The notes under the pieces: generated by a model
Seen by the model: only the letters and a program-made list of their open reading frames with translations
Told to the model about the DNA's origin: nothing
The model's database searches: none
From: Chloroflexota bacterium
GTDB lineage: Bacteria; Chloroflexota; Dehalococcoidia; JACPQD01
Direction of reading: 5' to 3'
NCBI GenBank assembly: GCA_016190665.1
Contig: JACPQD010000091.1
Location: 27,246 to 91,245 of the forward strand
Length of the DNA stretch: 64,000 nucleotides
In this document: in pieces, positions 1 to 64,000 of the stretch
Layout: each line of letters begins with the position of its first letter
How positions within the stretch are numbered: the stretch's first letter is position 1
Made by a program: the position numbers and the translations under genes

Positions 1-1
1 T

Positions 2-934
2 CCCAACCATTTCCAGCCGGGCAAGCCCTACCTCGATGGCATTCGCACCTTTCCCATCGCCGACGAGTCCACCTCCTTAGCCGCCCTGAAGACCAAACGC
101 ATCGATTTTATGGTCTTCATCAGCGATCAAGGCGCGATGAACGTCAGGGAAACCTTCAAAGAGGGAACGGCTGGCCAGTTCCGAAAAGGCCAGTGGCGGT
201 CCCTGTACCTGCCCATGGACAAGGCGCCCTGGACCGATATCCGCGTGCGCAAGGCGATCAACCTGGTCACCGACCGTCAGGCGGCCATCAAGGTGATCAT
301 GAGCGGCATGGCCGAGATCGACGGCATCATCCCCGAGAGCATGGGCGGCATGCCCGTCGCTGAGCTGCTGAAGCGTCCCGGCTACCGCCAGCCCAAGGAC
401 CAGGACATCGCTGAGGCTAAGAAGCTCATGGAGGAGGCCGGCTTCGCCAGGGGACTCAAGACCTCGACCCTGTACCGCAGGGGCAGCGAGTATGAGAGCC
501 AGGCAGTCTTCATGAAAGACCAGCTTAAGGCTCTCGGGATCGACATGGAGCTTAAGACTGTAGACGACGCCACCTTCTATGACTTGCGGGACAAGCGGGC
601 CTACGAGACCTTCAGCCACCGGCGCCCCATGGCCGTCGTCGAACCCGACGATATCCTGATGAAAGAGTGGAAGAGCGGGGCCCCCGATAACTGGGGAAAC
701 GTCAAGGACCCCGAACTGGATAAGATGATCGATGCCCAGTCCCGGGAGCAGGACCCCGCGAAGCGCAAAGCCATGGTCCGCCAGATCAGTGAGAAGATCG
801 AAGACATGTACGTGGAAACCAAGCTTCTCTGGGGAGGCTACTGGCGAGCCTGGGGCCCGCAAGTTAAGGACTACGTGCTGGGCGGCCAGCTCTATGACGC
901 TGAGAAGTTCGCCGAGGTATGGTTAGACAGATAG
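2..934 (+). CDS. ABC transporter substrate-binding protein, family 5 (peptide/nickel type), C-terminal part; 5-prime end lies outside the window
   Basis: The reading frame of ORF 110..934 stays open back to the window edge. The translation looks like an SBP_bac_5 C-terminal half and ends EVWLDR, like the paralogue at 60603..62315 (AVWLAK). Confidence 0.8.
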   Translation, partial: PNHFQPGKPYLDGIRTFPIADESTSLAALKTKRIDFMVFISDQGAMNVRETFKEGTAGQFRKGQWRSLYLPMDKAPWTDIRVRKAINLVTDRQAAIKVIMSGMAEIDGIIPESMGGMPVAELLKRPGYRQPKDQDIAEAKKLMEEAGFARGLKTSTLYRRGSEYESQAVFMKDQLKALGIDMELKTVDDATFYDLRDKRAYETFSHRRPMAVVEPDDILMKEWKSGAPDNWGNVKDPELDKMIDAQSREQDPAKRKAMVRQISEKIEDMYVETKLLWGGYWRAWGPQVKDYVLGGQLYDAEKFAEVWLDR

Positions 935-956
935 GCAGCGGCCCATCCCGAGCCGC

Positions 957-1004
957 AGAGTCCAGAGGCCGGCGGTTTGTCCGGAGGCAGGCCCTCTGGA
1001 CTCT
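957..1004 (+). terminator. Stem-loop just downstream of the SBP stop codon (possible terminator)
   Basis: agagtccagagg (957-968) is the exact reverse complement of cctctggactct (993-1004). It lies 23 nt after the TAG stop. There is no clear U-tract. Confidence 0.45.
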
Positions 1005-1589
1005 TGCTGCCCTGCCTTTTGGAGGCTGCCATCTGCCATTGCGAGTGGCAGCGGGGCCGTTGCCGGACGCATGGGTGTCCTCGAAGGCGGATGGTCACGT
1101 ACCGCGCCAAATTACGGCCATCCCGACCTCCGTCAGGCCGCAGCGTGCTACCGGACGTGTGCAATGACATTGAACCATCCCGTGCCTGAATGCGGGGCCG
1201 TTTGCGAAGACACGGCCGCCAGGGATCACCACGGACCGCCGTATTTTCGAGAGCCTGAGTAACTTAGGGTCTAAGTGGCGTCGGGTGCGTCGAAGCGCTG
1301 ACTCATGGGGTGGGTTCCGTTCGCGGAACCCATCCCGTTCTCTTGCAGCCCAGTAGTAGAGGAGAGGGCGCTTTTACGACAAAAGTCATGTTACTCGGTG
1401 TTTGCATGCTCTAATTTCTAACCAGGGTCGATGAAGCCGGGCCGAGGCAATAGCCGAGTAAGTCGCTTCCCGAGTATTGATTTCCATCTCTTCGACCGCT
1501 GCGTCTCTGTGGTAAAAGGAGAGGGAAGCGTTGATGTCCACGAAAGGTCCGCGACATACAGTCATAGGAATTGCTAGGAGGCTTTAAGC

Positions 1590-2705
1590 ATGGTATTGCA
1601 GATGGGCAAGATCACCGACGAAGGACTGGCGGAGCTGGGAAGCCGCATAGGCGTGTTCATCCGCATCAAGCAGTTCAATACCGAGGCCACTAGAGACGCC
1701 ATCAGGCACTTCGCCGACGGCATCGGGGACCCCAATCCGTTGTGGCGGGAAGAGGACTACGCCAGGAAAACGCGCTACGGCCACATCATTGCGCCGCCCT
1801 GTTTCCTCTATTCGGTATACTCTTGCGCGGGCAGAGGTGGGGGGCTGCCCGGCGTCCACGGCTTCCACAGCGGCAACGACTGGGAGTTCTTCGAAACGAT
1901 AAACGTCGGCGACCAGCTCCCTGTCCAGGAGCAATTCACCGACGTCGTGGAGAAGGAGAGCAAGTTCGCCCGGCGCACGGTGATCCAGTACTCCGTCGCC
2001 ACCTATCGCAACCAGCACGGACGGGCCATAGCCAGGACCACCGGCTGGTCCATCCGCGCCGAGAGACAGGCCGCTCAGGAGGTCAATAAGTACAGGGACC
2101 TGACGCCCTACAAGTACACCGAGGAACAGCTCAAGGCAGTAGAGGAAGAAGTCCTCTCTGAGGAAGTCAGGGGCGCGACCCCCCGTTTTTGGGAGGATGT
2201 CAACGAAGGAGACATAATGAAGCCGGTGGTCAAAGGCCCTCTCTCGCGCAACGACATGCTGGCCTGGACGGTGGGCTTCGGCAGCCCGCGGGGCTTCTTT
2301 GCCCACGGCCTCGCCCTGCGCAATTTCCAGCGGCACCCCGCCTGGGGTTACCGCGATCCCAATACCGGCGCTATGGAGGCCATACGGGAGGTGCACTATT
2401 CCGACACGCCTGCGGGGTCCGTAGGCGTCCAGGCCGCCTACGATATCGGGGCGCAGCGGATATCCTGGCTTGGGCACCTGCTGACCAACTGGATGGGCGA
2501 CGACGGCTTCCTCAAGAAGCTCTACGCCGAGCTGCGCATGTTCAATCTACTCGGCGATACCTGCTGGTGCCGGGGCAAAGTCACTAAGAAGTACATCGAA
2601 GATGGCCAGCATCTCGTCGATTGCGAGATGTGGGCCGAGAACCAGCGCGGCAACTTGACGGCGCCCGGGAGAGCCACCATCGCGCTTCCATCCCGAAAAG
2701 GATAA
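1590..2705 (+). CDS. MaoC/FAS1-like (double hot-dog) acyl dehydratase
   Basis: 371-aa ORF. The N-terminus (...ATRDAIRHFADGIGDPNPLWREEDYARKT...IAPPCF...) is typical of MaoC-family dehydratase N-terminal domains. SD-like aggagg lies upstream, and it is followed by two CoA-transferase genes. Confidence 0.75.
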   Translation: MVLQMGKITDEGLAELGSRIGVFIRIKQFNTEATRDAIRHFADGIGDPNPLWREEDYARKTRYGHIIAPPCFLYSVYSCAGRGGGLPGVHGFHSGNDWEFFETINVGDQLPVQEQFTDVVEKESKFARRTVIQYSVATYRNQHGRAIARTTGWSIRAERQAAQEVNKYRDLTPYKYTEEQLKAVEEEVLSEEVRGATPRFWEDVNEGDIMKPVVKGPLSRNDMLAWTVGFGSPRGFFAHGLALRNFQRHPAWGYRDPNTGAMEAIREVHYSDTPAGSVGVQAAYDIGAQRISWLGHLLTNWMGDDGFLKKLYAELRMFNLLGDTCWCRGKVTKKYIEDGQHLVDCEMWAENQRGNLTAPGRATIALPSRKG

Positions 2706-2851
2706 CATCCTCGGAGGGACGCGCTCCGTCGCGTCCGACGGCGGCCACGAGGGACGGCTCCCGGGAGAGCCACCATCGTGCTCCCATCCCCAAAAGGATA
2801 ACATCCCCGGAGGGACGCGCTCCGTCGCGTCCGACGGCGGCCACGAGGGAC
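2664..2851. repeat. Tandem direct repeat, 2 x 96 bp, near-identical
   Basis: cccgggagagccaccatcg...ggataacatcc.cggagggacgcgctccgtcgcgtccgacggcggccacgagggac occurs at 2664 and again at 2760. Copy 1 contains the last 14 codons and stop of the dehydratase gene. Each copy carries the hairpin ggacgcg-ctccgt-cgcgtcc. Confidence 0.9.
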
Positions 2852-2890
2852 CGTGGCCCTCCGTCGCGTGCGGCCGCGTCGCCTCCTGAG

Positions 2891-2923
2891 AGACCGCAGC
2901 GGTTTTGGAAACCGCTGCGGTCT
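2891..2923 (+). terminator. Perfect 15-bp stem / 3-nt loop hairpin between the dehydratase and CoA-transferase genes
   Basis: agaccgcagcggttt (2891-2905), loop tgg, aaaccgctgcggtct (2909-2923). No U-tract follows, so terminator function is uncertain. Confidence 0.4.
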
Positions 2924-2955
2924 GAGGTCGATTAGAAAGGCGGTTAACCAGCATT

Positions 2956-4167
2956 ATGACCCAAAAGGCACTGGAGGGAATCAAGGTTTTAGAGATGTGC
3001 CGCATGGTCTGCGGCCCCTACGCGGCCAAGCTGATGGCTGATCTGGGCGCGGAGGTCATCAAGGTGGAAGAGCCTGGCAAGGGTGACCCCGCCCGGAGCA
3101 GAGGCCCCTTCCAGCGCGACATCCCTCACCCGGAGCGCAGCGGCCTCTTCCTCTACCTTAACACTAACAAGCTCAGCATCACGCTCAACCTGAGAAAACC
3201 GGCCGGGAAGAAGGCCTTCAAGCAACTGATTAAAGAAACGGACATCTTGATTGAGGACAATCCCCCGGGCTTCATGAAGAAGCTGGGCCTGGACTTCGAC
3301 TCCCTTCAGGCGGTAAACCCCATGCTGGTCATGACCTCCGTCACTCCCTTCGGGCAGACGGGACCTTACAAGAGCTTCAAGGCCTTCCATATGAACGTCT
3401 ACCACGCTGGCGGCGACGGTTACCTGCTGTCCAGTGGGCCCGAGTTCTGGCATCGGGAGCCCACCAGAGGGGGGCGCTACCTGGGGGACTACGAAGCTGG
3501 CGCGACAGCGGCCGGCGCCACGATGGCCGCCTTGTACGCCAGGGACGTCATCGGCGGCGGCCAGCATGTGGACGTCTCCATGCAGGAAGCGCTAATATCC
3601 CTGAACAGGGGGGTTCTCGCTCGGTACCCCAACGAGGGCGTTGTGGAGAGCCGCGCCACCAGGCAGTACGAATGGGGCGGTATTATGCGTTGCAAAGATG
3701 GCTACGTGCTCCTTCAGGCCTTCAATGAGCCACATCACTGGACCGGGCTCGTCGACCTCATGGGCAGCCCGGAATGGGCCAAAGATGAAAAGTACAGGAC
3801 CAAGCCGGCGCGCGCCGCAAACCGGGACGAACTCAATGCCCATATCCTGGACTGGATGAAGGACCGCACCATGGACGAGATCTATCACGGCGGCCAGGCC
3901 AGGAGCGTTCCCGTCGGGCCCTTCTACAGTCCCAAGGATGTGGTCAACAACGTCCATCTCAACGCCCGCGGATTCTTCGCGGAGATCGACCACCCGGAGA
4001 CGGGCAGGCTGAAGTACCCCTCCATGCCTTTTAAGCTTTCGGCGACTCCCGTAGGCGCGGGAGTCGGCGCGCCTCTGCTCGGCCAGCACAACGATGATAT
4101 CCTCGGCCACCGCCTCGGCTACAGCCACGAGGACTTGATACGCCTCAGAGGGGATGGGGTGATATAA
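2956..4167 (+). CDS. Family III CoA-transferase (CaiB/BaiF family)
   Basis: 403 aa. The N-terminus LEGIKVLEMCRMVCGPYAAKLMADLGAEVIKVEEP is the canonical CaiB/BaiF Rossmann start. Confidence 0.9.
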   Translation: MTQKALEGIKVLEMCRMVCGPYAAKLMADLGAEVIKVEEPGKGDPARSRGPFQRDIPHPERSGLFLYLNTNKLSITLNLRKPAGKKAFKQLIKETDILIEDNPPGFMKKLGLDFDSLQAVNPMLVMTSVTPFGQTGPYKSFKAFHMNVYHAGGDGYLLSSGPEFWHREPTRGGRYLGDYEAGATAAGATMAALYARDVIGGGQHVDVSMQEALISLNRGVLARYPNEGVVESRATRQYEWGGIMRCKDGYVLLQAFNEPHHWTGLVDLMGSPEWAKDEKYRTKPARAANRDELNAHILDWMKDRTMDEIYHGGQARSVPVGPFYSPKDVVNNVHLNARGFFAEIDHPETGRLKYPSMPFKLSATPVGAGVGAPLLGQHNDDILGHRLGYSHEDLIRLRGDGVI

Positions 4168-4169
4168 CC

Positions 4170-5390
4170 ATGAAGGGAAGCGAAATGGGAGCTTTGTCTG
4201 GGACCAGAGTAATGGACTTCACCTGGTACGGCGCGGGGCCTTACTGCACGCTGATGATGGCCCTTATGGGGGCTGAGGTCATCAAGGTCGAAAGCGCTAA
4301 GCGGCTGGATAACACCAGGACGCGTTCGGAGGCTTATCGCGAGTCCGGCGACCCCAACCGGTCCTTGCACTTCAACGAAGGCAATCTGAACAAGCTGAGC
4401 CTGACACTGAACCTCAAGAAGCCCCGGGCGATCGACCTGGCGAAAAGAATCGCCCTCACTGCGGACGTCGTGGCCAACAACTTCCGGTCCGGGGTCATAG
4501 ACCGGCTCGGCCTGGGCTACGACGTACTGAGCAAGATAAAGCCGGACATCATAACCTTATGCTCATCGGCTTCAGGCAGCGGGGGCACGGAGAGCGGCTA
4601 CGCTGGCTTCGCCTCCGTTTTCGGCGCCCTCAGCGGGTTGGGCTGGATGACCGGCTACCGGGACGGGCCGCCGGTTGAAATGAGGCTGCCCATGGACTAC
4701 GGCAGCGCCACCATGTCCCTCTTCGCTGTGCTCGCGGCCCTCAACTGCCGCAAGAGGACCGGAAAGGGGCAGAACATCGATCTGGCATCGAGAGAGGTGC
4801 CAAGCTGCTTCATCGGCGACTCCCTTATGGACTACGCCATAAACGGCAGGAACGATGCCCGCGACGGCAACCGGGACAGCGTCATGGCGCCCCACAACTG
4901 CTACCCGTGCCAAGGCAAGGACGAGTGGATCAGCATCGCCGTCTCCAACGAGGAGGAGTGGGCCGCCCTGTGCAAGGCGATGGGCAATCCGGCCTGGAGC
5001 AGCGAGGAGCGTTTCGGCGGCATGCTGAGCCGCTGGAGCAACCAGGAGGCGCTCGACAAGCTCATCGGCGAGTGGACCACCTCCCAGACGAAGTTTGAGG
5101 TGACACACAAGCTTCAGAAGATGGGAGTAGCGGCCTTCCCCTCCATGAGCAGCAAGGATATTTTCACCGATCCCCACGTCGCCAGACGCGGGCTGGCGCC
5201 GGTGGTCAACCACCCGCTCATCGGCAAGCAGGTGGTCGTCGGCCTGCCTTTCAAGCTTTCGGCGACCCCGGGGAGGATCAAGCGCCACGCGCCCACGCTG
5301 GGGGAGCACAATAACTACGTCCTCGGCGAGCTCATGGGCATGACCAAGCGGGAGATAGACGCGCTGGTGGAGGAAGAGGTGGTGTGCTAG
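4170..5390 (+). CDS. Family III CoA-transferase (CaiB/BaiF family), second paralogue
   Basis: 406 aa. LSGTRVMDFTWYGAGPYCTLMMALMGAEVIKVE. It starts 2 nt after the preceding stop, so probably the same operon. Confidence 0.9.
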   Translation: MKGSEMGALSGTRVMDFTWYGAGPYCTLMMALMGAEVIKVESAKRLDNTRTRSEAYRESGDPNRSLHFNEGNLNKLSLTLNLKKPRAIDLAKRIALTADVVANNFRSGVIDRLGLGYDVLSKIKPDIITLCSSASGSGGTESGYAGFASVFGALSGLGWMTGYRDGPPVEMRLPMDYGSATMSLFAVLAALNCRKRTGKGQNIDLASREVPSCFIGDSLMDYAINGRNDARDGNRDSVMAPHNCYPCQGKDEWISIAVSNEEEWAALCKAMGNPAWSSEERFGGMLSRWSNQEALDKLIGEWTTSQTKFEVTHKLQKMGVAAFPSMSSKDIFTDPHVARRGLAPVVNHPLIGKQVVVGLPFKLSATPGRIKRHAPTLGEHNNYVLGELMGMTKREIDALVEEEVVC

Positions 5391-5448
5391 CCGGCGGCGC
5401 CAAGTGTTATTGACGTTGTAGCGTTGAGACCTCAAAGAAGGAGACATC

Positions 5449-5682
5449 ATGGCTCCAGAGACTACGCGGACTACTATTTACCTCGATGCTGACCTGCACA
5501 CGGCGTTGCGACTTAAGGCTGTTGAAACCTCTCAATCGATTTCTGAGCTTGTGAATATTGCCATCAAGGGGGCGCTTTCAGAGGACGCTGAGGACCCGGC
5601 AGCGTTTGACGAGAGAGCGACCGAGCCTATGATCAGCTTTGAGGAGATGGTGATGCGGCTGAAGAAGAACGGTCGCCTGTAG
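5449..5682 (+). CDS. Ribbon-helix-helix (CopG/ParD-like) antitoxin-type protein with no adjacent toxin
   Basis: 77 aa. TTIYLDADLHTALRLKAVETSQSISELVNIAIKGAL has the RHH beta-strand/helix pattern. SD ggaga lies 6 nt upstream. Confidence 0.65.
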   Translation: MAPETTRTTIYLDADLHTALRLKAVETSQSISELVNIAIKGALSEDAEDPAAFDERATEPMISFEEMVMRLKKNGRL

Positions 5683-5703
5683 TGTTATCCTAAGAGAACG
5701 GGA

Positions 5704-6798
5704 ATGGCCAGCGGCTGTCACGAAAAGAGCGATATGAATCTTTCGTCCCGCAAATTCACCGTCCAGGACTACTTCGAGTGGCAGGAGCTGGCCTATGCCA
5801 ACCGCTGGACGGATGGACTGCCCGTGGCGCCTCCCGTGGATTCCGAGGTGGCCAGAATCGTGGAACACCTGGCGCGGGACCCGCGGGAGGAGATCGGGGA
5901 GATTCCGCCCAGGCACGGCGTCGCCACCATCGAGAAGATCGCCATCAACAGCGTGATGGGCGGCTGTTTGCCCGAGCATGTCCCCGTAGTCATCGCCGCC
6001 CTGCAGGCCATGCTGGAGCCCCAGTTCAACCTGAACGGCATACAGGACACCACCCATCCCGCCACGCCACTCACCATCGTCAGCGGCCCCATTGTTGCCG
6101 AGCTTGGCTTCAACACACGCGACGGCGTCTTCGGGGGCGGCTCGCGCGCCAACGCCGCTATCGGCCGGGCCATCCGCCTGGTGCTGTGGAACGTCGGCGG
6201 CGCCTACCCGGGGGACATCGATAAGTGCGTCTTCTCCCACCCGGGCAAGTACACCTACTGCATCGGCGAGGACCAGGAGGCCAATCCCTGGGCGCCTCTC
6301 CACGTCGACCGGGGGCTAAGGGACGCCGTCAACGGAGTCACCGTCATCGGTTGCGAGGCGCCGCACCACGTCCCGGGCCGCGGTAACCCGGCCGAGAAGA
6401 TGCTGAGGTGCATCGCCGACGTGATGTCGAGTCTGGGCACCAACAATTCGACTCTTATGGGCCAGACGTTGCTGGTCATGAGCCCCCTGGCCGCCGACGC
6501 GGTGGCCAAGCTGGGCTGGTCAAAGAAAGACGTCAAAACACACCTCTTCGAAACCGCCCGTCGGCGCCTGGGCGAACTGAAGGGCGCGGCGAGGGACCTC
6601 AACCTCAGCCGACTCTTCTGGCCTAGGTGGGTGGATACCACGGATGACGGCGCCCTGATACCCGTGGTGGAGAAGCCAGAGGATATCCTGATCACCGTCG
6701 CCGGCGGCATGGGGTCAGCGTCCTGCATGGTCTGCCCCGGCTGGGGCGGCATGGGGGGCTACGCGGTGACCAGAGAGATAGACAGGCCGGCCCGCTGA
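5704..6798 (+). CDS. Conserved hypothetical protein (family not recognised)
   Basis: 364-aa ORF with coding-like composition (..WTDGLPVAPP.., ..GRAIRLVLWNVGG..). The start could instead be the ATG at 5734. Confidence 0.55.
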   Translation: MASGCHEKSDMNLSSRKFTVQDYFEWQELAYANRWTDGLPVAPPVDSEVARIVEHLARDPREEIGEIPPRHGVATIEKIAINSVMGGCLPEHVPVVIAALQAMLEPQFNLNGIQDTTHPATPLTIVSGPIVAELGFNTRDGVFGGGSRANAAIGRAIRLVLWNVGGAYPGDIDKCVFSHPGKYTYCIGEDQEANPWAPLHVDRGLRDAVNGVTVIGCEAPHHVPGRGNPAEKMLRCIADVMSSLGTNNSTLMGQTLLVMSPLAADAVAKLGWSKKDVKTHLFETARRRLGELKGAARDLNLSRLFWPRWVDTTDDGALIPVVEKPEDILITVAGGMGSASCMVCPGWGGMGGYAVTREIDRPAR

Positions 6799-6853
6799 CT
6801 TTGCGCAGCGCCCGCTCACCGAACCAGTTCGCGGCCTAAGGCAAACGAATGAT

Positions 6854-7522
6854 ATGACCACCAACGAACCGCTGATACCGAAGCACGGTGGCTATCGAAA
6901 ACTCAAGAGCTTTCGGGTGGCGCAACTGATTTATGACGTAACGGTCCGTTTTTGTGACCGCTATGTCCACAAGCGCAGCCGTACCCACGACCAGATGGTG
7001 CAGGCGGCGCGGTCGGGCGTGCAGAACATCGCCGAAGGAAGTCAAGCCTCCGGAACCTCTAACAAGACCGAACTCAAACTCACAAACGTAGCGCGCGCCA
7101 GCCTCGAAGAGCTGCGGCTCGACTACGAGGATTTCCTGCGCCAGCGCGGCCTGTTGATCTGGGGTCGTGACGATCCCCGCCGGCAGGAACTGATCGACCG
7201 CAGGTGCGCCACTGCCGATGAAGTGGCCCAATGGGTCAAAGAAGTGCACGAACGTGGACAGAGTGGACTGGAACAACCGTCCACCCCGTCTACCCGGTCC
7301 ACAATGTCCACTCCCATGTTTGCCGAAAACGCCGCCAACGCTGTACTTGTGCTGCTGGTGGTTCCCTGCAGCCTGCTCGATCGCCAACTCGCTGCTCAGG
7401 CAGCCGCCTTTGAAGCCGGCGGCGGCTTCACCGAACGCCTTTACCGCGTGCGCTCCGAAAAACGGTCATCGCCCCCTTCGTCCACTCGGTCCACAAAGTC
7501 CGCTCAGTCCACCGACGACTAG
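6854..7522 (+). CDS. Four-helix-bundle protein (23S rRNA IVS / Avd-like family) with low-complexity Ser/Thr/Pro C-terminal extension
   Basis: HGGYRKLKSFRVAQLIYDVTVRFCDRY...QMVQAARSGVQNIAEGS...ARASLEELRLDYEDFL matches the four-helix-bundle signature (TIGR02436-type). Confidence 0.8.
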   Translation: MTTNEPLIPKHGGYRKLKSFRVAQLIYDVTVRFCDRYVHKRSRTHDQMVQAARSGVQNIAEGSQASGTSNKTELKLTNVARASLEELRLDYEDFLRQRGLLIWGRDDPRRQELIDRRCATADEVAQWVKEVHERGQSGLEQPSTPSTRSTMSTPMFAENAANAVLVLLVVPCSLLDRQLAAQAAAFEAGGGFTERLYRVRSEKRSSPPSSTRSTKSAQSTDD

Positions 7523-7841
7523 CTTCGCGATGATCGTCGCGAAGCCGAGCGCCCAACCCCCCACTGCCATCAGGCAAGGCTAACCAGCGCCTCGCGCCAA
7601 CCCGGAGGCACACGCGGTCAATCCGGCGTGTGCCTTGTTGTGTTCCTGAGGCCCCGCCGCGGCCGATGGAAACGATACAACTCTGCAATAATCGGCCCCA
7701 CCATGTAACGACTATGCAATACCCCATTCCGTAGTCTTCAATTGATGTGGAAGGCAAAACACGCAGGAGCAACGATCGACACCGGACCGACGAAGAAACA
7801 CCGGTGGCTGCAAGACCAGGAGAAACGAAAAGGAGCGGAAC

Positions 7842-8741
7842 ATGCAGAAGATCACGCCGCACCTCTGGTACGACAACCAAGCTGAGGAGGCTGCGAGTTT
7901 CTACACTTCCATCTTCAAGAACTCGAAGGTTGGGAGCGTCAGTCGCTATGGCGACGCAGGGGCAAAGGTCTCCGGGAGGCCAAAAGGCAGCGTGATGACC
8001 CTGACATTTGAGCTTGAGGGGCAGCAGTTCATCGCGTTGAACGGCGGACCGATCTTCACTTTCACGCCTGCGGTGTCGTTTTTCGTGAGTTGTGAACGTC
8101 CGCAAGAAATAGACGAGCTATGGCGCAGATTCACTGATGGTGGAAGAGTGTTGATGGAGTTGGACAAATACGCGTTCGCTGAGAAGTTTGGCTGGCTTCA
8201 GGACAAATACGGCCTTTCGTGGCAGTTGATCCTTGCCAGTCGCACGCAAAAGATCACGCCATACTTGATGTTTGTCCGCGAGCAACACGGAAAAGCGGAA
8301 GAGGCAATGAAGCATTATGTCTCCATATTCCCGGATTCGAACATCAACAGGATAGAGCGCTATGGCAAAGGCGGGCAGGAGCCGGAAGGGACGGTCATGC
8401 ATGCCGTATTCTCCCTCGCCGGACAGGAGTTCATCGCCATGGACAGCGCCCTGGACCACCGGTTCACCTTTACTGAAGCCATATCGTTCCTGGTGAATTG
8501 CGAGACCCAGGAAGAAATGGACTACTATTGGGAAGAACTCTCTGAAGGCGGAGACGCAACGGCGCAACAATGCGGCTGGTTGAAAGACAAGTATGGTTTG
8601 TCCTGGCAGATCGTTCCTGCTATCCTGGCCGAGATGATCCAGGACCCTGATGCAGCCAAATCCGAAAGAGTCATGACGGCGCTGCTGCCAATGAAGAAGA
8701 TTGATATAGAGGTTCTGAGGCAAGCGTTTGAGGGACGCTGA
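7842..8741 (+). CDS. VOC-superfamily protein with two tandem PhnB-like (3-demethylubiquinone-9 3-methyltransferase-like) domains
   Basis: MQKITPHLWYDNQAEEAASFYTSIF...GWLQDKYGLSWQ is repeated as KITPYLMF...GWLKDKYGLSWQI. SD aaaggag lies upstream. Confidence 0.85.
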   Translation: MQKITPHLWYDNQAEEAASFYTSIFKNSKVGSVSRYGDAGAKVSGRPKGSVMTLTFELEGQQFIALNGGPIFTFTPAVSFFVSCERPQEIDELWRRFTDGGRVLMELDKYAFAEKFGWLQDKYGLSWQLILASRTQKITPYLMFVREQHGKAEEAMKHYVSIFPDSNINRIERYGKGGQEPEGTVMHAVFSLAGQEFIAMDSALDHRFTFTEAISFLVNCETQEEMDYYWEELSEGGDATAQQCGWLKDKYGLSWQIVPAILAEMIQDPDAAKSERVMTALLPMKKIDIEVLRQAFEGR

Positions 8742-8788
8742 AGCGAGAGGGCGCCCTCTTAGTTCATAAGAAAGGATGCAACATCAGT

Positions 8789-9197
8789 ATGAGCAAGAAG
8801 ATGAATCCGGTCGTCCATTTCGAAATGCCCGTATGATGACGGGAAACGTGTGGCAGATTTCTATACCGCTGTCTTTGGCTGGCAGACGAAGATGCTGGGA
8901 GAGGACATGGGTAACTACGTGCTTGTTACGACCACCGAAGTCGACGAGAAGGGGTGGCCGAAACAAGTCGGCAGAATCCACGGGGGTCTTTATCCCAAAA
9001 AGGAAGATTGGCCCGCTCAATACCCATCGGTGGTTATCGGCGTTGATGACATCAAGGAGTCCATGAAGAAGGTAGCGGAAGCAAGCGGTAAAGTGCTCGA
9101 CGAGCCCGTGGACATACCCGGCATTGGCCTGTACGTTTCGTTCTTCGACACGGAAGGCAACCGCGTGACCATGTTGCAGCCAAACCCCGGGATGTAG
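8789..9197 (+). pseudogene. VOC/glyoxalase-family gene with a 1-nt frameshift near codon 14
   Basis: ATG 8789 gives MSKKMNPVVHFEMPV then TGA. Shifting by one base at 8828-8831 (ccc g) continues YDDGKRVADFYTAVFGWQT..., the expected HFEMPYDD...FY..VFGW glyoxalase N-terminus (ORF 8850..9197). Confidence 0.65.
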
Positions 9198-9287
9198 CCA
9201 AGGGACCACCAGGGCATTTTGTGAGAAACAAATCAGGTGCGGCAATTCCATACCGCTATCGGGAAGTCCGCTTGAGGAGGATGAAGA

Positions 9288-9650
9288 ATGCTGAACCTCG
9301 GTTCGATCATGATTGGCTCCATGCAACCCGAAGTCCTGGCGGAGTTTTATGAAAGAGTACTTGGAAAGCCAGCCGATTTTGCGGAAGAGGGCTGGCACGG
9401 TTGGCAGGCAGGCAGTGCGTATTTCATGGTTGGAGAACACTCAGAGGTCAAAGGCAAAGCCAAAGAACCCCAGAGAGTCATACTTAACTTTGAAGCAAAA
9501 GAGGTAAAAGTCGAATTTGCCAGAATCAAAGCCCTGGGCGCAAGAGTAATAAAGGAACCGTATGAAATGGAAGGTTCCTGGATCGCAACCTTCGCCGACC
9601 CAGACGGAAACTATTTTCAGCTAACGTCTCCTTGGGAAATTCAAAAGTAA
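9288..9650 (+). CDS. VOC/glyoxalase-like family protein
   Basis: 120 aa. LGSIMIGSMQPEVLAEFYERVLG...ATFADPDGNYFQL is the typical VOC fold signature. SD gaggagg lies upstream. Confidence 0.8.
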   Translation: MLNLGSIMIGSMQPEVLAEFYERVLGKPADFAEEGWHGWQAGSAYFMVGEHSEVKGKAKEPQRVILNFEAKEVKVEFARIKALGARVIKEPYEMEGSWIATFADPDGNYFQLTSPWEIQK

Positions 9651-9831
9651 TCGGAGGGACACGCCTGCTCCTGGCGCTCGTCCGTACGGCAAGGAGCCTG
9701 GTCGATTGAGGTATTCCGCATGCGCTACAGCCCGCCAGGTTGTCTATCTCCTGCCTCGTCGAACAAGCATGGTTCAGCAGCCGGTTCACATGGTCCCGAA
9801 GGATGCCAGCCAATGATGCGAGGTGAAAGGC

Positions 9832-10134
9832 GTGTGTAGGAACATCCGGACCCTGTATAACTTCGATCCTCCGTCGACCGCGGACGAGATCCGGGCGGCG
9901 GCCCTGCAGTTCGTGAGGAAGATCAGCGGATTCGCCACACCGTCCGTTGCCAACGAAGCGGCCTTCAATCGCGCGGTCGGCACAGTCGCACAGGCATCCG
10001 CTACCCTGCTCGCCTCCCTGGTGACCGCCTCTTCTCCCAGGAACCGTGAGGTCGAGGCCGCCAGGGCCCACGCTCGCGCCGTTCACAGATTCGGCTCGCA
10101 GCGGAGCGGGGGGGAGGCGGTGATCACAACCTGA
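9832..10134 (+). CDS. DUF2277 domain protein
   Basis: CRNIRTLYNFDPPSTADEIRAAALQFVRKISGF matches the DUF2277 N-terminus, which starts MCRNI. I therefore place the start at GTG 9832 rather than the ORF-track start 9823. Confidence 0.7.
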   Translation: MCRNIRTLYNFDPPSTADEIRAAALQFVRKISGFATPSVANEAAFNRAVGTVAQASATLLASLVTASSPRNREVEAARAHARAVHRFGSQRSGGEAVITT

Positions 10135-10209
10135 CCGCTGCCCCTCGACCTCGCCATTATCGGGCGCCTCGTATGGGGTCCACCAATAGGCAAGAAAGGA
10201 GAGGAAAAC

Positions 10210-10476
10210 ATGGCTACAAGACAGAGCAGTCCGACGAAAGAGCCGGCGAAGGATGCGGTTGTCATTACACGGACCATAGACGCTCCGCGTGAGGTCGTGT
10301 TCAAGGCGTGGACGGAGCCTGAGCGCGTGAAGCGCTGGTGGCGACCGAAAGACTTCACCTCGCCCGTCAACAAGATAGATCTCCGCGTGGGAGGCGAGTA
10401 TCTCAATTGCATGCGCTCGCCCGAGGGGAAAGACTATTGGAGCAAGGGCGTCCTTCGCATTGGGAACAATCGATGA
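10210..10476 (+). pseudogene. SRPBCC/AHSA1-like protein, 3-prime truncated
   Basis: VVITRTIDAPREVVFKAWTEPERVKRWWRPKDFTSP...GGEYLNCMRSPEGKDYWSKGV is the first ~85 aa of an Aha1/SRPBCC fold, which by my recollection is usually ~140-160 aa. The ORF stops abruptly at the junction with the convergent gene fragment. Confidence 0.6.
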
Positions 10477-10746
10477 CTCGGCCAGCAACTCAAGCCAGTA
10501 GGCGGTTTCATCGAGTTCCTTAAGACAGTCACCGATTTTGGCGATGAACTCGGGTTTCGACCTCGCCCGATTGGCCTCGCGGTAATTGGCTCCAACGGAT
10601 GTGCCAGAGCGCAGGACCTGTTTGCCTAACACTTGTGCTTCGGTCGACTTTGGCAAGGCGGAATACATCTGAATCACCCGTAACGCGAGTTCCTTCGTCC
10701 GAACGTCCAAGCCCTTCGGCTCTTGCTTCTTCTCTTCATCCCTCAT
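10471..10746 (-). pseudogene. Four-helix-bundle protein, only the N-terminal ~92 aa recognisable
   Basis: LALRVIQMYSALPKSTEAQVLGKQVLRSGTSVGANYREANRARSKPEFIAKIGDCLKELDETAYWLELLAES is four-helix-bundle-like. Beyond ~10471 the 406-aa ORF (9526..10746) runs antisense through other genes and loses similarity. Confidence 0.55.
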
Positions 10747-10762
10747 AATTCAACCTTCTTAG

Positions 10763-13700
10763 TTACGGCCTCACTGTAAACACCACCCCATCGTTGCGGC
10801 CCCAGACCTCGGGGAAGAAGGTTTCGTAGGCCCGCGCCGGCATCACCCTAAATTCGCCAGCCGTCGTCGCTCGCGCCAAGTACACATACTGGTGGACGCC
10901 CTTGGGCAGGAAGGTGGCGAAGAGCGCCACGCGGTTGTCCCTCATCTCCGCCCGCTCGAAGGGATTCACGTAGAACCATCGCCGCGTCTGCCGTGGCTGA
11001 AGCGCCTGTCTGAGCTGGGCCAGCAACTGGCGGTCCGCCTGGCTCGTGGTCTTGAGGGTCGTATCGATGGGTTCGAACCCGGCCGGAAGATAGTCCTCCA
11101 CCACGACGTAGTTCAAGTCCGTGGGCGCCACCACGGTCAGTCTCACCTGGACCAGATCGCCCGCCGTAGCACTGGTAATGGCATTCCCACCGGCGGCCGG
11201 CAGGTACTCGCGGCCTACGCCGATGCCTCTATTGATGGCCTCGACGTTGTCTCCGGGCGGGAAATACCTTAAGGTCTCCGTGTAGTAAAGGCGGCCGGGG
11301 GCATCGGCGGGGGAACGCGCCATTCCTATCCGGTTATCCTCATCAAAGTCTTTGATCTCCAGCGCCAGCCGCTCGGATTGCGTCAGAACGCTGGCATCGA
11401 CCTTCTTCTCCAGACGTACCTGGTCATTCACACGGACCTGGTAGCTGTATTCAGCTTTCAGTTCGCCGCTGACGCCCAGGTAGTCCGCAAGGGCCAGCAG
11501 GCTCCAAGCAGTCTCCTGGGTAGTGGCCCAATGGCCTTCACGACGGGCCACCATGAGCCAGCGCACGGTGCTCTCCACCAGAGGGTTGGTGGGGCTGACG
11601 CGAGAGAGCGCCAGGAGGACGATGGCCGTGGAGCGCGTCGAGCTGTTCATGGTGCGTCGGTCGCCTGGCGGGTCCTCCCAGTGGGTGCCCGTGCTGCTGG
11701 TGACGGCGCTGGTCGTCAGGTCGGACATCAGGGCCTTCAGATGGACGTCATCCTTGTTGGAAGTCAGGGCGAGAATAGCCAGGGCCAGCAGTCCCTTGCC
11801 GTCGTTGCCGAGCTTCGCTCTCTCCTGCGCCAGGGCATTGGTCAGGCCGAGATCGCCCTGTCCCGCCGCCGCCAGCGCATAGAGGACAAAGGCGCGCGTG
11901 TTGGGGTCCAGGGGGCGGGCCACGTCGCGGCCCAGTCCCAGGTAGCTGCGCAAGAAGTCCGTCCCCCGCCTCATGACGCTCTCGTCCACGGGGAAACCAT
12001 CCCGCTTCGCCTCGGCGAGCCCCGCGACGGCGTAAGCGGTGATCTCAGGGTTGCTGCTGACTTCACCGGGGAGGCCGCGAGTGAAGCCAAGATTGACAGG
12101 GGAAGAAGTCCAGGACCAGCCCCCGTCTAGAGCTTGGGCATTGTACAAACGTTGTAGCGAAGAGGTCACCAGACCGGGCAGCTTGTCCTTCAGTCCTTGC
12201 GTATCTGGCAATCCGAGCTGGTTGATGGCTTTCAGGAGCGCTATCCTGGGGAGAAGGCGACTCACCGTAATCGCCGTATCCTCATAGGGATACTCGTCAA
12301 CTTGCCGCAGGCTATAGTTCATCGCCGCGGCCAGCGACGGCGAGAGTTCCAGCGTCAACTCGCCCCGGTCCTTAGGGGCCCAGCCCGGCACCTGGACCCT
12401 TTCCGTCACCGGCTCTTCACCCACTCGCCCCGCGGTGGCCACCACCTCTGGCGTGGAATAGCTGTACACCGGGAGAGTCAGCTCAATGGCGTCGCTCGAG
12501 CTCTCAGACCTGGCCTCGAAGGTTACCACCGCCTTATCGCCAACGGGTACCTTCACTTCCCAAGCCGCCTTGCGCAGTTCGCCGGGTGGAATGCTCAGGA
12601 CCTGCGGCGATGGATCAGCCAGAGTCAGGCCTTGCGCCTTCAGCGTCACCTGAGCCTGCTGCGCCTGGTCGCTGAAGCTGTGGACAGCCGTCTCCAAGCG
12701 AACAGAGTCGCCAACAACGAAAAACCGCGGCGTCACCGGCCGGACGATAAGCGGCTTGCTGGTCACGATCTCATTACTAGCTTCGCCGACCCGGGTGGTC
12801 CGGTCTACCGCTTTAGCCGTCAAACGCCAGGTTGTTAGAGTGTCGGGCAGATCGACCGTAACCGTCGCTCGACCCTGGGCATCCGTGCGTAACGTAGGGT
12901 TCCAGTAGGCTGTGTCCGGAAACAGACGACGTGGATCTTCACCGGGCAGCCCGCCTCCGCCACTCCCCCCTTTTCCGCCCTCCCCTGGTGGGGGAACAGG
13001 CGTCACTTGCAGAAGGCGATCAATCAACAAAGCGTAGGCCGCCGCCGTCTGCACGCCGAGGCCCCTTCTGGCCCAGAAGGCCTGCAAGGGCTTAGGCGCG
13101 CGATCCTCGGCCAGGGTCAGGACCGACTTGTCAACCAGCGCCAGGGAAAGCTCCGCCGGCGCCGGCTGTCCCTTCGCATCCGAGGTAGCGATGGTATAAG
13201 TCTCCTTCTGGCGAGGCTCCGTCTTCCCCTTGTCCGGCCTGATCGAAATATTGATCACCTTCTCATCGCTGACCACCTTGAGCTCCGCATAGCCGAGGCG
13301 GAAGCTGGGAACAGGGTTATCCGCCGTGGCTCCTTTGAAAAGCGCCACAGACACATAAACATTGGGGATGTGGTCGCCGGTGATAGGCACGTCAATAGTA
13401 GTGCTATTGGTGGGGAAGCTCATGACCTCTCGGCTGGCGATGGTTCCGCGCTCCTCAGTAACCAGCCCCAGGCTGTCGTTGAAGGAGGCCGTAACCAGGA
13501 CCCTGGCCGTGTCCCCCGGGGCATACTGGTCCTTGTCGGGGCGAAGCTCGATCCGGTTGTCGTTGGTTACCCTCCAGTCGATGAACTCGGAGCTGCTGAC
13601 CCAGAGATAGGCCGCGCTGCGGATGGCATTCCCAGCGGAATCGCGGGCCTCCGCAACCAGTCGATAGGTGCCGCCCTTGGCGGGAGTGAAGGTCAGCGAC

Positions 13701-16700
13701 CCCTTGCCCTCGGCGCCGGTGGCCAGATCCACAGTCTCCTGCAAGGTATCCTGGGGCACGCTGCGCCAAAGGAAGGAGCCATCTTGCTGCCGCTCCCGCA
13801 CGCTGAGCCAGCGCCTTTGGTAGATGGAGACAGACATCGCGACATCGCCCACCGGTTTGCTCTTTGGGTCTACGGTGAGCAAGTTCACCGCCGCAGGCTC
13901 GCCAGCACGGACCAGATAGCTGGCGGGCCGCATCCCAATGTAAAAGTCTCCCTTATGCACAATTGCTTCCAGGCTGTTGGCCACCTGCTGGCGGTTAGCG
14001 TCTGTGACCGTCGCGTCGATGACGAAGACCTGGCTGATAACATCTGCGCCCACGTCCGCAGGCATGCTGAAGGACATACGCCCTTGAGCATCGGTCTTGC
14101 CCGTCTGCTGCCTCCGCACGCGGAAATCAGGCGGGCGTTGCTGTCCGTAAATCTGGTCGAGATCGTTGAAGCTGTAGTAAGGGGCCTCTGTCGAGCTGAA
14201 GAAGTAGGGGCGTGAAGTCACCTGCCAGCGGACATCGGCGTTAGCTACAGGCTGCCCGAAGAAGTAGCGCGCCTGTAGCTGAGCGGAGATGGCCTGGCCG
14301 TTGACGTACTCAGGCTGGTCCGACGCCAACGTGACCTCGAATTCCGGCTTGCGGTACTCCGCCACCTGGAAGGAGGCGGTGGTCACCGGAGGCACGAAGC
14401 GTCCCGGGAACGCCGGCCTCATCCGTCCATCCGGACCGTACTCCGGCGCCGAGTCCGCCTGCCATACCTGCATATTGTAGAAGCCGATAGCTGCCTCGGG
14501 ACTGAGGTCGAGCTTCCCATCAAGGCTGCCCATATCGTTCGGCTTCACGGTGCGTCGTTCCACCAGCCGTCCTCTGGCATCGGTGATGACGATGACGAAA
14601 GACACATCGGCTGGGGGCAGGGCATAGCGAGCGTCGTTATCCGAACGGACGATAGCCTTATAGAACACCGTCTGCCCGGGGCGGTAGATAGGGCGGTCGG
14701 TATAGGCGTAGCCCGAATAGACTTTGCGCGAGAAGCTGGCCGGAAGCTGGAAGTTGAAAGGCTGGAAGCCCTGAGCCCAGCGATTGGACGCAATGCTGGC
14801 ATCTCCCGGCCTCTCCGCCACCACATAGAGCCGCTCACTGAAACCGTCTGGCGGCCTCTCTGAATCGAACACCGCGACGCCATCGTTGTCGGTCCGGCCC
14901 GAGGTCCGTTTGCTGCCATCATTCTCGTACATGGTGAGCGCCAAGTCGGCCAGAGGCTGGCCGGAAGACATATCCACAGCCCACACCAGGACCTCCTTAT
15001 CCGACCGCTTGAGCATCAGGTGCGTCCTGGTGACCACCAGGGGCATCTGCTCGGGCGTGGGCCGGGAGACCTCCGGGCTGGTGGTCCGAAGCAAGTAGAA
15101 GCCGGGGCCGAGCGGCGTTCCCTCCCCCGTCACCAGCGCCACGTCCTGGACCGCCACCTCGTTCAGCGGAGGATTCGAGATGTCCACTGACCACCGGCGA
15201 ACTGGCGGCAGACCCGCCGGCGCCTGGTCTGGCCTGGCTTCTATCCTCATGAAGGTGTCCAGATCGAGGCCGAGAATCTCGAAGTCGATATGGGACACGT
15301 TGATGGCGCTTATGCGGGCTTTCAGGTCTCCAGAAGCGTCGAAGACTCCCGCGCTGCCGCTCCGCGCGATAGACAAAGACGGCCTGGCCGGCGCCGTCGT
15401 GTAGGTCAACGTAAAGGTCGGCAAAGGCTGGCCGTAGCGGTCTCCAGCCCCAGCGCCGATACTCAGCGTGTAGCCCATGGAGGGTTTCGTCGGGAAATTG
15501 ACGCGCAGTCTCCGGTCCTCGGGCTGGATGCGCGCCGTCCGGTCTAGTGGCCCTCTTGGAACGGTAGACATCCAGAAGAACCGCAGGTCACCCTCGTCCG
15601 GCTTGGGGGAGACGGAAATAGCCTTCTCTACAGACTCGGTATCCATGGGATTGCTGAAGGTGATCTCGGCGCCGAACTGGGTGGCGGCCGTTTCGCCCTG
15701 TCTCGGGTTCGTGGCCTCAATCCCGGGCAGGCCCACCGTCGTGAAGCTCCAGCGGCTGTCATCGGCGATGGCGGCCTCCGGTTTGCCTGAGGCCGCCGCT
15801 CCCTTCGCCAGGCGCACTTCGTACTTGCTGGACAGGGACAGTATCCGGTCCGGAATGAAGACCTGCGTGCGGTCATCGGGCCAGCCGAAAGTGCCCAGGA
15901 CAGGCGCTCCATCGGGTCCCACCAGGGAAAAGCGGGCTTCCGCCGACGCCCTGTCCATAGGCTGGTTGAAGACCACCTTCACCTGGGTGCCCGGATCTAC
16001 AAAAAGGCTGGCGTCAGCCGGGGAACGATCGGAGATAGCGGGAGACACCGTGCTGAAGCTGAAGCTGTAATCGACCTCCAGGGAGCCCCCCAGGGCGTCG
16101 GTCAGCGACCTTGGAACGGTGACAGTGTACCGCGTGGAGGGGGCCAGTCCGTCTGCGGGGCGGAAGACGTAGCTGGTCGAAGTGAGCCACTTGCCTTCAC
16201 CGGCCAGGGGCGGATCGAAGCGAAGCACTTCCCCCCTCGCCGGCTGCTGGAGCAGCGTGAGGGGCGCCACCGGACGGTTGAACTCCACGACTACATGGGC
16301 GTCCGTGCCCACTTCTGTGCTGTCGGGAGCGGGAATGGCGCTGGCAACCTTCAGCTTGCCCTCGGTAGTAAAATTGAAGGCTATGGCCTCCAGTAACCCG
16401 GCCGGCTCGGGGGCGAATCCTACGCTGTAGGTGACGCCCCGGGCATAGCCCGGCCAGCGCGGTTGGAAGACAAGAACCCTGCCGTCCTCCTTCGTTTTCC
16501 ACGCTATGTCGCCGTCCACGGCCGGAGAGAGGGTGAGCGCGCGCTGGATCCTGGCCTGGTCAGGCTGCCCCTTGAAGGCGACCGTCACGGGCGTCATGCG
16601 GCCGACCTCTTCACCCTTGGGCCCTTCTTCCACCACTTCCGGCGGCGCCGCTGGCGGCCGGCTTACCCAGAGAAAAAGACCACCCAGTAACAGCAGCGCC

Positions 16701-16786
16701 AGGGCCGCTGGCGCCAACCAGATCCAGGGCGCCCGCCACATGGAACCTGGACGCTTTAGCCACATGAACAGACCAGATGGGCTCAA
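10763..16786 (-). CDS. Bacterial alpha-2-macroglobulin family protein (MG domains), N-terminal TM anchor, no thioester motif
   Basis: 2007 aa. The N-terminal hydrophobic helix is WIWLAPAALALLLLGGLFLWV. A2M hallmarks are present (..DTAYWNPTLRTDAQGRATV..LPDTLTTWRL.., ..HWATTQETAWSLLAL..). It lies immediately downstream of a PBP1C-type gene. Confidence 0.9.
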   Translation of the reverse strand: MSPSGLFMWLKRPGSMWRAPWIWLAPAALALLLLGGLFLWVSRPPAAPPEVVEEGPKGEEVGRMTPVTVAFKGQPDQARIQRALTLSPAVDGDIAWKTKEDGRVLVFQPRWPGYARGVTYSVGFAPEPAGLLEAIAFNFTTEGKLKVASAIPAPDSTEVGTDAHVVVEFNRPVAPLTLLQQPARGEVLRFDPPLAGEGKWLTSTSYVFRPADGLAPSTRYTVTVPRSLTDALGGSLEVDYSFSFSTVSPAISDRSPADASLFVDPGTQVKVVFNQPMDRASAEARFSLVGPDGAPVLGTFGWPDDRTQVFIPDRILSLSSKYEVRLAKGAAASGKPEAAIADDSRWSFTTVGLPGIEATNPRQGETAATQFGAEITFSNPMDTESVEKAISVSPKPDEGDLRFFWMSTVPRGPLDRTARIQPEDRRLRVNFPTKPSMGYTLSIGAGAGDRYGQPLPTFTLTYTTAPARPSLSIARSGSAGVFDASGDLKARISAINVSHIDFEILGLDLDTFMRIEARPDQAPAGLPPVRRWSVDISNPPLNEVAVQDVALVTGEGTPLGPGFYLLRTTSPEVSRPTPEQMPLVVTRTHLMLKRSDKEVLVWAVDMSSGQPLADLALTMYENDGSKRTSGRTDNDGVAVFDSERPPDGFSERLYVVAERPGDASIASNRWAQGFQPFNFQLPASFSRKVYSGYAYTDRPIYRPGQTVFYKAIVRSDNDARYALPPADVSFVIVITDARGRLVERRTVKPNDMGSLDGKLDLSPEAAIGFYNMQVWQADSAPEYGPDGRMRPAFPGRFVPPVTTASFQVAEYRKPEFEVTLASDQPEYVNGQAISAQLQARYFFGQPVANADVRWQVTSRPYFFSSTEAPYYSFNDLDQIYGQQRPPDFRVRRQQTGKTDAQGRMSFSMPADVGADVISQVFVIDATVTDANRQQVANSLEAIVHKGDFYIGMRPASYLVRAGEPAAVNLLTVDPKSKPVGDVAMSVSIYQRRWLSVRERQQDGSFLWRSVPQDTLQETVDLATGAEGKGSLTFTPAKGGTYRLVAEARDSAGNAIRSAAYLWVSSSEFIDWRVTNDNRIELRPDKDQYAPGDTARVLVTASFNDSLGLVTEERGTIASREVMSFPTNSTTIDVPITGDHIPNVYVSVALFKGATADNPVPSFRLGYAELKVVSDEKVINISIRPDKGKTEPRQKETYTIATSDAKGQPAPAELSLALVDKSVLTLAEDRAPKPLQAFWARRGLGVQTAAAYALLIDRLLQVTPVPPPGEGGKGGSGGGGLPGEDPRRLFPDTAYWNPTLRTDAQGRATVTVDLPDTLTTWRLTAKAVDRTTRVGEASNEIVTSKPLIVRPVTPRFFVVGDSVRLETAVHSFSDQAQQAQVTLKAQGLTLADPSPQVLSIPPGELRKAAWEVKVPVGDKAVVTFEARSESSSDAIELTLPVYSYSTPEVVATAGRVGEEPVTERVQVPGWAPKDRGELTLELSPSLAAAMNYSLRQVDEYPYEDTAITVSRLLPRIALLKAINQLGLPDTQGLKDKLPGLVTSSLQRLYNAQALDGGWSWTSSPVNLGFTRGLPGEVSSNPEITAYAVAGLAEAKRDGFPVDESVMRRGTDFLRSYLGLGRDVARPLDPNTRAFVLYALAAAGQGDLGLTNALAQERAKLGNDGKGLLALAILALTSNKDDVHLKALMSDLTTSAVTSSTGTHWEDPPGDRRTMNSSTRSTAIVLLALSRVSPTNPLVESTVRWLMVARREGHWATTQETAWSLLALADYLGVSGELKAEYSYQVRVNDQVRLEKKVDASVLTQSERLALEIKDFDEDNRIGMARSPADAPGRLYYTETLRYFPPGDNVEAINRGIGVGREYLPAAGGNAITSATAGDLVQVRLTVVAPTDLNYVVVEDYLPAGFEPIDTTLKTTSQADRQLLAQLRQALQPRQTRRWFYVNPFERAEMRDNRVALFATFLPKGVHQYVYLARATTAGEFRVMPARAYETFFPEVWGRNDGVVFTVRP

Positions 16787-16804
16787 TTCACGTTCCCCCG
16801 TATA

Positions 16805-19237
16805 TCAACGCATCACCATCACGCGCACCACTTTGCTCTCCACCCTGCGCCCCGTCCTATCGTAGGCCACCGCGCGGAAACGGTGCTCCCCCGGCGAGAG
16901 GCGCCAAGCGGCGCTGAAGGGGGCTTCTCGCCGCACGGCCAACAGGTCGCCGTCCGCGTATATCTCTATCCTCTCCGGGTCGCCCCCAGCCACCGCCTCC
17001 ACGATCACCCGCTGAGAATCGAGCGGTATCTCTCGGCTGACCGCCAGTTGCATCTCCGGGCCAGGGCTGACCAGTGATACCCAGAAGCCGACATCGGCGC
17101 GATCATTATGGTCTACGGCTGCGCTGTACTCGACCAGCGGCGGCAGCGGGAGGCCGGCGGCCCTGGCCCAGGGAATAGCCTCTTCGGGCACGAAGGTGTA
17201 AACCCTCTCCGGGTCTCGCGGGGCCGTCCCGCCATCGCGGACGGGCAACGGCCGGTAGTAGGTCTCTGTGCCGGCAGGCTCCGTGCCTGCGATGAAGAGC
17301 TCCATGCGCCTCTCCGGGCACCAGTCGCCCGGCTTGAGCCCGGTAGGCTCACAGATCTCCGCCTCTACCAGGCCCGGCGGCCGGGCGAATTCCTTCGGAG
17401 CATTCGTCTTGAGTACTTCCTCCATGAAGTCATGCCACAGGGGCGCGGCGCCGCTTATCCCCGATACCTGGCGCATGGCGCTGTTGTCTGCATTTCCCAT
17501 CCAGACGCCCACCGCGATATCGGGCGTATAGCCCACGGTCCAGTTATCGCGGAAATCGCCGGTGGTGCCCGTCTTGCCGGAGGCCGGGCGGCTCAAGCGC
17601 AGGGGACTGTTCAGACCGAAAGCAGGAGCGCGGGCGTTGTTGTCCGCCAGCATATCGGTGATGAGATAGGCGACCTGCGGGCTAACTACTCGGCGGCCCG
17701 GCCCTCCCTGCCAGCGATGGAGCGTGCGGCCTTGGGCATCTTCCACGCGCAAGACGGGACTGCTTTCCCTCCTTTCGCCACCAGCGGCGAAGGCCGCGTA
17801 AGCGCCCGTCAGTTCCAGCAGAGACACTTCGCCGCCCCCAAGGGTTACGCTCAAATCGTAGCGATCCGCGTCGCCCAGTGTAGTGATTCCCAGATCCGAA
17901 GCCAGCCTCAAGAACGCATCCACGCCGACATCCTGCATCACCCGTACCGCGGGCACATTGAAGGAGGACCCCAGCGCGTAGCGCAAGGATACCGGGCCGC
18001 GGAAGATGGCGTCATAGTTGTTCGGGACATAAGGCTGGTTGCGCCTGGTAAGAAGAGTGGTAGGCACATCCAGGAGAGGCGTGGCTGCGGAATATCCCTT
18101 GCTCAGAGCCAGGGCATAGGTGATGGGCTTCACGGCCGACCCCGGCTGCCGAGGAGCGGTGGCCATATTGACTGCCCCATCGATGGACGCGTCGAAATAA
18201 TCGGGACTGCCCACCATAGCCAGCACTTGGCCCGTGGCGACGTCTAAAGCCACCAGAGCGGCATTTGAGGCGTCGTTCTCCCTCAGGTTCGAAAGGTGCC
18301 GCACGAGCATGTTCTCAGCCGTTATCTGCATATCCAGGTCCAGCGTCGTGTAGACGCGAAGGCCGCCTTGGGCCATAGCCTCGGACCCCAGCTTCTCCTC
18401 CAACCATTGCCGCACGTAGGCCACGAAATGGGGCGCCCGGATGGGAAAGGGGGCCTTGCCTAGCTGCACCGGCTCTTCCCGAGCTGCTTTCGCCTCCACC
18501 TCATCGATGTAGCCTGCCTTCTTCATGAGCGAGAGAACGGTGGCCTGGCGCTCCTTCGCCGCCTCCAAGTGGCTGAATAGGTCGTAGCGGCTGGGAGCCT
18601 GAGGAAGCCCGGCCAGAAGGGACGCCTCGGCGAGGTCAAGGTCCTGCGCCGATTTACCGAAATAGGTCCTGGCGGCCGCCTCTACCCCGTAGGCCAGATT
18701 GCCATAGTAGACGCGGTTCAGGTACAGCTCCAGAATCCTGTCTTTTTCGAGCTCCCGAGCCAGACGGAAGGCCAGCACTGTTTCCCGAAGCTTCCGCAGC
18801 AGACTTCTGGAGGAGCGCTCCTGAGGCGTGAAGTACAGGCTGCGAACGAGCTGCTGCGTAATGGTGCTGCCCCCGCTGACCACCTCTCCACCGCGAAGGT
18901 TCTGGAGCAGCGCCCGGCCCAGGGCGAACACATCCACCCCTGGATTCTGGTAGAAGGAAGAGTCCTCGGTGGCAATCGTGGCCTGCTTCAGAAAAGACGA
19001 GATATCGGACAGGGCGAGGCCCGTATGGCTGCCCTCATCGGAAACGGGGACCTCGTACAGAAGACGGCCATTGCGGTCGAAGACCTTGGCGCTCTCCAGC
19101 GAGGGCGCCGCCTCTGGTAACCCGGCGCTCGCAAATAAGAAGAACGTCGCGCCCAGCAACAGGATGCCCACAGCGATAAAGCCAGCTTTCAGCGCCAAAC
19201 GCATACTTATACTATCGGAATCCGGTCTTCCCCACAT
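16805..19237 (-). CDS. pbpC: Bifunctional class A penicillin-binding protein, PBP1C-like (GT51 transglycosylase + transpeptidase + C-terminal PBP1C-type domain)
   Basis: 810 aa. GT51 motifs are ATIATEDSSFYQNPGVD and RKLRETVLAFRLARE. The transpeptidase SxxK is PGSAVKP. A TM anchor sits at the N-terminus. It is in an operon with the alpha-2-macroglobulin gene (18-nt gap). Confidence 0.88.
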   Translation of the reverse strand: MWGRPDSDSISMRLALKAGFIAVGILLLGATFFLFASAGLPEAAPSLESAKVFDRNGRLLYEVPVSDEGSHTGLALSDISSFLKQATIATEDSSFYQNPGVDVFALGRALLQNLRGGEVVSGGSTITQQLVRSLYFTPQERSSRSLLRKLRETVLAFRLARELEKDRILELYLNRVYYGNLAYGVEAAARTYFGKSAQDLDLAEASLLAGLPQAPSRYDLFSHLEAAKERQATVLSLMKKAGYIDEVEAKAAREEPVQLGKAPFPIRAPHFVAYVRQWLEEKLGSEAMAQGGLRVYTTLDLDMQITAENMLVRHLSNLRENDASNAALVALDVATGQVLAMVGSPDYFDASIDGAVNMATAPRQPGSAVKPITYALALSKGYSAATPLLDVPTTLLTRRNQPYVPNNYDAIFRGPVSLRYALGSSFNVPAVRVMQDVGVDAFLRLASDLGITTLGDADRYDLSVTLGGGEVSLLELTGAYAAFAAGGERRESSPVLRVEDAQGRTLHRWQGGPGRRVVSPQVAYLITDMLADNNARAPAFGLNSPLRLSRPASGKTGTTGDFRDNWTVGYTPDIAVGVWMGNADNSAMRQVSGISGAAPLWHDFMEEVLKTNAPKEFARPPGLVEAEICEPTGLKPGDWCPERRMELFIAGTEPAGTETYYRPLPVRDGGTAPRDPERVYTFVPEEAIPWARAAGLPLPPLVEYSAAVDHNDRADVGFWVSLVSPGPEMQLAVSREIPLDSQRVIVEAVAGGDPERIEIYADGDLLAVRREAPFSAAWRLSPGEHRFRAVAYDRTGRRVESKVVRVMVMR

Positions 19238-19297
19238 CCTCTCCCGCCTCCTGGTTTGGACTACTTAGCAGTAAGAGATAGGGTCTGAACTCAGACC

Positions 19298-19744
19298 TCA
19301 ACTTGTCTCCACCGTCGCCTCCACGCTGAGAGCTACATTCCCTTTCAGGGCCTGGGAGACGGGGCAGCCGTCCTTGGCCGCCTCAGCGGCTACTCGGAAA
19401 CCCTCGGCATCAAGTCCGGGCACCCAGCCTCTCACCTTCAGCGCGCTCGAGACAACGCGCCAGTTGCCATCGACCCTGTCGAAGGTGACGGCGGCGCTAA
19501 CCTCCAGCTTCCTGGGCGCCTTCCCTTCCTGGCTCAGCCCATGCGCCAGAGCCATAGAGTAACAACTGGCGTGGGCTGCGGCGATGAGCTCCTCCGGGCT
19601 GGTGCGCCCATCTGGGGACTCCGTCCGCGAGGCCCAGGTCACGGGCAATTTCTGGAACGCCTGGCTTGAGCTGGCGGTTACCACGCCGGAGCCGGAGACA
19701 AGGCCACCTTCCCAACTGACATCCGCACGTCTGACTGCAGCCAT
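19298..19744 (-). CDS. osmC: OsmC-family peroxiredoxin
   Basis: ..SPEELIAAAHASCYSMALAHGL.. is the OsmC signature. The start is placed at ATG 19744, which has ggagg 6 nt upstream (the ORF track starts at 19777). Confidence 0.85.
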   Translation of the reverse strand: MAAVRRADVSWEGGLVSGSGVVTASSSQAFQKLPVTWASRTESPDGRTSPEELIAAAHASCYSMALAHGLSQEGKAPRKLEVSAAVTFDRVDGNWRVVSSALKVRGWVPGLDAEGFRVAAEAAKDGCPVSQALKGNVALSVEATVETS

Positions 19745-19834
19745 AGGACACCTCCGTAGCGATATGAAAAGTACCAATCCATCATGCTGGTCGACACCAG
19801 CACCGCCAAGGATAGAAATGGCTTTCTTTGACCT

Positions 19835-19899
19835 CGCACTGAAGTACGAGGCATCGGGAACCGGCTCCGGTGCGCACCTATGCCGCGTACTTTAGTGCG
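19835..19899. repeat. Palindromic repeat element, copy 1 (long-loop version)
   Basis: Arms cgcactgaagtacg (19835-19848) and cgtactttagtgcg (19886-19899) pair with one G-U. The same two 14-nt arms recur at 60426-60463. Confidence 0.8.
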
Positions 19900-20036
19900 C
19901 GGTATCTAAACGACCTATTTTCGTAGCAATCCCCATAGACCCATTATACTATTCCCAGCATGACATGACTCTGAGGGTGGCATGCTTCCTCTACTGAGCA
20001 TTTTGGAGTATAGTGTAATTACTGGAGGAATCCACA

Positions 20037-20606
20037 TTGGGGAAGAATGCGGGCATCTTGTTTCTGGCTCTTGGCGTCGGTGTGCTCACTATCGTTTCCG
20101 CTAACGGGTGCAGCCCCTTCGCAGGCGCGCCGCAGAAGCCGGCAACGTCGGTTCAGCCCCCAGCGGCAGAGACCCCTCAGGGGCTCGTTGGCAAGCCAGC
20201 GCCTCTCTTCTCACTGCCGACGCTGGCGGGAGAAGCCATCAGCCTGCACAGCTTGCGGGGGAAACCGCTGTTCCTGGTTTTTGGCGCCTCCTGGTGACCG
20301 TACTGCCGTCAGGAGCTGGCAGCTCTTGAGAACATCTGGAAAGAGTCAGACCGGTTCGCCATTGTGCTCGTCGATATCAAGGAGAGCAAGGAGACAGTGG
20401 CCCGGGCCATCAACCAGGCCGGCTTGACCTTTCCCGTCCTTCTGGATTCCAATGGGGCTGTGGCGGCGTCCTATAGAGTCAAAGGCATACCGGCCAATTT
20501 CCTCGTCGACAGAGAAGGCGTCGTCAGAGACTACTCCGGCGGTTTCGCCAGCGAGGAAGCTCTTCGGGCGAAGTTGACCGCCTTCGGAGCGCGCTTCGGC
20601 CCCTAG
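20037..20606 (+). CDS. TlpA/ResA-like thiol:disulfide oxidoreductase, probable selenoprotein (UxxC active site; in-frame TGA at 20295-20297)
   Basis: ORFs 20037..20297 and 20364..20606 share one frame. Reading through the TGA gives ...[26 protein letters not shown]...[33 protein letters not shown], a complete TlpA-type fold with TGA exactly at the first Cys of WCxxC. TTG start with ggagga 7 nt upstream. The N-terminus has a signal/lipoprotein-like segment. Confidence 0.75.
20309..20329 (+). promoter_or_regulatory. Candidate bacterial SECIS hairpin
   Basis: tcaggagc / loop tggca / gctcttga forms an 8-bp stem (one G-U) beginning 11 nt after the TGA. The loop contains GG. The position matches the known bacterial SECIS geometry. 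Confidence 0.5.
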
Positions 20607-21518
20607 TACGGTGTAACATTGATTAATCCGAGGGTGGAGCGAAGCGTGACTCACCACCGCCGATTGGATCTGTCGGGTGCAGTCCCGATTTTCCCGACGC
20701 ATCAGGGACTCCCAGAAAGCCCAAGCATCGGGGCTGCACCCACCCTACGGCTGGCTTCATCCGAAACTACAAGTGTTACATCGTACTTGGAGCACTGGCT
20801 TCGCACCCGAGGATGGGCGAACCCGGTAGGACAGCCTTTCCAGACTGTCGGGTGTGGACGGGCAGGAATGCCTATCCAACCACCTGAGAATGGGCGAACA
20901 CATCCTTTGCAGCCAGCCGCTGCCGGAAAGCCTCACATCACGTCTTGTCACCCATCCCGTCTCTCTCCATCTATAGCCTCCTTCAACCTCACAGCATATA
21001 GGTCCCGATATTTCAGCACACACTGAACCCACCCTGGTGCAACACGCCCGTTCTCTTTATCCTCCGCAAATAAATGTCGATAATATGACTTAGTGAACAA
21101 CGTAACACGGATTGGAAAGGAGAAAGCCTATAGGCCAAGCTCCACCGACAAGAGCAAATCCAGCGAAAGTTGGAGACGCAAAGCTACGGGCCTGTGGTTC
21201 GGGATGGACTAGGGCGGCTGGGGCGGAGGAACAGAACTAAGGCAGCCGGGTTGCCGAAAGAAGCAGCCGTGACAACCAGACAAGCCATTCAATGATATCT
21301 TACTGAAGATTACGTCCGTGGCTCGCAAAGGACAGGGAGCAGCGGGCGTTTGCTTTTTTCGAAAGAGCGACCAGGCTGGCAGGCCCGCAGCGCCGGGGGA
21401 GAGGCAGAAAGGAGGGGATGGCAACCGAAGCAAAGAAACGACCACACTCAGTAGCAGGATAAGTCAGACGCAACCCTGGACAAACTCAAGACGGAAAAAA
21501 TCAAGGAGGTTCATCGAA

Positions 21519-21695
21519 ATGGAATACATCACAAGGTTCTGGAAAGAGGAAGAGGCCATCGAGACTATGGAGTTCGCCCTTATCGCTGGCCTGGTGGCGA
21601 TCGCAGCCATAGCCGGGGCAACCACGCTCGGCACCAACCTTCAAACTTGGTTCGCTGGCATAGCCACCACTGTAGGCACGCTGCCGACATCGTAG
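21519..21695 (+). CDS. flp: Flp-family type IVb pilin
   Basis: 58 aa. MEYITRFWKEEEAIETMEFALIAGLVAIAAIAGA has the Flp leader plus the xxxxEF/hydrophobic motif. SD aaggagg lies 9 nt upstream. Confidence 0.85.
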   Translation: MEYITRFWKEEEAIETMEFALIAGLVAIAAIAGATTLGTNLQTWFAGIATTVGTLPTS

Positions 21696-21763
21696 TTGAA
21701 GGCGCAGGACCTCGCCGAACTGGCTTGGCGGGAGCCCGCCGCTGAGGCTCCCGCACCCGAAAC

Positions 21764-21982
21764 ATGTCACCAGGTGCGGGAGCCTCGAGAGAAGGGATAA
21801 GGGAACTGAAAGCAACGACTGCGTTCTGGAAAGACGAAGAAGCCTTCGAGTCCATGGAGTTCGCCGTTATCGGCAGTTTGTTCGCGCTGGCAGTGATAGC
21901 GGGGATGACCGCGCTGAGAGACAACCTCCAAATCTGGTTCCAGAATATGTCGACAACCATCGGCGCCATACCCACGTCCTAG
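21764..21982 (+). CDS. flp: Flp-family pilin, second copy (start uncertain)
   Basis: ...AFWKDEEAFESMEFAVIGSLFALAVIAGMTAL is paralogous to the first Flp. ATG 21764 has no SD. Alignment with Flp1 suggests a shorter leader, possibly starting near 21806. Confidence 0.7.
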   Translation: MSPGAGASREGIRELKATTAFWKDEEAFESMEFAVIGSLFALAVIAGMTALRDNLQIWFQNMSTTIGAIPTS

Positions 21983-22064
21983 GCAGAGACGCCGGGGACT
22001 GCCATGACCTCGGGGCTGCCGGGCCCACGGAAAAGGCGCCGGCGGGGACTACTGAGAGAACAGA

Positions 22065-22628
22065 ATGATTCCTGAACTGGCCATGCATCTCATCAATAGC
22101 GCTCTCGTCGCCCTGGTATTCGGCGCCTTGTACACCGACGTTAGGTCGCGCCGAATACCGAACTGGCAGACGGTGCCGGCGATCGGGATCGGCATCGCCT
22201 TGAACGCTGTCTACGCCGGTCAGGCTGGCATCCTTTCCAGCCTGACCGGAGGGCTGATCGGCGCCGCCCTGCTTCTCCTCCCCTACCTGCTAGGAGGCAT
22301 GGGCGCCGGAGATGTCAAGCTTCTAATGGCCATTGGCGCTCTCAAGGGGTCGCCTTTCATTTTGTGGACCGGCGGCTACGCCGCCCTGATCGGCGGCCTC
22401 ATGGCGATCGCAATCGTGATCAAGAGAAAGAGCGTCCTTCCATTACTTCGCTACCTTCTTAACCCGCTATTGGGTTCCGGCGTGGCCGCGTACGTTCCGC
22501 CAGCCTTGACCGCGCGGATATCTCTCCAAACGGCGGAGAGGCCGGAAAGCCTTTCGGTGCGCCTGCCCTACGGTGTGGCCATCGGGTTGGGAACGCTGGG
22601 CGCGCTATATCTCCAGTATCTGCATTAG
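22065..22628 (+). CDS. cpaA: A24-family prepilin peptidase (CpaA/TadV)
   Basis: 187 aa, polytopic. It has ..YTDVRSRRIPN.. and ..GGMGAGDVKLLMAIGA.., the two catalytic Asp motifs. Confidence 0.9.
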   Translation: MIPELAMHLINSALVALVFGALYTDVRSRRIPNWQTVPAIGIGIALNAVYAGQAGILSSLTGGLIGAALLLLPYLLGGMGAGDVKLLMAIGALKGSPFILWTGGYAALIGGLMAIAIVIKRKSVLPLLRYLLNPLLGSGVAAYVPPALTARISLQTAERPESLSVRLPYGVAIGLGTLGALYLQYLH

Positions 22629-22636
22629 CAGCAGGC

Positions 22637-23119
22637 GTGGAGGTGGCAGCGGTGAAATTCATCGGATCTATTTCAAACCATCGCGGCGCCAGGAGCGAGG
22701 ACGGGTCGGGTGTGGTGGAGTTCGCCCTGGTGGGGATGATCCTCGTGCTGCTGGTTTCCGGGGTGTGGGACTTCGGCCGCCTCTTCAATGCCTGGCTGGT
22801 CACCACTAACGCCGCGCGCGAGGGCGCGAGGTACGCGGCCGTATTCGGCGCCGACCGCAACATGACGGAGAGCGACGTGGTCAATCAGGTGAAGCAAAAG
22901 ACCTTGGAATACCTTGACGCTGGCCTCGCCGCCCGGGGAGACGTGCAGCCTTACGCGGCCAGCGACGTAATCGTTCAGTTCCCTGCCGGTCGTTCCATTG
23001 GAGAAAGAGTAAAAGTAACCGTCTCGCTTCGAGTAGCTGTCTGGCCCCTGGCCAGAGACCTCTTTTTCGGCGGGTCCGACTCGGCGGCGATACAGGGTGC
23101 GGCTTCGATGCGCATTTAG
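22637..23119 (+). CDS. tadE: TadE-like pseudopilin
   Basis: GSGVVEFALVGMILVLLVSGVWDFGRLFNAWLVTTNAAREGARYAAV is the TadE N-terminal signature. Confidence 0.8.
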   Translation: MEVAAVKFIGSISNHRGARSEDGSGVVEFALVGMILVLLVSGVWDFGRLFNAWLVTTNAAREGARYAAVFGADRNMTESDVVNQVKQKTLEYLDAGLAARGDVQPYAASDVIVQFPAGRSIGERVKVTVSLRVAVWPLARDLFFGGSDSAAIQGAASMRI

Positions 23120-23140
23120 GCTGGGTGGGGAGGCGGCCTC

Positions 23141-23551
23141 GTGGTACGCAAAGTAAAGTCCGTGGATGGAGCCGGCACCGTAGAGTTCGCCCTTGTTGGC
23201 CTTCTTCTGTTCATGCTGATGCAAGGCGTAATGGAAGGCGGCCGGGTCTTCGGCGGCTGGCTTGTTATCACCAATGAGGCTCGCGAGGCGGCTCGCTGGG
23301 GAGCGGTCAGAGTCGGCGATCCGGCATATCCGAGCTTCTCTTCCCTGGAGACCGCCGTCCGGGACCAGATCATCAGCAGAACCGAAGGTCTAATCAGTCA
23401 CGATCCAGCCGTTTTCTCGGTAGTCAGCACCGCGAACGACACTGCCGTTACCGTTCGCATAGACTACATTGTGGATATGATCTCTCCCTTGATGGCCAGC
23501 ATTTGGCCCAGCTTCCAGCTATCGGCAGAATCGGTGATGCGCTCAGAATGA
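23141..23551 (+). CDS. TadE/TadF-like pseudopilin, second copy
   Basis: GAGTVEFALVGLLLFMLMQGVMEGGRVFGGWLVITNEAREAARWGAV. Confidence 0.8.
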   Translation: MVRKVKSVDGAGTVEFALVGLLLFMLMQGVMEGGRVFGGWLVITNEAREAARWGAVRVGDPAYPSFSSLETAVRDQIISRTEGLISHDPAVFSVVSTANDTAVTVRIDYIVDMISPLMASIWPSFQLSAESVMRSE

Positions 23552-23561
23552 GGAGTGAACG

Positions 23562-24599
23562 GTGTTCTGGTTCTACGAGAGAGCCCGCGCTTTTTGCCGG
23601 AACGACGAGGCAGTTGTGGTCGTGGGCGTCGCTATCTCGTCTGTGGCTCTCGTGGGTTTTCTCGCGCTAACCGTCGACCTCGGAGCAATCTATGAGGTCC
23701 GTCACCAGCTTCAAACCGGCGCCGACGGAGCTGCTCTCGCTGGGGCCTGGGAGCTGCCAAACAACCTTGCTGCCGCCGCCAGCAAGGCTCAAGAGTACGC
23801 CGGCCATAACGGGATTTCCTCTGGCGAGATCACGATTACTATCCAGAGCATCTTGAACCCGAACGATGGCATTCAAGTGAGAACAGTGCGGAACGTGGAC
23901 CTCGTCTTTGGGCGGGTGCTGAACTTGAATGCTGTCGCGGTGGAAGCTAGCGCCACGGCCATCGCGGTTCAGCTTCAACCCAAGGCGCTCTGGCCAATCC
24001 TTCTGCCAGTCAGCGATGCGGGAAGCGCCTACACGGTACTGTCCATGGGACCGCCCGGCAGTGAGTGGGTCCCAGGGACCGTAAGGGCAACCGACTATCC
24101 TCCCCCGGGGGGTACGGAGGACTACGTATACGATTTCACCTACGGTTGGGATGATACGACAGGGGCAATGCCAGTTTACAGCCCACCGGACCCTTATTCC
24201 TGGTGGATCGATCTTAAGCCGGGGAATATGGTCAACGCGACGCAGGACGCCCTGAACAGCGTCCTGGCAAACAGCGCCGCATACGACCCCCCATCCTGTC
24301 TTTTGGCTGACCCTTACAGCTTCAACCCTGACAACCCGCCGGTCGGCTTCATTCCGAGCATTGCGTGCTATCGTATCCGATATTTCCCGCTGGTCTCCGA
24401 TGCGTCGTGGGACGCAGCCAAAGGCAGGAGTCAACCGGTGGAGATCACAGGATTCGTTCCTACCTACCTCATCGGCTATGACGGTTCGGGGGCGACGATT
24501 AACATTCACCTTGTCTTCTTGCGTGAGGCCCGAGCCATGGGCAGGGCCATAGTGGGAGCTCCGTTGAACGGACTCCTCGGCGCCCGTTTGTGGCGCTAA
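23562..24599 (+). CDS. tadG: TadG-like pilus assembly protein
   Basis: VVVVGVAISSVALVGFLALTVDLGAIYEVRHQLQTGADGAALAGAWEL is the TadG N-terminal domain signature. Confidence 0.75.
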   Translation: MFWFYERARAFCRNDEAVVVVGVAISSVALVGFLALTVDLGAIYEVRHQLQTGADGAALAGAWELPNNLAAAASKAQEYAGHNGISSGEITITIQSILNPNDGIQVRTVRNVDLVFGRVLNLNAVAVEASATAIAVQLQPKALWPILLPVSDAGSAYTVLSMGPPGSEWVPGTVRATDYPPPGGTEDYVYDFTYGWDDTTGAMPVYSPPDPYSWWIDLKPGNMVNATQDALNSVLANSAAYDPPSCLLADPYSFNPDNPPVGFIPSIACYRIRYFPLVSDASWDAAKGRSQPVEITGFVPTYLIGYDGSGATINIHLVFLREARAMGRAIVGAPLNGLLGARLWR

Positions 24600-24637
24600 G
24601 CGACTCCTAGAAAGAGCCACATTGTTGTTGGGGTGGG

Positions 24638-25693
24638 GTGGGGGCTGAGGTGGTAAGCAACATAGTCAAGAGGATGTTCGCCTGGCGAAAGGACGAGAGA
24701 GGTGTTGTGGTGCTCACCGTGGCCCTTTCGTCGGTGGGGCTGATGGGATTCGTTGCCATGGCTGTGGACGTGGGAATGATCTACGAGACGCGCCGCCAAC
24801 TTCAAGTCGGGCTGGATGGGGCCGCCCTGGCGGGAGCGTGGGAGCTTCCCTCTGATCCAGCCAACGCCGTGGCAAAGGGCAGCGAGTACGCAGCCTACAA
24901 CGGGATTCCGAGCACCGAGATTACGGCCAGGACGATAATGACCATCTTCAATCCCAACGACGCCCTTCAGTTCACGGCCCGGCGCCGCGTGGACCTGACC
25001 TTCGCGCGGATTCTAGGGCTCGATGTGGCGGACGTGGATGCCAGCGCTACCGCCATCGTCGCCCAGGTGCCGCCCGTAGGCGTCTGGCCCTGGGGCGTGC
25101 CCGCAAGCCAGGCCGACGAGGGCTACGTTGTGCTCAAGTATGGCGCCATAGGCGATAGGGGCGGACCGGGCAACTTCGGCCCCCTGAACTTGCCGCCCGG
25201 CGAGGGCGCCACGAGCTATCTGAGCTACATCCGGAACGGATGGGACGATCCTGGAGGCGCGATGCCGCCTTACGCCCCACCTAATCCGTATTCCTGGTGG
25301 GTTGACCCGCAAACAGGCAACATGGTGGGGCCGACGAGAGTGGGCGTGGACTACTTGCTGGATATGAGCGTGCAGTATGATAAGCCAGCCTGGATTCTGG
25401 CCGACCCTGACAACTACGACCCGGACAATCCGCCCGCCGGGTTCAAGCCGCATATCGACGGCTACCGGATCGGGCTTATACCCCTTATCTCCGATGCTTC
25501 ATGGGACGCCGCCACAGGGAAGAGCAGACCTGTGGAGATCACCGGTTTCGCTGCCTTCTATCTTGACGGCCGCTTCGATCAAGGCGGACATATGTACGTC
25601 ACCGGCGTTTTCCTGGCGAATGCCAAAGGCTTCGGAAAGGCGCTCATAGGAGCGCCCCTGGAGGGGCTCATTGGCGCTCGCCTCTGGAGATGA
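24638..25693 (+). CDS. tadG: TadG-like pilus assembly protein, paralogue
   Basis: GVVVLTVALSSVGLMGFVAMAVDVGMIYETRRQLQVGLDGAALAGAWEL. It is collinear with the previous gene to the C-terminus (...GAPLEGLIGARLWR vs ...GAPLNGLLGARLWR). The start may be ATG 24674. Confidence 0.75.
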   Translation: MGAEVVSNIVKRMFAWRKDERGVVVLTVALSSVGLMGFVAMAVDVGMIYETRRQLQVGLDGAALAGAWELPSDPANAVAKGSEYAAYNGIPSTEITARTIMTIFNPNDALQFTARRRVDLTFARILGLDVADVDASATAIVAQVPPVGVWPWGVPASQADEGYVVLKYGAIGDRGGPGNFGPLNLPPGEGATSYLSYIRNGWDDPGGAMPPYAPPNPYSWWVDPQTGNMVGPTRVGVDYLLDMSVQYDKPAWILADPDNYDPDNPPAGFKPHIDGYRIGLIPLISDASWDAATGKSRPVEITGFAAFYLDGRFDQGGHMYVTGVFLANAKGFGKALIGAPLEGLIGARLWR

Positions 25694-25751
25694 ACCAGTC
25701 GGCTAAACCCGACAAGTCGGGACCAGCCAATATACAGAAGGGAACCAGATA

Positions 25752-27146
25752 GTGGGAGCCATACGACGCAGAAAAGCTTTGATTCTGGCGCTCATGTTGG
25801 GCCTGGTAGCTGCCCTAGTATCCTATCAGTATGTGCAACAGAAGGCGGCGCTGCCGCCCCCGCCCGTTGAGATGACGCGAGTGGTAGTCGCCGCGGCTGA
25901 CATCCCCTCGCGGACCAAGTTGTCCAAGACCATGCTCAAGCTGGAAGAGATGCCCCTGTCGGCAAAACACCCGGATGCCCTGACGTCCTTGACCGAGGCT
26001 GAAGGCAAAGTCACCCGGCTGCCCATAACGGCCGGCGAGCAGGTGCTGTCCAAAAAGTTTTCCCTGGAACGGGCCGAATCGGGTCTGGCCTTCATGCTCG
26101 CCCCGTCGAAGCGAGCCGTCGCCATTAAGGTCAACGAAGTGACGGGGACCGGCGGCTTAATCCTGCCTGGAGACCACGTTGACGTTATCGCCGTCTTCGA
26201 TGCCAAGACTTTTGGAAAGGACTCAGCCTTGTTCGTGCTGCAGGACATCGAGGTACTCGCCGTGGCGCAAACAATCGAGGGGGTGGCGGACACGAGCACG
26301 ATCATCGAGAGGGGAAGTGGAATGGTGGGCCTCACACCGTCAAGACCAGCGACGAGCAGACCCAAGCCGCAGCCGGAGGCCAAATCCATCACCGTGGCCG
26401 TGGACCCTGAACAGGCTCAACGTCTGGTGCTGGCCGAGGAACGCGGTAAGCTGCGCATAGTCTTGCGACCCTACAAGGACACGAGACAGGTTGAGCTGGG
26501 CCAGGCCACTCTGGGAAACATACAGGCGCCTTTGAAGCAGGGGCAGGCGCGCATTACTTCTGTCTCCATCTCCCCGACAGAGCTCAGGATAGGCGACACG
26601 ATGAAGGTCGAGATCACCGTAAAGAACACGTCCACTGTCGACATCAGAAGTCAGGGGCCGGGACCGGGATTCACCTATATACAAGGGCAGACCTTCTATT
26701 CTCAGGCCTACCCATCGCAGGCAGGCGCCTACCGGGTGGGCCTCAACTTCGCCGGACAGGCGCCGGTGGAGTTCCCCTACCGGTGGGGATTCGGAGGGAG
26801 CTTGCCGGCCGGCTCAAGTGTCACTGTGGTTGGGCACGTCAGATTCCTGAATGAGTTCAAACTGACCAACTTCTGGGCGGGCCTCGTCCTTGAGCCCGCT
26901 GAAATAGTTGAGGACAGCGTGGGCATGACGCCTGTGGTGGTGATGGCGGCCAACGGCAGCGTGGTGATAGTCGACAACGCCCAGGTCAGGAGCGCGCCGT
27001 CCATCGGCTCAAGCGTAGTCGAGTCCCTCCCCTTTGGGACCGAGCTAACCGTCCTGAGCAAGGAAGCGGACTGGTACAGAATAGCTATCCCTGGTACTGA
27101 CCGACAGGGGTATGTGGCGGCGGCCTGGATATCTGGCCCGCGCTGA
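25752..27146 (+). CDS. cpaB: CpaB/RcpC pilus assembly protein with long C-terminal extension ending in an SH3b-like domain
   Basis: N-terminal TM plus a SAF/CpaB region (VVVAAADIPSRTKLSKTMLKLEEMP...). An extra ~200 aa ends VRSAPSIGSSVVESLPFGTELTVLSKEADWYRIAIPGTDRQGYVAAAWI, which looks like bacterial SH3. Confidence 0.82.
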   Translation: MGAIRRRKALILALMLGLVAALVSYQYVQQKAALPPPPVEMTRVVVAAADIPSRTKLSKTMLKLEEMPLSAKHPDALTSLTEAEGKVTRLPITAGEQVLSKKFSLERAESGLAFMLAPSKRAVAIKVNEVTGTGGLILPGDHVDVIAVFDAKTFGKDSALFVLQDIEVLAVAQTIEGVADTSTIIERGSGMVGLTPSRPATSRPKPQPEAKSITVAVDPEQAQRLVLAEERGKLRIVLRPYKDTRQVELGQATLGNIQAPLKQGQARITSVSISPTELRIGDTMKVEITVKNTSTVDIRSQGPGPGFTYIQGQTFYSQAYPSQAGAYRVGLNFAGQAPVEFPYRWGFGGSLPAGSSVTVVGHVRFLNEFKLTNFWAGLVLEPAEIVEDSVGMTPVVVMAANGSVVIVDNAQVRSAPSIGSSVVESLPFGTELTVLSKEADWYRIAIPGTDRQGYVAAAWISGPR

Positions 27147-27157
27147 GGCAGGTTACC

Positions 27158-28348
27158 ATGAAAGAGCGCATTAAGCTATTGATCGCGGACGACCGGGAGA
27201 AGGAGCGGGCTGCTTTGCGGAAGCTGCTCGCCGCCAGCGCGATAGACGTTATTATCGTCGGCGAAACCGGGGTGGGCACGGAAACGCTGACCGCGGCCGA
27301 AGACGTGGCGCCCCATGTCATCCTGTTGAGCCTGGAGGAGCCTCTGGCCCGTCCGCTACGCATTCTCGAGTCTCTCGCCCTCACCGGCACAGCCCCGATC
27401 ATCGCGCTATCATCGATCGGCGAACGCGACTGCTTGCGCAAAGCGATGCGAGCTGGAGCCAAGGAATACCTGGTGAGGCCACTGAACGCCGAGGACCTGG
27501 CGACCGCCATCGAGAGCATTTACGCGGCGGAACAGCATAGAAAATCTCTGCTCTCCAGCGGCTCCACCGTCAGCGCTCGAGCCCAGGGGGAGGTGATCAC
27601 CGTTTTCAGCGCTAAGGGCGGCACGGGCAAGACTACCCTTGCTGCTAACCTGGCGGTCGCCCTTGCTCTGGAAACGGAGCGACGCGTAGCGCTCCTCGAC
27701 CTCAACCTGGAACAAGGCGACGTTCCCCTCATGTTGGACGTCGTTCCCGAGAAGACTGTCCTCGACCTCGTCCAAATCATCGATCGCGTTGAATCGGACA
27801 TGATTGAGGGGTTTCTCTGCATGCATAGCTCCGGCGTGAAGGTACTGGCCGCTCCCAACGAAATGAAAGCTGGAGAGTTGATAAACAGCCAGCATGTCAG
27901 GAAAATCATCATGCTGCTAGCCAAACTCTTTGACTATGTGGTGATCGATACGCCGCCGAATCTCAGCGCCACGGTGCTGGCCGCCTTTGAACTGTCCAAC
28001 GAGATCTTTCTCATCACCACGCCGCAGATCACCTGCCTGAAGAACTCCAGGATCGTGCTGGAGTTGTTGAAATCCCAGCATCCCTATGGCAGCAAGGTAA
28101 AGATTGTAGTGAACGACGCCTACATGCCGGACGGTATCTCGCATGCCGAGGTGGGCAGGGCGCTGGACTACCCGATTTTCTGGAAAATACCCTATGACAC
28201 CCTTGTCGTCGAATCCATTAAGGTGGGAGAACCCTTCGTACTGGCGAAGTCGGCAGGCAAGGTCTCCCGTAATGTGTCCGATCTAGCGAGGATTCTCGGT
28301 GGAGTACAGAAACAGCGCAAGAAATTGCTCGGAATATTCGGAAAGTAG
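27158..28348 (+). CDS. tadZ: TadZ/CpaE-type ParA/MinD ATPase with N-terminal receiver-like domain
   Basis: The IKLLIADDREKERAALRKLL receiver-like N-terminus is followed by VITVFSAKGGTGKTTLAANLAVALA, a deviant Walker A. Confidence 0.85.
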   Translation: MKERIKLLIADDREKERAALRKLLAASAIDVIIVGETGVGTETLTAAEDVAPHVILLSLEEPLARPLRILESLALTGTAPIIALSSIGERDCLRKAMRAGAKEYLVRPLNAEDLATAIESIYAAEQHRKSLLSSGSTVSARAQGEVITVFSAKGGTGKTTLAANLAVALALETERRVALLDLNLEQGDVPLMLDVVPEKTVLDLVQIIDRVESDMIEGFLCMHSSGVKVLAAPNEMKAGELINSQHVRKIIMLLAKLFDYVVIDTPPNLSATVLAAFELSNEIFLITTPQITCLKNSRIVLELLKSQHPYGSKVKIVVNDAYMPDGISHAEVGRALDYPIFWKIPYDTLVVESIKVGEPFVLAKSAGKVSRNVSDLARILGGVQKQRKKLLGIFGK

Positions 28349-28378
28349 TCAGGCGCCGCTGGAAAGAAGGGAACGGCT

Positions 28379-29746
28379 ATGGTGTTGATTTCGGAGCCGA
28401 CAGCAAAGAGCGGCGAGAGATGGGTGCCAGTTTCGGAGGCGCTCGTGGCTCAGGCCGGAGAGGTCCCCAGCGATCCCTTTATCGACCTCAAGTTCAAGAT
28501 CCACGAGCGTCTGATAAAGGAACTGGACCTTCAAAAGGTGGGAGGCAAAGACCCGTCCAGCCTCAGGCCATCCGTGGAGTCGGCCGCAGGGATGATGTTG
28601 ATGAACGAGGAGGTCCCCCTCTCCAGACAGGAACGCTCTCGCTTATCCGTGGAGATAGCCGACGAGGTGTGCGGCCTGGGTCCGCTGGAACCCCTGTTAC
28701 AGGACTCAAGTATCACAGAGGTCCTTGTCAATCGGCCTAACCAGGTGTACGTGGAGCGCAAAGGCAAGCTGTGTCTGAGCAGCAAAGTCTTCAAAGACAA
28801 CCACCATATCATGCGCATGATTGACAAGATAATCGGGCCCCTGGGCCGTCATATCGACGAAGCCTCGCCCATGGTGGATGCCCGCCTCGCCGACGGATCG
28901 AGGGTACACGTCATAATCCCTCCTTTAGCGCTGGACAGCCCCGTCATCAGCATCCGCAAGTTCTCCCGGGATGCGCTGACCATGGACGATCTCATCAACC
29001 TGGGCACCTTCACACCTGAACTGGCTGAGCTGTTGCGGGCGTGCGTGGAGGGGAAGGTGAACATAGTCGTTTCCGGGGGCACGGGCACTGGCAAGACCAC
29101 GGTGCTGAACGTTCTTTCATCCTTTATCCCTCGCGGTGAACGGGTGATCACTATTGAGGACCCGGCCGAATTGCAGTTGCAGCAGCCCCATGTCGTGCGT
29201 CTGGAGACTCGCCCATCGAATACGGAGGGCAGGGGAGCAGTGTTACAGAGAGACCTGGTGCGCAACGCCCTGCGCATGCGGCCCGACCGCATAATCGTAG
29301 GTGAGGTGCGCGGAGGGGAAGCTTTCGACATGCTTCAAGCCATGAATACTGGCCACGAAGGGTCTCTGACCACCGTCCACGCCAATTCGCCGCGCGACGC
29401 GCTGGCTCGAATCGAGAATATGGTGCTTATGGCGGGCATGGACCTGCCCGCAAAGGCCATCCGCGAGCAGGTATCGTCCGCCATCCATCTGGTAATTCAG
29501 TTGAAACGGCTGATGGACGGCAGCCGTCACGTGGTCCAGATCACCGAGATAGCTGGCATGGAGGGGGAGATTATCACCGTTCAAGACGTTTTCGAATTCC
29601 GCTACGCCAAGACCTCGGACGGCGCCAGGACCGGCGCCCTCGTGCCCAGCGGATTAAGGCCAAAGGTGGCCGAGCAATTGGAAGCGCGGGGCATCACGTT
29701 GCCGCCCGGCATCTTTACCCCTGCGGGGGGCAGCATATGGACCTGA
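28379..29746 (+). CDS. tadA: CpaF/TadA secretion ATPase
   Basis: 455 aa. Walker A is VSGGTGTGKTTVLN. It also has ..RIITIEDPAELQL.., ..ALRMRPDRIIVGEVRG.EA.. and ..GHEGSLTTVHANS.. Confidence 0.95.
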   Translation: MVLISEPTAKSGERWVPVSEALVAQAGEVPSDPFIDLKFKIHERLIKELDLQKVGGKDPSSLRPSVESAAGMMLMNEEVPLSRQERSRLSVEIADEVCGLGPLEPLLQDSSITEVLVNRPNQVYVERKGKLCLSSKVFKDNHHIMRMIDKIIGPLGRHIDEASPMVDARLADGSRVHVIIPPLALDSPVISIRKFSRDALTMDDLINLGTFTPELAELLRACVEGKVNIVVSGGTGTGKTTVLNVLSSFIPRGERVITIEDPAELQLQQPHVVRLETRPSNTEGRGAVLQRDLVRNALRMRPDRIIVGEVRGGEAFDMLQAMNTGHEGSLTTVHANSPRDALARIENMVLMAGMDLPAKAIREQVSSAIHLVIQLKRLMDGSRHVVQITEIAGMEGEIITVQDVFEFRYAKTSDGARTGALVPSGLRPKVAEQLEARGITLPPGIFTPAGGSIWT

Positions 29747-30708
29747 CCGCGGGGATAATCCCGCTCGCTGTTTTCTTAAGCGTCACACTCCTGGCGCTCA
29801 GCATTGCCAGCATGAACCAGGGTACGCGGCTGGTCCGGGAGCGGCTGAACCGATACGCCTCTCCCACCAACCAGGAGCACGATGCGGCTAGCGCAGCCGC
29901 CATCATGCGCGACCGGCGTCTCAGTTCTGTAAGTGTTCTGGACTTATTTTTAAGACAAGCTCACTTCACCGAGGGAGTGGCCCTCGATCTCGCGCGCGCT
30001 GCGCTGCCCCTCAAGGTGGGAGAGTACTTGCTCTTGCGTTTGCTCTGCGCGTTGGCGTTGGCGCTGGTTCCCATAATGGCTGGCCTCACGCCGCTTCTGG
30101 CCTTCACGTTCGCTGGAGTCGGCTTCTACCTGCCGAAAGTCTACGTGAAGCGCCGCCAGCAGCGGAGGCTGAGGGCTATCAATGATCAACTCGTGGACTT
30201 GACCACCATGATATCCAACTCACTGAAGTCCGGCTACAGCTTCGTCCAGGGGCTTGAAATGGTCTCCCGGGAGTTGCCAAAGCCGATATCAGAAGAGGTG
30301 GCGCAGGTACTGACGGAAATGAGTCTCGGCACCCACACCGAGGAAGCGCTGATAAACTTGGCGAAGAGGGTCAATAGCTACGACCTTGACCTCATCGTCA
30401 CCGCCATGCTGATTCAAAGACAGGTGGGCGGCAATCTCGCGGAGATTCTGGACAAGATATCGAGCATGATCCGCGGGCGGGTGGAGATGATCCGCGAAGT
30501 CCAGTCGCTGACTTCCGAGGTGAAGCTCTCCGCCTACGTCGTCGGTTCTCTTCCGGTTTTCCTGATGGCCATCCTGTCTGTGGCTTCTAGAAGCTACATC
30601 AATGACCTTCTGAACAACCCGACGGGGCAGGCATTGCTGGGGGCTGCCTTTGTCATGGAAATAATTGGCTTCATAATACTCCGGCGCATCACGGCGATTG
30701 AGGTGTAG
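29737..30708 (+). CDS. tadB: TadB (type II secretion system F-family inner membrane protein)
   Basis: 323 aa, polytopic, T2SSF-like (..LPDALDLL-type region: LVDLTTMISNSLKSGYSFVQGLE). It overlaps the tadA stop. Confidence 0.88.
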   Translation: MDLTAGIIPLAVFLSVTLLALSIASMNQGTRLVRERLNRYASPTNQEHDAASAAAIMRDRRLSSVSVLDLFLRQAHFTEGVALDLARAALPLKVGEYLLLRLLCALALALVPIMAGLTPLLAFTFAGVGFYLPKVYVKRRQQRRLRAINDQLVDLTTMISNSLKSGYSFVQGLEMVSRELPKPISEEVAQVLTEMSLGTHTEEALINLAKRVNSYDLDLIVTAMLIQRQVGGNLAEILDKISSMIRGRVEMIREVQSLTSEVKLSAYVVGSLPVFLMAILSVASRSYINDLLNNPTGQALLGAAFVMEIIGFIILRRITAIEV

Positions 30709-30714
30709 ATTCCA

Positions 30715-31635
30715 GTGCTGGCAATAATACCGATCCTGGTGTTCGTCTCTGTCGCCGTACTGATTCTGGCCTTCAGCCATCACTCGGAGGCGGTGGAAGG
30801 GCGGCTGCAGAAATACGGCTATGGCATCGCCTCCCGCCGGGCGGGCGACCTGGCCAAGCCTTTCTCGCAACGCGTCATCACTCCCATCTTGAACAGCCTG
30901 GCAAAGATAGGCGGCTCTCTCACGCCAAAGAACCTGGCGCAAAAGACGGAGGAGCAACTGCTCCTGGCTGGCAAGCCCCATGGCCTTACCTCGGGCCAGT
31001 TCCAGACCATCGCTAACGTCGGCGGCATCCTTCTGCCGGCGCTATATCTCGGAACGGCCAGGCTAGCCAGCGGCCGAAACCCGGAGCTAAAAGAGTTCGC
31101 CATCGCCGCGGCCTTGTTCGGACTGGGCGCCTATATGCTTCCCACCCTCTGGTTGAAGAGCAAGATCTCAGGGCGAAAGAAACGAATTGAAAAGGACCTG
31201 CCCGACACACTGGACCTGGTGACAATCTGCGTCGAGGCCGGTCTAACGTTGGAGGCAGCGTTGGCGAGAGTAGTCTCCCGAACCAAAGGACCGCTGGCCG
31301 ACGAATTCCGCCGCGCTTTGCAGGAAGTGAGCATCGGCAAGGCGCGCTCCAAAGCGCTGCGCGACATCAGCCTTCGTACCGGGGTCGCCGACCTGCAGTC
31401 CATTATCGCAGCGCTCGTTCAGAGCGAAGAGATCGGTTCAAGCATAGCCAGCGTCCTGCGTGTACAAGCGGACGCCATGCGCATAAAACGGCGACAGCGC
31501 GCCCAGGAGCAGGCCCACCAGGCGCCGGTAAAAATGCTCTTCCCTCTGGTGCTGTTTATATTGCCAGCAATGTTCACGGTCATACTCGGCCCCGCTGTAA
31601 TCAGGCTGATCAGCGTATTCACGCTGATGAGATAG
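30715..31635 (+). CDS. tadC: TadC (type II secretion system F-family inner membrane protein)
   Basis: 306 aa. KDLPDTLDLVTICVEAGLTLEAALARV is the T2SSF signature. Confidence 0.88.
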   Translation: MLAIIPILVFVSVAVLILAFSHHSEAVEGRLQKYGYGIASRRAGDLAKPFSQRVITPILNSLAKIGGSLTPKNLAQKTEEQLLLAGKPHGLTSGQFQTIANVGGILLPALYLGTARLASGRNPELKEFAIAAALFGLGAYMLPTLWLKSKISGRKKRIEKDLPDTLDLVTICVEAGLTLEAALARVVSRTKGPLADEFRRALQEVSIGKARSKALRDISLRTGVADLQSIIAALVQSEEIGSSIASVLRVQADAMRIKRRQRAQEQAHQAPVKMLFPLVLFILPAMFTVILGPAVIRLISVFTLMR

Positions 31636-31656
31636 CCCGGTGCGGCGCCGCTGGAC

Positions 31657-33447
31657 ATGAATATGGTGCAAGAAAAGCGCGACAAGACCGTCTGCCCTCA
31701 TCTGGGAATGGCCGAGGCGCCTCTCGAGTACTCCGTTGAGCCCACGGACCAGCACCGCTGTTACCTGTGGATGCAGCGCGACCGGGTCCATCTCGACCAT
31801 CAGAGGATGTTCTGCCTCGGCGAGCTGCACTCCCAATGCCCCTGGCTCGTCATCAGCGCGCCCCTTCACACACCATCCCAGCGCGCCCTCAGCGCCATAC
31901 TCGCCGTGGCTCTCTTCATCCCTGCGACGGCCTGGAACCATCTGGACCAACTCTGTAGATTCGTAGCGCTGAGAATCTGGCCATCCTTGGTCAAAGCCCT
32001 TCTCCGGTCAATCACCGGACTGGCAACATTCCTTTTGGCAGGTCTTGGGCGCGCACGTTCCGGGGCCGCGACGCTGGCCGCCTCGATACTGTTCGGGGCG
32101 TCCCCTGCTCTGGCATCGTTATTATTTCTCCTTTGGCGGCTTCTTAAGGGCATGGCCGAGCTCGCCTGGGACTTTGCCTTGAAAACTGGCTCTCTAGCGG
32201 CGCTGGCGCTCTTGCAGGCTGGGCGGCGTGTCGCCCCCTTCCTTTGGCGGCAGGTCGCCTTCTCAGCCGAACGCCTGGCAAAAGGCCTGGGCGCAGCAAT
32301 GCGATGTGGGCTGCGCACCCTTGATGAGTGGACCGATTCGAAGCTGAAGTGCCAGGACGTCCATACGCTGATCGATCTGGGGAAAAAGGCAAGCCTTCGC
32401 GGCGACAGGAGGGTTGCCCGCAGGTACTTCTCCAGAGCGGTCGCGCTGGAAGCACAAAACGAGGAGGCCTGGCTCTGGAAAGCAGCCACGACCGATTCTC
32501 CCGGCGAGGCGGCCTTCTATCTGAAGAAGGCGCTAGCTGTGAATCCTCATAGTGGGCGCGCCCAAGCGGGCCTTGATACCCTGGGAGACACTCGTGAGAA
32601 TTCCCCGTGGGCCGGACCAGTCGCGGCAGAGGCCGCGAGTGTCCCGTATGTGGAGCCGCTTGGGGACGAATCATGCCTTACCGCGCTCGAGGGCACTTTG
32701 CTTCAGCAGGGCATCGTCGCTTTGAACCAGGGAAACGAGGAACGGGCGCGCAAGTTCTTCGTCGCCGCCACCGAGGCCCACCCGGACAGCGAAGAGGCGT
32801 GGTTCTGGACCGCAAAGACCGCGCCTGACCTGGCGGAGCTGATCTCCTGTCTGGAGAGAATACTCGTTATCAACCCCAACAACGGCAGGGTTAAGGCCGA
32901 TCTGGCCTGGGCCATGCAGCGAAAGCGTCAGGAGGAATTGCTCTCCAAACAGGATTGGACTTCAGATCCCGCGCGAGGCGCCTTTGTCAAGGACGACCGG
33001 TCCCGCCCCAGGCCAGCCAGCAGGGCCATGCTTTCCATCGCCGGGGCGGCATCTTTCACACTGGGCGCGCTCTGGCTTGGCGCGGGTGTACTGCCTCTTC
33101 TGCCTGCCGCCCTTGTGCTTGGAGATTGGTGGGGAATCAGGATACTGCCGGTGCTGGACCTTCCCCGGTTCACAATCTCCGGGCCTTTCGCGGACCTCAA
33201 TCTGTTCGCCGCCATACCAGTGTTGATGGGCATAATCTTCTTGCTGGTCAGCGATGGCTTGTTCTCCCTGCAGAGGGCTTCGGTCTACTGGTTGGTCATC
33301 GGAGTAGGCGCTGCCATTGTCGCCACAAACCTGTATTCTGCCCCTCCAGAGGCAAAGCAGACCGTACTCACCTTAAGCGGCATAGCCATCGTCGCCGCAT
33401 CCCTGGGCCGGAGGGGAGTAAAGCCGCAAGCTACCATCGCTGTCTAA
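31657..33447 (+). CDS. Membrane-anchored TPR-repeat protein with Cys/His-rich N-terminus (possible TadD analogue)
   Basis: 596 aa. N-terminus CPHLG..HRCYLW..FCLGELHSQCPW. Several TM helices and TPR-like repeats (..AVALEAQNEEAWLWKA.., ..ATEAHPDSEEAWFWTA..). It lies directly after tadC. Confidence 0.65.
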   Translation: MNMVQEKRDKTVCPHLGMAEAPLEYSVEPTDQHRCYLWMQRDRVHLDHQRMFCLGELHSQCPWLVISAPLHTPSQRALSAILAVALFIPATAWNHLDQLCRFVALRIWPSLVKALLRSITGLATFLLAGLGRARSGAATLAASILFGASPALASLLFLLWRLLKGMAELAWDFALKTGSLAALALLQAGRRVAPFLWRQVAFSAERLAKGLGAAMRCGLRTLDEWTDSKLKCQDVHTLIDLGKKASLRGDRRVARRYFSRAVALEAQNEEAWLWKAATTDSPGEAAFYLKKALAVNPHSGRAQAGLDTLGDTRENSPWAGPVAAEAASVPYVEPLGDESCLTALEGTLLQQGIVALNQGNEERARKFFVAATEAHPDSEEAWFWTAKTAPDLAELISCLERILVINPNNGRVKADLAWAMQRKRQEELLSKQDWTSDPARGAFVKDDRSRPRPASRAMLSIAGAASFTLGALWLGAGVLPLLPAALVLGDWWGIRILPVLDLPRFTISGPFADLNLFAAIPVLMGIIFLLVSDGLFSLQRASVYWLVIGVGAAIVATNLYSAPPEAKQTVLTLSGIAIVAASLGRRGVKPQATIAV

Positions 33448-33677
33448 CGGGCCCGTGCTGCCCCATCCGCAGCCCCGTCAAGACAGTCCCACCCAGGTCA
33501 AAGTGCCATTCTCTCCAGCAGAGAAAACAAGGCCTCTTCAACTCCTCAATCCGCTCGCGACCAGAATCCCACGCATCACTCCGTCTGATTCACTATCTTT
33601 GCGTCTGTACGAGCACAATTCGACAGCTTGACAGGGGACGAGTGTCGCGTTAACATTGGCGAGAAACTCACGCTAAC

Positions 33678-34421
33678 GTGGAGGAACAAATGGTAGACGA
33701 AGCAAATACCCGGGTGGAAGTCAACGCTTACTGGCGACTACAGGCGGAAACGGCGGTGGCCAATTTTCGCCGGAGGAAGCTGCACGCTGAGTACGTGCCG
33801 GACCGGCAGGCCGCTTGTGAAAAAGTGCTGAGCCTCATACCCAAAGGGGCGTCCATTGGCTGCGGCGATTCCGTCTCCGTGGTGCAGACCGGCGTGCTGT
33901 CAATCCTCAGGCAGTCTGGGGACCACGAGATGTTCGATCCCTTCGACAGGAACGAGGACGGAAGCCAGAAAACCGTGGGGGAAGCGCGTCTTGAGTTGCA
34001 GAAACGAGCCATGCTCGCTGACGTATTCCTCACCGGGGCCAACGCTGTGACGCTGGACGGCAAGGTGGTCGCCCTCGACGGCAACGGCAACCGTGTGGCG
34101 GCGATGATATTTGGCCCGAAGAAGATCATCATCGTCGCGGGCGTCAACAAGCTCGTTCCCGACCTCGATGCTGCTTTGAAGCGCGTCCACCAGGTTGCGG
34201 CGCCAATCAACTTCCGCCGGCATGCGGATAAGCATCACAGTGACCACTATTATGGCCTGCCCTGCGTGAAAACGGGTACGTGTGTCGATTGCGCCCACGA
34301 GCAGAGGGGCTGCAACTACCTGATAGTCATCGAGGGAGGGCGTATGACGAGCCCTCAGTACCCGGACTACCATATGCAGAGGCACCAGATCGTGCTGGTC
34401 GGGGAGAGTTTGGGGCTGTAG
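33678..34421 (+). CDS. LUD-domain (lactate utilisation protein C/YkgG-like) protein
   Basis: ..ADVFLTGANAVTLDGKVVALDGNGNRVAAMIFGPKKIIIVAGVNKLVPDLDAALKRV.. is typical of LUD-domain proteins. Confidence 0.78.
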   Translation: MEEQMVDEANTRVEVNAYWRLQAETAVANFRRRKLHAEYVPDRQAACEKVLSLIPKGASIGCGDSVSVVQTGVLSILRQSGDHEMFDPFDRNEDGSQKTVGEARLELQKRAMLADVFLTGANAVTLDGKVVALDGNGNRVAAMIFGPKKIIIVAGVNKLVPDLDAALKRVHQVAAPINFRRHADKHHSDHYYGLPCVKTGTCVDCAHEQRGCNYLIVIEGGRMTSPQYPDYHMQRHQIVLVGESLGL

Positions 34422-34497
34422 CGCTACTCTCCGAGAGGCCTGTTTCACGGTTATTCCGGCGAAAGTTCCCCATGCCGTTGGCCCGGCGCCACCGAGC

Positions 34498-34600
34498 ATG
34501 AAAATGCCGTAGGGCAGCGGGTCCCGACGCATCGGGATCCCGTACGGAGTCGGGACTTGTCCCCTGCCGCCGTCGTCGGGGCATTGGGAATCATTTTCAT
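34498..34600. repeat. Long imperfect intergenic hairpin (~100 nt)
   Basis: Outer arms atgaaaatg (34498-34506) and cattttcat (34592-34600). Inner complementary blocks are ggcag/ctgcc and gtcccgac/gtcgggac. Confidence 0.6.
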
Positions 34601-34696
34601 AGTAGGCCGGCATCCAGAGCGCTTCTTGCGGCTGACCTAGGCGTGGATAGTTGACTGGCGGACTGCGCTCGTTCGTGCCAGAAGGGAGACAGAGAA

Positions 34697-35710
34697 TTGG
34701 CAGCTCGGATTCGGACGGTCCATTATGGCGTGGGGGCCATTGGGTCGGAGATAGTCAGGCTGGCTGGCGCCAGGAAAGACCTCAAGATTGTCGGGGCTGT
34801 CGACATCGCTCAGGACAGGGCTGGGAAAGACCTGGGACTCGCGGCCGGCCTGGAAAGGCGCCTGGGAGTGTCGATCAATGCCCGGCCGGAGACGGTCCTC
34901 GTGCCGGAAGGGGCGGACGTGGTCATCCATTCGACCAGGTCTTCCCTGACCAGGGTCGCGCCGGAGCTTCAGAGATGCATCGAGGCGGACATGGACGTGG
35001 TCTCCACCTGTGAGGAGCTGGCCTACCCCTGGGCCAGCCATCCCCGGCTGGCGAGGAAGCTCGACGAGTTGGCCAGACAGCATGCGGTCAGCATCGTGGG
35101 CACTGGCGTCAACCCCGGCTTCGTCATGGATACCCTCGCGCTGGCCCTTACCGCGCCGTGCCAGAACGTCCGCCGCATCAGGATAACGCGCGTGGTAGAC
35201 TCGGCGCTACGGCGCATCCAGCTCCAGAGGAAGACCGGGGCCTCCCTCACCGTCGAGGAGTTCCGCGAAAAGGTCGCGCTGGGCACGATCCGCCACGTCG
35301 GCCTGCGAGAATCGATGCTGCTGGTGGCCGACGCCTTGTTCGGCAGGCTGACCCGCATCGAGGAGAGCATCGAGCCGGTGGTAGCGGCGAAGCCGAGGCG
35401 CAGCCAGTTCTTCGAGGTGGTCACGGGCAAGGTGGCGGGAGTGCATCAAGTGGTGACCGCTTTTGTCGGCGACAAAGAGGTGATCCGGCTGGAGCTTGAG
35501 ATCTCCATCGGCGCGGAGGACCCGCGCGACGCCGTCCTCATCGAGGCCGACCCCGATATCGATATGGTCATCAGGGGCGGCGTCTTCGGCGACACCGCCA
35601 CGGCCGCCATAGCCCTCAACTGCATCCCACGCGTGCTTCAGGCAGCGCCCGGCCTGCTGAGCATGAAGGACCTGGCTCTGGTGTATAATGCCAGGAGGTA
35701 TGAGGGATAG
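34697..35710 (+). CDS. DapB-like NAD(P)-dependent oxidoreductase (amine dehydrogenase / 2,4-diaminopentanoate dehydrogenase-like family)
   Basis: 337 aa. IRTVHYGVGAIGSEIVRLAGARKDLKIVGAVD is an N-terminal Rossmann region of the dihydrodipicolinate-reductase type. TTG start with gggag upstream. Confidence 0.72.
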   Translation: MAARIRTVHYGVGAIGSEIVRLAGARKDLKIVGAVDIAQDRAGKDLGLAAGLERRLGVSINARPETVLVPEGADVVIHSTRSSLTRVAPELQRCIEADMDVVSTCEELAYPWASHPRLARKLDELARQHAVSIVGTGVNPGFVMDTLALALTAPCQNVRRIRITRVVDSALRRIQLQRKTGASLTVEEFREKVALGTIRHVGLRESMLLVADALFGRLTRIEESIEPVVAAKPRRSQFFEVVTGKVAGVHQVVTAFVGDKEVIRLELEISIGAEDPRDAVLIEADPDIDMVIRGGVFGDTATAAIALNCIPRVLQAAPGLLSMKDLALVYNARRYEG

Positions 35711-35808
35711 GAGGAATTCGGCCTCGACGGCTTATGCGACTTGTTCGGTAGGTAAATCTTGCAGGCCGAGAGCGGGGGGCCAGAACCCGAAAGAAGACTG
35801 TGCGTTTT

Positions 35809-36036
35809 ATGGAAGTGAAGTTCTCTCGTCACGCTAAGAGAAGGGCAAACCTGTACGCGATTCCAGAATCAAGGATCGTGGAGATTCTGGAAGGGACTTC
35901 ACTAGCTCAGGGAACCCAGGCGATCCTGGCCAACGTTGAGGGCTTTGCATACCCGTTGAAGATCGTGGTCGCAAGGGAAGATGATATAATAACCGTGATA
36001 TCAAGCTATCCTCTGAAACGCGGAGGAAAGAAATGA
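35809..36036 (+). CDS. DUF4258-family putative toxin
   Basis: MEVKFSRHAKRRANLYAIPESRIVEIL... shows the typical DUF4258 start (F..HA..R). It overlaps the next gene by 4 nt. Confidence 0.7.
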   Translation: MEVKFSRHAKRRANLYAIPESRIVEILEGTSLAQGTQAILANVEGFAYPLKIVVAREDDIITVISSYPLKRGGKK

Positions 36037-36260
36037 AAGTATACTACGATGATGAAGTTGATGCTCTGTACCTAAAGCTGGGCGACGAAACCCCGGAAGG
36101 AGTTGTCGAGGTTTCCGAGGGTGTCAACCTGGATACCACTTCTGAAGACAAGATAGTAGGCATAGAAATCTTACGTGCGTCTCAGCGGATAGATCTGAAA
36201 ACCATACTATCTTACACCGTCGAATTTCAGAAAGATGTGGCAACACGAGAGACGGCCTAG
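36033..36260 (+). CDS. DUF2283 protein (copy 1)
   Basis: MKVYYDDEVDALYLKLGD...VNLDTTSEDKIVGIEILRAS is the DUF2283 signature. Confidence 0.82.
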   Translation: MKVYYDDEVDALYLKLGDETPEGVVEVSEGVNLDTTSEDKIVGIEILRASQRIDLKTILSYTVEFQKDVATRETA

Positions 36261-36318
36261 CGATTCGTTTCTGGAGAGGTATGGTTCTCGCCCCCTCCAG
36301 TCCTCGAGTTCCCGCCGC

Positions 36319-36425
36319 CCACGGCCATAGCACTGCATCCCGCGAATCCTGCAGGCCGCGCCGGGGCTCCTGAGCGTGAAGGACCTGGGCGTACAATGCG
36401 AAGAGGTACCAGGCATAGGAGGACG
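36319..36425 (+). pseudogene. Diverged relic of the 3-prime end of a DapB-like gene (homologous to 35598-35714)
   Basis: ccacggccatagcactgcatcccgcg...ctgagcgtgaaggacctgggcgtacaatgcgaagaggtaccaggcataggagga aligns by eye with ccacggccgccatagccctcaactgcatcccacgcg...ctgagcatgaaggacctggctctggtgtataatgccaggaggtatgagggataggagga. Confidence 0.65.
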
Positions 36426-36757
36426 GCCAATACAGCCGCTCAAGAGTACTGTGTGAGGCAATAGTGTCTCATGGCAAAACGCGGCATATCGATAACGGTT
36501 GGGTCTACAGTCGAGTTGCAGGAACGGGGCAGGCGCTGTGAACGGTGCTCGCAAACTAACGGGATATTCTCGCCCGCATATTAGCCCGAGAGATGAACTG
36601 TATCTTCTCGATACGAACAATCCTGTTGACGAAGAGGTCTTCTCCTCGCTTGAGTACATTTCTGAGATTCCCTCCGTTGGCAGGGACTTTGTGAGAAGGA
36701 GAATGGAATCGCAAAGGGGCAACGCTGAGCCACGTTACGGCCCTCAAGGAATACGGC

Positions 36758-37054
36758 GTGACCCTGGACTTCATTCAGCGGGGCATCCGAGCCGGAAAAC
36801 TTGAATACCGACACGGATCGGTATGGGGCGCCCCGTATGTCAGAGTCCTGAGGAGTCAGCTTGAACTGTACATTGCTGAACAACTTGGCTCGAACCACCT
36901 GGCGACCAGAAAGACTCAGACAGAACTGCGCAAAATCAAGAAGGACATCGCTGACCTCAAGAAGAAACTGGCCGAGCTTGAGGTACGAAAGGCCGAAATT
37001 GAGCGCAGGATGGCGGCGCAGCCGCCCAAGCCGGCAACCCCCAAGCGTAAGTAG
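36758..37054 (+). CDS. Hypothetical protein with possible HTH N-terminus and coiled-coil, Lys-rich C-terminus
   Basis: 98-aa ORF from a GTG with aagga upstream (..LDFIQRGIRAGKLEY..; ..ELRKIKKDIADLKKKLAELEVRKAEIERR..). In-frame similarity may extend upstream past a possible frameshift at a GGGG run (~36712). Confidence 0.4.
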   Translation: MTLDFIQRGIRAGKLEYRHGSVWGAPYVRVLRSQLELYIAEQLGSNHLATRKTQTELRKIKKDIADLKKKLAELEVRKAEIERRMAAQPPKPATPKRK

Positions 37055-37069
37055 GAAAAGGAAGAGAGC

Positions 37070-37303
37070 ATGGCTGGATCTGATGATGTTCTTGATTTCG
37101 TTCCTTCGAAAGAACCGCCACTTGCCTACCCGACGTGGCCGCTCAAGGTGCGAGGAGGCGTCGTAGAAGAATACGTCATCCCGGACGACGACAAGGAAGA
37201 GGTCCTGAAGGAGCTCTACCCGTTCGATCCAGTACCTTCCCTTGAGGAAGAAGTGTCGACTTGCACGAAGGCAGGAGATTCAAAGTCCGTGAGTTTCGCG
37301 TGA
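37070..37303 (+). CDS. Hypothetical small acidic protein
   Basis: 77-aa ORF. aggaaaaggaagag lies upstream. No family recognised. Confidence 0.35.
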   Translation: MAGSDDVLDFVPSKEPPLAYPTWPLKVRGGVVEEYVIPDDDKEEVLKELYPFDPVPSLEEEVSTCTKAGDSKSVSFA

Positions 37304-37408
37304 CCCGCGAGCACGGCATGAATTGGCTGGTGAGCCCCTATTATCCGAATAGCGGTGGAACGGTGATAGACTGGATGCCGCCAGAATGGGACGAGGACTA
37401 AGACGTGC

Positions 37409-37437
37409 TTGACATATATGCAGAATTCGTGCATACT
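37409..37437 (+). promoter_or_regulatory. Sigma-70-like promoter of vapBC with operator-like palindrome
   Basis: TTGACA (37409-37414), 17-nt spacer, CATACT (37432-37437). The ATG of vapB is 7 nt downstream, which implies a leaderless or near-leaderless mRNA. A palindrome tatgca-gaattcg-tgcata sits in the spacer. Confidence 0.5.
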
Positions 37438-37444
37438 TATGCAT

Positions 37445-37648
37445 ATGAGAACAACACTTAACATCGACGACGAAATCCTTAAGAAGGCCTCCGAATTGAC
37501 GGGCGTCAAAGAAAAAACCTCGCTGGTCAGACTTGGCCTGCAGGCTTTGATCGCTCGGGAAAGCAGCAGGAGGCTAGCCAGGCTCGGCGGCACCGAGAAG
37601 CTCCTCCGACCGATTCCGAGAAGAAGGATGGACGCCAGACAGATATGA
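37445..37648 (+). CDS. vapB: VapB-family antitoxin
   Basis: MRTTLNIDDEILKKASELTGVKEKTSLVRLGLQALI is the canonical VapB (MRTTL.IDD.L) start. It overlaps vapC by 4 nt. Confidence 0.82.
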   Translation: MRTTLNIDDEILKKASELTGVKEKTSLVRLGLQALIARESSRRLARLGGTEKLLRPIPRRRMDARQI

Positions 37649-38010
37649 TCCTGGTGGATACTTCAGTCTGGGTGTCTCATCTGAGAACCGGCGATGTTCA
37701 ACTGGGGAAGCTATTGAACGACGGAGAAGTCCTTTGCCACCCCTTCGTTATCGGGGAACTAGCGTGCGGCAACTTGAGCAACAGGAGAGAAGTCCTTTCT
37801 CTCCTGCACTTGTTGCCCATGGCCAGCACTGCCAACAACGAAGAGATACTGCAGTTCGTTGAGGCCGAGGGCCTGAGCGGCGTCGGCGTAGGCCTCACCG
37901 ACGTCCACTTGTTGGCGTCGGCGCTCCTGTCGGGGGCACCCCTGTGGACGCTTGATAGGCCCCTCAGGGCCGCAAGCGTCAAACTGGGCATAGCTTATAC
38001 GCAGGCATAG
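37645..38010 (+). CDS. vapC: VapC PIN-domain toxin
   Basis: MILVDTSVWVSHLR...PFVIGELACG...DVHLLASALL carries the PIN acidic residues. Confidence 0.9.
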   Translation: MILVDTSVWVSHLRTGDVQLGKLLNDGEVLCHPFVIGELACGNLSNRREVLSLLHLLPMASTANNEEILQFVEAEGLSGVGVGLTDVHLLASALLSGAPLWTLDRPLRAASVKLGIAYTQA

Positions 38011-38011
38011 G

Positions 38012-38731
38012 GTGGTCATTCGTCCGACGGGGTCCATCTGGGGCGTGGACGGCTGCCCAGGGGGCTGGGTCGTGACCTCGAAGGATCTCGACTCTGGCCT
38101 CCTATCCTGGCGCTTTTTCAGGACAGCAGAGGAACTCCTTGGGTGCGAGCACAAGACGCGAATGATCGCCATCGACATCCCCATCGGATTGACAGAGCGT
38201 GGGCCGCGCGCTTGCGACGTTGGGGCGCGGCGGCTCTTGGGTCCCGGCCGGGCCAGCAGCGTTTTCCCAGCGCCCATCCGGCCGGTGCTGGATGCCAAGA
38301 ACTACGACGAAGCATGCCGAATCCGGCTGCAAGTCGAGGGGAAGAAGCTGTCTCGACAATCCTGGGCTATCGTGCCCAGAATTCGAGTCGTTGACACAAT
38401 GCTCCGTGAAGACGTCGAACTGCGGTCGCGCGTACGCGAGGTGCATCCCGAAGTCTGCTTCTATTTCCTGAATGGGCGAAAACAGCTAAATTGCGGCAAG
38501 AGGAGCGAAGAGGGACGAAAGGAACGGCTGGCGCTGCTCGAACCGGTCTTCGGCCATTGGCTTCGAGATGCTCTGGCCGACCGACATCGACTTGCCAGTG
38601 CACCGGATGATGTGCTCGATGCCTTTGCTGCTCTGTGGACGTCACAGCGGATCGTCGCGGGAACGTGCCAGACGATACCCTCTGAGCCGCCGAGCGACCC
38701 CTTCGGATTGCGTATGGAAATGGTGGTTTGA
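38012..38731 (+). CDS. DUF429-family protein (predicted RNase H-fold nuclease)
   Basis: ..WGVDGCPGGWVV...IAIDIPIGL...RACDVGARRLLG..RASSVFPAP.. is the DUF429 pattern. It starts 1 nt after the vapC stop. Confidence 0.75.
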   Translation: MVIRPTGSIWGVDGCPGGWVVTSKDLDSGLLSWRFFRTAEELLGCEHKTRMIAIDIPIGLTERGPRACDVGARRLLGPGRASSVFPAPIRPVLDAKNYDEACRIRLQVEGKKLSRQSWAIVPRIRVVDTMLREDVELRSRVREVHPEVCFYFLNGRKQLNCGKRSEEGRKERLALLEPVFGHWLRDALADRHRLASAPDDVLDAFAALWTSQRIVAGTCQTIPSEPPSDPFGLRMEMVV

Positions 38732-38774
38732 AGGGGAAAGTCGGCGCTCAACTCAGCCACCGCTCACTTCCTGG

Positions 38775-38803
38775 TTGACAAATGTATATTATAAGCATAT
38801 ACT
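38775..38803 (+). promoter_or_regulatory. Sigma-70-like promoter of brnTA
   Basis: TTGACA (38775-38780), 17-nt spacer containing the palindrome gtatat..atatac, TATACT (38798-38803). The ATG is 6 nt downstream (leaderless-type). Confidence 0.5.
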
Positions 38804-38809
38804 TATCGC

Positions 38810-39127
38810 ATGACGTTGCTTGATGCTCTCTCAAAATGCTCTGGATTCGAGTGGGACAAGTACAACGCCGACAAGATTCAGCTCAAGCGCAATGTTACTC
38901 CATCGGAGTGCGAACAGGTTTTCTTCAACCTGCCGACGGCCGCCAGTGACGATGTCAGACACTCTCAAATAGAGACTCGGTCCTACGCACTTGGCCAGAC
39001 GGATGCGGCAAGGCTGCTATTCTTGGTCTTCACAGTCCGCAACGACAAGATAAGAGTCATCTCGGCAAGAGATATGAATCGAAAAGAAAGGAGGGAATAT
39101 CATTCGCATGAAGAAGAGAATACCTGA
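38810..39127 (+). CDS. brnT: BrnT-family toxin (DUF497)
   Basis: FEWDKYNADKIQLKRNVTPSECEQVF...LFLVFTVRNDKIRVISARDMNRKERREY. Confidence 0.85.
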   Translation: MTLLDALSKCSGFEWDKYNADKIQLKRNVTPSECEQVFFNLPTAASDDVRHSQIETRSYALGQTDAARLLFLVFTVRNDKIRVISARDMNRKERREYHSHEEENT

Positions 39128-39383
39128 GTTCAACGCTGAGGATGAGGAAAGACAGTTCTGGGCGACTCACGATTCGACGGAGTTCATAGACTGGAGAAAA
39201 GCAAAGAGAGTTCTGCTTCCAAATTTGAAACCGTCCGTCAAGACGATTTCTCTTCGGCTTCCGGAGTCAATGCTCGAAGAGCTGAAACTGCTGGCCAACA
39301 AACGGGATGTTCCTTATCAGTCGTTGGTCAAGGTTTTCCTGGCAGAGCGCATCGAAGAGGAACTGAACACTTCTAAAGCTTGA
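39108..39383 (+). CDS. brnA: BrnA-family antitoxin
   Basis: ..EERQFWATHDSTEFIDW..KTISLRLPESMLEELKLLANKRDVPYQSLVKVFLAERI.. It overlaps brnT. Confidence 0.85.
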   Translation: MKKRIPEFNAEDEERQFWATHDSTEFIDWRKAKRVLLPNLKPSVKTISLRLPESMLEELKLLANKRDVPYQSLVKVFLAERIEEELNTSKA

Positions 39384-39450
39384 CAGGGCCGTTTGGAGCA
39401 GGCAGTCGATGCGCTCTCATTGCAAGCCCACTTCCTAAGGAGGAGGCAAC

Positions 39451-40827
39451 ATGTCTAGCTTTCTGGAGCGCTACGAAGAGTTGCACCCCAACTCGCGCGA
39501 CCTCTATGAAAGGGCGAAGAAGTTCCTGCCCGACGGTGTCACACACGACAACCGGCGTCAGTTGCCTTTTCCAATCTATGTCGGCCGCGCTCTCGGCTCG
39601 AAGAAGTGGGATGTGGACCGCAACGAGTACATCGATTACGTGGTTGGGCACGGGGCCTTGCTCCTGGGGCACAGCCGTCCCGAGATAGTGGCCGCGGTCA
39701 GCAACCAGATGACCAAAGGCACGCACTACGGCGCTAGCAGCGCCCTGGAGATGCACTGGGCCTCCTGGGTGAACCGGCTGGTCCCCTCGGCGGAGAAAGT
39801 GAGGTTCTTCAGCTCAGGCACCGAGGCCACCCTCATGGCTATCCGGCTGGCGCGCGCCTATACGGGCAAGGACAAGCTGCTTCGCTTCGAGGACCATTTC
39901 GATGGTTGGCACGACTATACGTGTCACGTGCACATGGAACCGGGCAAAGCCCCCGAGGCGCCGGGCGTGCCCGCCGCCTCCCTTTCCACAGTGACGATAG
40001 TCCCCCAAAATGACGCTACCCTGGTGGACAAAACCCTATCTTCCGGGGAATTCGCCGCCCTCATCCTGGAGCCGACAGGGCCGTCCTGGGGCCTGGTGCC
40101 CATTAAGGATGGTTTCCTCGCCGATCTGCGGGAGATTACGAGACGTCACAATGTAGTCCTCATCTTCGATGAGGTGATCACTGGCTTCCGCGTGGCGGTG
40201 GGCGGCGCTCAGGAATTTTACAACGTGAAACCAGACCTGACTACCCTGGGCAAGTGCGTCGCCGGCGGGCTGCCCGGGGCCGCTGTCGCCGGTCGTGCGG
40301 ACATCATGGCCATGATAGAGTTCCGCGACGACGAGCGCTGGAACTCTACCCGCCGCATCGCCCATCCCGGCACCTTCAACGCCAATCCACTCTCGGCGGC
40401 GGCTGGGGTCACCGGGCTTCAGATTCTGTCCAGCGGCAAGGAGCAGGAGACTGCCAACGCCCTGGGCGCTCGGCTCAGAAAGCGCCTGAACGACGTCCTT
40501 GACAGGCTGGGCATTCCGGGCTGCGTCTATGGCGATTTCTCCATGTTCAAGTTCTTTGTCACCAGGGAATGCTCGCAGCGGGGCTGCGACCGCAGCGCCT
40601 GCACCGTCACCGCCGAGGATATCAGGAAGGCCGGCGCCCGTACCGGGGGCCTATCGGCGGAGGCAGCCAGGAATTTCCGCTGGGGGATGCTGAACGCGGG
40701 CATAGACTTCATGGGCAGCCGCGGCGGCATGCTTTCCTCAGCCCACACCGAGGAGGATATCGATCGCACCATCGCCGCCTTTGAAGAGGTGCTGGGGGAA
40801 CTGCAACGGGAAGGGCTGCTGAAGTAG
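39451..40827 (+). CDS. Class-III PLP-dependent aminotransferase (glutamate-1-semialdehyde aminomutase-like)
   Basis: 458 aa. ..DVDRNEYIDYVVGHGALLLGH.., ..FFSSGTEATLMAIRLARAYTGK.., ..LIFDEVITGFRVA.GGAQ... SD aaggagga lies upstream. Confidence 0.88.
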   Translation: MSSFLERYEELHPNSRDLYERAKKFLPDGVTHDNRRQLPFPIYVGRALGSKKWDVDRNEYIDYVVGHGALLLGHSRPEIVAAVSNQMTKGTHYGASSALEMHWASWVNRLVPSAEKVRFFSSGTEATLMAIRLARAYTGKDKLLRFEDHFDGWHDYTCHVHMEPGKAPEAPGVPAASLSTVTIVPQNDATLVDKTLSSGEFAALILEPTGPSWGLVPIKDGFLADLREITRRHNVVLIFDEVITGFRVAVGGAQEFYNVKPDLTTLGKCVAGGLPGAAVAGRADIMAMIEFRDDERWNSTRRIAHPGTFNANPLSAAAGVTGLQILSSGKEQETANALGARLRKRLNDVLDRLGIPGCVYGDFSMFKFFVTRECSQRGCDRSACTVTAEDIRKAGARTGGLSAEAARNFRWGMLNAGIDFMGSRGGMLSSAHTEEDIDRTIAAFEEVLGELQREGLLK

Positions 40828-40835
40828 GCGACCTC

Positions 40836-41321
40836 ATGAGGAAGCAGCAGGACAACTACGCGTTTATCGATAGCCAGAATCTGAACCTATCCATTCGGCG
40901 CCAGGGGTGGATACTCGATTTTGGCAAGTTCAGGCGGTATCTCCAAGATAAGTATGGCGTTACCAAAGCCTTCCTTTTCATAGGATACGTTTACGATAAC
41001 CAGGGGCTCTATATCGACCTCCAGAAACACGGCTACATCGTAGTCTTCAAGCCAACCCTGACGTTGCCGGACGGGAGCGTCAAAGGTAACGTTGATGCCG
41101 AATTGGTGCTGCATACGATGATCGAATACGAGAATTTCGAGAAGGCTTTAATTGTTACCGGAGACGGTGACTTCTACTGCTTAGTAGATCACCTGATCAA
41201 GAAGGGCAAGCTTCTGAAGCTGATGGTCCCAGACAAAAACAGGTTCTCGTCCCTGTTCAGAAGGGTCATGTCTCATCTGGTCTTCATGAATAGTCTGAAG
41301 GACAAGCTGGAACGCCGATGA
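40836..41321 (+). CDS. NYN-domain (LabA/DUF88-like) protein
   Basis: YAFIDSQNLNLSI...KGNVDAELVLHTM...ALIVTGDGDFYCLV is the NYN ribonuclease-fold pattern. Confidence 0.82.
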   Translation: MRKQQDNYAFIDSQNLNLSIRRQGWILDFGKFRRYLQDKYGVTKAFLFIGYVYDNQGLYIDLQKHGYIVVFKPTLTLPDGSVKGNVDAELVLHTMIEYENFEKALIVTGDGDFYCLVDHLIKKGKLLKLMVPDKNRFSSLFRRVMSHLVFMNSLKDKLERR

Positions 41322-41333
41322 GAAAGCACATAA

Positions 41334-41432
41334 GAAGAGAGGCATTGCCGCGGGACGGAACCCTTTGGCCTTGCCTCTCATCGTTGAAGAGGCATTGCCG
41401 CGGGACGGAACCCTTTGGTTTGCCTCTCATCG
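41334..41432. repeat. Two tandem copies of a ~48-bp hairpin repeat (third copy at 54241-54289)
   Basis: ga(a)gaggcattgccgcgggacggaaccctttgg(cc/t)ttgcctctcatcg occurs twice head-to-tail. Each copy has the stem gagaggca/tgcctctc. Confidence 0.9.
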
Positions 41433-41515
41433 AAATTGTAACTTTAGTATAGCGTAGAACAGCATGCGTGTCAAGGTCATCTTCCTTGATGCCATACCCA
41501 CAACGGAGGAATGAG

Positions 41516-42370
41516 ATGAAAGAAGAAGTCAAGGTAGCCGCGGTCCAGATGGAGGTCAAATGGCTGGACCTCGAGGCGAACATCGCGCGGGTGCAGGAGC
41601 TGACGGAGAAGGTCGTCGCTGAAGGGCCGGTGGACCTCATCGTTTTCCCGGAGACGGCAAACTCCGGCCTGCCCACGAAACGCGATAAATACTACGGCCA
41701 GAAGCTCGCCGAGATAGCGGAGCGCATACCGGGGCCCTTCACCAAGACGCTGGCAACTCTGGCTAAGAAGCACAGCACCTACATCGTCGCTGGCCTCACT
41801 GAGGCGCATCCCACCATCCCCTTCACCTTCTACAACTCGGCGGCGCTCATCGGGCCGGAAGGGAACGTCATGGGCGTCTATCACAAGGCCCACATCCCCT
41901 CCGAGGAGAAACACTACTTCTATCCGGGCAGCACCGTAGAAGTGTTCCCCACCGAGCTGGGCAACGTCGCCATCCAGATTTGCGCCGATTTCTCCTTTCC
42001 GGAATACTCGCGAGTCTTCGCCTTGAAGGGCGCGGAGATACAGGTCGTCACCTATAGCCGGGGGAAGAGGGACAGCGACCTCGACCTCTATCACCATGTG
42101 GTCGCCTGCCGCGCCTATGAGAACCAGAACTTCGTGGTGAGCTGCAACCGGGTGGGCGTTCATGCCGAGACGGCCGTTGGAGAGGGGCGAAGCTGCATCG
42201 CGGCGCCCAACGGCGTCATCCTCGCCCGCTCCGACACCGAGAACGAGGAAATCCTGCGTGCCACCCTGAAACGAGACGTCCTGGTCTCCGCCCGCACCAA
42301 CCAGTCCCGCTTCCGAGACCGCCGCCCCGACCTCTATGGGATCGTGACGGAGGGGTTTGAGGAGACGTAG
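41516..42370 (+). CDS. Carbon-nitrogen hydrolase (nitrilase/amidase superfamily)
   Basis: MKEEVKVAAVQMEV...DLIVFPE...HKAHIP...IQICADFSFPE carries the E-K-C catalytic triad context. The start is placed at ATG 41516 with ggagga upstream. Confidence 0.88.
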   Translation: MKEEVKVAAVQMEVKWLDLEANIARVQELTEKVVAEGPVDLIVFPETANSGLPTKRDKYYGQKLAEIAERIPGPFTKTLATLAKKHSTYIVAGLTEAHPTIPFTFYNSAALIGPEGNVMGVYHKAHIPSEEKHYFYPGSTVEVFPTELGNVAIQICADFSFPEYSRVFALKGAEIQVVTYSRGKRDSDLDLYHHVVACRAYENQNFVVSCNRVGVHAETAVGEGRSCIAAPNGVILARSDTENEEILRATLKRDVLVSARTNQSRFRDRRPDLYGIVTEGFEET

Positions 42371-42393
42371 AGCCCGGGAGCCCGGCCAACTCA

Positions 42394-42422
42394 GTGACAA
42401 GATATATCACGGATGATATACT
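42394..42422 (+). promoter_or_regulatory. Sigma-70-like promoter in front of the RelE/HigB-like module
   Basis: GTGACA (42394-42399), 17-nt spacer, TATACT (42417-42422) directly abutting ATG 42423. The real start codon may therefore be slightly downstream (for example GTG 42429). Confidence 0.4.
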
Positions 42423-42776
42423 ATGGCAGTGAGCGCATGGGAACTTGTCTTCTATGAGACGATAGCAGGGCAGCGTCCGGTGCAGGACTACCTGAACGAT
42501 CTGAGTGATAATGAGAGAGCCAAGGTGACGTTCCACCTCGACCTGCTTTCCGCGTTCGGCTTGGGCTTGGGGGCGCCGCACGTCCGCGGTATTCGCGGCA
42601 AACTGTGGGAGCTACGCGCGACAGGACACACCCAGCACAGGATATTTTACTTTGCAGCGTCCGGTAGGCGCCTGGTTTTGCTTCACGCCTTCACCAAGAA
42701 GACACCCAGAACGCCGCCCGCTGAAATCCATACGGCTGCCCGCCGTATGGACGACTACCTGGAGAGGATGCCCTGA
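42423..42776 (+). CDS. RelE/ParE-superfamily toxin (HigB / phage Gp49-like)
   Basis: ..YETIAGQRPVQDYLNDL...IRGKLWELRATGHTQHRIFYFAASGRRLVLLHAFTKKTPRTPPAEI.. is the typical Gp49/HigB-like pattern. Confidence 0.8.
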   Translation: MAVSAWELVFYETIAGQRPVQDYLNDLSDNERAKVTFHLDLLSAFGLGLGAPHVRGIRGKLWELRATGHTQHRIFYFAASGRRLVLLHAFTKKTPRTPPAEIHTAARRMDDYLERMP

Positions 42777-43081
42777 TGACCTACGATGACTACGTTGCCC
42801 AACAAGAGGCCACTAACCCCGCCTTCCGAGAAGCGCGCGAAAGGCTGCGCCCGCAATTTGAGTTCACGAAAGCCCTGATCGCGGCTCGGCTGGCTGCGGG
42901 TCTGACGCAAAAGCAAATGGCTGAGAAGATGGGAATATCGCAGGCCGCCGTAGCCCGTCTCGAGAGCGGCGCACGCCTACCCAATCTCGATACCCTTTAC
43001 CGCCTGGCTCGGGTCCTCGGCGTTGACTTCGTCACCACACCGGAAGAACCTCTGGCGATTCGTCCCCACAAGGCGGCGTGA
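42776..43081 (+). CDS. XRE-family HTH antitoxin (HigA-like)
   Basis: ..LIAARLAAGLTQKQMAEKMGISQAAVARLESG.. The start overlaps the toxin stop. Confidence 0.85.
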   Translation: MTYDDYVAQQEATNPAFREARERLRPQFEFTKALIAARLAAGLTQKQMAEKMGISQAAVARLESGARLPNLDTLYRLARVLGVDFVTTPEEPLAIRPHKAA

Positions 43082-43101
43082 CAGTTCCGGAGGACTCAGA
43101 C

Positions 43102-43332
43102 ATGAAGATCAGCTATGATCCCGGAATTGACGCCCTCTATATTCGCCTGCTCGAAGGGAAGCACGAGTGCCGCACCGTGCGGCTGAATGAAGAAGTTGCC
43201 CTCAACATCGGCAAGGGCGAGAAGCTCGTGGGCATCGAAATCCTAGATGCCAAAGGGATCTTGGAGGAGGGAATGCCAGCGGCGTGTGTGGTTGACCTAG
43301 ACGACGTCTCGACAGCCCAGAGGCCGGCCTGA
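43102..43332 (+). CDS. DUF2283 protein (copy 2)
   Basis: MKISYDPGIDALYIRLLEGKHECRTVRLNEEVALNIGKGEKLVGIEILDA. It lies 20 nt after the XRE gene. The 5-prime half closely matches copy 3 at 55364 at the nucleotide level. Confidence 0.82.
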   Translation: MKISYDPGIDALYIRLLEGKHECRTVRLNEEVALNIGKGEKLVGIEILDAKGILEEGMPAACVVDLDDVSTAQRPA

Positions 43333-43416
43333 GCGGACTGGGTGCAACCCTGAGGCGGATTCATCGTATATCTTGGATTGCGGATCTGCCCAACGCCCCG
43401 ACCCAGAGAGGTGTAC

Positions 43417-43908
43417 CTACGCCCTGAAGCCCAACTCGCCGAGCATGTCCCACAGGCTGAGGCAGCTCAGCCCGAATGCACTAGCGACATCCGGGATTTT
43501 CGGTTTTGTTGAGGCGGGCTCGGGCTTTTCAAAGGTCACGATTCTTCCGCCGTATGCTCTGGCGTGCGCGATTATCCAGGGGTCAGCGCCACTCAAGAAA
43601 GCTTGTACGTGCTGAGGTTGGAACCTCGCCGCGCCGTTCACCTTATCGGCCACTTCGCTGAACGCTCTTTGAACACTATCATCGGGGACGATGAACAGCG
43701 AAACCTGCTGTCTGGCCCACTGCGCCAACTCGTCGCCGTCTCGTAGCTCTCCGAGCACAAGCGTTGAACTACCGATTAGCTTCTCGTCGGCTTGTTGGTG
43801 CAGAAAATCCCACAGGGCGGTCCCGAAACTGAAGCGGTATGGCCCCCTGCTTGGGGTTATTGGACTGTCAGCGTCCAACCAGAACTGTATCAGACCGTAC
43901 TTCCCCAA
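43417..43908 (-). CDS. DUF4411-family (PIN-like) protein
   Basis: 163 aa. ..YWLDADS-type start (FWLDADSPITPSRGPY), ..DPWIIAHARAYGGRIVTFE... It overlaps the upstream ImmA/IrrE gene by 19 nt. Confidence 0.78.
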   Translation of the reverse strand: MGKYGLIQFWLDADSPITPSRGPYRFSFGTALWDFLHQQADEKLIGSSTLVLGELRDGDELAQWARQQVSLFIVPDDSVQRAFSEVADKVNGAARFQPQHVQAFLSGADPWIIAHARAYGGRIVTFEKPEPASTKPKIPDVASAFGLSCLSLWDMLGELGFRA

Positions 43909-45062
43909 AGACGATTTTCGATCCTGGTGAGTTTTCCTATCCTGACGTTGAGAAGCCGTGCCGCTTCTCTGGGCGATACCCGCCCCTCTGCCGTGGCCGC
44001 AATAAGCGCCCTCGTCAGGCTTGCGCCGTTGCGGGACAAGAGAGTTGTGTAAAAATTACCCTTGCTTTCTTTGCCATGCCCCGCCGGGTGTGGGCGCAAC
44101 ATTTCTGCATACCTTGCTGCATACGTTTCAACCGGGATCTTGCCAACTTCGTAACTGCGTCGAAGAATGACAAATCTGCTAACCCGGTAGTGAGCAGAAA
44201 GTGTTCGCAGGTTATGGTCCACATCTTTGAAATCGTCCCACCGCATGGCGAAGTCCGTTTTGGGCACGAGAACTTCGGCCGCTACGGTGTTACATTGGCT
44301 CTCAACCGCGTTCTGCTGGCCAAAAGACCGCAAGCCATAGTCCGGATCCGATATGCCACTCTCGCCCATCCAGATGTGGGCCAATTCGTGAGCCAGGGTA
44401 AAGATTCTGGCGGCTCCTGCGTCATTGGAGTTGATGAATACCAGCGGCGCTAAGCTATCGCTGATAGAGAATCCCCTGAATTCTTCGACCGCAAGGTGCC
44501 TGGTTGTGTTGCCGCCGACAATACCACTGCGCAAGACTAACACATGTGCCTCTTCGGCCGTACGAATGAACTCCGTCAGGAACTGCTCGGAGCTCGCAAC
44601 GCGTTCGCGTAGGCCGTCGTCGATGCCGAGCTCCCTGCGGATGTCCGCGGCGACGATGCCAGGGTCTTCACCGCGGCTGAAGCGCCCCACGAATGGCACA
44701 GCCCTTGCCCCTTCGGATTCCAGGTATTCGTGATACCATTGCTGCTTTCTTAGCACGTCGTACAGCAGGTCCAAGAATTCAGGGCTGGGCTTGGGCGGGG
44801 GTGTTCCCCCAGTTGTGCGCAGGTCGGGTAGGGGGACTGTCTGTTGCGGTGGGGTAGAGAGATAGAGGTAGCCAAACGGAATGTTGAACTTCTGAGCTAA
44901 TCCTTGAGCCTGGCGAAATGTGGGGCGAGATTCGCCAGTCTCCCAGGCAAGCAAGGTGTCTGCGTCCAACTTCAGCTTGCTGCCAGCTTCATGAATGTCC
45001 CAGGTACGTCGCTCACGCGCCCACTGCACGATCTTAGGATTGATTAAAGCCTGGACCGTCAC
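43890..45062 (-). CDS. XRE HTH + ImmA/IrrE (COG2856) zinc metallopeptidase fusion
   Basis: N-terminal HTH region (..IVQWARERRTWDIHEAGSKLKLDADTLLAWETGESRPTFRQAQ..) and the HEXXH motif FTLAHELAHIW. The start is placed at GTG 45062 with aggggg upstream (ORF track: 45146). Confidence 0.82.
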   Translation of the reverse strand: MTVQALINPKIVQWARERRTWDIHEAGSKLKLDADTLLAWETGESRPTFRQAQGLAQKFNIPFGYLYLSTPPQQTVPLPDLRTTGGTPPPKPSPEFLDLLYDVLRKQQWYHEYLESEGARAVPFVGRFSRGEDPGIVAADIRRELGIDDGLRERVASSEQFLTEFIRTAEEAHVLVLRSGIVGGNTTRHLAVEEFRGFSISDSLAPLVFINSNDAGAARIFTLAHELAHIWMGESGISDPDYGLRSFGQQNAVESQCNTVAAEVLVPKTDFAMRWDDFKDVDHNLRTLSAHYRVSRFVILRRSYEVGKIPVETYAARYAEMLRPHPAGHGKESKGNFYTTLLSRNGASLTRALIAATAEGRVSPREAARLLNVRIGKLTRIENRLWGSTV

Positions 45063-45182
45063 TCGTGCCCCCTGCCAAGTCCACCAAGAGCGTATTGATG
45101 CTGCTATTATACGCCTGAAAGCACACTCGCGAGAATAGTTCTGCATACCAACCAGCCCGGAATCCTTGCGGTTCCTTATTAT

Positions 45183-45782
45183 TCATTGTGCCCCACTCAT
45201 CAACCCAGCCACCTCTTCCGCCCTTACCACCCTCGCCCCCAGCGCCACCAGACTGGCGTTTTCCCTGCTGTCGAGTGTCAAGACGGGCTTGCCCCAGCCA
45301 ATGACCTTCCTGGCCAGGGCCTCCGTCTTGCCGCCGGGAGCAGCGTAGGCAAAGAGGACCTGGTCCGCCAGAGTGGCGACGAACTCATTGCGCTTCTCGG
45401 ACAGCTCGACGGTGGGGCGCCGGAAGTGTTCGGCAAAGGGCGATAAGAGCAGCAGCCGTCCCTGCTTGAGAGCCGTTTTCCAGGCGGCCGGCAGGCGCAT
45501 GCCGTGAAGACTCCGGGCGGGGCAAATGATCACCGGCTGGCTGCCGCGAAGGAGGAGGTCAAGGCAGTCTTTCTCGATGGGCGATTGAAACCCGCCGACG
45601 ACGGTGACGCCGGCGTCACGCAACGCGCGAGCGAAATCGTAGGCCTGCACGATGGGTTCTCCCGGGCATCTCACCGAGCAGAAGAGGGCCAGCTTCCTCC
45701 CGCGAAGGATGCCAGGCTCTCCGAGCGAGAAGGCCGGATTAGTCAGGCCGGGGAAATGTATGGACGCTGGTATCAGCAACAC
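45183..45782 (-). CDS. Short DprA/Smf-like Rossmann protein (SLOG superfamily), lacking other DprA domains
   Basis: 199 aa. ..RKLALFCSVRCPGEPIVQAYDFARALRDAGVTVVGGFQSPIEKDCLDLLLRGSQPVIICPARSL.. parallels the DprA core (..SG.A.GID..H...L....T.AVL..GL). Confidence 0.7.
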   Translation of the reverse strand: MLLIPASIHFPGLTNPAFSLGEPGILRGRKLALFCSVRCPGEPIVQAYDFARALRDAGVTVVGGFQSPIEKDCLDLLLRGSQPVIICPARSLHGMRLPAAWKTALKQGRLLLLSPFAEHFRRPTVELSEKRNEFVATLADQVLFAYAAPGGKTEALARKVIGWGKPVLTLDSRENASLVALGARVVRAEEVAGLMSGAQ

Positions 45783-45853
45783 AGAACCGATGAGCCGCCC
45801 ATCTCTTTGAGCCCTGTAAAACCAGCATTTGCCCTCTATTCGCGGTTTTCCTG

Positions 45854-46267
45854 CTACTTGCAGGCAGTTCGAGCCTCTTGAGCTTCATGAAAACCAATGG
45901 CCCGGGCTAGAGCGGTAAGCATGTACTGGTTCAAACTGACTCCTTCAAGTTGCGCAACGCGTATCAACGATTCATGCATAGATGGAGGCATCCGAAGCAC
46001 TATTTTCCCGCTGGATTTTTGAGGCTCAACAGGTGGAGGAATGTTGACACCCAGCTTGAGACAGGTCTCAAACCATTCCGGTTTCTCAATCAGCAGTTCT
46101 TTGACGGCCTCTTCGGGGGTATTGCCGGTCATCGTCAAATCCGGTAATTCAACGTAGCCTGCCACGTAGTATCCGCCCTGCTCCGGCCGATACTTAACTG
46201 TCATGGTATAGGGCAGACTCATATAATATTCAATCTGCTTCTTGATATCGGTTTCACTGGTGACCAT
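45854..46267 (-). CDS. hicB: HicB-family antitoxin (no hicA present)
   Basis: ..YTMTVKYRPEQGGYYVAGYVELPDLTMTGNTPEEAVKEL.. plus the C-terminal RHH-like LRMPPSMHESLIRVAQLEGVSLNQYMLTALA. Confidence 0.85.
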   Translation of the reverse strand: MVTSETDIKKQIEYYMSLPYTMTVKYRPEQGGYYVAGYVELPDLTMTGNTPEEAVKELLIEKPEWFETCLKLGVNIPPPVEPQKSSGKIVLRMPPSMHESLIRVAQLEGVSLNQYMLTALARAIGFHEAQEARTACK

Positions 46268-46309
46268 TCTATTCTTCTTTCATTTCATCAATGAATAGCC
46301 GCTCATAGC

Positions 46310-46437
46310 GTTACTTCGTGTATAGGCGGTCCAAGTCCGCCACAAAGCCTTTCATGCGCTCCAGGCAGGCGTCGTACGGCGGCTCCAGGATATTCAGGGC
46401 GGCAAAGAGGAAGGCGCTGGAGCCGCAGGTGGGTCGA
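46310..46437 (-). pseudogene. Relic of a second Eco57I/PglX-like N6-methyltransferase (motif I region only, frameshifted)
   Basis: The minus strand reads (L)DP-TCGSSAFLFAALNILEPPYDACLERMKGFVADLDRLYTK*. It aligns at nucleotide level with 48940-49050 of the large methyltransferase (VLDPTCGSGAFLFAALNILEPLYEACLERMEVFVEELDR). Confidence 0.65.
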
Positions 46438-46457
46438 GGGGGCGAACTCCGGAATAG

Positions 46458-46808
46458 CTAAGCGCCCGCGATGCGGACGGCCGCATCAGTAACGGTGACG
46501 AAGCTGCCAGGAAGCCGGTCGGCGTGTCGCGCGAGCAGTTGGTGAAGCGCTGCAATCTTGGAGGCTGGCCGTTCGTCGTCAAGACGCAGAAGAACGACAC
46601 CCTTGTGCGGGCGCCCTCGTCGAAAGACCTTCTCGCCGAAGCCTTTGTCATTGGTGATGAGAATCCAGTTACCGTCAAAGGCCTTGCGGATTATGTCGTC
46701 ATCCTCCATGCCGCGAGCTTCCTCGAACACTGAGAAGACCTCGTGCCGCTGCCCGCGCAGCCACCGGGCGACGGACGGACCCGTGCATTCATCCACGAGA
46801 AAGCGCAT
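46458..46808 (-). CDS. DUF5615-family PIN-like (Mut7-C type) putative toxin
   Basis: MRFLVDECTGPSVARWLRGQRHEVFSV...DDDIIRKAFDGNWILITNDKGFG. Confidence 0.85.
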   Translation of the reverse strand: MRFLVDECTGPSVARWLRGQRHEVFSVFEEARGMEDDDIIRKAFDGNWILITNDKGFGEKVFRRGRPHKGVVLLRLDDERPASKIAALHQLLARHADRLPGSFVTVTDAAVRIAGA

Positions 46809-47057
46809 CTAGGCCGATTCCACGGCGACGGGGACGAATGTCGTATCCTCCAGCGACTTGGTGGCAAACAGCAGGCAGGCTTGAATATCTTCCGGAGTGA
46901 GTCCTTCATACTCTTGCAGGATCTCAACGACCGTTGCGCCGTGGGCGAGAAGATTCAGGATGTGCTCCACTGTCAGCCGTGTTCCCTTGATGACCGGCTT
47001 GCCTACCATCACCCCAGGGTCGGAGACGATTCGCTCCAAAAGTTGCTTGTCTCTCAT
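46809..47057 (-). CDS. DUF433-family putative antitoxin
   Basis: ..IVSDPGVMVGKPVIKGTRLTVEHILNLLAHGATVVEILQEYEGLTPEDIQACLLFA.. The stop TAG abuts the ATG of the DUF5615 gene. The start is placed at ATG 47057 (aggggg upstream). Confidence 0.85.
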   Translation of the reverse strand: MRDKQLLERIVSDPGVMVGKPVIKGTRLTVEHILNLLAHGATVVEILQEYEGLTPEDIQACLLFATKSLEDTTFVPVAVESA

Positions 47058-47237
47058 GTTGGCACCCCCTATCACTTTGCCCAGACTCGCCAGGGTACCA
47101 TTCTACCACTCACCTTCAGACAGGTCAACGCGTAGCCAATTCGTTGGCATTAGTGCAAGGCGGCTTTCTGGTCAACTTGGAATCCTGGCTATTGTGACCC
47201 TTGTTGGTCGACCTAGGGGCTCCGCCGCACTGAAACG

Positions 47238-50200
47238 CTAGCCATCTTCAGCACCAGAGTCCGTCCCCATGCGGTACTTGATGTCATAGTTGATGATGAA
47301 GTCCAACTCCTCTTCGGTGAAGCCGTAGTGCTTGGCGAGGACACTGTCAACGTGGTCCAACAGCGGCTTCGACAACCGAGGATAAAACTCCTGGTAGGTA
47401 ATCTCGCCTGTAAGCGATGACGTTTTGTTCTTCATTTGACTCGTCTGCCGATACTCTTTCATCAACTCTCCACACAGCTGTACGAGTTGATTAGCATTTG
47501 CCTGAGCAAGCGAGCTCAAGCCGACGGGGAATTCTCTAAGGTCACTTGGATTCAAATCTCGACAGTTTGTAGTCAAGATGAAATACCAATAATAGAGAGA
47601 ACTACTCAAAAGTGAGATGCTGATATCGCGCTTGCAGGCCGACTCCAACCATAGATAGTTTTCCCGGCTTGAAACGCCATTTTGACCATTCAGCACAAAT
47701 TTAGGCTGGAAATTTGTAAAAATCTTCCAGTACCGTCCGCCTCCAATACGATAGTACACTGAATAAGGTGATCTGGCCCCAAATTCACTACCTAATTGGG
47801 AATCCAAACCATTGAGTTTATGCAGTATACTATTTTCAGCTGATGAGCTCAGCTTTGGGATCACGTAGGGTTTGATTTCAGCATCCACCGGCTGATAGGC
47901 GATGCGGGCAAATAGACTTGGCCTTTCCTCGCTCGCCCATTTGGTCAGGCCAGTCGTGAAGACCTTGCATTGCATAGCACTATGAATTCTGGAGAGCCAT
48001 ATAGTCAATAGTACTTCTGCTCCGACGAATAGCTTGCTAGGCCTCTCTGCAAAATTGCTTAGCCATAGATGGTCTGATGAATCGCGGACTGCAGCCTGCA
48101 AAGCAGCCATTCTCTGGGTGCAAACAGTACTGATGGGCATTATGAAACCGAAGCTACCATTAGTCTTCAGGAGTGTCACAGCTCTTTCCGTCATGAAGGC
48201 GTACAGGTTTCCGCATTCAGTCGTAGCGTAGCCGTGCAATGAATATGTATTCCTGACTTTGCTATATTCCACGTATGGCGGATTGCCTATAATGACGCCG
48301 AAGCCACCATCCGCCATGATGCCATAGAACTCGACGAACCAATGGAAAGGCTGGTGGGTGGCCCTCCATTTTGCATAGGCGGCCATGTCTTTTTCGCCGA
48401 TTCCATATGTCGCTGACAAGTAGTGGTCTAGCTGGTCCCGCAGCTTCCCCAGGCCGTCGCGCACCAACCCCTTCCCTACGGCGAAGTCCCCCGCGTCCAT
48501 CTCGCGGCCGCTCTGGCTGTCCCTGAATTGCTGGAAGGCCCAGTCGGCTACCTCGGCGTCCTCTTCAATGCGCTTGAGGGTCGCTTCATCCTCGTCCGAG
48601 ACCATCCGGTGCTGCCCGTTAGGCCCCATGGTCATCGCATTCCGCACCGCATCCAGCGACGTAAAGCCCACCAGCGTGTTGCCGGCCCGGATGTTGAAGT
48701 CGATGTCCGGCAGTGGCTCCACATCCTCGACGCGCTCCACCTGGGCTACCAGCTTCAAGAAGAGCCGCAGCTTACAGATTTCCACCGCCTCCGCCATGAT
48801 ATCCACGCCGTAGAGGTTATTGAGCACAATGGACTTCAGGATGAAATAGCTCCTCCTGGGGTGCTTGCTCTTATCGTTGGCGTGTTCCAGCACCTTGCGG
48901 AAGTCGGAGAACTTCTCCGGGTGATGCTTCTCCCCGGACCTGTCCAGTTCTTCTACGAAGACCTCCATGCGCTCCAGACAGGCCTCGTATAAAGGCTCCA
49001 GAATATTCAGAGCGGCAAAGAGGAAGGCGCCGGAACCGCAGGTGGGGTCGAGCACGGATATCTCCTCGATGCTCTTCCAGAAGGCCCGCAGGAGGTCCGG
49101 CCCTTCGCAGGCCTCGATGACATCCTGGGCGAACTGGCGCAGGTCCAGATTACAGGTGATGAGGTCATTGATACTGTGAATGTCTCCGGCGGCGAGTTTG
49201 GCCCGCACCTCCAGCGGGTGCGGCGCGCCACATGCTCGCGCCAGGTCTCGGTAGCCAACGCGAAACTGTCATCGGCCGGACGGTTCCAGCCGCCCCGCTT
49301 TGCGACATCGGCGACGCCGGCAGCGATGCCTTCGGGAAGCGGCAGGTCGACGCCTTTCCTGACGGCCTCGTAGATATAGCGGTCCGGGTCATCCCGTAGG
49401 AGCCGCCAGACGGCGCCTTCAGGCCGGAAGGCGATGGCGCACTTCTTCTCGGCGGCGTCGAAGAGGAAGGGGATGATGGTGCTCTTGCTGATGTACTCGG
49501 TGATATCCTCTTTGGTATAGTAGGCCCCCATCTGCTTCTGGTTGATGTACTTCTCAAAGATATAGCCGAGCACGTCGGGGTTTATCTCGTTATCCGCCCG
49601 GGTGGGCCGCTCGTCCAGGTGCCATTGGTAGGCGTCAAAGAAATCGAATAGCCTTTCGAAAGCCTCGTCTGGGATCTGGATTTCGGGATTGTCATTTTCG
49701 AGCTGGTGTGTATCGAAGAGGCCGCCGTTAAGATAGGGGACATTCCCCAACAATGTGCTCAGGTCCCCTTTTCGGTCTTCCTTTGGTTGCGCGAGACCTT
49801 CATGGAAGAGACGCCGCAAAAAGTAGCGGTAGAAGGTATGGAATTTCCCTATGCCTTGGGAATGGCGGACCATCTGGAGGCGATTTCTCAAGTAGTGGTC
49901 ATCGCCGTCCAGGAATCCCTTCTTCTGAATAAAGTAGATGAACATGAGGCGGTTCAACATGAGAGAGGCGTACCACTCGCGATCGGCCACCGCGGTGATG
50001 CCTTCGATGAAGGAGAGGAAAGCCTTGTGTTCCTCCTTGAAGCGGTCATAGAAGCGCCTGGTCACCCGGTCCACGTCGAAGGCCTGGCGGACCTTGCCGA
50101 AGATGTCAACGATGGTCAGCTTCTCCTCTTCGTCGAGGCTGACCATGAGGTTCTGCAGCTTCTGTATCAGGGAGTCGCCCGGTTGGGCGCAGACATAGGT

Positions 50201-50549
50201 GTGCTCGCGTCGGGCAGCGGGCCTGCCTTTCTCCCGCCGGACCCATTGCCATGTCTGCACTGTCCTGTCCTGGTTCACGAAAACGACAATATGCTCGTGG
50301 GCGCTCTTGGCCACCTGGCGTTCGATCTTGCCACGGGTGGGATAGTCCGGGATTTGTCCTTTGGGACCAGGCTGGCACTCATAGGCCACCATGCCGCGCT
50401 TCTCGGCAATGGCATTGACCACGTAGTTGACGCCATCGTTCTCGACAACGAGCGGCGCGGTGATGGTTCCAGCCCAGCTCTTCAATGAAAAGCGCCGGCA
50501 GGTCGCAGCTCTTCAGCTTCTCTCGTATGAGCGTCGTGGTATCTGCCAC
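47238..50549 (-). pseudogene. Large Eco57I / BREX-PglX-like N6-adenine DNA methyltransferase, disrupted by two frameshifts
   Basis: Three collinear frames. (1) GTG 50549 gives VADTTTLIREKLKSCDLPALFIEELGWN. (2) ORF 49007..50485 has ..AIAEKRGMVAYEC.., ..LMLNRLMFIYFIQKKGFLDGD.., ..MGAYYTKEDITEY... (3) ORF 47238..49208 has ..VLDPTCGSGAFLFAAL.. (motif I) and ..VIIGNPPYVEY.. (motif IV). Frame changes lie near 50455-50468 and 49212-49220. Confidence 0.82.
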
Positions 50550-50630
50550 TAGCCTACCGCCTGCGATTTATCGTTAGTCATTGCTCTGCTCCGAACGGGA
50601 CTGGCTGCGTTCCAGACAAATCCCTCTCAA

Positions 50631-50679
50631 TCTCCCTTTGCCAAAGGGAGAGGTATCTTCCCCCTTTCGGAAAGGGGGA
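50631..50679. repeat. Two adjacent perfect 9-bp hairpins between the helicase and methyltransferase genes
   Basis: tctcccttt-gcc-aaagggaga (50631-50651) and tcccccttt-cgg-aaaggggga (50659-50679), followed by ttaaggggga. Confidence 0.7.
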
Positions 50680-50721
50680 TTAAGGGGGATTTATCGCTAA
50701 CGAGGCTTTAGATGCACTACA

Positions 50722-53700
50722 CTACTCACCCCCTGGCGGTGAAAAGAGGCCCAACGAACAGATGATGCGGGGCTCAGCTTCCGGCGCCTCTTCGCTGACC
50801 ACGCACAACCGGTCGTCGGCCCGCAGCGCGCAAACCAATTCCGCCAGGGTTTCATCGCTGACGCCCGACTTCAGTTGCCGGTTGAGTGTATCTATCGCGG
50901 ACTAGCGCAACGGGTAGCGGTAAATCTCGTCGATGGCTTTGGCGATCTCTTCACGGTCGAATAGCGTGCCTTTGATCTCGGTGGCATAACGCTTGAGGCG
51001 CTCGTACGTGCGGAAACGGGCGCCGGAGGGACGCCCGAGCTGGCCGCCCACCAGCTTCTCATCAGCGGTTACCTGTTTCACCGCCGTCTGGACCAGCCCA
51101 TGGTGCAGTTCGTGGCGCGGGATGGCCGGAGTCTCCGGCTTGCAGCGCGCCGCTTCCAGTATGCGCAACTGAGATTGCGTGACGCTTTTCCCGTCCTTGT
51201 CCACCCACGAAAGGGAATCGTTGCCTTCGCCAGTGCGGACGTATACTAACACGCCCTGCGGTTGATTCGTCGTACCGTGATGCGCCCGAGTCGAGTACAC
51301 GACATCGGGCAAGTCGGAGATAGTCTTCAGTAGAGCTGGGTCGGCGTCCGTGGCGTTCTTCCATATCTGATAGGCTTGGGAGGCCAGGTCTACCTCGGCG
51401 TCCGCTTCGCCATCGAGGATACCCGCCTTCTCGTTGTAGAGGTCAACTACTGGTTGACCGGTGGCCTCGTCCTCGAAGAACTCCTCATCGGTCCCGACCA
51501 CCTCAGCGTTTTCCCTGAGCCTCTGTCGCACGCGACCGCGAAGCCTTATAATTCGCTCTACGCCCTCGGCGGGCAAGAAGGAGTAGCAGAGTATCTCCTC
51601 TGCCTTCTGCCCGATTCTGTCGACGCGGCCGGCGCGCTGCACCAGGCGAATGATGGCCCATGGCAGGTCATAGTTGACCACAATATGGGCGTCTTGCAGG
51701 TTCTGGCCTTCGCTGAGCACATCCGTAGCTACCAGGACGCGAGTCACCTTGTCCGGCGAGACAACGGCCGTCTTTTCGTTGCTCTCCGGGCTGAATCGCC
51801 AGGCGTCAGCGGTGGGGTCAGCCGAATCGCCGGTGACTCCCCGCACGGCCTTGACTCCCCGTTCCTCAAGCTGCCGGGACAGGTAGTTCACTGTATCCGC
51901 GAATTGACTGAAGATAAGGACTTTGTCGTGCGGGTGCTGCCTGGTGATCAAGTGGAATAACGTGTCCAATTTGGCATCTTTCTTTGTATCCCAGGCGCCG
52001 CAGGAGTTGAGGACTGCGATGAGAGACTTCGCATCTGTGGCGAGATGAAGGGCAAGTTCCGGTCTGAAAAGGGAGGGACGCAGCCACCGGAAGCGCCGCT
52101 TGCAGGGGCCGGCGTAGTATTGATACGTCCTTGCTGCCTGTTCCCTGAATTCCTGCTCGGTGGGAATACGACTGAAGTTAGCCGCCGGCTCAGTCGCGGC
52201 ACTGTCGTCATCGGCGTCAAACATGTTGGGCGCGGCGGGATCTGCATCCGCATCCGAGGTGCGGGTATCGAGCAACTCGGCGGCCTGGGCGCCCAGGGGA
52301 ACGTCCAGGCCATTCTCTATGGCGTGAAGAACGACATAATTGCGCAAGATGTGCCGGTGTATGGACTGGAGAAAGGCAGGGCCGCCGCTTTCGAGGCGCT
52401 TGAATAAGTTGACGCGACAGAAGCCCATCAGCCGTTTGCCGCCGCGGGAAAGGTCTTGGAGTATCCTATCCTCAGAGGGCGTGGCAGGCGGTTGCGGACG
52501 TACTACCGTGTAGGCGCCAAGGCCGTAGCGCGGCAGGTTGAGGGCATTGACTGTATCTACTACCTTCTCCCGGTAGAGGCGAGCATACTGATCGGTCGGA
52601 TCATCGTCCTTTATCTTGAACTTCGCCGTCCTGGGGACGCGCACAGGGAAGTAAGACCTGGTGCCATCCTCGAAAAGGATGTACTTTCTGCCCGTGGCGT
52701 CGGTGTCCGCATAGTTGTCTTGAATGAAACTCCGGGTGCGCCGGACAAGGTACAGCCGCATAAGGTCCCGCCAGTCGTCGGCAGACTGGCTCTTCTCGAA
52801 GGCTGCCAGCGAATGCAGCGAACACTGATGGCGCCGAATAAACTCAGTCTCACCTATCTCCTTCAGAGCCTTCTCCGGCCTGATGCCGAGGTTCTTGTCT
52901 TCCGCCACAAAAAGGCGCAACTGCGCCGAAAGATCGAGATATGTCTTGTTGTACGGCGTTGCCGAGAGGAGGACACACTTGCTCTCGTTCTCCTGAACGT
53001 ATTCCATGATAGCCCGGTAACGGCTGCCTTCCTGGTTACGCAGGTTGTGGCTTTCGTCGATGACGACAACCCGGTATCGCCGCAAGTTGGGGAGTTCCTG
53101 GATGACCCGGCTCAGCGAGAGCACCTTAGCGATAAGGCGATACCTGTCGACGTAGTCTTGCCACATCTTAACCAGGTTCTTGGGACAGATTATGAGGGTC
53201 TCCAGGGAGTGGTCATCCTGGAAGATGCGAGCCAAAGCGGTAGCGACCAGTGTCTTGCCCAAGCCGACCACGTCGCCAATGAGCACGCCGCCGCGCTTGT
53301 TCAGATGATGGGCGGCTATCTTTACGGCGGCGGTCTGGAAGGCAAACAGCCTGTTGCCGAAATCTGCCGGAATATGGAATTCAGATAGCCCGGCGCGAGC
53401 CTCCTGGGAGAGGTGGTATGCCATCTTCAGATAGACGTGGTATGGTGGTGGCTGCTCTTCCCTGGCCCAACTCGTGTCAATGATCTCAGCGAGTTCGGCT
53501 GAAATATCAAGACACCACTTGTCGTTCCACCGGTCGTTGAACCATTTGGTGAGCTTGATACAGGCGTCCTGGTCAAGCACGTCGACGTTCAGTTCGCCCT
53601 GTGCCGACAGGCCGGCGAAGGTGAGGTTACTGCTCCCCACAAAGCCCACGCACGGGTTGTTGGGGTCAGTCCGGTGGAGGAGGTACAACTTGGCGTGGAG

Positions 53701-54106
53701 ACCGTGGCGCAGGAAAAGCTTCACGACGACCTTCCTGGCCTTTAGCTGGGCGCTCAACCGGCGCAAGCCGGCCTCGTCGTCATTCGTCGGCGCACCCATC
53801 AGGAGCTGTTCGTGGAATTCTTCCGCGACCTGCTTCTTAAGCCGGAGGATGGCCGACTGGTCGAGGGCGCCCTGTTGCGCCAGTCCGATGAGGGAACGAA
53901 GTTGTTCCCGAGGCAAGGGTTGCATCCCCAGCAGAAGGCGGCAACACGCGCCTTCACCGCCACACCAGGGTTCGATAAGCTGGTCAATGTGCTTCCAGCC
54001 ACGCAGGTTGAAGTATCCGACACAGAAGTCCGGTCGCTCGGACTTTGAGCGAGTCCCGAAGGGCGGGCAACAAAACTATTTCAATGTTGTCGAATATTCT
54101 CGGCAT
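50722..54106 (-). pseudogene. PLD(HKD)-nuclease + SNF2-family helicase fusion, disrupted by one frameshift and one in-frame TAG
   Basis: ATG 54106 gives MPRIFDNIEIVLLPALRDSLKV. After a 1-nt shift (~54039-54043) it continues ERPDFCVGYFNLRGWK... into ORF 50902..53925. That ORF carries the HKD motif HAKLYLL...GSSNLT, helicase motif I GDVVGLGKT, motif II VIDESHN and motif VI QRAGRVDRIGQ. After TAG 50902-50904 the same frame continues 59 codons (SAIDTLNRQL...RLCVVSEE...EPRIICSLGL) to TAG 50722. Confidence 0.8.
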
Positions 54107-54240
54107 GCGGCGTAACTCCCAAGGCGCCCTGCGATAGCCTACACCCAGCCGGGGTTTTCTGTCAATGACATGTACTTCGCCCATGTACGGTAAGCAGCGG
54201 CTAAGGGCGTGGGTGGGGCAACCTGCATAAGGCGAAAAGA

Positions 54241-54289
54241 AAGAGAGGCATTGCCGCGGGACGGAACCCTTTGGCCTTGCCTCTCATCG
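54241..54289. repeat. Third copy of the 48-bp hairpin repeat seen at 41334-41432
   Basis: aagagaggcattgccgcgggacggaaccctttggccttgcctctcatcg is identical to copy 1. Confidence 0.9.
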
Positions 54290-54346
54290 TAATTCTTCCA
54301 TAGGATACCAGAAAGTCGCGGTGCCATCAACAGTTTTTCGGGCGTC

Positions 54347-54583
54347 TTGATACGTGCACGCGTTGGTTACATGAGGTCTTTCAGTAACTACATGAAGCAA
54401 AATCTCATTCCGGGGCTTGCTGATCTCAAGTTCTTCGAAGGTCTGGTGTCTCCTATCCTCGCCGCCAAAGCCGCCGAACCGGAGGCCGATGTCGCGGCGC
54501 TGGAGCGGGAGATCGACCAGTTGGTCTACCGCCTCTACGGGCTGACGCGGGAGGAGATAGCGATGGTGGAGGAGGGCGGGTGA
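54347..54583 (+). pseudogene. C-terminal remnant of a restriction-modification / PglX-type methyltransferase
   Basis: The ORF ends ...ALEREIDQLVYRLYGLTREEIAMVEEGG. That tail motif is characteristic of type IIG/BREX methyltransferase C-termini. No upstream body of the gene is present. Confidence 0.5.
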
Positions 54584-54737
54584 TAGCGGCTAGGCGCCGC
54601 TTCTGGCCCCATCTTGCGGTGTCCGCGGCTTGACATCGCTTGCGGCTATTAAGCTATACTGAGAACACAGCGTGGTTCTGTCGTATTCAAAGCCAGGGGG
54701 TGTGTCGGTGGCTGAGATCGTGGTACACCAGGAAGAT

Positions 54738-55001
54738 ATGAGTATGCTCATTGATAGTCTTGAAAAGAGATTACAGGAGTTTGAGTCTCGGTACGAGATG
54801 AAGAGCGCGGACATGCACCGCCTGCTTTCCCTTAAGTCGGCTAAGGAGACAGCTGACATTGCGGAGTGGATGCAGGTCTATCAAGTGAGAAAATGGCTAA
54901 GAAGAAACCACACCGCCACGGCTGGAACTCGTACGACGGCTACAAGAACATTGAGCAGGCGAGGCTCGAAGGCCACCCCTTCGTTAAGTCCCACAACATA
55001 G
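54738..55001 (+). CDS. Small hypothetical protein upstream of the TumE-like gene (candidate antitoxin); both ends uncertain
   Basis: MSMLIDSLEKRLQEFESRYEMKSADMHRLLSLKSAKETADIAEWMQVYQ is helical and coding-like. The 3-prime ~110 nt overlap the next gene in another frame. Confidence 0.35.
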   Translation: MSMLIDSLEKRLQEFESRYEMKSADMHRLLSLKSAKETADIAEWMQVYQVRKWLRRNHTATAGTRTTATRTLSRRGSKATPSLSPTT

Positions 55002-55354
55002 AATACGAGTTTTACCAGTCCGCGGGCGCACAGTTTTTGTCGATCTCCGGGACGGTCCTCTGCCACGCCGATGTGGTGCTGGAGGTCGAGAAGTATCTCC
55101 AAGGGCGCCGGACACCAAGAGGGCTCATTCTAATTCGAACCTTTTCGTACCGTTACAACGCGTCCATTCCAGGCAAAGGGAATGTGCTGCGTTATGACAA
55201 CGGTCACAATTTCGACGAATATCATCGTCACGTGTTTGATGTCGTCACTGGCAAAGAAATCACCTTCGAGATACTTGACAGGCAGAAGTTCCCCACGTTT
55301 CCAGACATCCTGGACGAGCTGCAAGCGATGTTCGAAGCGAGCGACGACAGGTGA
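54866..55354 (+). CDS. TumE-like (DUF6516-type) putative toxin
   Basis: ..VLEVEKYL......IRTFSYRYNASIPGKGNVLRYDNGHNFDEYHRHVFD.. fits the DUF6516 pattern (YSYh...RYDN..H....HHKH). The start may be ATG 54893. Confidence 0.55.
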   Translation: MDAGLSSEKMAKKKPHRHGWNSYDGYKNIEQARLEGHPFVKSHNIEYEFYQSAGAQFLSISGTVLCHADVVLEVEKYLQGRRTPRGLILIRTFSYRYNASIPGKGNVLRYDNGHNFDEYHRHVFDVVTGKEITFEILDRQKFPTFPDILDELQAMFEASDDR

Positions 55355-55363
55355 CCTGGGCCT

Positions 55364-55618
55364 ATGAAAATCACCTACGATCCCGAGATTGACGCCCTCT
55401 ATATTCGCCTGCTCGAAGGGAAGCACGAGTGCCGCACGGTGCGGCTGAACGAGGAAGTCGCCTTCAATATCGGCAGGGGCGAGAAGCTCGTGGGCATCGA
55501 GATTCTGGACGCCAGGGAAGTTCTGGGGGCTTTACCAGCCGTGGTTTTGGAGGGCATTACCGCAACGACTGCCCCCGTAGCGTTGCGAGAGAAGCCTGAA
55601 AAGAATAGAAAATCCTGA
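55364..55618 (+). CDS. DUF2283 protein (copy 3)
   Basis: MKITYDPEIDALYIRLLEGKHECRTVRLNEEVAFNIGRGEKLVGIEILDA. It lies 9 nt after the TumE-like gene. Confidence 0.82.
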   Translation: MKITYDPEIDALYIRLLEGKHECRTVRLNEEVAFNIGRGEKLVGIEILDAREVLGALPAVVLEGITATTAPVALREKPEKNRKS

Positions 55619-55625
55619 ATATCCT
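55607..55625. repeat. 19-bp direct repeat, left copy
   Basis: agaaaatcctgaatatcct overlaps the stop of DUF2283 copy 3. It is identical to 55854-55872. Confidence 0.9.
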
Positions 55626-55853
55626 CTACTGACATGGATGTACAGGATAGACAGGATAAGATTGAATCATTTCAATCCTGTTCACCCTGGGCTCCGATCC
55701 AGGGTTCATCTTGGTATCCATGTTCTCGTGCTTGGTTCTTCTTGTCGCAGCGCCACAAGAAAAGCTCTATCACAGACCAATTCAAGAAAGCCCGCGCCAA
55801 GTCTATTGATTACCTACTCGAACGGGCAGCGTTCACAGGATAAGAGACGGAAC

Positions 55854-55872
55854 AGAAAATCCTGAATATCCT
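55854..55872. repeat. 19-bp direct repeat, right copy
   Basis: agaaaatcctgaatatcct. The two copies bracket 228 bp of caggata/aatcctg-rich sequence. Confidence 0.9.
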
Positions 55873-55913
55873 GTCCATCCATGTTTCAAACTTGGCTCTT
55901 CTTGTCGCCGCCC

Positions 55914-57125
55914 CTACTTCGCTATGGTCAAGACAAACCTTGTGTCGGAAACCTCCTCAAGCTCCGGAGTCAGCTTCCTCATCTTGAGCTCGCGCTGAAT
56001 GTTCTGGAGCGAGTCCCGGTCGCCCAGGATGATCCTTGTGCTCTGCCCCTTTGTCAGGCTATCCACGATTTGAGTGGCCATCACCTTTGAGGCGGGGCAG
56101 ACGAAGCCGGTGAAGTCATACTCCTCGCGGAGAACGAAGGGCGCCGCTTCCTCCAGGAACTCCTTGTAGAAGCTGGCGTACTTGAAAGCGTCGTCCGGGG
56201 ATATGGCGACTGCCAGCCCCTTGTGCGAGGACGCATATTTCAGAGCCACGTGGACTATCGCCCCGGTGGTGGGGCCAACGGGGATGCCATCCTTTCGCGC
56301 CAGGTCGATAGCGGTGGCATAGGCGTCTTCGTCCGTCACCTCCACGACATCGTCGATCACGCTCCTGTCCAGGATCGTCGGCACGAACCGGTCCTCCAGG
56401 TCCGTAATCCGCTTCATGCCCGGCAGTTGATGGTACGGGGTATCAGGTTCGACCCCGATGACTCGGACCTTCGGATTCTGCTCCTTGAGGAATCTGGCGA
56501 CGCCCGTTATCGTCCCGCAGGTGCCGAAGCCGGCGAAGAAATAGTCAACCTTGCCCTTTGTCTGCGCCCATATCTCAGGGCCGGTGTTGCGGTAATGGGC
56601 CTGGACATTCAACTCGTTCTCGTATTGATTCGGGGTGACGTAGCGGTCGCTGGCGGCGGGACTCTCCACCAGGGCCTTCACGAGACCTCTCGCCCCCTCG
56701 GTAGGGTACATGGGGCACAGGGTATCGTCGGCCTCCAGCAGCTTTGCGCCCAGGAGCTTGAGCAGTATCTTCTTCTCATCAGGGATGCCCTCGGGCACGG
56801 CGATCTCGATGGGCACACCCAGGGCTGCCGCGGTGCAGGCGAGGGCGATGCCAGTATTACCGGAGGACGGCTCGACAATGGTCTTTTGACCGATGTCCAG
56901 CCCCCTGAGCATCTCGCAGGCAATCCTGTCCTTGATCGAGCCGAAGGGATTGTAGCGTTCCAGCTTCAGAAAGAGTAAGAAGTCGCTGCTGGGATTGATG
57001 CGGTTGAGCCTGACCAGAGGCGTGGGGTTCGCCGGACTGGCTATGAGCTGGGTTATGTCGGAATATACTCGCAACTGGTGGTCCGGATCGGAAGCTTGTC
57101 TCTTGGGTCTGCTGTTCTTTGCCAT
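55914..57125 (-). CDS. Cysteine synthase-family PLP enzyme fused to a C-terminal TusA/SirA-like domain
   Basis: PLP-lysine motif NPFGSIKDR, SSGNTG, and a G-rich loop GFGTCGTITG. The last ~75 aa (YDFTGFVCPASKVMATQIVDSLTKGQSTRIILGDRDSLQNIQRE..) resemble TusA (CPxP-type Cys, ..G..l.v..dd). Confidence 0.8.
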   Translation of the reverse strand: MAKNSRPKRQASDPDHQLRVYSDITQLIASPANPTPLVRLNRINPSSDFLLFLKLERYNPFGSIKDRIACEMLRGLDIGQKTIVEPSSGNTGIALACTAAALGVPIEIAVPEGIPDEKKILLKLLGAKLLEADDTLCPMYPTEGARGLVKALVESPAASDRYVTPNQYENELNVQAHYRNTGPEIWAQTKGKVDYFFAGFGTCGTITGVARFLKEQNPKVRVIGVEPDTPYHQLPGMKRITDLEDRFVPTILDRSVIDDVVEVTDEDAYATAIDLARKDGIPVGPTTGAIVHVALKYASSHKGLAVAISPDDAFKYASFYKEFLEEAAPFVLREEYDFTGFVCPASKVMATQIVDSLTKGQSTRIILGDRDSLQNIQRELKMRKLTPELEEVSDTRFVLTIAK

Positions 57126-57151
57126 GTCAACTTTCTAAAGAGGAGCCAGGG

Positions 57152-58864
57152 CTAAGCCCTTTCGAACTCCCGGTATTCGCCGAAGACCTCGGTCAGGGCC
57201 TTCGTAATCTCGCCGATGGTGGCGTAGGTCTTCACCGCCTCCAGGAGCGGCGGAATCGTGTTTACGCCCTGGTCGCCAGCGGCCTCTTTGAGACGCGCCA
57301 GACTCGCGGCCACAGCGCCATTGTCACGCTCCTTCCTGAGGGCCTTGAGCTTGGCTATCTGCCGGTCCTCCGCCTCCTGCCGCCTCGCCGGATCGTAGGG
57401 ATGGGGCACGGCGCGGCTGGGGAGCACTTCCAGCTCGTTCTCACCCAGGAATCTGTTCACGCCGACAATAACGATCTGTCCCGTCTCCAGTTTGTGCTGG
57501 TATTCATAGGCGCTGCGCGTGATCCTGCGCTTGGTGTAGCCGCTCTCCACGCAGGCCACGGCGCCGCCGTGCTTTTCGATGTCTTCGACCACCTGCCAGG
57601 CGTCGCGCTCTATACTGTCCGTTAACCATTCAATATAATACGAACCGGCGAGGGGGTCAATTATGTCGCACAGTTTGGCCTCTTGCTTGATGATGCGCTC
57701 GCCATCGCGCATCAACTGGCGCGCTTCCAGGCTATAACCGAGGCCCAGGGGCTCGTCGTAGCCGGGGTGAAGCTCGCCGCCGCCTCCAGACAGGGCGGAG
57801 GCGATGGCGCCGATGACCGTCCGGGTCAGATTGTTGAGCGGGCGCTGGGCCGTAGTAGCGGAGTTGCCGATCATGGCGCCGCGCATAGTGCGGAACTTCC
57901 AGCTCTCCGGATCCCTGGCTCCAAACCTCTCCCTGAGCAACCTGGCCCACATCCGGCGCACTGCCCGATGAAGAGCGATCTCGTAGAGCATCTCCATGCT
58001 GCCGCCCATGCTCACGAATCCCAGCTTCGGCGCGAACTCATCGATACCCAGACCGGCGTCGAGGCCGAGCTGGATGTAGGCGGCGGCGTGCGCCAGGGCG
58101 ATGCCCAGGGTCTCAGGGCCGGTGGCGCCCGCCTCACGGAACTGGACGCCGCCCATCATGATGGGCTCGGAGAGCGGCATCTGCCGCGTGCAGAAGACGA
58201 TGGTATCGCGCACCAGCCGGAGCGACGGCTCGGGCGGGAAGATATACATTCCGCGCGCCACGAACTCCTTCAGGATGTCATTCTGGACAACGCAGCCCAA
58301 CTGGTCAAAGGGAATTCCCCTCTGTTCCCCCAGGGCCAGGTACATCGCCAGGATGATGTTGGCCGGGGCATTCATCACCCAGTTGGAGTGGAGCGTATCG
58401 AGGTCGTGGTCGCCCACGAAGGCTTCGTAGATAATCTCGAAGTCCCGAAGGGAATCCACGGCGACCCCGGTCTTGCCCACTTCCCCCCTGGCCATAGGCT
58501 CATCGGAGTTCATGCCGATCTGGGTGGGCAGGTCGAAGGCCACGAAGGGAGCCTGGCCGCGCCCCGTGGTGAGCATGGACTTGAAATAGTCGCGCGTGTC
58601 CTCGGCCAGTCCGTAGCCGCTGTAGATGCGCGGGTTCTTGAAGGCGTCAGCCTCCCGGAAACAGGAAGAGGTCGAAGAAGTGAAGGGGTATTCTCCAGGG
58701 AAGCCAACGTCCGACAGGAAAGAATGATGAGGGATATCGAGCGGCGTGTAGAGCTGGTTCGGGCTCCTCTCCACGCCGAATCTCTCCAGCGAGCGCTTCA
58801 GCGTGGTCTCCTTCCACCTCCTCTTTCTTTCTGCGACCTCGTCCAGGTAGTCCTCTTGGAACAT
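57152..58864 (-). CDS. Acyl-CoA (methylmalonyl-CoA-type) mutase large subunit, catalytic domain only
   Basis: 570 aa. ..YTPLDIP...SDVGFPGEYPF.., ..FVAFDLPTQIGMNSDEPMARGEVGKTGVAVDSL.., ..RTMRGAMIGNSATTAQRPLNN.. No B12-binding domain is seen in this ORF. Confidence 0.82.
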   Translation of the reverse strand: MFQEDYLDEVAERKRRWKETTLKRSLERFGVERSPNQLYTPLDIPHHSFLSDVGFPGEYPFTSSTSSCFREADAFKNPRIYSGYGLAEDTRDYFKSMLTTGRGQAPFVAFDLPTQIGMNSDEPMARGEVGKTGVAVDSLRDFEIIYEAFVGDHDLDTLHSNWVMNAPANIILAMYLALGEQRGIPFDQLGCVVQNDILKEFVARGMYIFPPEPSLRLVRDTIVFCTRQMPLSEPIMMGGVQFREAGATGPETLGIALAHAAAYIQLGLDAGLGIDEFAPKLGFVSMGGSMEMLYEIALHRAVRRMWARLLRERFGARDPESWKFRTMRGAMIGNSATTAQRPLNNLTRTVIGAIASALSGGGGELHPGYDEPLGLGYSLEARQLMRDGERIIKQEAKLCDIIDPLAGSYYIEWLTDSIERDAWQVVEDIEKHGGAVACVESGYTKRRITRSAYEYQHKLETGQIVIVGVNRFLGENELEVLPSRAVPHPYDPARRQEAEDRQIAKLKALRKERDNGAVAASLARLKEAAGDQGVNTIPPLLEAVKTYATIGEITKALTEVFGEYREFERA

Positions 58865-58902
58865 CTAGCCTTTCCGCTTGCGCAATTCGGGCGTAAACCG
58901 AA

Positions 58903-58924
58903 GGGGCACGGTACACCGTACCCC
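58903..58924 (-). terminator. Hairpin between the PrpD-like and mutase genes (possible attenuator/terminator)
   Basis: ggggcacggt-ac-accgtacccc forms a near-perfect stem. It lies 30 nt downstream of the PrpD-like stop. Confidence 0.3.
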
Positions 58925-58954
58925 TACATTGGTGGTTGGGGCCCTCAAATGAGC

Positions 58955-60340
58955 TTACGCCTTCGCTGAGGTCATCAAGTCGGTGACCTCGCTGACGTCC
59001 TTTACCTTCTCCAGGTTGAGAAGCAGGTCGGCCAGACGCTTTATCTTCGCGTCGGACAGCTTGCCCTGGGCGCAGCTCTTGAAGATGGTCATGCGCTCTT
59101 CCATAGTGAGGTCGGCAGCCCCCCGTGCACCCTTCTGCCTCAAGGCGTCGACGGCATTGGTCAAGACGCGGCCGTCCTTCATTCTGACGGTTACCTTCTG
59201 CTCGCCAACGTGCACCCGCGTCATGGGCAGGTCGGTCCGGAGGGTCCAGCTTATCTTCTTGCGCGCCTCCTTGTATTTCGGATCGACGGCCATGGCGTCA
59301 GTGAAGGGCGCCGTCCAGGGCATGTCCGGCTTCCGGGCCAGCAGAGCGGCGGCCAGCGAGTGCTTCAAGGAGAACTTGGCCTGCTCCCCGTCTATAGGGT
59401 CGTTGAAGCGGAGCATTTTGCCGGTGTGGGGAGGCGTCTCGACATCCACGCTGACGACATCCTCGTAGTGGATATCGTGCTGGGATATCAGTCCAAAGAG
59501 GGCCTCCACGGCGCGGTCGTTCTGCATGCAACAGCCGTAGGACTTCACCGCCGTGCCCGGGTCGACAATATACCAGGGGTTGCCCAGGTTCCTGGTCATG
59601 GTTTCCAGGTCATACTCACCACTGCCACCCTTCGCATAGACCTCACAGAAGCCCTCCCAGTCCTCGATAACATCGGGGCAGGAAGTGACGCCGTACTTGG
59701 CCAGCAAAGCCGCCGTCATTCCGTCCTTGCAGGCCGTGCCGCTGTCCAAGAGGTGGGTCATGTAGCCCGTGGAGCGCCGGAAGCCGCCGCAGTACGGCCC
59801 GGCGTGGCCGAAGGCGATCTCCAGTTGCTCGACGCTGAATTTCCACAGCTTGGCGGCGGCCGCCGCCGCGCCGAAGGGCCCGTAGACGAAGCCTATCCAG
59901 CCCCGGTTGGGCGCCCCGATGGTGCCCATGCCTATCCGTCCCTGGATCTCCACCCCAAGAATGAAGGCTTCCAAGACCGCCTTGCCCGAGGCCTTCAGGC
60001 TCTCCCCCAGGGCCAGGGCCGCGGGAATCACAGGCGAGTAGTTGCTCCCGCCGAACCGGCCCGCCGCCTCCAGCTCCAAGGCATGGGCAGCCGTGCCGTT
60101 GATCCAGCAGGCGTTGGGCAGCGTGGTCTTGAAGCGCCAGCCGGCGACTCCGGCCTCCTCAGCCCCTCCGGAAGCCTTCAACATTTTGACGAGCCTTCTG
60201 GTAACCGGCTCGGGCGCGCCGCCCAGGGTATGCCCCACGCAGTCAAAGATGTAGCCTTTCGCCAGCTCGATGGCCTCCCTGGGGATGTCGCGGTACTTTG
60301 CCTCGACCACGAATTTGGCCAGGGTCTCCGTAGTGCCCAT
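58955..60340 (-). CDS. MmgE/PrpD-family protein (2-methylcitrate dehydratase-like)
   Basis: MGTTETLAKFVVEAKYRDIPREAIELAKGYIFDCVG is the classic PrpD-family N-terminus. The start is placed at ATG 60340 with ggaggg upstream (ORF track: 60475). Confidence 0.85.
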   Translation of the reverse strand: MGTTETLAKFVVEAKYRDIPREAIELAKGYIFDCVGHTLGGAPEPVTRRLVKMLKASGGAEEAGVAGWRFKTTLPNACWINGTAAHALELEAAGRFGGSNYSPVIPAALALGESLKASGKAVLEAFILGVEIQGRIGMGTIGAPNRGWIGFVYGPFGAAAAAAKLWKFSVEQLEIAFGHAGPYCGGFRRSTGYMTHLLDSGTACKDGMTAALLAKYGVTSCPDVIEDWEGFCEVYAKGGSGEYDLETMTRNLGNPWYIVDPGTAVKSYGCCMQNDRAVEALFGLISQHDIHYEDVVSVDVETPPHTGKMLRFNDPIDGEQAKFSLKHSLAAALLARKPDMPWTAPFTDAMAVDPKYKEARKKISWTLRTDLPMTRVHVGEQKVTVRMKDGRVLTNAVDALRQKGARGAADLTMEERMTIFKSCAQGKLSDAKIKRLADLLLNLEKVKDVSEVTDLMTSAKA

Positions 60341-60425
60341 ACGAATAGTCCCTCCTCTAAGATATGAATCGTCCATGCCGATTGACACCAGCACCGCCAG
60401 GGATGAGAATCGTGTTTCTATACCC

Positions 60426-60463
60426 CGCACTGAAGTACGGGGTACACCGCGTACTTTAGTGCG
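60426..60463. repeat. Palindromic repeat element, copy 2 (short-loop version)
   Basis: cgcactgaagtacg (60426-60439) and cgtactttagtgcg (60450-60463), the same arms as at 19835-19899. Confidence 0.8.
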
Positions 60464-60602
60464 CGGTGTGTGCAAGCGTTCCCATTTTCATACCAATGCT
60501 TTGATGCTGCTTAGCCTGACCTGGATGGGGAACGGCAACAGGCCCCTCGACACGGCTCAGAGCCACTGTAAGCCGACATCCGTGGCTCAGCGGAAAGCCA
60601 GC

Positions 60603-62315
60603 TTATTTGGCCAGCCAGACCGCCTCCATGCTGAAGCCGCCCCAGGTGCCTTGAGCGTTGATTCCGGAATAGCCCTTGACGGTGTTCCAGTAGGCCGTGG
60701 CGTTCCGCTTCCAGTAAAGGGGCGCCGAGACCACCACGTCATTGAGCAGCACCTGCTCTACCTCGCGGACCAGTTGTTTGCGCTTCTCCGGGTCCAGTGA
60801 CTTAACCTCCTCCTCCAACTTGCTGTCGACGCGCGCTTCGGAAGTGCCCTCGTAGTTTCTGCCACCCCCCGTCTTGAATCTTTGCGCCAGGGTGAAGTGC
60901 GGCTCAGGCGACCAGGCGCCGAAGGCGTTGACGGAAGAGGTGTAGCGGCCTTTCTCCTGGATATCGAAGTAGGAGGTCGTCTCCTGAATGTCTATCTTCG
61001 CGGCTATCCCGAACTTGTTGAGCTGATCCACCACAGCGGTGGCGTTCTCAACGTCCCCGGCTCGCCGGCGCGTCAGAAGGCTCATCTCGAACCCTCTGGG
61101 ATAGCCCGCCTGCTCCAGCAGCTTGCGCGCCTCGGCCAGGTCGGCGTCCTTGGGTTGCCGGAAGCCGGGCCATTTCGCTATCTCCTCCTTCGGCTGGGCG
61201 AAGGGGTGTGTCGGATAAAGCAGCCCCCCAGGCTCGCCCCGGATCACTGATTGGGACAGGATATCCTGCAGCTTATCGCGATCGATGAGCAGGTGGATCG
61301 CTTTGCGCACCCGAACGTCGGCGAGGGGCCCGGGGATTTTGGGGTTCATCCAAAGGCCCCAGAGGGAGGAGACCAAGCCCTCGGTGATAACCGCGTTTGG
61401 CTCATTCTTCAATATCGCTACCTGGGGCGGCATGATGCCCGGAGTCTTCTCCAGGATATCCAGACGCTTGGTGCGGAAGGCGGCCACCCGTGACGTGCTG
61501 TCAGGGACGACATAGTTCTGCACGGAATCCAGGTAGGGCAAGCCGGGCTTCCAGAAATCGGGGTTCTTTACCACGGTAAAGGAGACGCCGCGAGTGTAGT
61601 TCTGCAACTTGAAGGGGCCCGTACCGATCACCTGCCTGACGTCCCGGATGCCGTTGGCCTCCAACGGCTCGACGATATGTTTGGGCAGCACCTTATGGAA
61701 GGCATAAGCCAGAGCCTCGAAAACCAGGATATTGGGGTACTTGAGGGTAAGCACCAGCTTGTCATCTGAGGGCGCCTCGACCTTACCGATCATTTCGAAG
61801 GCTTCCACCCGCGGATTGCGGAAGCCCTTCGGAGGGCTCATCAGCCTCTCCACCGAGTATTTCGCGTCCGCCGAGGTGAAGGGCTTGCCGTCGTGCCATT
61901 TGACGCCCTGTTTCAAGGTGAAGGTTATCACCGTGCCATCAGGGTTGGTCTCCCACTTCTGGGCGAGGCCGGGCTCGATCTTTTTGCCAGTGTCAGAATC
62001 AAACCTCAAGATCCCATCCCAGACGTGCTCCCCCAGTTGCATGACGCCAAACCAGGTCTCGCGATGGGGATCAAGACTGGGGATATCGTCATATATGGGC
62101 TGTCTCAACGTACCGCCGTATCGGGCTTTTTCCGCCGACGGAGAGGCGACGGCCGTGGGCGCCGCAGGTGTGGCGGCGGGGGCGGCCGCGGGTGCGCTCA
62201 CCGGCGGGGCCGCCCCTTTCGCAGGTGCAGCCTGGGGAGCCGGCGGGGCGGCGCAACCGGCCAGCAAGCCTGCGATTACGAAGAGCGCAGCAAGAATATT
62301 TACCTCTGACATCAT
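60603..62315 (-). CDS. ABC transporter substrate-binding lipoprotein, family 5
   Basis: 570 aa. Signal peptide with lipobox LLAGC followed by an Ala/Pro-rich linker. The body is SBP_bac_5-like. Confidence 0.9.
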   Translation of the reverse strand: MMSEVNILAALFVIAGLLAGCAAPPAPQAAPAKGAAPPVSAPAAAPAATPAAPTAVASPSAEKARYGGTLRQPIYDDIPSLDPHRETWFGVMQLGEHVWDGILRFDSDTGKKIEPGLAQKWETNPDGTVITFTLKQGVKWHDGKPFTSADAKYSVERLMSPPKGFRNPRVEAFEMIGKVEAPSDDKLVLTLKYPNILVFEALAYAFHKVLPKHIVEPLEANGIRDVRQVIGTGPFKLQNYTRGVSFTVVKNPDFWKPGLPYLDSVQNYVVPDSTSRVAAFRTKRLDILEKTPGIMPPQVAILKNEPNAVITEGLVSSLWGLWMNPKIPGPLADVRVRKAIHLLIDRDKLQDILSQSVIRGEPGGLLYPTHPFAQPKEEIAKWPGFRQPKDADLAEARKLLEQAGYPRGFEMSLLTRRRAGDVENATAVVDQLNKFGIAAKIDIQETTSYFDIQEKGRYTSSVNAFGAWSPEPHFTLAQRFKTGGGRNYEGTSEARVDSKLEEEVKSLDPEKRKQLVREVEQVLLNDVVVSAPLYWKRNATAYWNTVKGYSGINAQGTWGGFSMEAVWLAK

Positions 62316-62354
62316 TCCTCCTCCTTTGACATGGTCGCCAGCGGTGTCCGAGAC

Positions 62355-63485
62355 CTACAATTCGAGGGTCGCCTCTCCCCCCTGATAGAAGAATTTGGCG
62401 CCCAGTTTCTGGTCCTCCGTGACCCACTCCATATACTTGAAGACTTCGTCAGCCCTTTTGTCTCCCTGGCGTAATATCTCGGGTTGCCCGGACCTGTTGA
62501 TCATGACAGGGAGATATGACAGTCTTTCGATTTTCCCATTCGCGATCGCGCATTTCACCAGAATGGTCTTTCGCGAATCGGCGGGAAAAGCATAGGTGGG
62601 ATAGTCGGGGTCCAGTTTCCAGCTATAAAGCTCCTCGAGCTCATGGACGCGGGGGCTTCTGGCGGAGCGCTCGTAGGAGTGATCGAAGGCGAAATTGCAC
62701 AGGCTGTAAAAGATGGCCTTGCCCTTGTGGACCTCAACTCCCTTGAGGATGTGAGCGTGATGGCCAAGAATGAGGTCGGCGCCGGCATCGATGGCGATCT
62801 TGCCTACGTCCCGCTGGTACATAGCGAGCATCGCCGGCCAGAAATGGAGGCCCCAGTGCATGGAGACCACGAGAACATCTACCTTTGGGCGCAGCTCCCT
62901 GATGTCCTTCTCCAGCGCGGCGATATCGTCCCGGTTGGGGATGGTAATGATGCGGGCGGGCGTGCCCGGCTGGAATTCCACCTGCTCATAGAAGGTAGAG
63001 ATGCGAACAGGAGCGCAGCCGGGCTTCTCGGGTCGGGCGTCGTAGCCGGCGGGGATCACCGAGTTATAGGCGAGGAAACCAATCTTGGCGCCCTGGCGCT
63101 CAACGATAGCCGGTCGTCGCGCCTCCACGATGTTTCTGCCCACCCCGATCACCTCCATGCCGTTAGCCTTGACGTTGTCTATCGTGTCGAAGAGGGCCTC
63201 ATTCCCATAGTCGAGGGTGTGGTTGCTGGCGAAGGAAAGGACATGGAAGCCGGCACTGGCATAGGCGGAGACGGTGGATGCCGGAGCGCGCAAAGGCATC
63301 CCCATATGAACGGCAGGGACGCCCCTGTCCGAGATATTCGTCTCCAACTGTCCGAAGAGGAGGTCAGCCTCCTGCAGGACCGGTCGCACCAGGGCGAAAA
63401 TCGAATCCGGGTCATCTCGGTTCACACACAGGTCTCCCGCCGCGTAGAAGGATATTTCTGAACTGCCCTTCCCCTTGCCAGCCAT
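62355..63485 (-). CDS. CapA-family (PGA_cap) metallophosphatase-like protein
   Basis: ..FYAAGDLCVNR...ADLLFGQLETNIS...SFASNHTLDYG...GHHAHILKG.. is the CapA pattern. Confidence 0.85.
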   Translation of the reverse strand: MAGKGKGSSEISFYAAGDLCVNRDDPDSIFALVRPVLQEADLLFGQLETNISDRGVPAVHMGMPLRAPASTVSAYASAGFHVLSFASNHTLDYGNEALFDTIDNVKANGMEVIGVGRNIVEARRPAIVERQGAKIGFLAYNSVIPAGYDARPEKPGCAPVRISTFYEQVEFQPGTPARIITIPNRDDIAALEKDIRELRPKVDVLVVSMHWGLHFWPAMLAMYQRDVGKIAIDAGADLILGHHAHILKGVEVHKGKAIFYSLCNFAFDHSYERSARSPRVHELEELYSWKLDPDYPTYAFPADSRKTILVKCAIANGKIERLSYLPVMINRSGQPEILRQGDKRADEVFKYMEWVTEDQKLGAKFFYQGGEATLEL

Positions 63486-63694
63486 GTCTCCTCCTTGAAG
63501 TCAGTTAGCGAGCCGCCGGTTGCCAATGGGGCCGGGGTTGAGACGCAATTGTGCGATCGAACCCGCCCCGAGGCCAGCATATAGTAACGCCGAGGCTCAC
63601 CGTTGTCAAGCTTCCGGAGGATGCCCGCATCCGGCGGAGGGAGGGAGCCAAACTGCGCCAAAGAACTGCCGTCCCGTCAAAGGCCTCACTGGCG

Positions 63695-64000
63695 CTACTT
63701 CGCCAGCCAGACGTAGCGGATGACCCTTATGTTGTTATTGGCCGAGAAGTACTTCGGCTGGAAGTTCTTGACTTCCGGCCAGATGAACAGGTAGTGCTCA
63801 TCCCAATGGCTGGTGACATACCATGCCTAGTCAATGAGACGGAGTTCCATTTGCCGGACCAACCTGGCGCGCTCCGCAGGATCGATGGCCTGCGATTGGA
63901 GAGCGAAAAGGCGGTCGATTTCCGGGTCCACGAAACCGGACTCGTTGGGCGAAGCGAAGCAGCGTGCGGCGCCGTCAGGATCAGCATTGTCCAGAGTCGG
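63695..64000 (-). pseudogene. Third family-5 substrate-binding protein gene (3-prime part; continues beyond the window) with in-frame TAG
   Basis: The minus-strand frame reads ...NESGFVDPEIDRLFALQSQAIDPAERARLVRQMELRLID*AWYVTSHWDEHYLFIWPEVKNFQPKYFSANNNIRVIRYVWLAK*. The internal TAG is at 63827-63829 and the terminal TAG at 63695-63697. Confidence 0.65.

Follow-up and report, generated by a model that had tools for sequence, protein, structure and literature searches.

Positions 20037-20606 on the forward strand of the DNA analysed here, a 64-kb stretch that we call the window, very likely form one gene for a selenoprotein of the TlpA/ResA family, in which U-P-Y-C takes the place of C-P-Y-C and the UGA codon is read as selenocysteine (Sec). 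This conclusion is drawn from sequence analysis. The region is a single frame of 189 codons, and its sole interruption is the TGA at 20295-20297, around which the peptide reads ...FLVFGASW[TGA]PYCRQE... An earlier note on this DNA had described two same-frame ORFs parted only by this TGA, and the frame was confirmed. The features of the locus are listed in Table 1.

Table 1. Features of the putative selenoprotein gene and of its two deposited fragments, with positions in the window.
Feature	Positions	Strand	Basis or remark
Shine-Dalgarno sequence GGAGG	20024..20028	+	8 nt before TTG 20037; read from sequence
Complete CDS, TlpA/ResA-like thiol:disulfide oxidoreductase	20037..20606	+	TTG start; TAG stop 20604-20606; one proposed Sec codon among 189
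Hydrophobic N-terminal signal/anchor with lipobox-like SANGC end (Cys25)	20037..20111	+	translation
Deposited protein MBI2909608.1, 'redoxin domain-containing protein', 86 aa; very probably an annotation artefact	20037..20297	+	exact look-up; ends at the TGA
In-frame TGA, proposed Sec codon (U87), first position of the UPYC redox motif	20295..20297	+	homologue alignment
Resolving Cys90 of UPYC (TGC)	20304..20306	+	invariant alignment column
Proposed bacterial SECIS hairpin, loop GGC at 20318-20320	20309..20329	+	9-bp stem; UGA-loop 20 nt; -11.6 kcal/mol
Deposited protein MBI2909609.1, 'TlpA family protein disulfide reductase', 96 aa; very probably an annotation artefact	20316..20606	+	exact look-up; CTG start
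Cis-proline codon P152 (in GIPANF) of the thioredoxin fold	20490..20492	+	nearly invariant alignment column

In the public record, the locus is annotated as two proteins, MBI2909608.1 and MBI2909609.1, which belong to the series deposited for the source contig (MBI2909596 to MBI2909649). The earlier note was thus right in stating that ORF callers divide this gene. Both fragments are contained in the protein collection that was searched, yet the first homology search did not list them. Therefore, absence from that search is no evidence. If the annotation were right, the locus would encode two separate small proteins, or termination at the UGA would yield a functional 86-aa product. We regard this as highly improbable, as each half makes up only part of a thioredoxin fold. 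The N-terminal half stops just short of the redox motif, and the C-terminal half starts past it, at a CTG codon and without CxxC. The sequence AGGAG abuts this CTG with zero spacing, and the C-terminal half is thus without a spaced ribosome-binding site. Furthermore, all homologues are single proteins that cover both halves.

The domain composition was analysed by Pfam with Cys substituted for the TGA. The AhpC-TSA, Redoxin and Thioredoxin_8 models cover residues 51-169 and so extend over both sides of the TGA (E 2e-25). AhpC-TSA (PF00578) itself matches residues 51-165 with an E-value of 2.1e-25, and Thioredoxin_2 (PF13098) also matches (E 7e-12). That the downstream ORF carries the rest of the TlpA fold, as had been suggested, agrees with these matches across the TGA and with the retention of the cis-proline P152 and of E93. 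The hallmarks of the TlpA/ResA family were all found, namely a thioredoxin fold, the W-C-x-x-C position where helix 1 begins and a cis-Pro that is conserved. Among the NCBIfam models, the ResA subfamily ranked first, followed by StoA, DsbE and TlpA. The scores for ResA (NF002854; 90.1 bits vs a cut-off of 170), DsbE (TIGR00385; 64.4 bits vs 123) and TlpA (NF047696; 35.4 bits vs 230) were below the cut-offs, and the StoA cut-off was likewise not reached. Membership in the ResA, DsbE or TlpA equivalog or subfamily was rejected on these cut-offs. Thus, the window protein is a generic family member. The nearest PDB structures are 3hdc, a thioredoxin-family protein of Geobacter (E 6e-21), and ResA entries, with E-values ranging from 6e-21 to 1e-19.

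The lipobox-like SANGC sequence at the end of the N-terminal segment is non-canonical, with Asn at position -2. Two relatives described below, L061 and L069, have a similar signal plus Cys at the N-terminus. From its N-terminus, the window protein is predicted to be exported and extracytoplasmic, and it is probably lipid-anchored.

All 54 Cys homologues, which are genes from reference genomes, have the first Cys of W-C-x-x-C opposite the TGA. Since the scan pattern for these homologues contained Cys, Sec forms were outside its reach and could not appear among the 54. The protein alignment gave the same answer. Thus, the placement of the TGA at the first Cys of WCxxC, as the earlier note had it, holds, and the alignment with Cys homologues that it proposed as a check confirmed the U/C correspondence. 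When Sec and Cys forms were aligned together, W86, C90 and E93 showed no variation and P152 almost none. E93, a Glu three residues past the second Cys, is conserved in the window protein; we take it to correspond to the conserved Glu that ResA-type proteins carry three residues past the second Cys. The locus therefore shows what marks a selenoprotein gene, an in-frame UGA opposite Cys with coding sequence conserved on both flanks. Among the 74 TGA-joined ORF pairs in the window, a redox motif together with coding sense on both sides was found only here.

TGA is the stop codon of 4 of the 18 Pfam-verified genes in the window. Thus, the genetic code is standard, and there is no genome-wide reassignment. 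Termination at UGA is leaky when C follows. This context, which is present here, speaks for decoding of the UGA as one of the standard amino acids Trp, Cys or Arg, either by a near-cognate tRNA or under a reassigned code. We consider such decoding to have very little probability. The use of TGA as a stop in verified genes argues against a reassigned code, and read-through by near-cognate tRNAs has a low efficiency and would, in most cases, leave the catalytic site with a residue that is not catalytic. In addition, the selected hairpin downstream of the TGA, described next, would be left unexplained.

The proposed SECIS hairpin has the 5′ arm UCAGGAGCU (20309-20317) and the 3′ arm AGCUCUUGA (20321-20329). 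Its nine pairs comprise eight Watson-Crick pairs and one G-U pair, and the stem begins 11 nt past the TGA. An 8-bp stem-loop with a GG-containing loop had been described at this distance; the distance and the GG loop were correct, whereas the length was not, as the stem has nine pairs. The consensus for bacterial SECIS elements (bSECIS) requires a loop of 3-9 nt with G within the first two loop positions, an upper stem of 4-16 bp, a UGA-loop distance of 16-37 nt and a free energy of -7.5 kcal/mol or lower (PMC13188914, a 2026 review). With a 3-nt loop that starts with G, a stem of 9 bp, a distance of 20 nt and -11.6 kcal/mol, the hairpin 20309-20329 lies within all of these published limits, in agreement with the bacterial SECIS geometry claimed previously.

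As background, the bSECIS model is passed by 9% of window positions, and -11.6 kcal/mol is reached by 2.1%. We also performed a codon control, in which the peptide was kept fixed and synonymous codons were resampled by the window's own usage (n = 3000). The free energy of -11.6 kcal/mol was reached by 0 of 3000 resamples (p <=0.001), and -7.5 kcal/mol was reached by about 1%. The arms contain rare codons, namely CGT (8% of Arg), GCA and GCT (7% and 16% of Ala, respectively) and CTT (11% of Leu). The codon resampling is the strongest single evidence of selection on the RNA structure itself. The fold of the 76-nt region around the TGA was no better than that of shuffles (z = 0.09); the hairpin 20309-20329 alone stands out, not the whole 76-nt region. 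Bacterial SECIS elements are poorly represented in Rfam-type models. When positions 20250-20400 were scanned permissively against Rfam (E up to 10), no SECIS family was detected, and two chance lncRNA matches appeared.

The same hairpin analysis, in which only ungapped stems were scored, was performed for Cys and Sec forms. At the equivalent site, 2 of 54 Cys homologues passed the bSECIS model (2 of 16 at GC >=0.55). Six of seven Sec forms passed it, a count that includes the window gene and does not include L069. A codon-resampling p-value of 0.05 or less was obtained for 5 of 8 Sec forms vs 2 of 54 Cys forms. One Cys homologue, L038 (match 3001-3408; ...ISHW-C-PYCRQEV), possesses a 10-bp hairpin with the loop GGAGG (-16.4 kcal/mol) 14 nt past the Cys codon. 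This hairpin may be a fossil SECIS left after a Sec-to-Cys conversion, or it may have arisen by chance.

Relatives with an in-frame TGA were detected in a metagenome scan with the pattern TGG TGA CCN TAY TGY MGN CAR GA. Of the 12 matches, nine are TlpA/redoxin-like and encode a thioredoxin fold that continues past the in-frame TGA. These nine represent six independent lineages (L050/L054/L060, L051, L055, L056/L059, L057 and L061). A further TGA form, L069 (...RGKPVFLNFWASW-TGA-PYCRNE...), was found via the short match P0321. L069 is the closest relative found, with 48% identity to the window protein over 159 aa; no relative with more than 50% identity was detected among 1.84 billion cluster representatives when the C-terminal half was used as the query. 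The perfect-stem hairpin of L069 is weak when ungapped stems are scored (-5.1 kcal/mol, codon-resampling p 0.5). Another match, P0431, was rejected as a split gene; it has Cys in its motif (WCGPC), and its start had been called wrongly.

L069 carries a second thioredoxin-like gene split by TGA (...LLDFFNPN-U-RGCQMMD...) at 6851-7447 on the reverse strand, 2 kb away. Its 7-bp hairpin with the loop GUUA is located 24 nt downstream (-10.4 kcal/mol). This gene is probably another unannotated selenoprotein.

The locus could instead be a recent pseudogene, in which a nonsense mutation converted the catalytic Cys codon from TGC or TGT to TGA and the hairpin is coincidental. One base change is enough for this conversion, no Sec machinery was seen in the window, and there is no close relative (none above 50% identity) to display conservation of the TGA. 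Nevertheless, we judge this explanation improbable. The mutation must have struck this one of 189 codons in a frame without a second lesion. It must also coincide with a hairpin that is matched by about 2% of positions, is built of rare codons and was equalled by 0 of 3000 synonymous recodings. We estimate the joint chance of the catalytic codon, the hairpin and the otherwise intact frame at roughly 1e-4. Moreover, the in-frame TGA recurs in independent relatives, namely the six scan lineages and L069.

A sequencing or assembly error was considered as well. In this case, the true codon would be TGC or TGT, and the product would be an ordinary CPYC TlpA-family protein. The gene is flanked by breaks at about 19906 and 20756 in the Logan contigs (SRR12113390 and SRR12113401), and neither gene half is on record among the called genes of those Logan assemblies. 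The contigs end on either side and leave the TGA unconfirmed, and local variation or low coverage could underlie this. The breaks could be caused by coverage, by strain variation or by the hairpin downstream of the gene; the break at 20756 lies inside that long hairpin, which is itself a possible cause. Base errors in the consensus of Illumina MAGs are rare, and an error would not yield a SECIS-like hairpin of rare codons at the correct distance. An error at the TGA is thus very unlikely, and the reading of the locus as a selenoprotein gene is retained.

For Sec decoding, selA, selB, selD and tRNA-Sec are necessary in the genome. None of the four was found in the 64-kb window, where there are no tRNAs of any kind. 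The Pfam scan for SelA, SelB and SelD took in 30 of the approximately 56 longest non-overlapping window ORFs, and it gave 0 matches among those 30. As for the taxon, Chloroflexi were named as Sec users already in 2006 (PMC1794560), and some Dehalococcoidia possess 46-49 selenoproteins (PMC13326102). The taxon is no argument against Sec use. The nearest homologues of the PBP1C and methylmalonyl-CoA mutase of the window come from Chloroflexota and Dehalococcoidia MAGs.

In bacteria, it is established that SelB binds to the apex of the hairpin as the ribosome meets the UGA. We propose that the GG-containing apical loop of the hairpin inside the CDS would recruit SelB together with GTP and Sec-tRNA(Sec). 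Sec would then be placed at UGA 20295-20297, and the ribosome would run on to the TAG at 20604. The SelB-recruiting geometry of the hairpin is the ground on which Sec insertion and continued translation are proposed, and we infer that Sec is actually inserted at this codon. In the protein, the selenolate of U87 would attack substrate disulfides, and C90 would resolve the mixed selenenylsulfide. Re-reduction would rely on a CcdA/DsbD-type electron shuttle in the membrane. A redox partner of this type and a disulfide substrate are thus presumed. A CcdA/DsbD-type partner is absent from the 64-kb window, and neither cytochrome c maturation genes nor CcdA were found nearby. The only suggestive neighbour is a divergent gene for an OsmC peroxiredoxin at 19298-19744 on the reverse strand. 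In the relatives compared through PBP1C, the neighbours differ and the OsmC-TlpA pair is absent.

The window gene was compared with known selenoproteins and TlpA-type proteins. The Prx-like thiol:disulfide oxidoreductase family was reportedly first described in a 2004 analysis of prokaryotic selenoproteomes. These selenoproteins (PF00578, UxxC/UxxU) are given in Table 1 of PMC13188914 and PMC1794560. The family and the recurrent Cys-to-Sec conversions in thiol oxidoreductases were treated in the 2005 and 2006 surveys (PMC1088965, PMC1794560). As defined in Table 1 of PMC13188914 and in PMC1088965, the family takes in the window gene, which has PF00578 and UxxC (U-P-Y-C), not the TxxU of peroxiredoxins. 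Both share an AhpC-TSA/Redoxin-type thioredoxin fold, Sec in place of the first Cys of CxxC, a SECIS (proposed in the window gene) inside the CDS right after the UGA and a recurrent Cys-to-Sec origin. The reference members (e.g., WP_010940744.1) are from Geobacter and other Deltaproteobacteria, and the likeness to them is one of description. Unlike these members, the window gene comes from sparsely sampled Chloroflexota and has no relative above 50% identity. That Sec replaces Cys in redox sites was already called well established in the earlier note; this is in accord with the literature, in which UxxC selenoproteins with a thioredoxin fold are long known (PMC13188914, PMC1794560).

Among Cys forms, the TlpA/ResA/DsbE(CcmG) proteins (PDB 3hdc, 4nmu, 1st9 and 3c71) give the best PDB and NCBIfam matches. 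They share with the window protein the W-C-x-x-C site, the Glu three past the second Cys and the cis-Pro. The membrane or lipid anchor at their N-terminus has a predicted counterpart in the window protein. They differ in that Sec replaces the nucleophilic Cys in the window protein, and its scores remain below the cut-offs. The UGC-containing TlpA selenoprotein (ResA-like WAxxUGC, NF041054) also combines a TlpA-family thioredoxin fold with Sec. Membership in NF041054 was rejected, as the score was 47.7 bits vs a cut-off of 300, the motif is WAxxUGC vs GASW-U-PYC, and the model is 354 aa long. The thiol:disulfide interchange selenoprotein family (PF13098, UxxC) resembles the window gene product in UxxC and in being a thioredoxin-like protein that is exported, as is predicted for the window protein. 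However, PF13098 matches the window protein more weakly than PF00578 and PF08534.

Several other elements were observed in the window. A long imperfect hairpin extends over approximately 190 nt from the gene's stop codon (20598-20795, forward strand), with an MFE of -85 kcal/mol and z of -5.4 vs shuffles. This 198-nt element occurs once in the window and in none of the fetched loci, it has no Rfam match, and a Logan contig starts inside it, at 20756. A repeat or MITE explanation for the flanks was rejected because the element is single-copy and absent from the fetched loci. For the hairpin itself, a terminator-like element, the remnant of a MITE and a structured RNA are conceivable. Further downstream, a c-di-GMP-I riboswitch (21143-21258, forward strand; 73.6 bits, E 1.5e-12) is the only Rfam match in the window at the gathering threshold. 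It is followed by Flp pilin genes (at 21519-21695 and at 21764-21982) and by a tad/cpa pilus locus that is complete (22065-33447). This arrangement suggests that c-di-GMP controls the expression of Flp pili in the source MAG. On the reverse strand, 10763-19237 contains a bacterial alpha-2-macroglobulin (about 2000 aa) and PBP1C pair, and this pairing is kept in the related Chloroflexota contigs L047, L064 and L066. A lower-GC stretch at 36000-54000 is mobile- or defence-like; it carries VapBC, BrnTA, a DUF4411 and IrrE-like pair, an Eco57I/MmeI-type methylase (47238-49208) and an SNF2 helicase with a PLD domain (50902-53925).

What is known of Sec recoding and of TlpA-family function is unchanged by the finding. 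The public record is corrected in that MBI2909608.1 and MBI2909609.1 are very probably one selenoprotein. The gene would add a Chloroflexota member to the known UxxC thiol:disulfide oxidoreductase selenoproteins, and it would imply that this groundwater Chloroflexota lineage, whose machinery was looked for in the 64-kb window only, decodes Sec. TlpA-like W-U-P-Y-C forms recur in about eight environmental lineages. We suggest, tentatively and with more doubt than confidence, that the window gene and L069 belong to an as yet unnamed clade of TlpA selenoproteins with W-U-P-Y-C, which would be exported, bear a lipobox and occur in groundwater bacteria resembling Chloroflexota. Such a clade, together with the second TGA-split gene near L069, would point to an extracytoplasmic selenoproteome in these bacteria that is systematically fragmented by current annotation pipelines.

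Follow-up and report, generated by a model that had tools for sequence, protein, structure and literature searches.

The window analysed here, a stretch of 64,000 nucleotides, carries at positions 47238-54106 of its minus strand two large genes for an RM-like system, and neither can be read through in a single frame. This raises the questions of whether the system has really been lost or only appears so in the assembly, and of what kind of system it was. The original prediction saw a PLD-SNF2 helicase and a PglX/Eco57I-like methylase, two genes with four inactivating lesions. We consider it probable that a widespread and horizontally mobile RM-like module of three genes has recently been inactivated at this locus and that the lesions are real, the mode of action of the module being reasoned from analogy. 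The two large genes and their lesions are as follows.

50722-54106, minus strand: PLD(HKD)-SNF2 helicase-nuclease pseudogene (Pfam PLDc_2, SNF2-rel_dom and Helicase_C)
54041-54043 (~54042), minus strand: helicase lesion 1, a 2-nt deletion after codon 22 (codon alignment)
50902-50904, minus strand: helicase lesion 2, a nonsense TAG where four relatives have CAG/CAA (Gln) in their DNA
47238-50549, minus strand: PglX/Eco57I-like gamma N6-adenine methyltransferase pseudogene with a C-terminal target-recognition region
50458-50463 (50461/50460), minus strand: methylase lesion 1, a 5-nt deletion after residue ~31 (codon alignment)
49209-49214 (49212/49211), minus strand: methylase lesion 2, a 4-nt deletion after residue ~447 (codon alignment)
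47238-48500, minus strand: low-GC, variable target-recognition part of the methylase (GC 0.49 vs 0.60)

The lesions were placed by codon-level alignment of the window copy with four intact relatives (L001, L102, L103 and L003). The helicase gene begins with an ATG at 54106 and has its natural stop, a TAG, at 50724-50722; members of this family are ~1128 aa long. With its frames joined, the pseudogene is 88-90% identical over its whole length to an intact homolog (P0001). Frame A reads MPRIFDNIEIVLLPALRDSLKV and thereafter runs out of frame up to a stop, while homologous sequence resumes in another frame as SERPDFCVGYFNLRGW; one GT is missing from AAAGTGTCC (GTGT). At the position of the in-frame TAG, 9 aligned homologs have Gln, as had been expected, and one has Pro. 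A single C-to-T transition would suffice for the change from CAG to TAG, which cuts off the conserved last 60 residues. The 59 codons beyond it, SAIDTLNRQLKSG...EPRIICSLGLF, can be aligned with the C-terminus conserved in the family. The possibility that the helicase naturally stops at ..YPLR is set aside, as the aligned homologs extend past that point. Both helicase lesions thus lie where they had been predicted (~54040 and 50902-50904), and the domain architecture proposed for the two genes was also recovered with Pfam.

The methylase gene extends from a GTG at 50549 to a stop at 47240-47238, in a family ~1104 aa in length, and contains the Pfam domains DUF7814, MmeI_Mtase and Eco57I. Its two larger pieces cover positions 27-442 and 444-1097 of the 1100-position PADLOC profile PDLC03628 (REase_MTase_IIG; E-values of 1e-158 and 2e-186, respectively), and the 62-aa N-terminal piece aligns with homologs including L001 and L003. 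The frameshifts predicted at ~50460 and ~49215 proved to be the 5-nt and 4-nt deletions. In the first, one unit was lost from a CCGCG-CCGCG tandem in the stretch NHHR-[AT]-[TA]-PLVVE; the second falls between the short direct repeats CTGC/CTGG, in RTRC-[LM]-EVRAK. No database protein exceeds 66% identity to the recognition part, which is nonetheless colinear over its full length and shows 55% identity to L001 as against 91% for the N-terminal half. Between them, the helicase and methylase translations retain the HKD motif, Walker A GLGKT, DESH, QRAGRVDRIGQ, DPTCGSGAF and NPPY.

The junction of the two genes is also altered.

50552-50719, minus strand: 168-nt insert between the helicase stop and the methylase start, with TAGTG flanking it on both sides
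50615-50695, no strand assigned: 76-nt palindromic REP/MITE-like repeat within the insert (BLAST, hairpin prediction)

In L001 and L020 the helicase and methylase genes overlap stop-to-start as TAATG. The window reads TAGTG...insert...TAGTG, and the stop/start overlap is regained when the insert is ignored. The palindromic repeat, predicted to form a hairpin of -48 kcal/mol, has 31 further BLAST matches genome-wide, 11 of them of at least 60 nt, and copies were also seen in other genomes of the class. The insert that bears it represents a fifth disruption, beyond the four lesions noticed originally. A structured RNA in this spacer was considered and rejected; no Rfam match reached its cut-off (a plant MIR815 hit had 31 of the required 63 bits, a Moco riboswitch hit 14 of 36), and these hits were taken as chance matches to the palindrome.

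The reading of the system as one of two genes was found to be incomplete. Downstream of the methylase lies a third, intact gene that belongs to the module by synteny, homology and fold, and further elements surround it.

45183-45782, minus strand: intact DprA-fold (SLOG) gene, 199 aa (homology, fold, PADLOC)
45854-46267, minus strand: HicB-family gene, also part of the cargo (Pfam HicB)
46329-46433, minus strand: relic of 105 nt from a related methylase gene, covering its motif-I region, 82% identical to 48942-49046
46458-47075, minus strand: DUF433/DUF5615 (PIN-like) toxin-antitoxin pair, cargo between the methylase and the DprA-like gene (Pfam)
54443-54583, plus strand: relic, upstream of the helicase, of another type IIG-like methylase, from its C-terminus (C-terminal positions of PADLOC REase_MTase_IIG, E 1.5e-10)

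The DprA-like protein shares 45-61% identity with the family that follows the methylase elsewhere, and 77% with the copy that the near relative L102 has in this place. Its AlphaFold model (pLDDT 93.8) has DprA and ShosA as top folds, and it matches PADLOC PsyrA at 3e-11. In the window the gene sits behind the toxin-antitoxin pair, the methylase relic and HicB, and at other loci the slot between methylase and DprA-like gene likewise holds diverse cargo.

Intact counterparts of the pair are abundant. At least 588 genome stretches were matched in a one-genome-per-species collection, the best 80 loci among them coming from many phyla at ~65% identity, and over 8000 proteins were matched in the database. 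In 73 of 75 related loci the next gene after the helicase, on the same strand, is the methylase, in all 73 as a separate gene, and a DprA-fold gene of ~200 aa follows the methylase in 34/57 loci, often after variable cargo. The module is also found on plasmids of model cyanobacteria, with candidate intact orthologs on pSYSX of Synechocystis sp. PCC 6803 (SGL_RS01585/SGL_RS01600) and on the plasmid NC_020056.1 of Anabaena cylindrica PCC 7122.

Could the interruptions be programmed, by phase variation, TAG recoding or ribosomal frameshifting, leaving the system switchable? Phase variation is common among Type IIG and PglX-type methylases, and relatives of the PLD-SNF2/methylase pair show programmed inversions (PMC9881135). 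The repeats at the lesions, however, are of two units and too short for slippage switches, all four sites are uninterrupted in the aligned intact relatives, and no inverted cassette of the methylase is present. The relic at 54443-54583, considered as a silent inversion cassette, belongs to a different methylase family. Recoding was ruled out because TAG is the commonest stop codon of the genome, terminating 1542 of 3329 long ORFs. We regard programmed switching as extremely improbable.

A more serious alternative is that both genes are intact in the organism, and that all four lesions, the three deletions as well as the TAG, were introduced in consensus building or assembly, as might happen with a low-coverage or strain-mixed island. 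The genome is indeed a MAG, in 107 contigs with an estimated contamination of 6.1%, and a VOC gene at ~8830 of the same window carries an isolated 1-nt frameshift. Errors of this kind should be evenly spread, whereas of the five lesions known in the window four fall within 10.8% of its length (p ~6e-4, our binomial estimate). The clustering put forward in the original prediction is therefore non-random, but the lesions are not confined to this locus, as the VOC gene is frameshifted too. About 9200 codons of other long ORFs were examined and all were open, as are further ORFs 1000-2000 aa long in both window and genome. None of the indels is a homopolymer slip; they are losses of 2, 4 and 5 nt where a short sequence is repeated, in tandem or directly, and together with a substitution they would be unusual error types. 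Nor can the neighbouring gene relics and the repeat insertion be sequencing errors: two methylase relics flank the module, and a host-specific repeat has been inserted within the locus. An exact-protein look-up of the two largest ORFs of the window found no independent assembly of the lineage, and metagenome scans with lesion-spanning patterns gave no match. Assembly error is in our judgement unlikely; the best reading is real, recent decay, and we infer that the lesions are not errors.

That the decay is recent is indicated by the state of the proteins. Deviations at invariant columns were 0/221 in the helicase, 0/46 in the methylase and 0/12 in the DprA-like protein. The dN/dS of the helicase branch was ~0.10-0.13, compared with 0.03-0.10 in relatives (our three-point estimate from pairwise values). 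The genomes available for comparison are of class level at the closest, and the module was present in only two of them, G023 and G028, with a DNA identity of 69-74%. A long-standing pseudogene was rejected on the zero deviations and the merely mildly raised dN/dS. Neutral decay would predict, roughly, 1.4-3.6 hits at the 267 invariant columns of the two large proteins, with P(0) ~0.03-0.25, so that the lack of missense changes there, beside four disabling lesions, is somewhat below the neutral expectation. An absence of amino-acid decay is also what an intact gene would show; the zero deviations at these columns thus imply that inactivation was very recent or, less likely, that the lesions are an artefact of assembly.

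Loss of restriction with methylation kept is a known fate of R-M systems, and the module might accordingly be only partly dead, its 656-aa C-terminal methylase piece (47238-49208) still being made as an orphan adenine methylase. This piece is open, has a GTG start, all catalytic motifs including motif I and NPPY, and a full-length recognition region, and the DprA-like gene alongside is intact. What the piece lacks is the conserved 447-residue N-terminal region present in every homolog, and the MANTIS and BREX methylases require partners for DNA binding (bioRxiv 10.64898/2026.09.23.753747). We hold a surviving orphan methylase to be improbable and favour the death of both large genes.

The module did not correspond to DISARM, BREX or MANTIS, and the reported absence of drmA/B-, pglZ- and brxC-type genes from the locus was borne out by profile searches. 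MANTIS (formerly Gao_RL; Type-2 DUF499-centred BREX-related; MtsA-D) has an effector built like the helicase, with an N-terminal single-HKD PLD nuclease fused to an SF2/SNF2 motor; this effector, MtsD, is a dimer forming one PLD site (bioRxiv 10.64898/2026.09.23.753747; PMC12839542). The likeness of the helicase to MtsD is one of HKD-SF2 architecture. When solved structures were searched by sequence with the helicase (single sequence and profile), generic SF2/SNF2 proteins alone were returned, and neither SauUSI nor MtsD was among the best 60 matches listed. A PADLOC match to HmaA was restricted to the C-terminal part of the helicase. MANTIS and the module are alike in being methylation-based with specificity directed by the methylase. 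However, the DUF499 AAA+ loader MtsA (PF04465) was unmatched in the whole genome and matched in control genomes; DUF3780 (MtsB, PF12635) gave no match in this genome and none in the controls either. Unlike in MANTIS, the methylase is a 1104-aa PglX/Eco57I-like protein with its own N-terminal and recognition regions, and a DprA-fold protein is the third component instead.

In the case of BREX, both methylases are gamma-class NPPY adenine methylases, and our model aligns over nearly its whole length with BrxX/PglX, the top Foldseek hits, ahead of CamA, LlaBIII, DrdV and MmeI. The NCBIfam PglX model NF033452, on the other hand, scored 60.4 bits against a cut-off of 500, PglZ (PF08665) was unmatched in the genome but matched in controls, BrxC/DUF499 was also absent, and the module, unlike BREX, has a dedicated helicase-nuclease. 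Class 1 DISARM (DrmA, DrmB, DrmC PLD, DrmD SNF2, DrmMI) brings together parts of the same kinds (SNF2 helicase, PLD nuclease, large N6A methylase), and partial HMM matches to DrmD and DrmMI were obtained (DrmD model NF038317, 125.5 bits against a cut-off of 610). Here, in contrast, PLD and SNF2 are fused, and the DUF1998 (MZB) domain of DrmA/DrmB (PF09369) was matched on other contigs (C71 and C14 only, none on C81).

The Type ISP enzymes LlaGI and LlaBIII, the latter among the fold matches of the methylase, and the Type III enzymes share the logic of a site-reading adenine methylase, an ATP-driven SF2 motor and a nuclease. The module differs from Type ISP in splitting nuclease, motor, methylase and recognition over two polypeptides, and from both in having a PLD nuclease rather than Mrr or PD-(D/E)xK and an SNF2-like motor; its methylase greatly exceeds the Mod subunit of Type III enzymes in size. 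Among Type IIG/IIL enzymes (Eco57I, MmeI, Cj0031-like; REBASE, PADLOC), PDLC03628 is matched end to end, and Cj0031-like CDSs have been noted next to a PLD+SNF CDS (Milman et al. 2023, PMC9881135). The third protein matches PsyrA (PADLOC) and folds like DprA and ShosA, and in PsyrTA a DprA-like protein is paired with a RecQ-family helicase. Unlike in PsyrTA/ShosTA, it consists of the Rossmann core alone (199 aa), is facultative (~60% of loci) and often has cargo genes between it and the rest of the module. No named system in which PLD-SNF2, such a methylase and a DprA-like protein occur together was found in literature searches, nor any experimental description, and the characterization of the system as compact, RM-like and poorly described was upheld.

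As to mechanism, the literature searched holds no experimental test of any family member, and the following scheme is therefore drawn by analogy. The ~1104-aa PglX-like methylase would read a short DNA site via its variable C-terminal region and mark self DNA by adenine methylation. At unmodified sites it would license its ~1128-aa partner, a single-HKD PLD nuclease with an SNF2 motor, which would need to dimerize to form one active site and would translocate at the expense of ATP before cutting. The N-terminal ~125 residues of the methylase were modelled as an alpha/beta unit (our reading of the secondary structure), and the invariant columns there (W27, P69, R74, H88, W102, W104) include no acidic-acidic-Lys triad. 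As no D...(D/E)xK triad stands out among the invariant columns of the methylase, cleavage is probably delegated to the partner. The DprA-fold protein would be a facultative accessory that may bind ssDNA or nucleotides; alternatively, it may hold the nuclease-motor in check, much as PsyrA and ShosA, which are DprA-like antitoxins, do with their partners. In the window copy both large genes would be dead and uncoupled by the repeat-bearing insert, with the DprA-like gene still intact, in what appears to be a decaying defence/TA island.

We raise tentatively, as a possibility we do not favour, that the PLD-SNF2, PglX-like methylase and DprA-like trio constitutes a distinct, unnamed class of ATP-dependent restriction system with no AAA+ loader, whose separable parts the decayed copy displays. 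The nuclease-motor and the methylase would have died together while the DprA-like gene and the adjacent cargo slot, a collector of toxin-antitoxin and defence genes, persist, which would suggest a function of their own for both of the latter. The family is abundant and interesting, and may be seen as a pared-down form of the logic now under study in MANTIS and BREX, in which a methylase licenses a motor-nuclease. The window copy itself is ordinary and adds little biochemistry; it documents how such a module dies: the two large genes acquire slippage deletions and a nonsense codon, a repeat and a toxin-antitoxin pair insert where genes meet, and the small accessory gene survives. The same genome harbours two intact sister pairs of methylase and PLD-SNF2 genes (contigs C20 and C97), a redundancy that agrees with loss of the window copy.

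The original prediction described positions 47238-54106 as a two-gene system, a PLD-SNF2 helicase followed by an Eco57I-type methylase, with four lesions. Both the domains and the lesions were recovered. Pfam identified PLDc_2, SNF2-rel_dom and Helicase_C in the helicase and DUF7814, MmeI_Mtase and Eco57I in the methylase, whose two large pieces span positions 27-442 and 444-1097 of the 1100-position PADLOC profile REase_MTase_IIG (PDLC03628). The helicase starts at ATG 54106 on the minus strand, and its frame is lost after MPRIFDNIEIVLLPALRDSLKV. Homologous sequence picks up in another frame as SERPDFCVGYFNLRGW and runs for 1057 open codons up to a TAG at 50904-50902, beyond which 59 further helicase codons lead to the natural stop at 50724-50722. 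The methylase is split over three minus-strand frames (50549 to ~50461, ~50460 to 49212 and 49211 to 47238). DNA alignment with intact related loci (L001, L102, L103 and L003) revealed that the helicase frameshift corresponds to one GT missing from AAAGTGTCC, the first methylase frameshift to the absence of one CCGCG unit of a CCGCG-CCGCG tandem, and the second to 4 nt missing between CTGC and CTGG. The in-frame TAG aligns with CAG or CAA of these relatives. In the protein alignment, its column, where Gln had been expected, is occupied by Gln in nine homologues and Pro in one, and the 59-residue tail is conserved; YPLR is thus not the natural end of the helicase. Recoding of TAG was excluded, as TAG terminates more of the genome's long ORFs than any other stop codon does (1542/3329).

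A fifth disruption, missed in the original prediction, is present between the two genes, a junction at which insertions appear to recur. In L001 and another related locus, L020, the helicase stop overlaps the methylase start as TAATG. The counterpart in the window, TAGTG, occurs twice, flanking a 168-nt insert whose core consists of a 76-nt palindrome (50615-50695), a REP/MITE-like element with a predicted hairpin of -48 kcal/mol. BLAST detected 31 further matches in this genome, including the following copies:

C44:9325-9404, palindrome copy
C30:16355-16433, palindrome copy
C20:65167-65242, palindrome copy

Many copies are also found in two other genomes of the class (G008 and G014), with 81-90% identity across other families of the class. 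An Rfam search with the palindrome returned only sub-threshold chance matches (MIR815, Moco). As for the junctions of other loci, that of L102 (11384-11673) contains a 289-nt insert with ATGCCAGAC on either side, and that on Synechocystis pSYSX (L104, 9456-10132) contains a small ORF and a VapC toxin.

The family to which the helicase belongs is very large and highly conserved; more than 8000 database proteins match it, as do at least 588 stretches in a collection with one genome per species. The best 80 of these at least 588 loci display ~65% identity and derive from Chloroflexota, Nitrospirota, Acidobacteriota, Verrucomicrobiota, Desulfobacterota, Proteobacteria, Planctomycetota and others; among the database proteins, an archaeal match was from Methanosarcinales. 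A homologous methylase lies downstream on the same strand in 73 of the 75 loci with room, usually within 60 nt. Clustering of all neighbouring ORFs identified one more recurrent neighbour, a ~212-aa protein found 3' of the methylase in 34 of the 57 loci that offer 1.5 kb or more of room. The window harbours a homolog:

45183-45782, minus strand, DprA-like gene (199-aa ORF)

This ORF, present in a single copy in the genome, is 45-61% identical to the recurrent family and 77% identical to the copy in the near relative L102. The nearest folds to its predicted structure (pLDDT 93.8) are DprA (three species) and the defence antitoxin ShosA, and its PADLOC match is PsyrA. Taking into account the recurrence of the family 3' of the methylase and the agreement of the window ORF in sequence, fold and PADLOC match, the module has three genes rather than the two proposed, and the DprA-like protein earlier treated as a separate finding, behind an 'orphan' HicB, is encoded by the third. 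A literature search found neither a name nor an experiment for the trio; the sole published mention of the helicase-methylase pair that we found is a table entry that places Cj0031-like type II R-M genes next to a PLD+SNF gene and records programmed inversions (PMC9881135). The family, widespread but without a name, represents a variant of methylation-based motor-nuclease defence and merits experiments.

The interval between the methylase and the DprA-like gene varies from zero to 2.9 kb. In other loci it holds AAA_21 plus DUF4276, YhcG nuclease, MTaX1-HNH, PIN, DUF3800 or Schlafen-AlbA genes, and in the window a DUF433/DUF5615 pair, a 105-nt relic of a related methylase and HicB. In L001, the closest intact relative, the methylase is followed by a CBASS-like set (16725-23390; QueC-like, SMODS, PfkB/nucleoside deoxyribosyltransferase, Cap17-like, RNase T and SAVED), another case of defence cargo joined to the module.

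The methylase itself is a mosaic: identity to L001 is 91% over the N-terminal 447 residues and averages 55% over the rest, and the best database identity of the recognition region (beyond ~residue 750) is 66%, a pattern usual for the swapping of recognition regions between systems. The GC content of the recognition part (47238-48500) is 0.49, compared with ~0.60 in both the genome and the remainder of the gene, consistent with acquisition from elsewhere. The methylase model (pLDDT 79) aligns with BrxX/PglX over nearly its full length, followed by CamA, LlaBIII, DrdV and MmeI. From the predicted secondary structure, we read the first ~125 residues as a putative compact alpha/beta unit, and the invariant methylase columns include no conspicuous acidic-acidic-lysine triad. 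On this basis, the methylase probably delegates cutting to its PLD-SNF2 partner.

In profile searches, PglZ and DUF499 had no match anywhere in the genome, while control genomes did match; DUF3780 had none either, and its control search likewise gave none. DUF1998/MZB was confined to contigs other than that of the window. The reported lack of drmA/drmB-, pglZ- and brxC-type genes at the locus holds. Scores against curated models for DrmD, PglX and 'phospholipase D-like anti-phage' were far under the cut-offs. On these grounds DISARM, BREX and MANTIS were rejected as identities of the module. MANTIS is its closest characterised relative in logic: the MANTIS protein MtsD, a PLD-SF2 dimer, makes a single PLD site and works downstream of methylase-directed recognition. 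However, MANTIS requires a DUF499 loader and DUF3780 (bioRxiv 10.64898/2026.09.23.753747; PMC12839542).

The observation behind the original prediction was confirmed at the coordinates given, and its interpretation was supported in part. Four of the five known window lesions fall within 10.8% of the window (binomial p ~6e-4), which favours real mutations. The fifth, a 1-nt insertion in a glyoxalase/VOC gene (8789-9197, plus strand) interrupted by an additional G that follows CCC at ~8831 (HFEMP|YDD), is located away from the defence island and is relevant to the background rate of lesions. If the lesions were artefacts and the genes not really broken, one would expect what is seen at the 221 invariant helicase, 46 methylase and 12 DprA-like columns, where the window copy shows zero deviations and is no worse than intact homologues. 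Branch dN/dS is only mildly raised (~0.10-0.13, a three-point estimate from pairwise values), and the sequence comes from a MAG with contamination estimated at 6%; the collections searched yielded neither a second assembly nor a close relative. On the other hand, the lesions comprise slippage deletions of 2-5 nt and one substitution, elsewhere many ORFs of 1000-2000 aa are uninterrupted, and the host-specific repeat insertion and two methylase relics in or around the locus cannot be sequencing errors:

46329-46433, minus strand, motif-I fragment of a methylase (82% identity to 48942-49046)
54443-54583, plus strand, C-terminus of another type IIG-like methylase, a short way upstream of the helicase gene

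We thus consider an artefact unlikely and the decay probably real. If real, inactivation was very recent, given the intact invariant columns and the mildly raised dN/dS. As an example of its family, the window copy is ordinary and was broken recently. The two relics suggest earlier occupants of the same hotspot. Direct repeats of 151 nt (43102-43252 and 55364-55514; 89% identity), which represent copies of a DUF2283 gene, flank a 12-kb stretch holding the entire module and neighbours.

The genome harbours two further, apparently intact pairs, sister subfamilies at ~30% identity in which gene order is opposite to that of the window module, with a large PglX/IIG-like methylase first and a PLD-SNF2 helicase second:

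C20:28948-36727, sister pair L100 (ORFs of 1455 aa and ~1140-1200 aa depending on the chosen start)
C97:59424-66972, sister pair L101 (ORFs of 998 aa and 1166 aa)

With these pairs in the same genome, losing the window system may cost the cell little.
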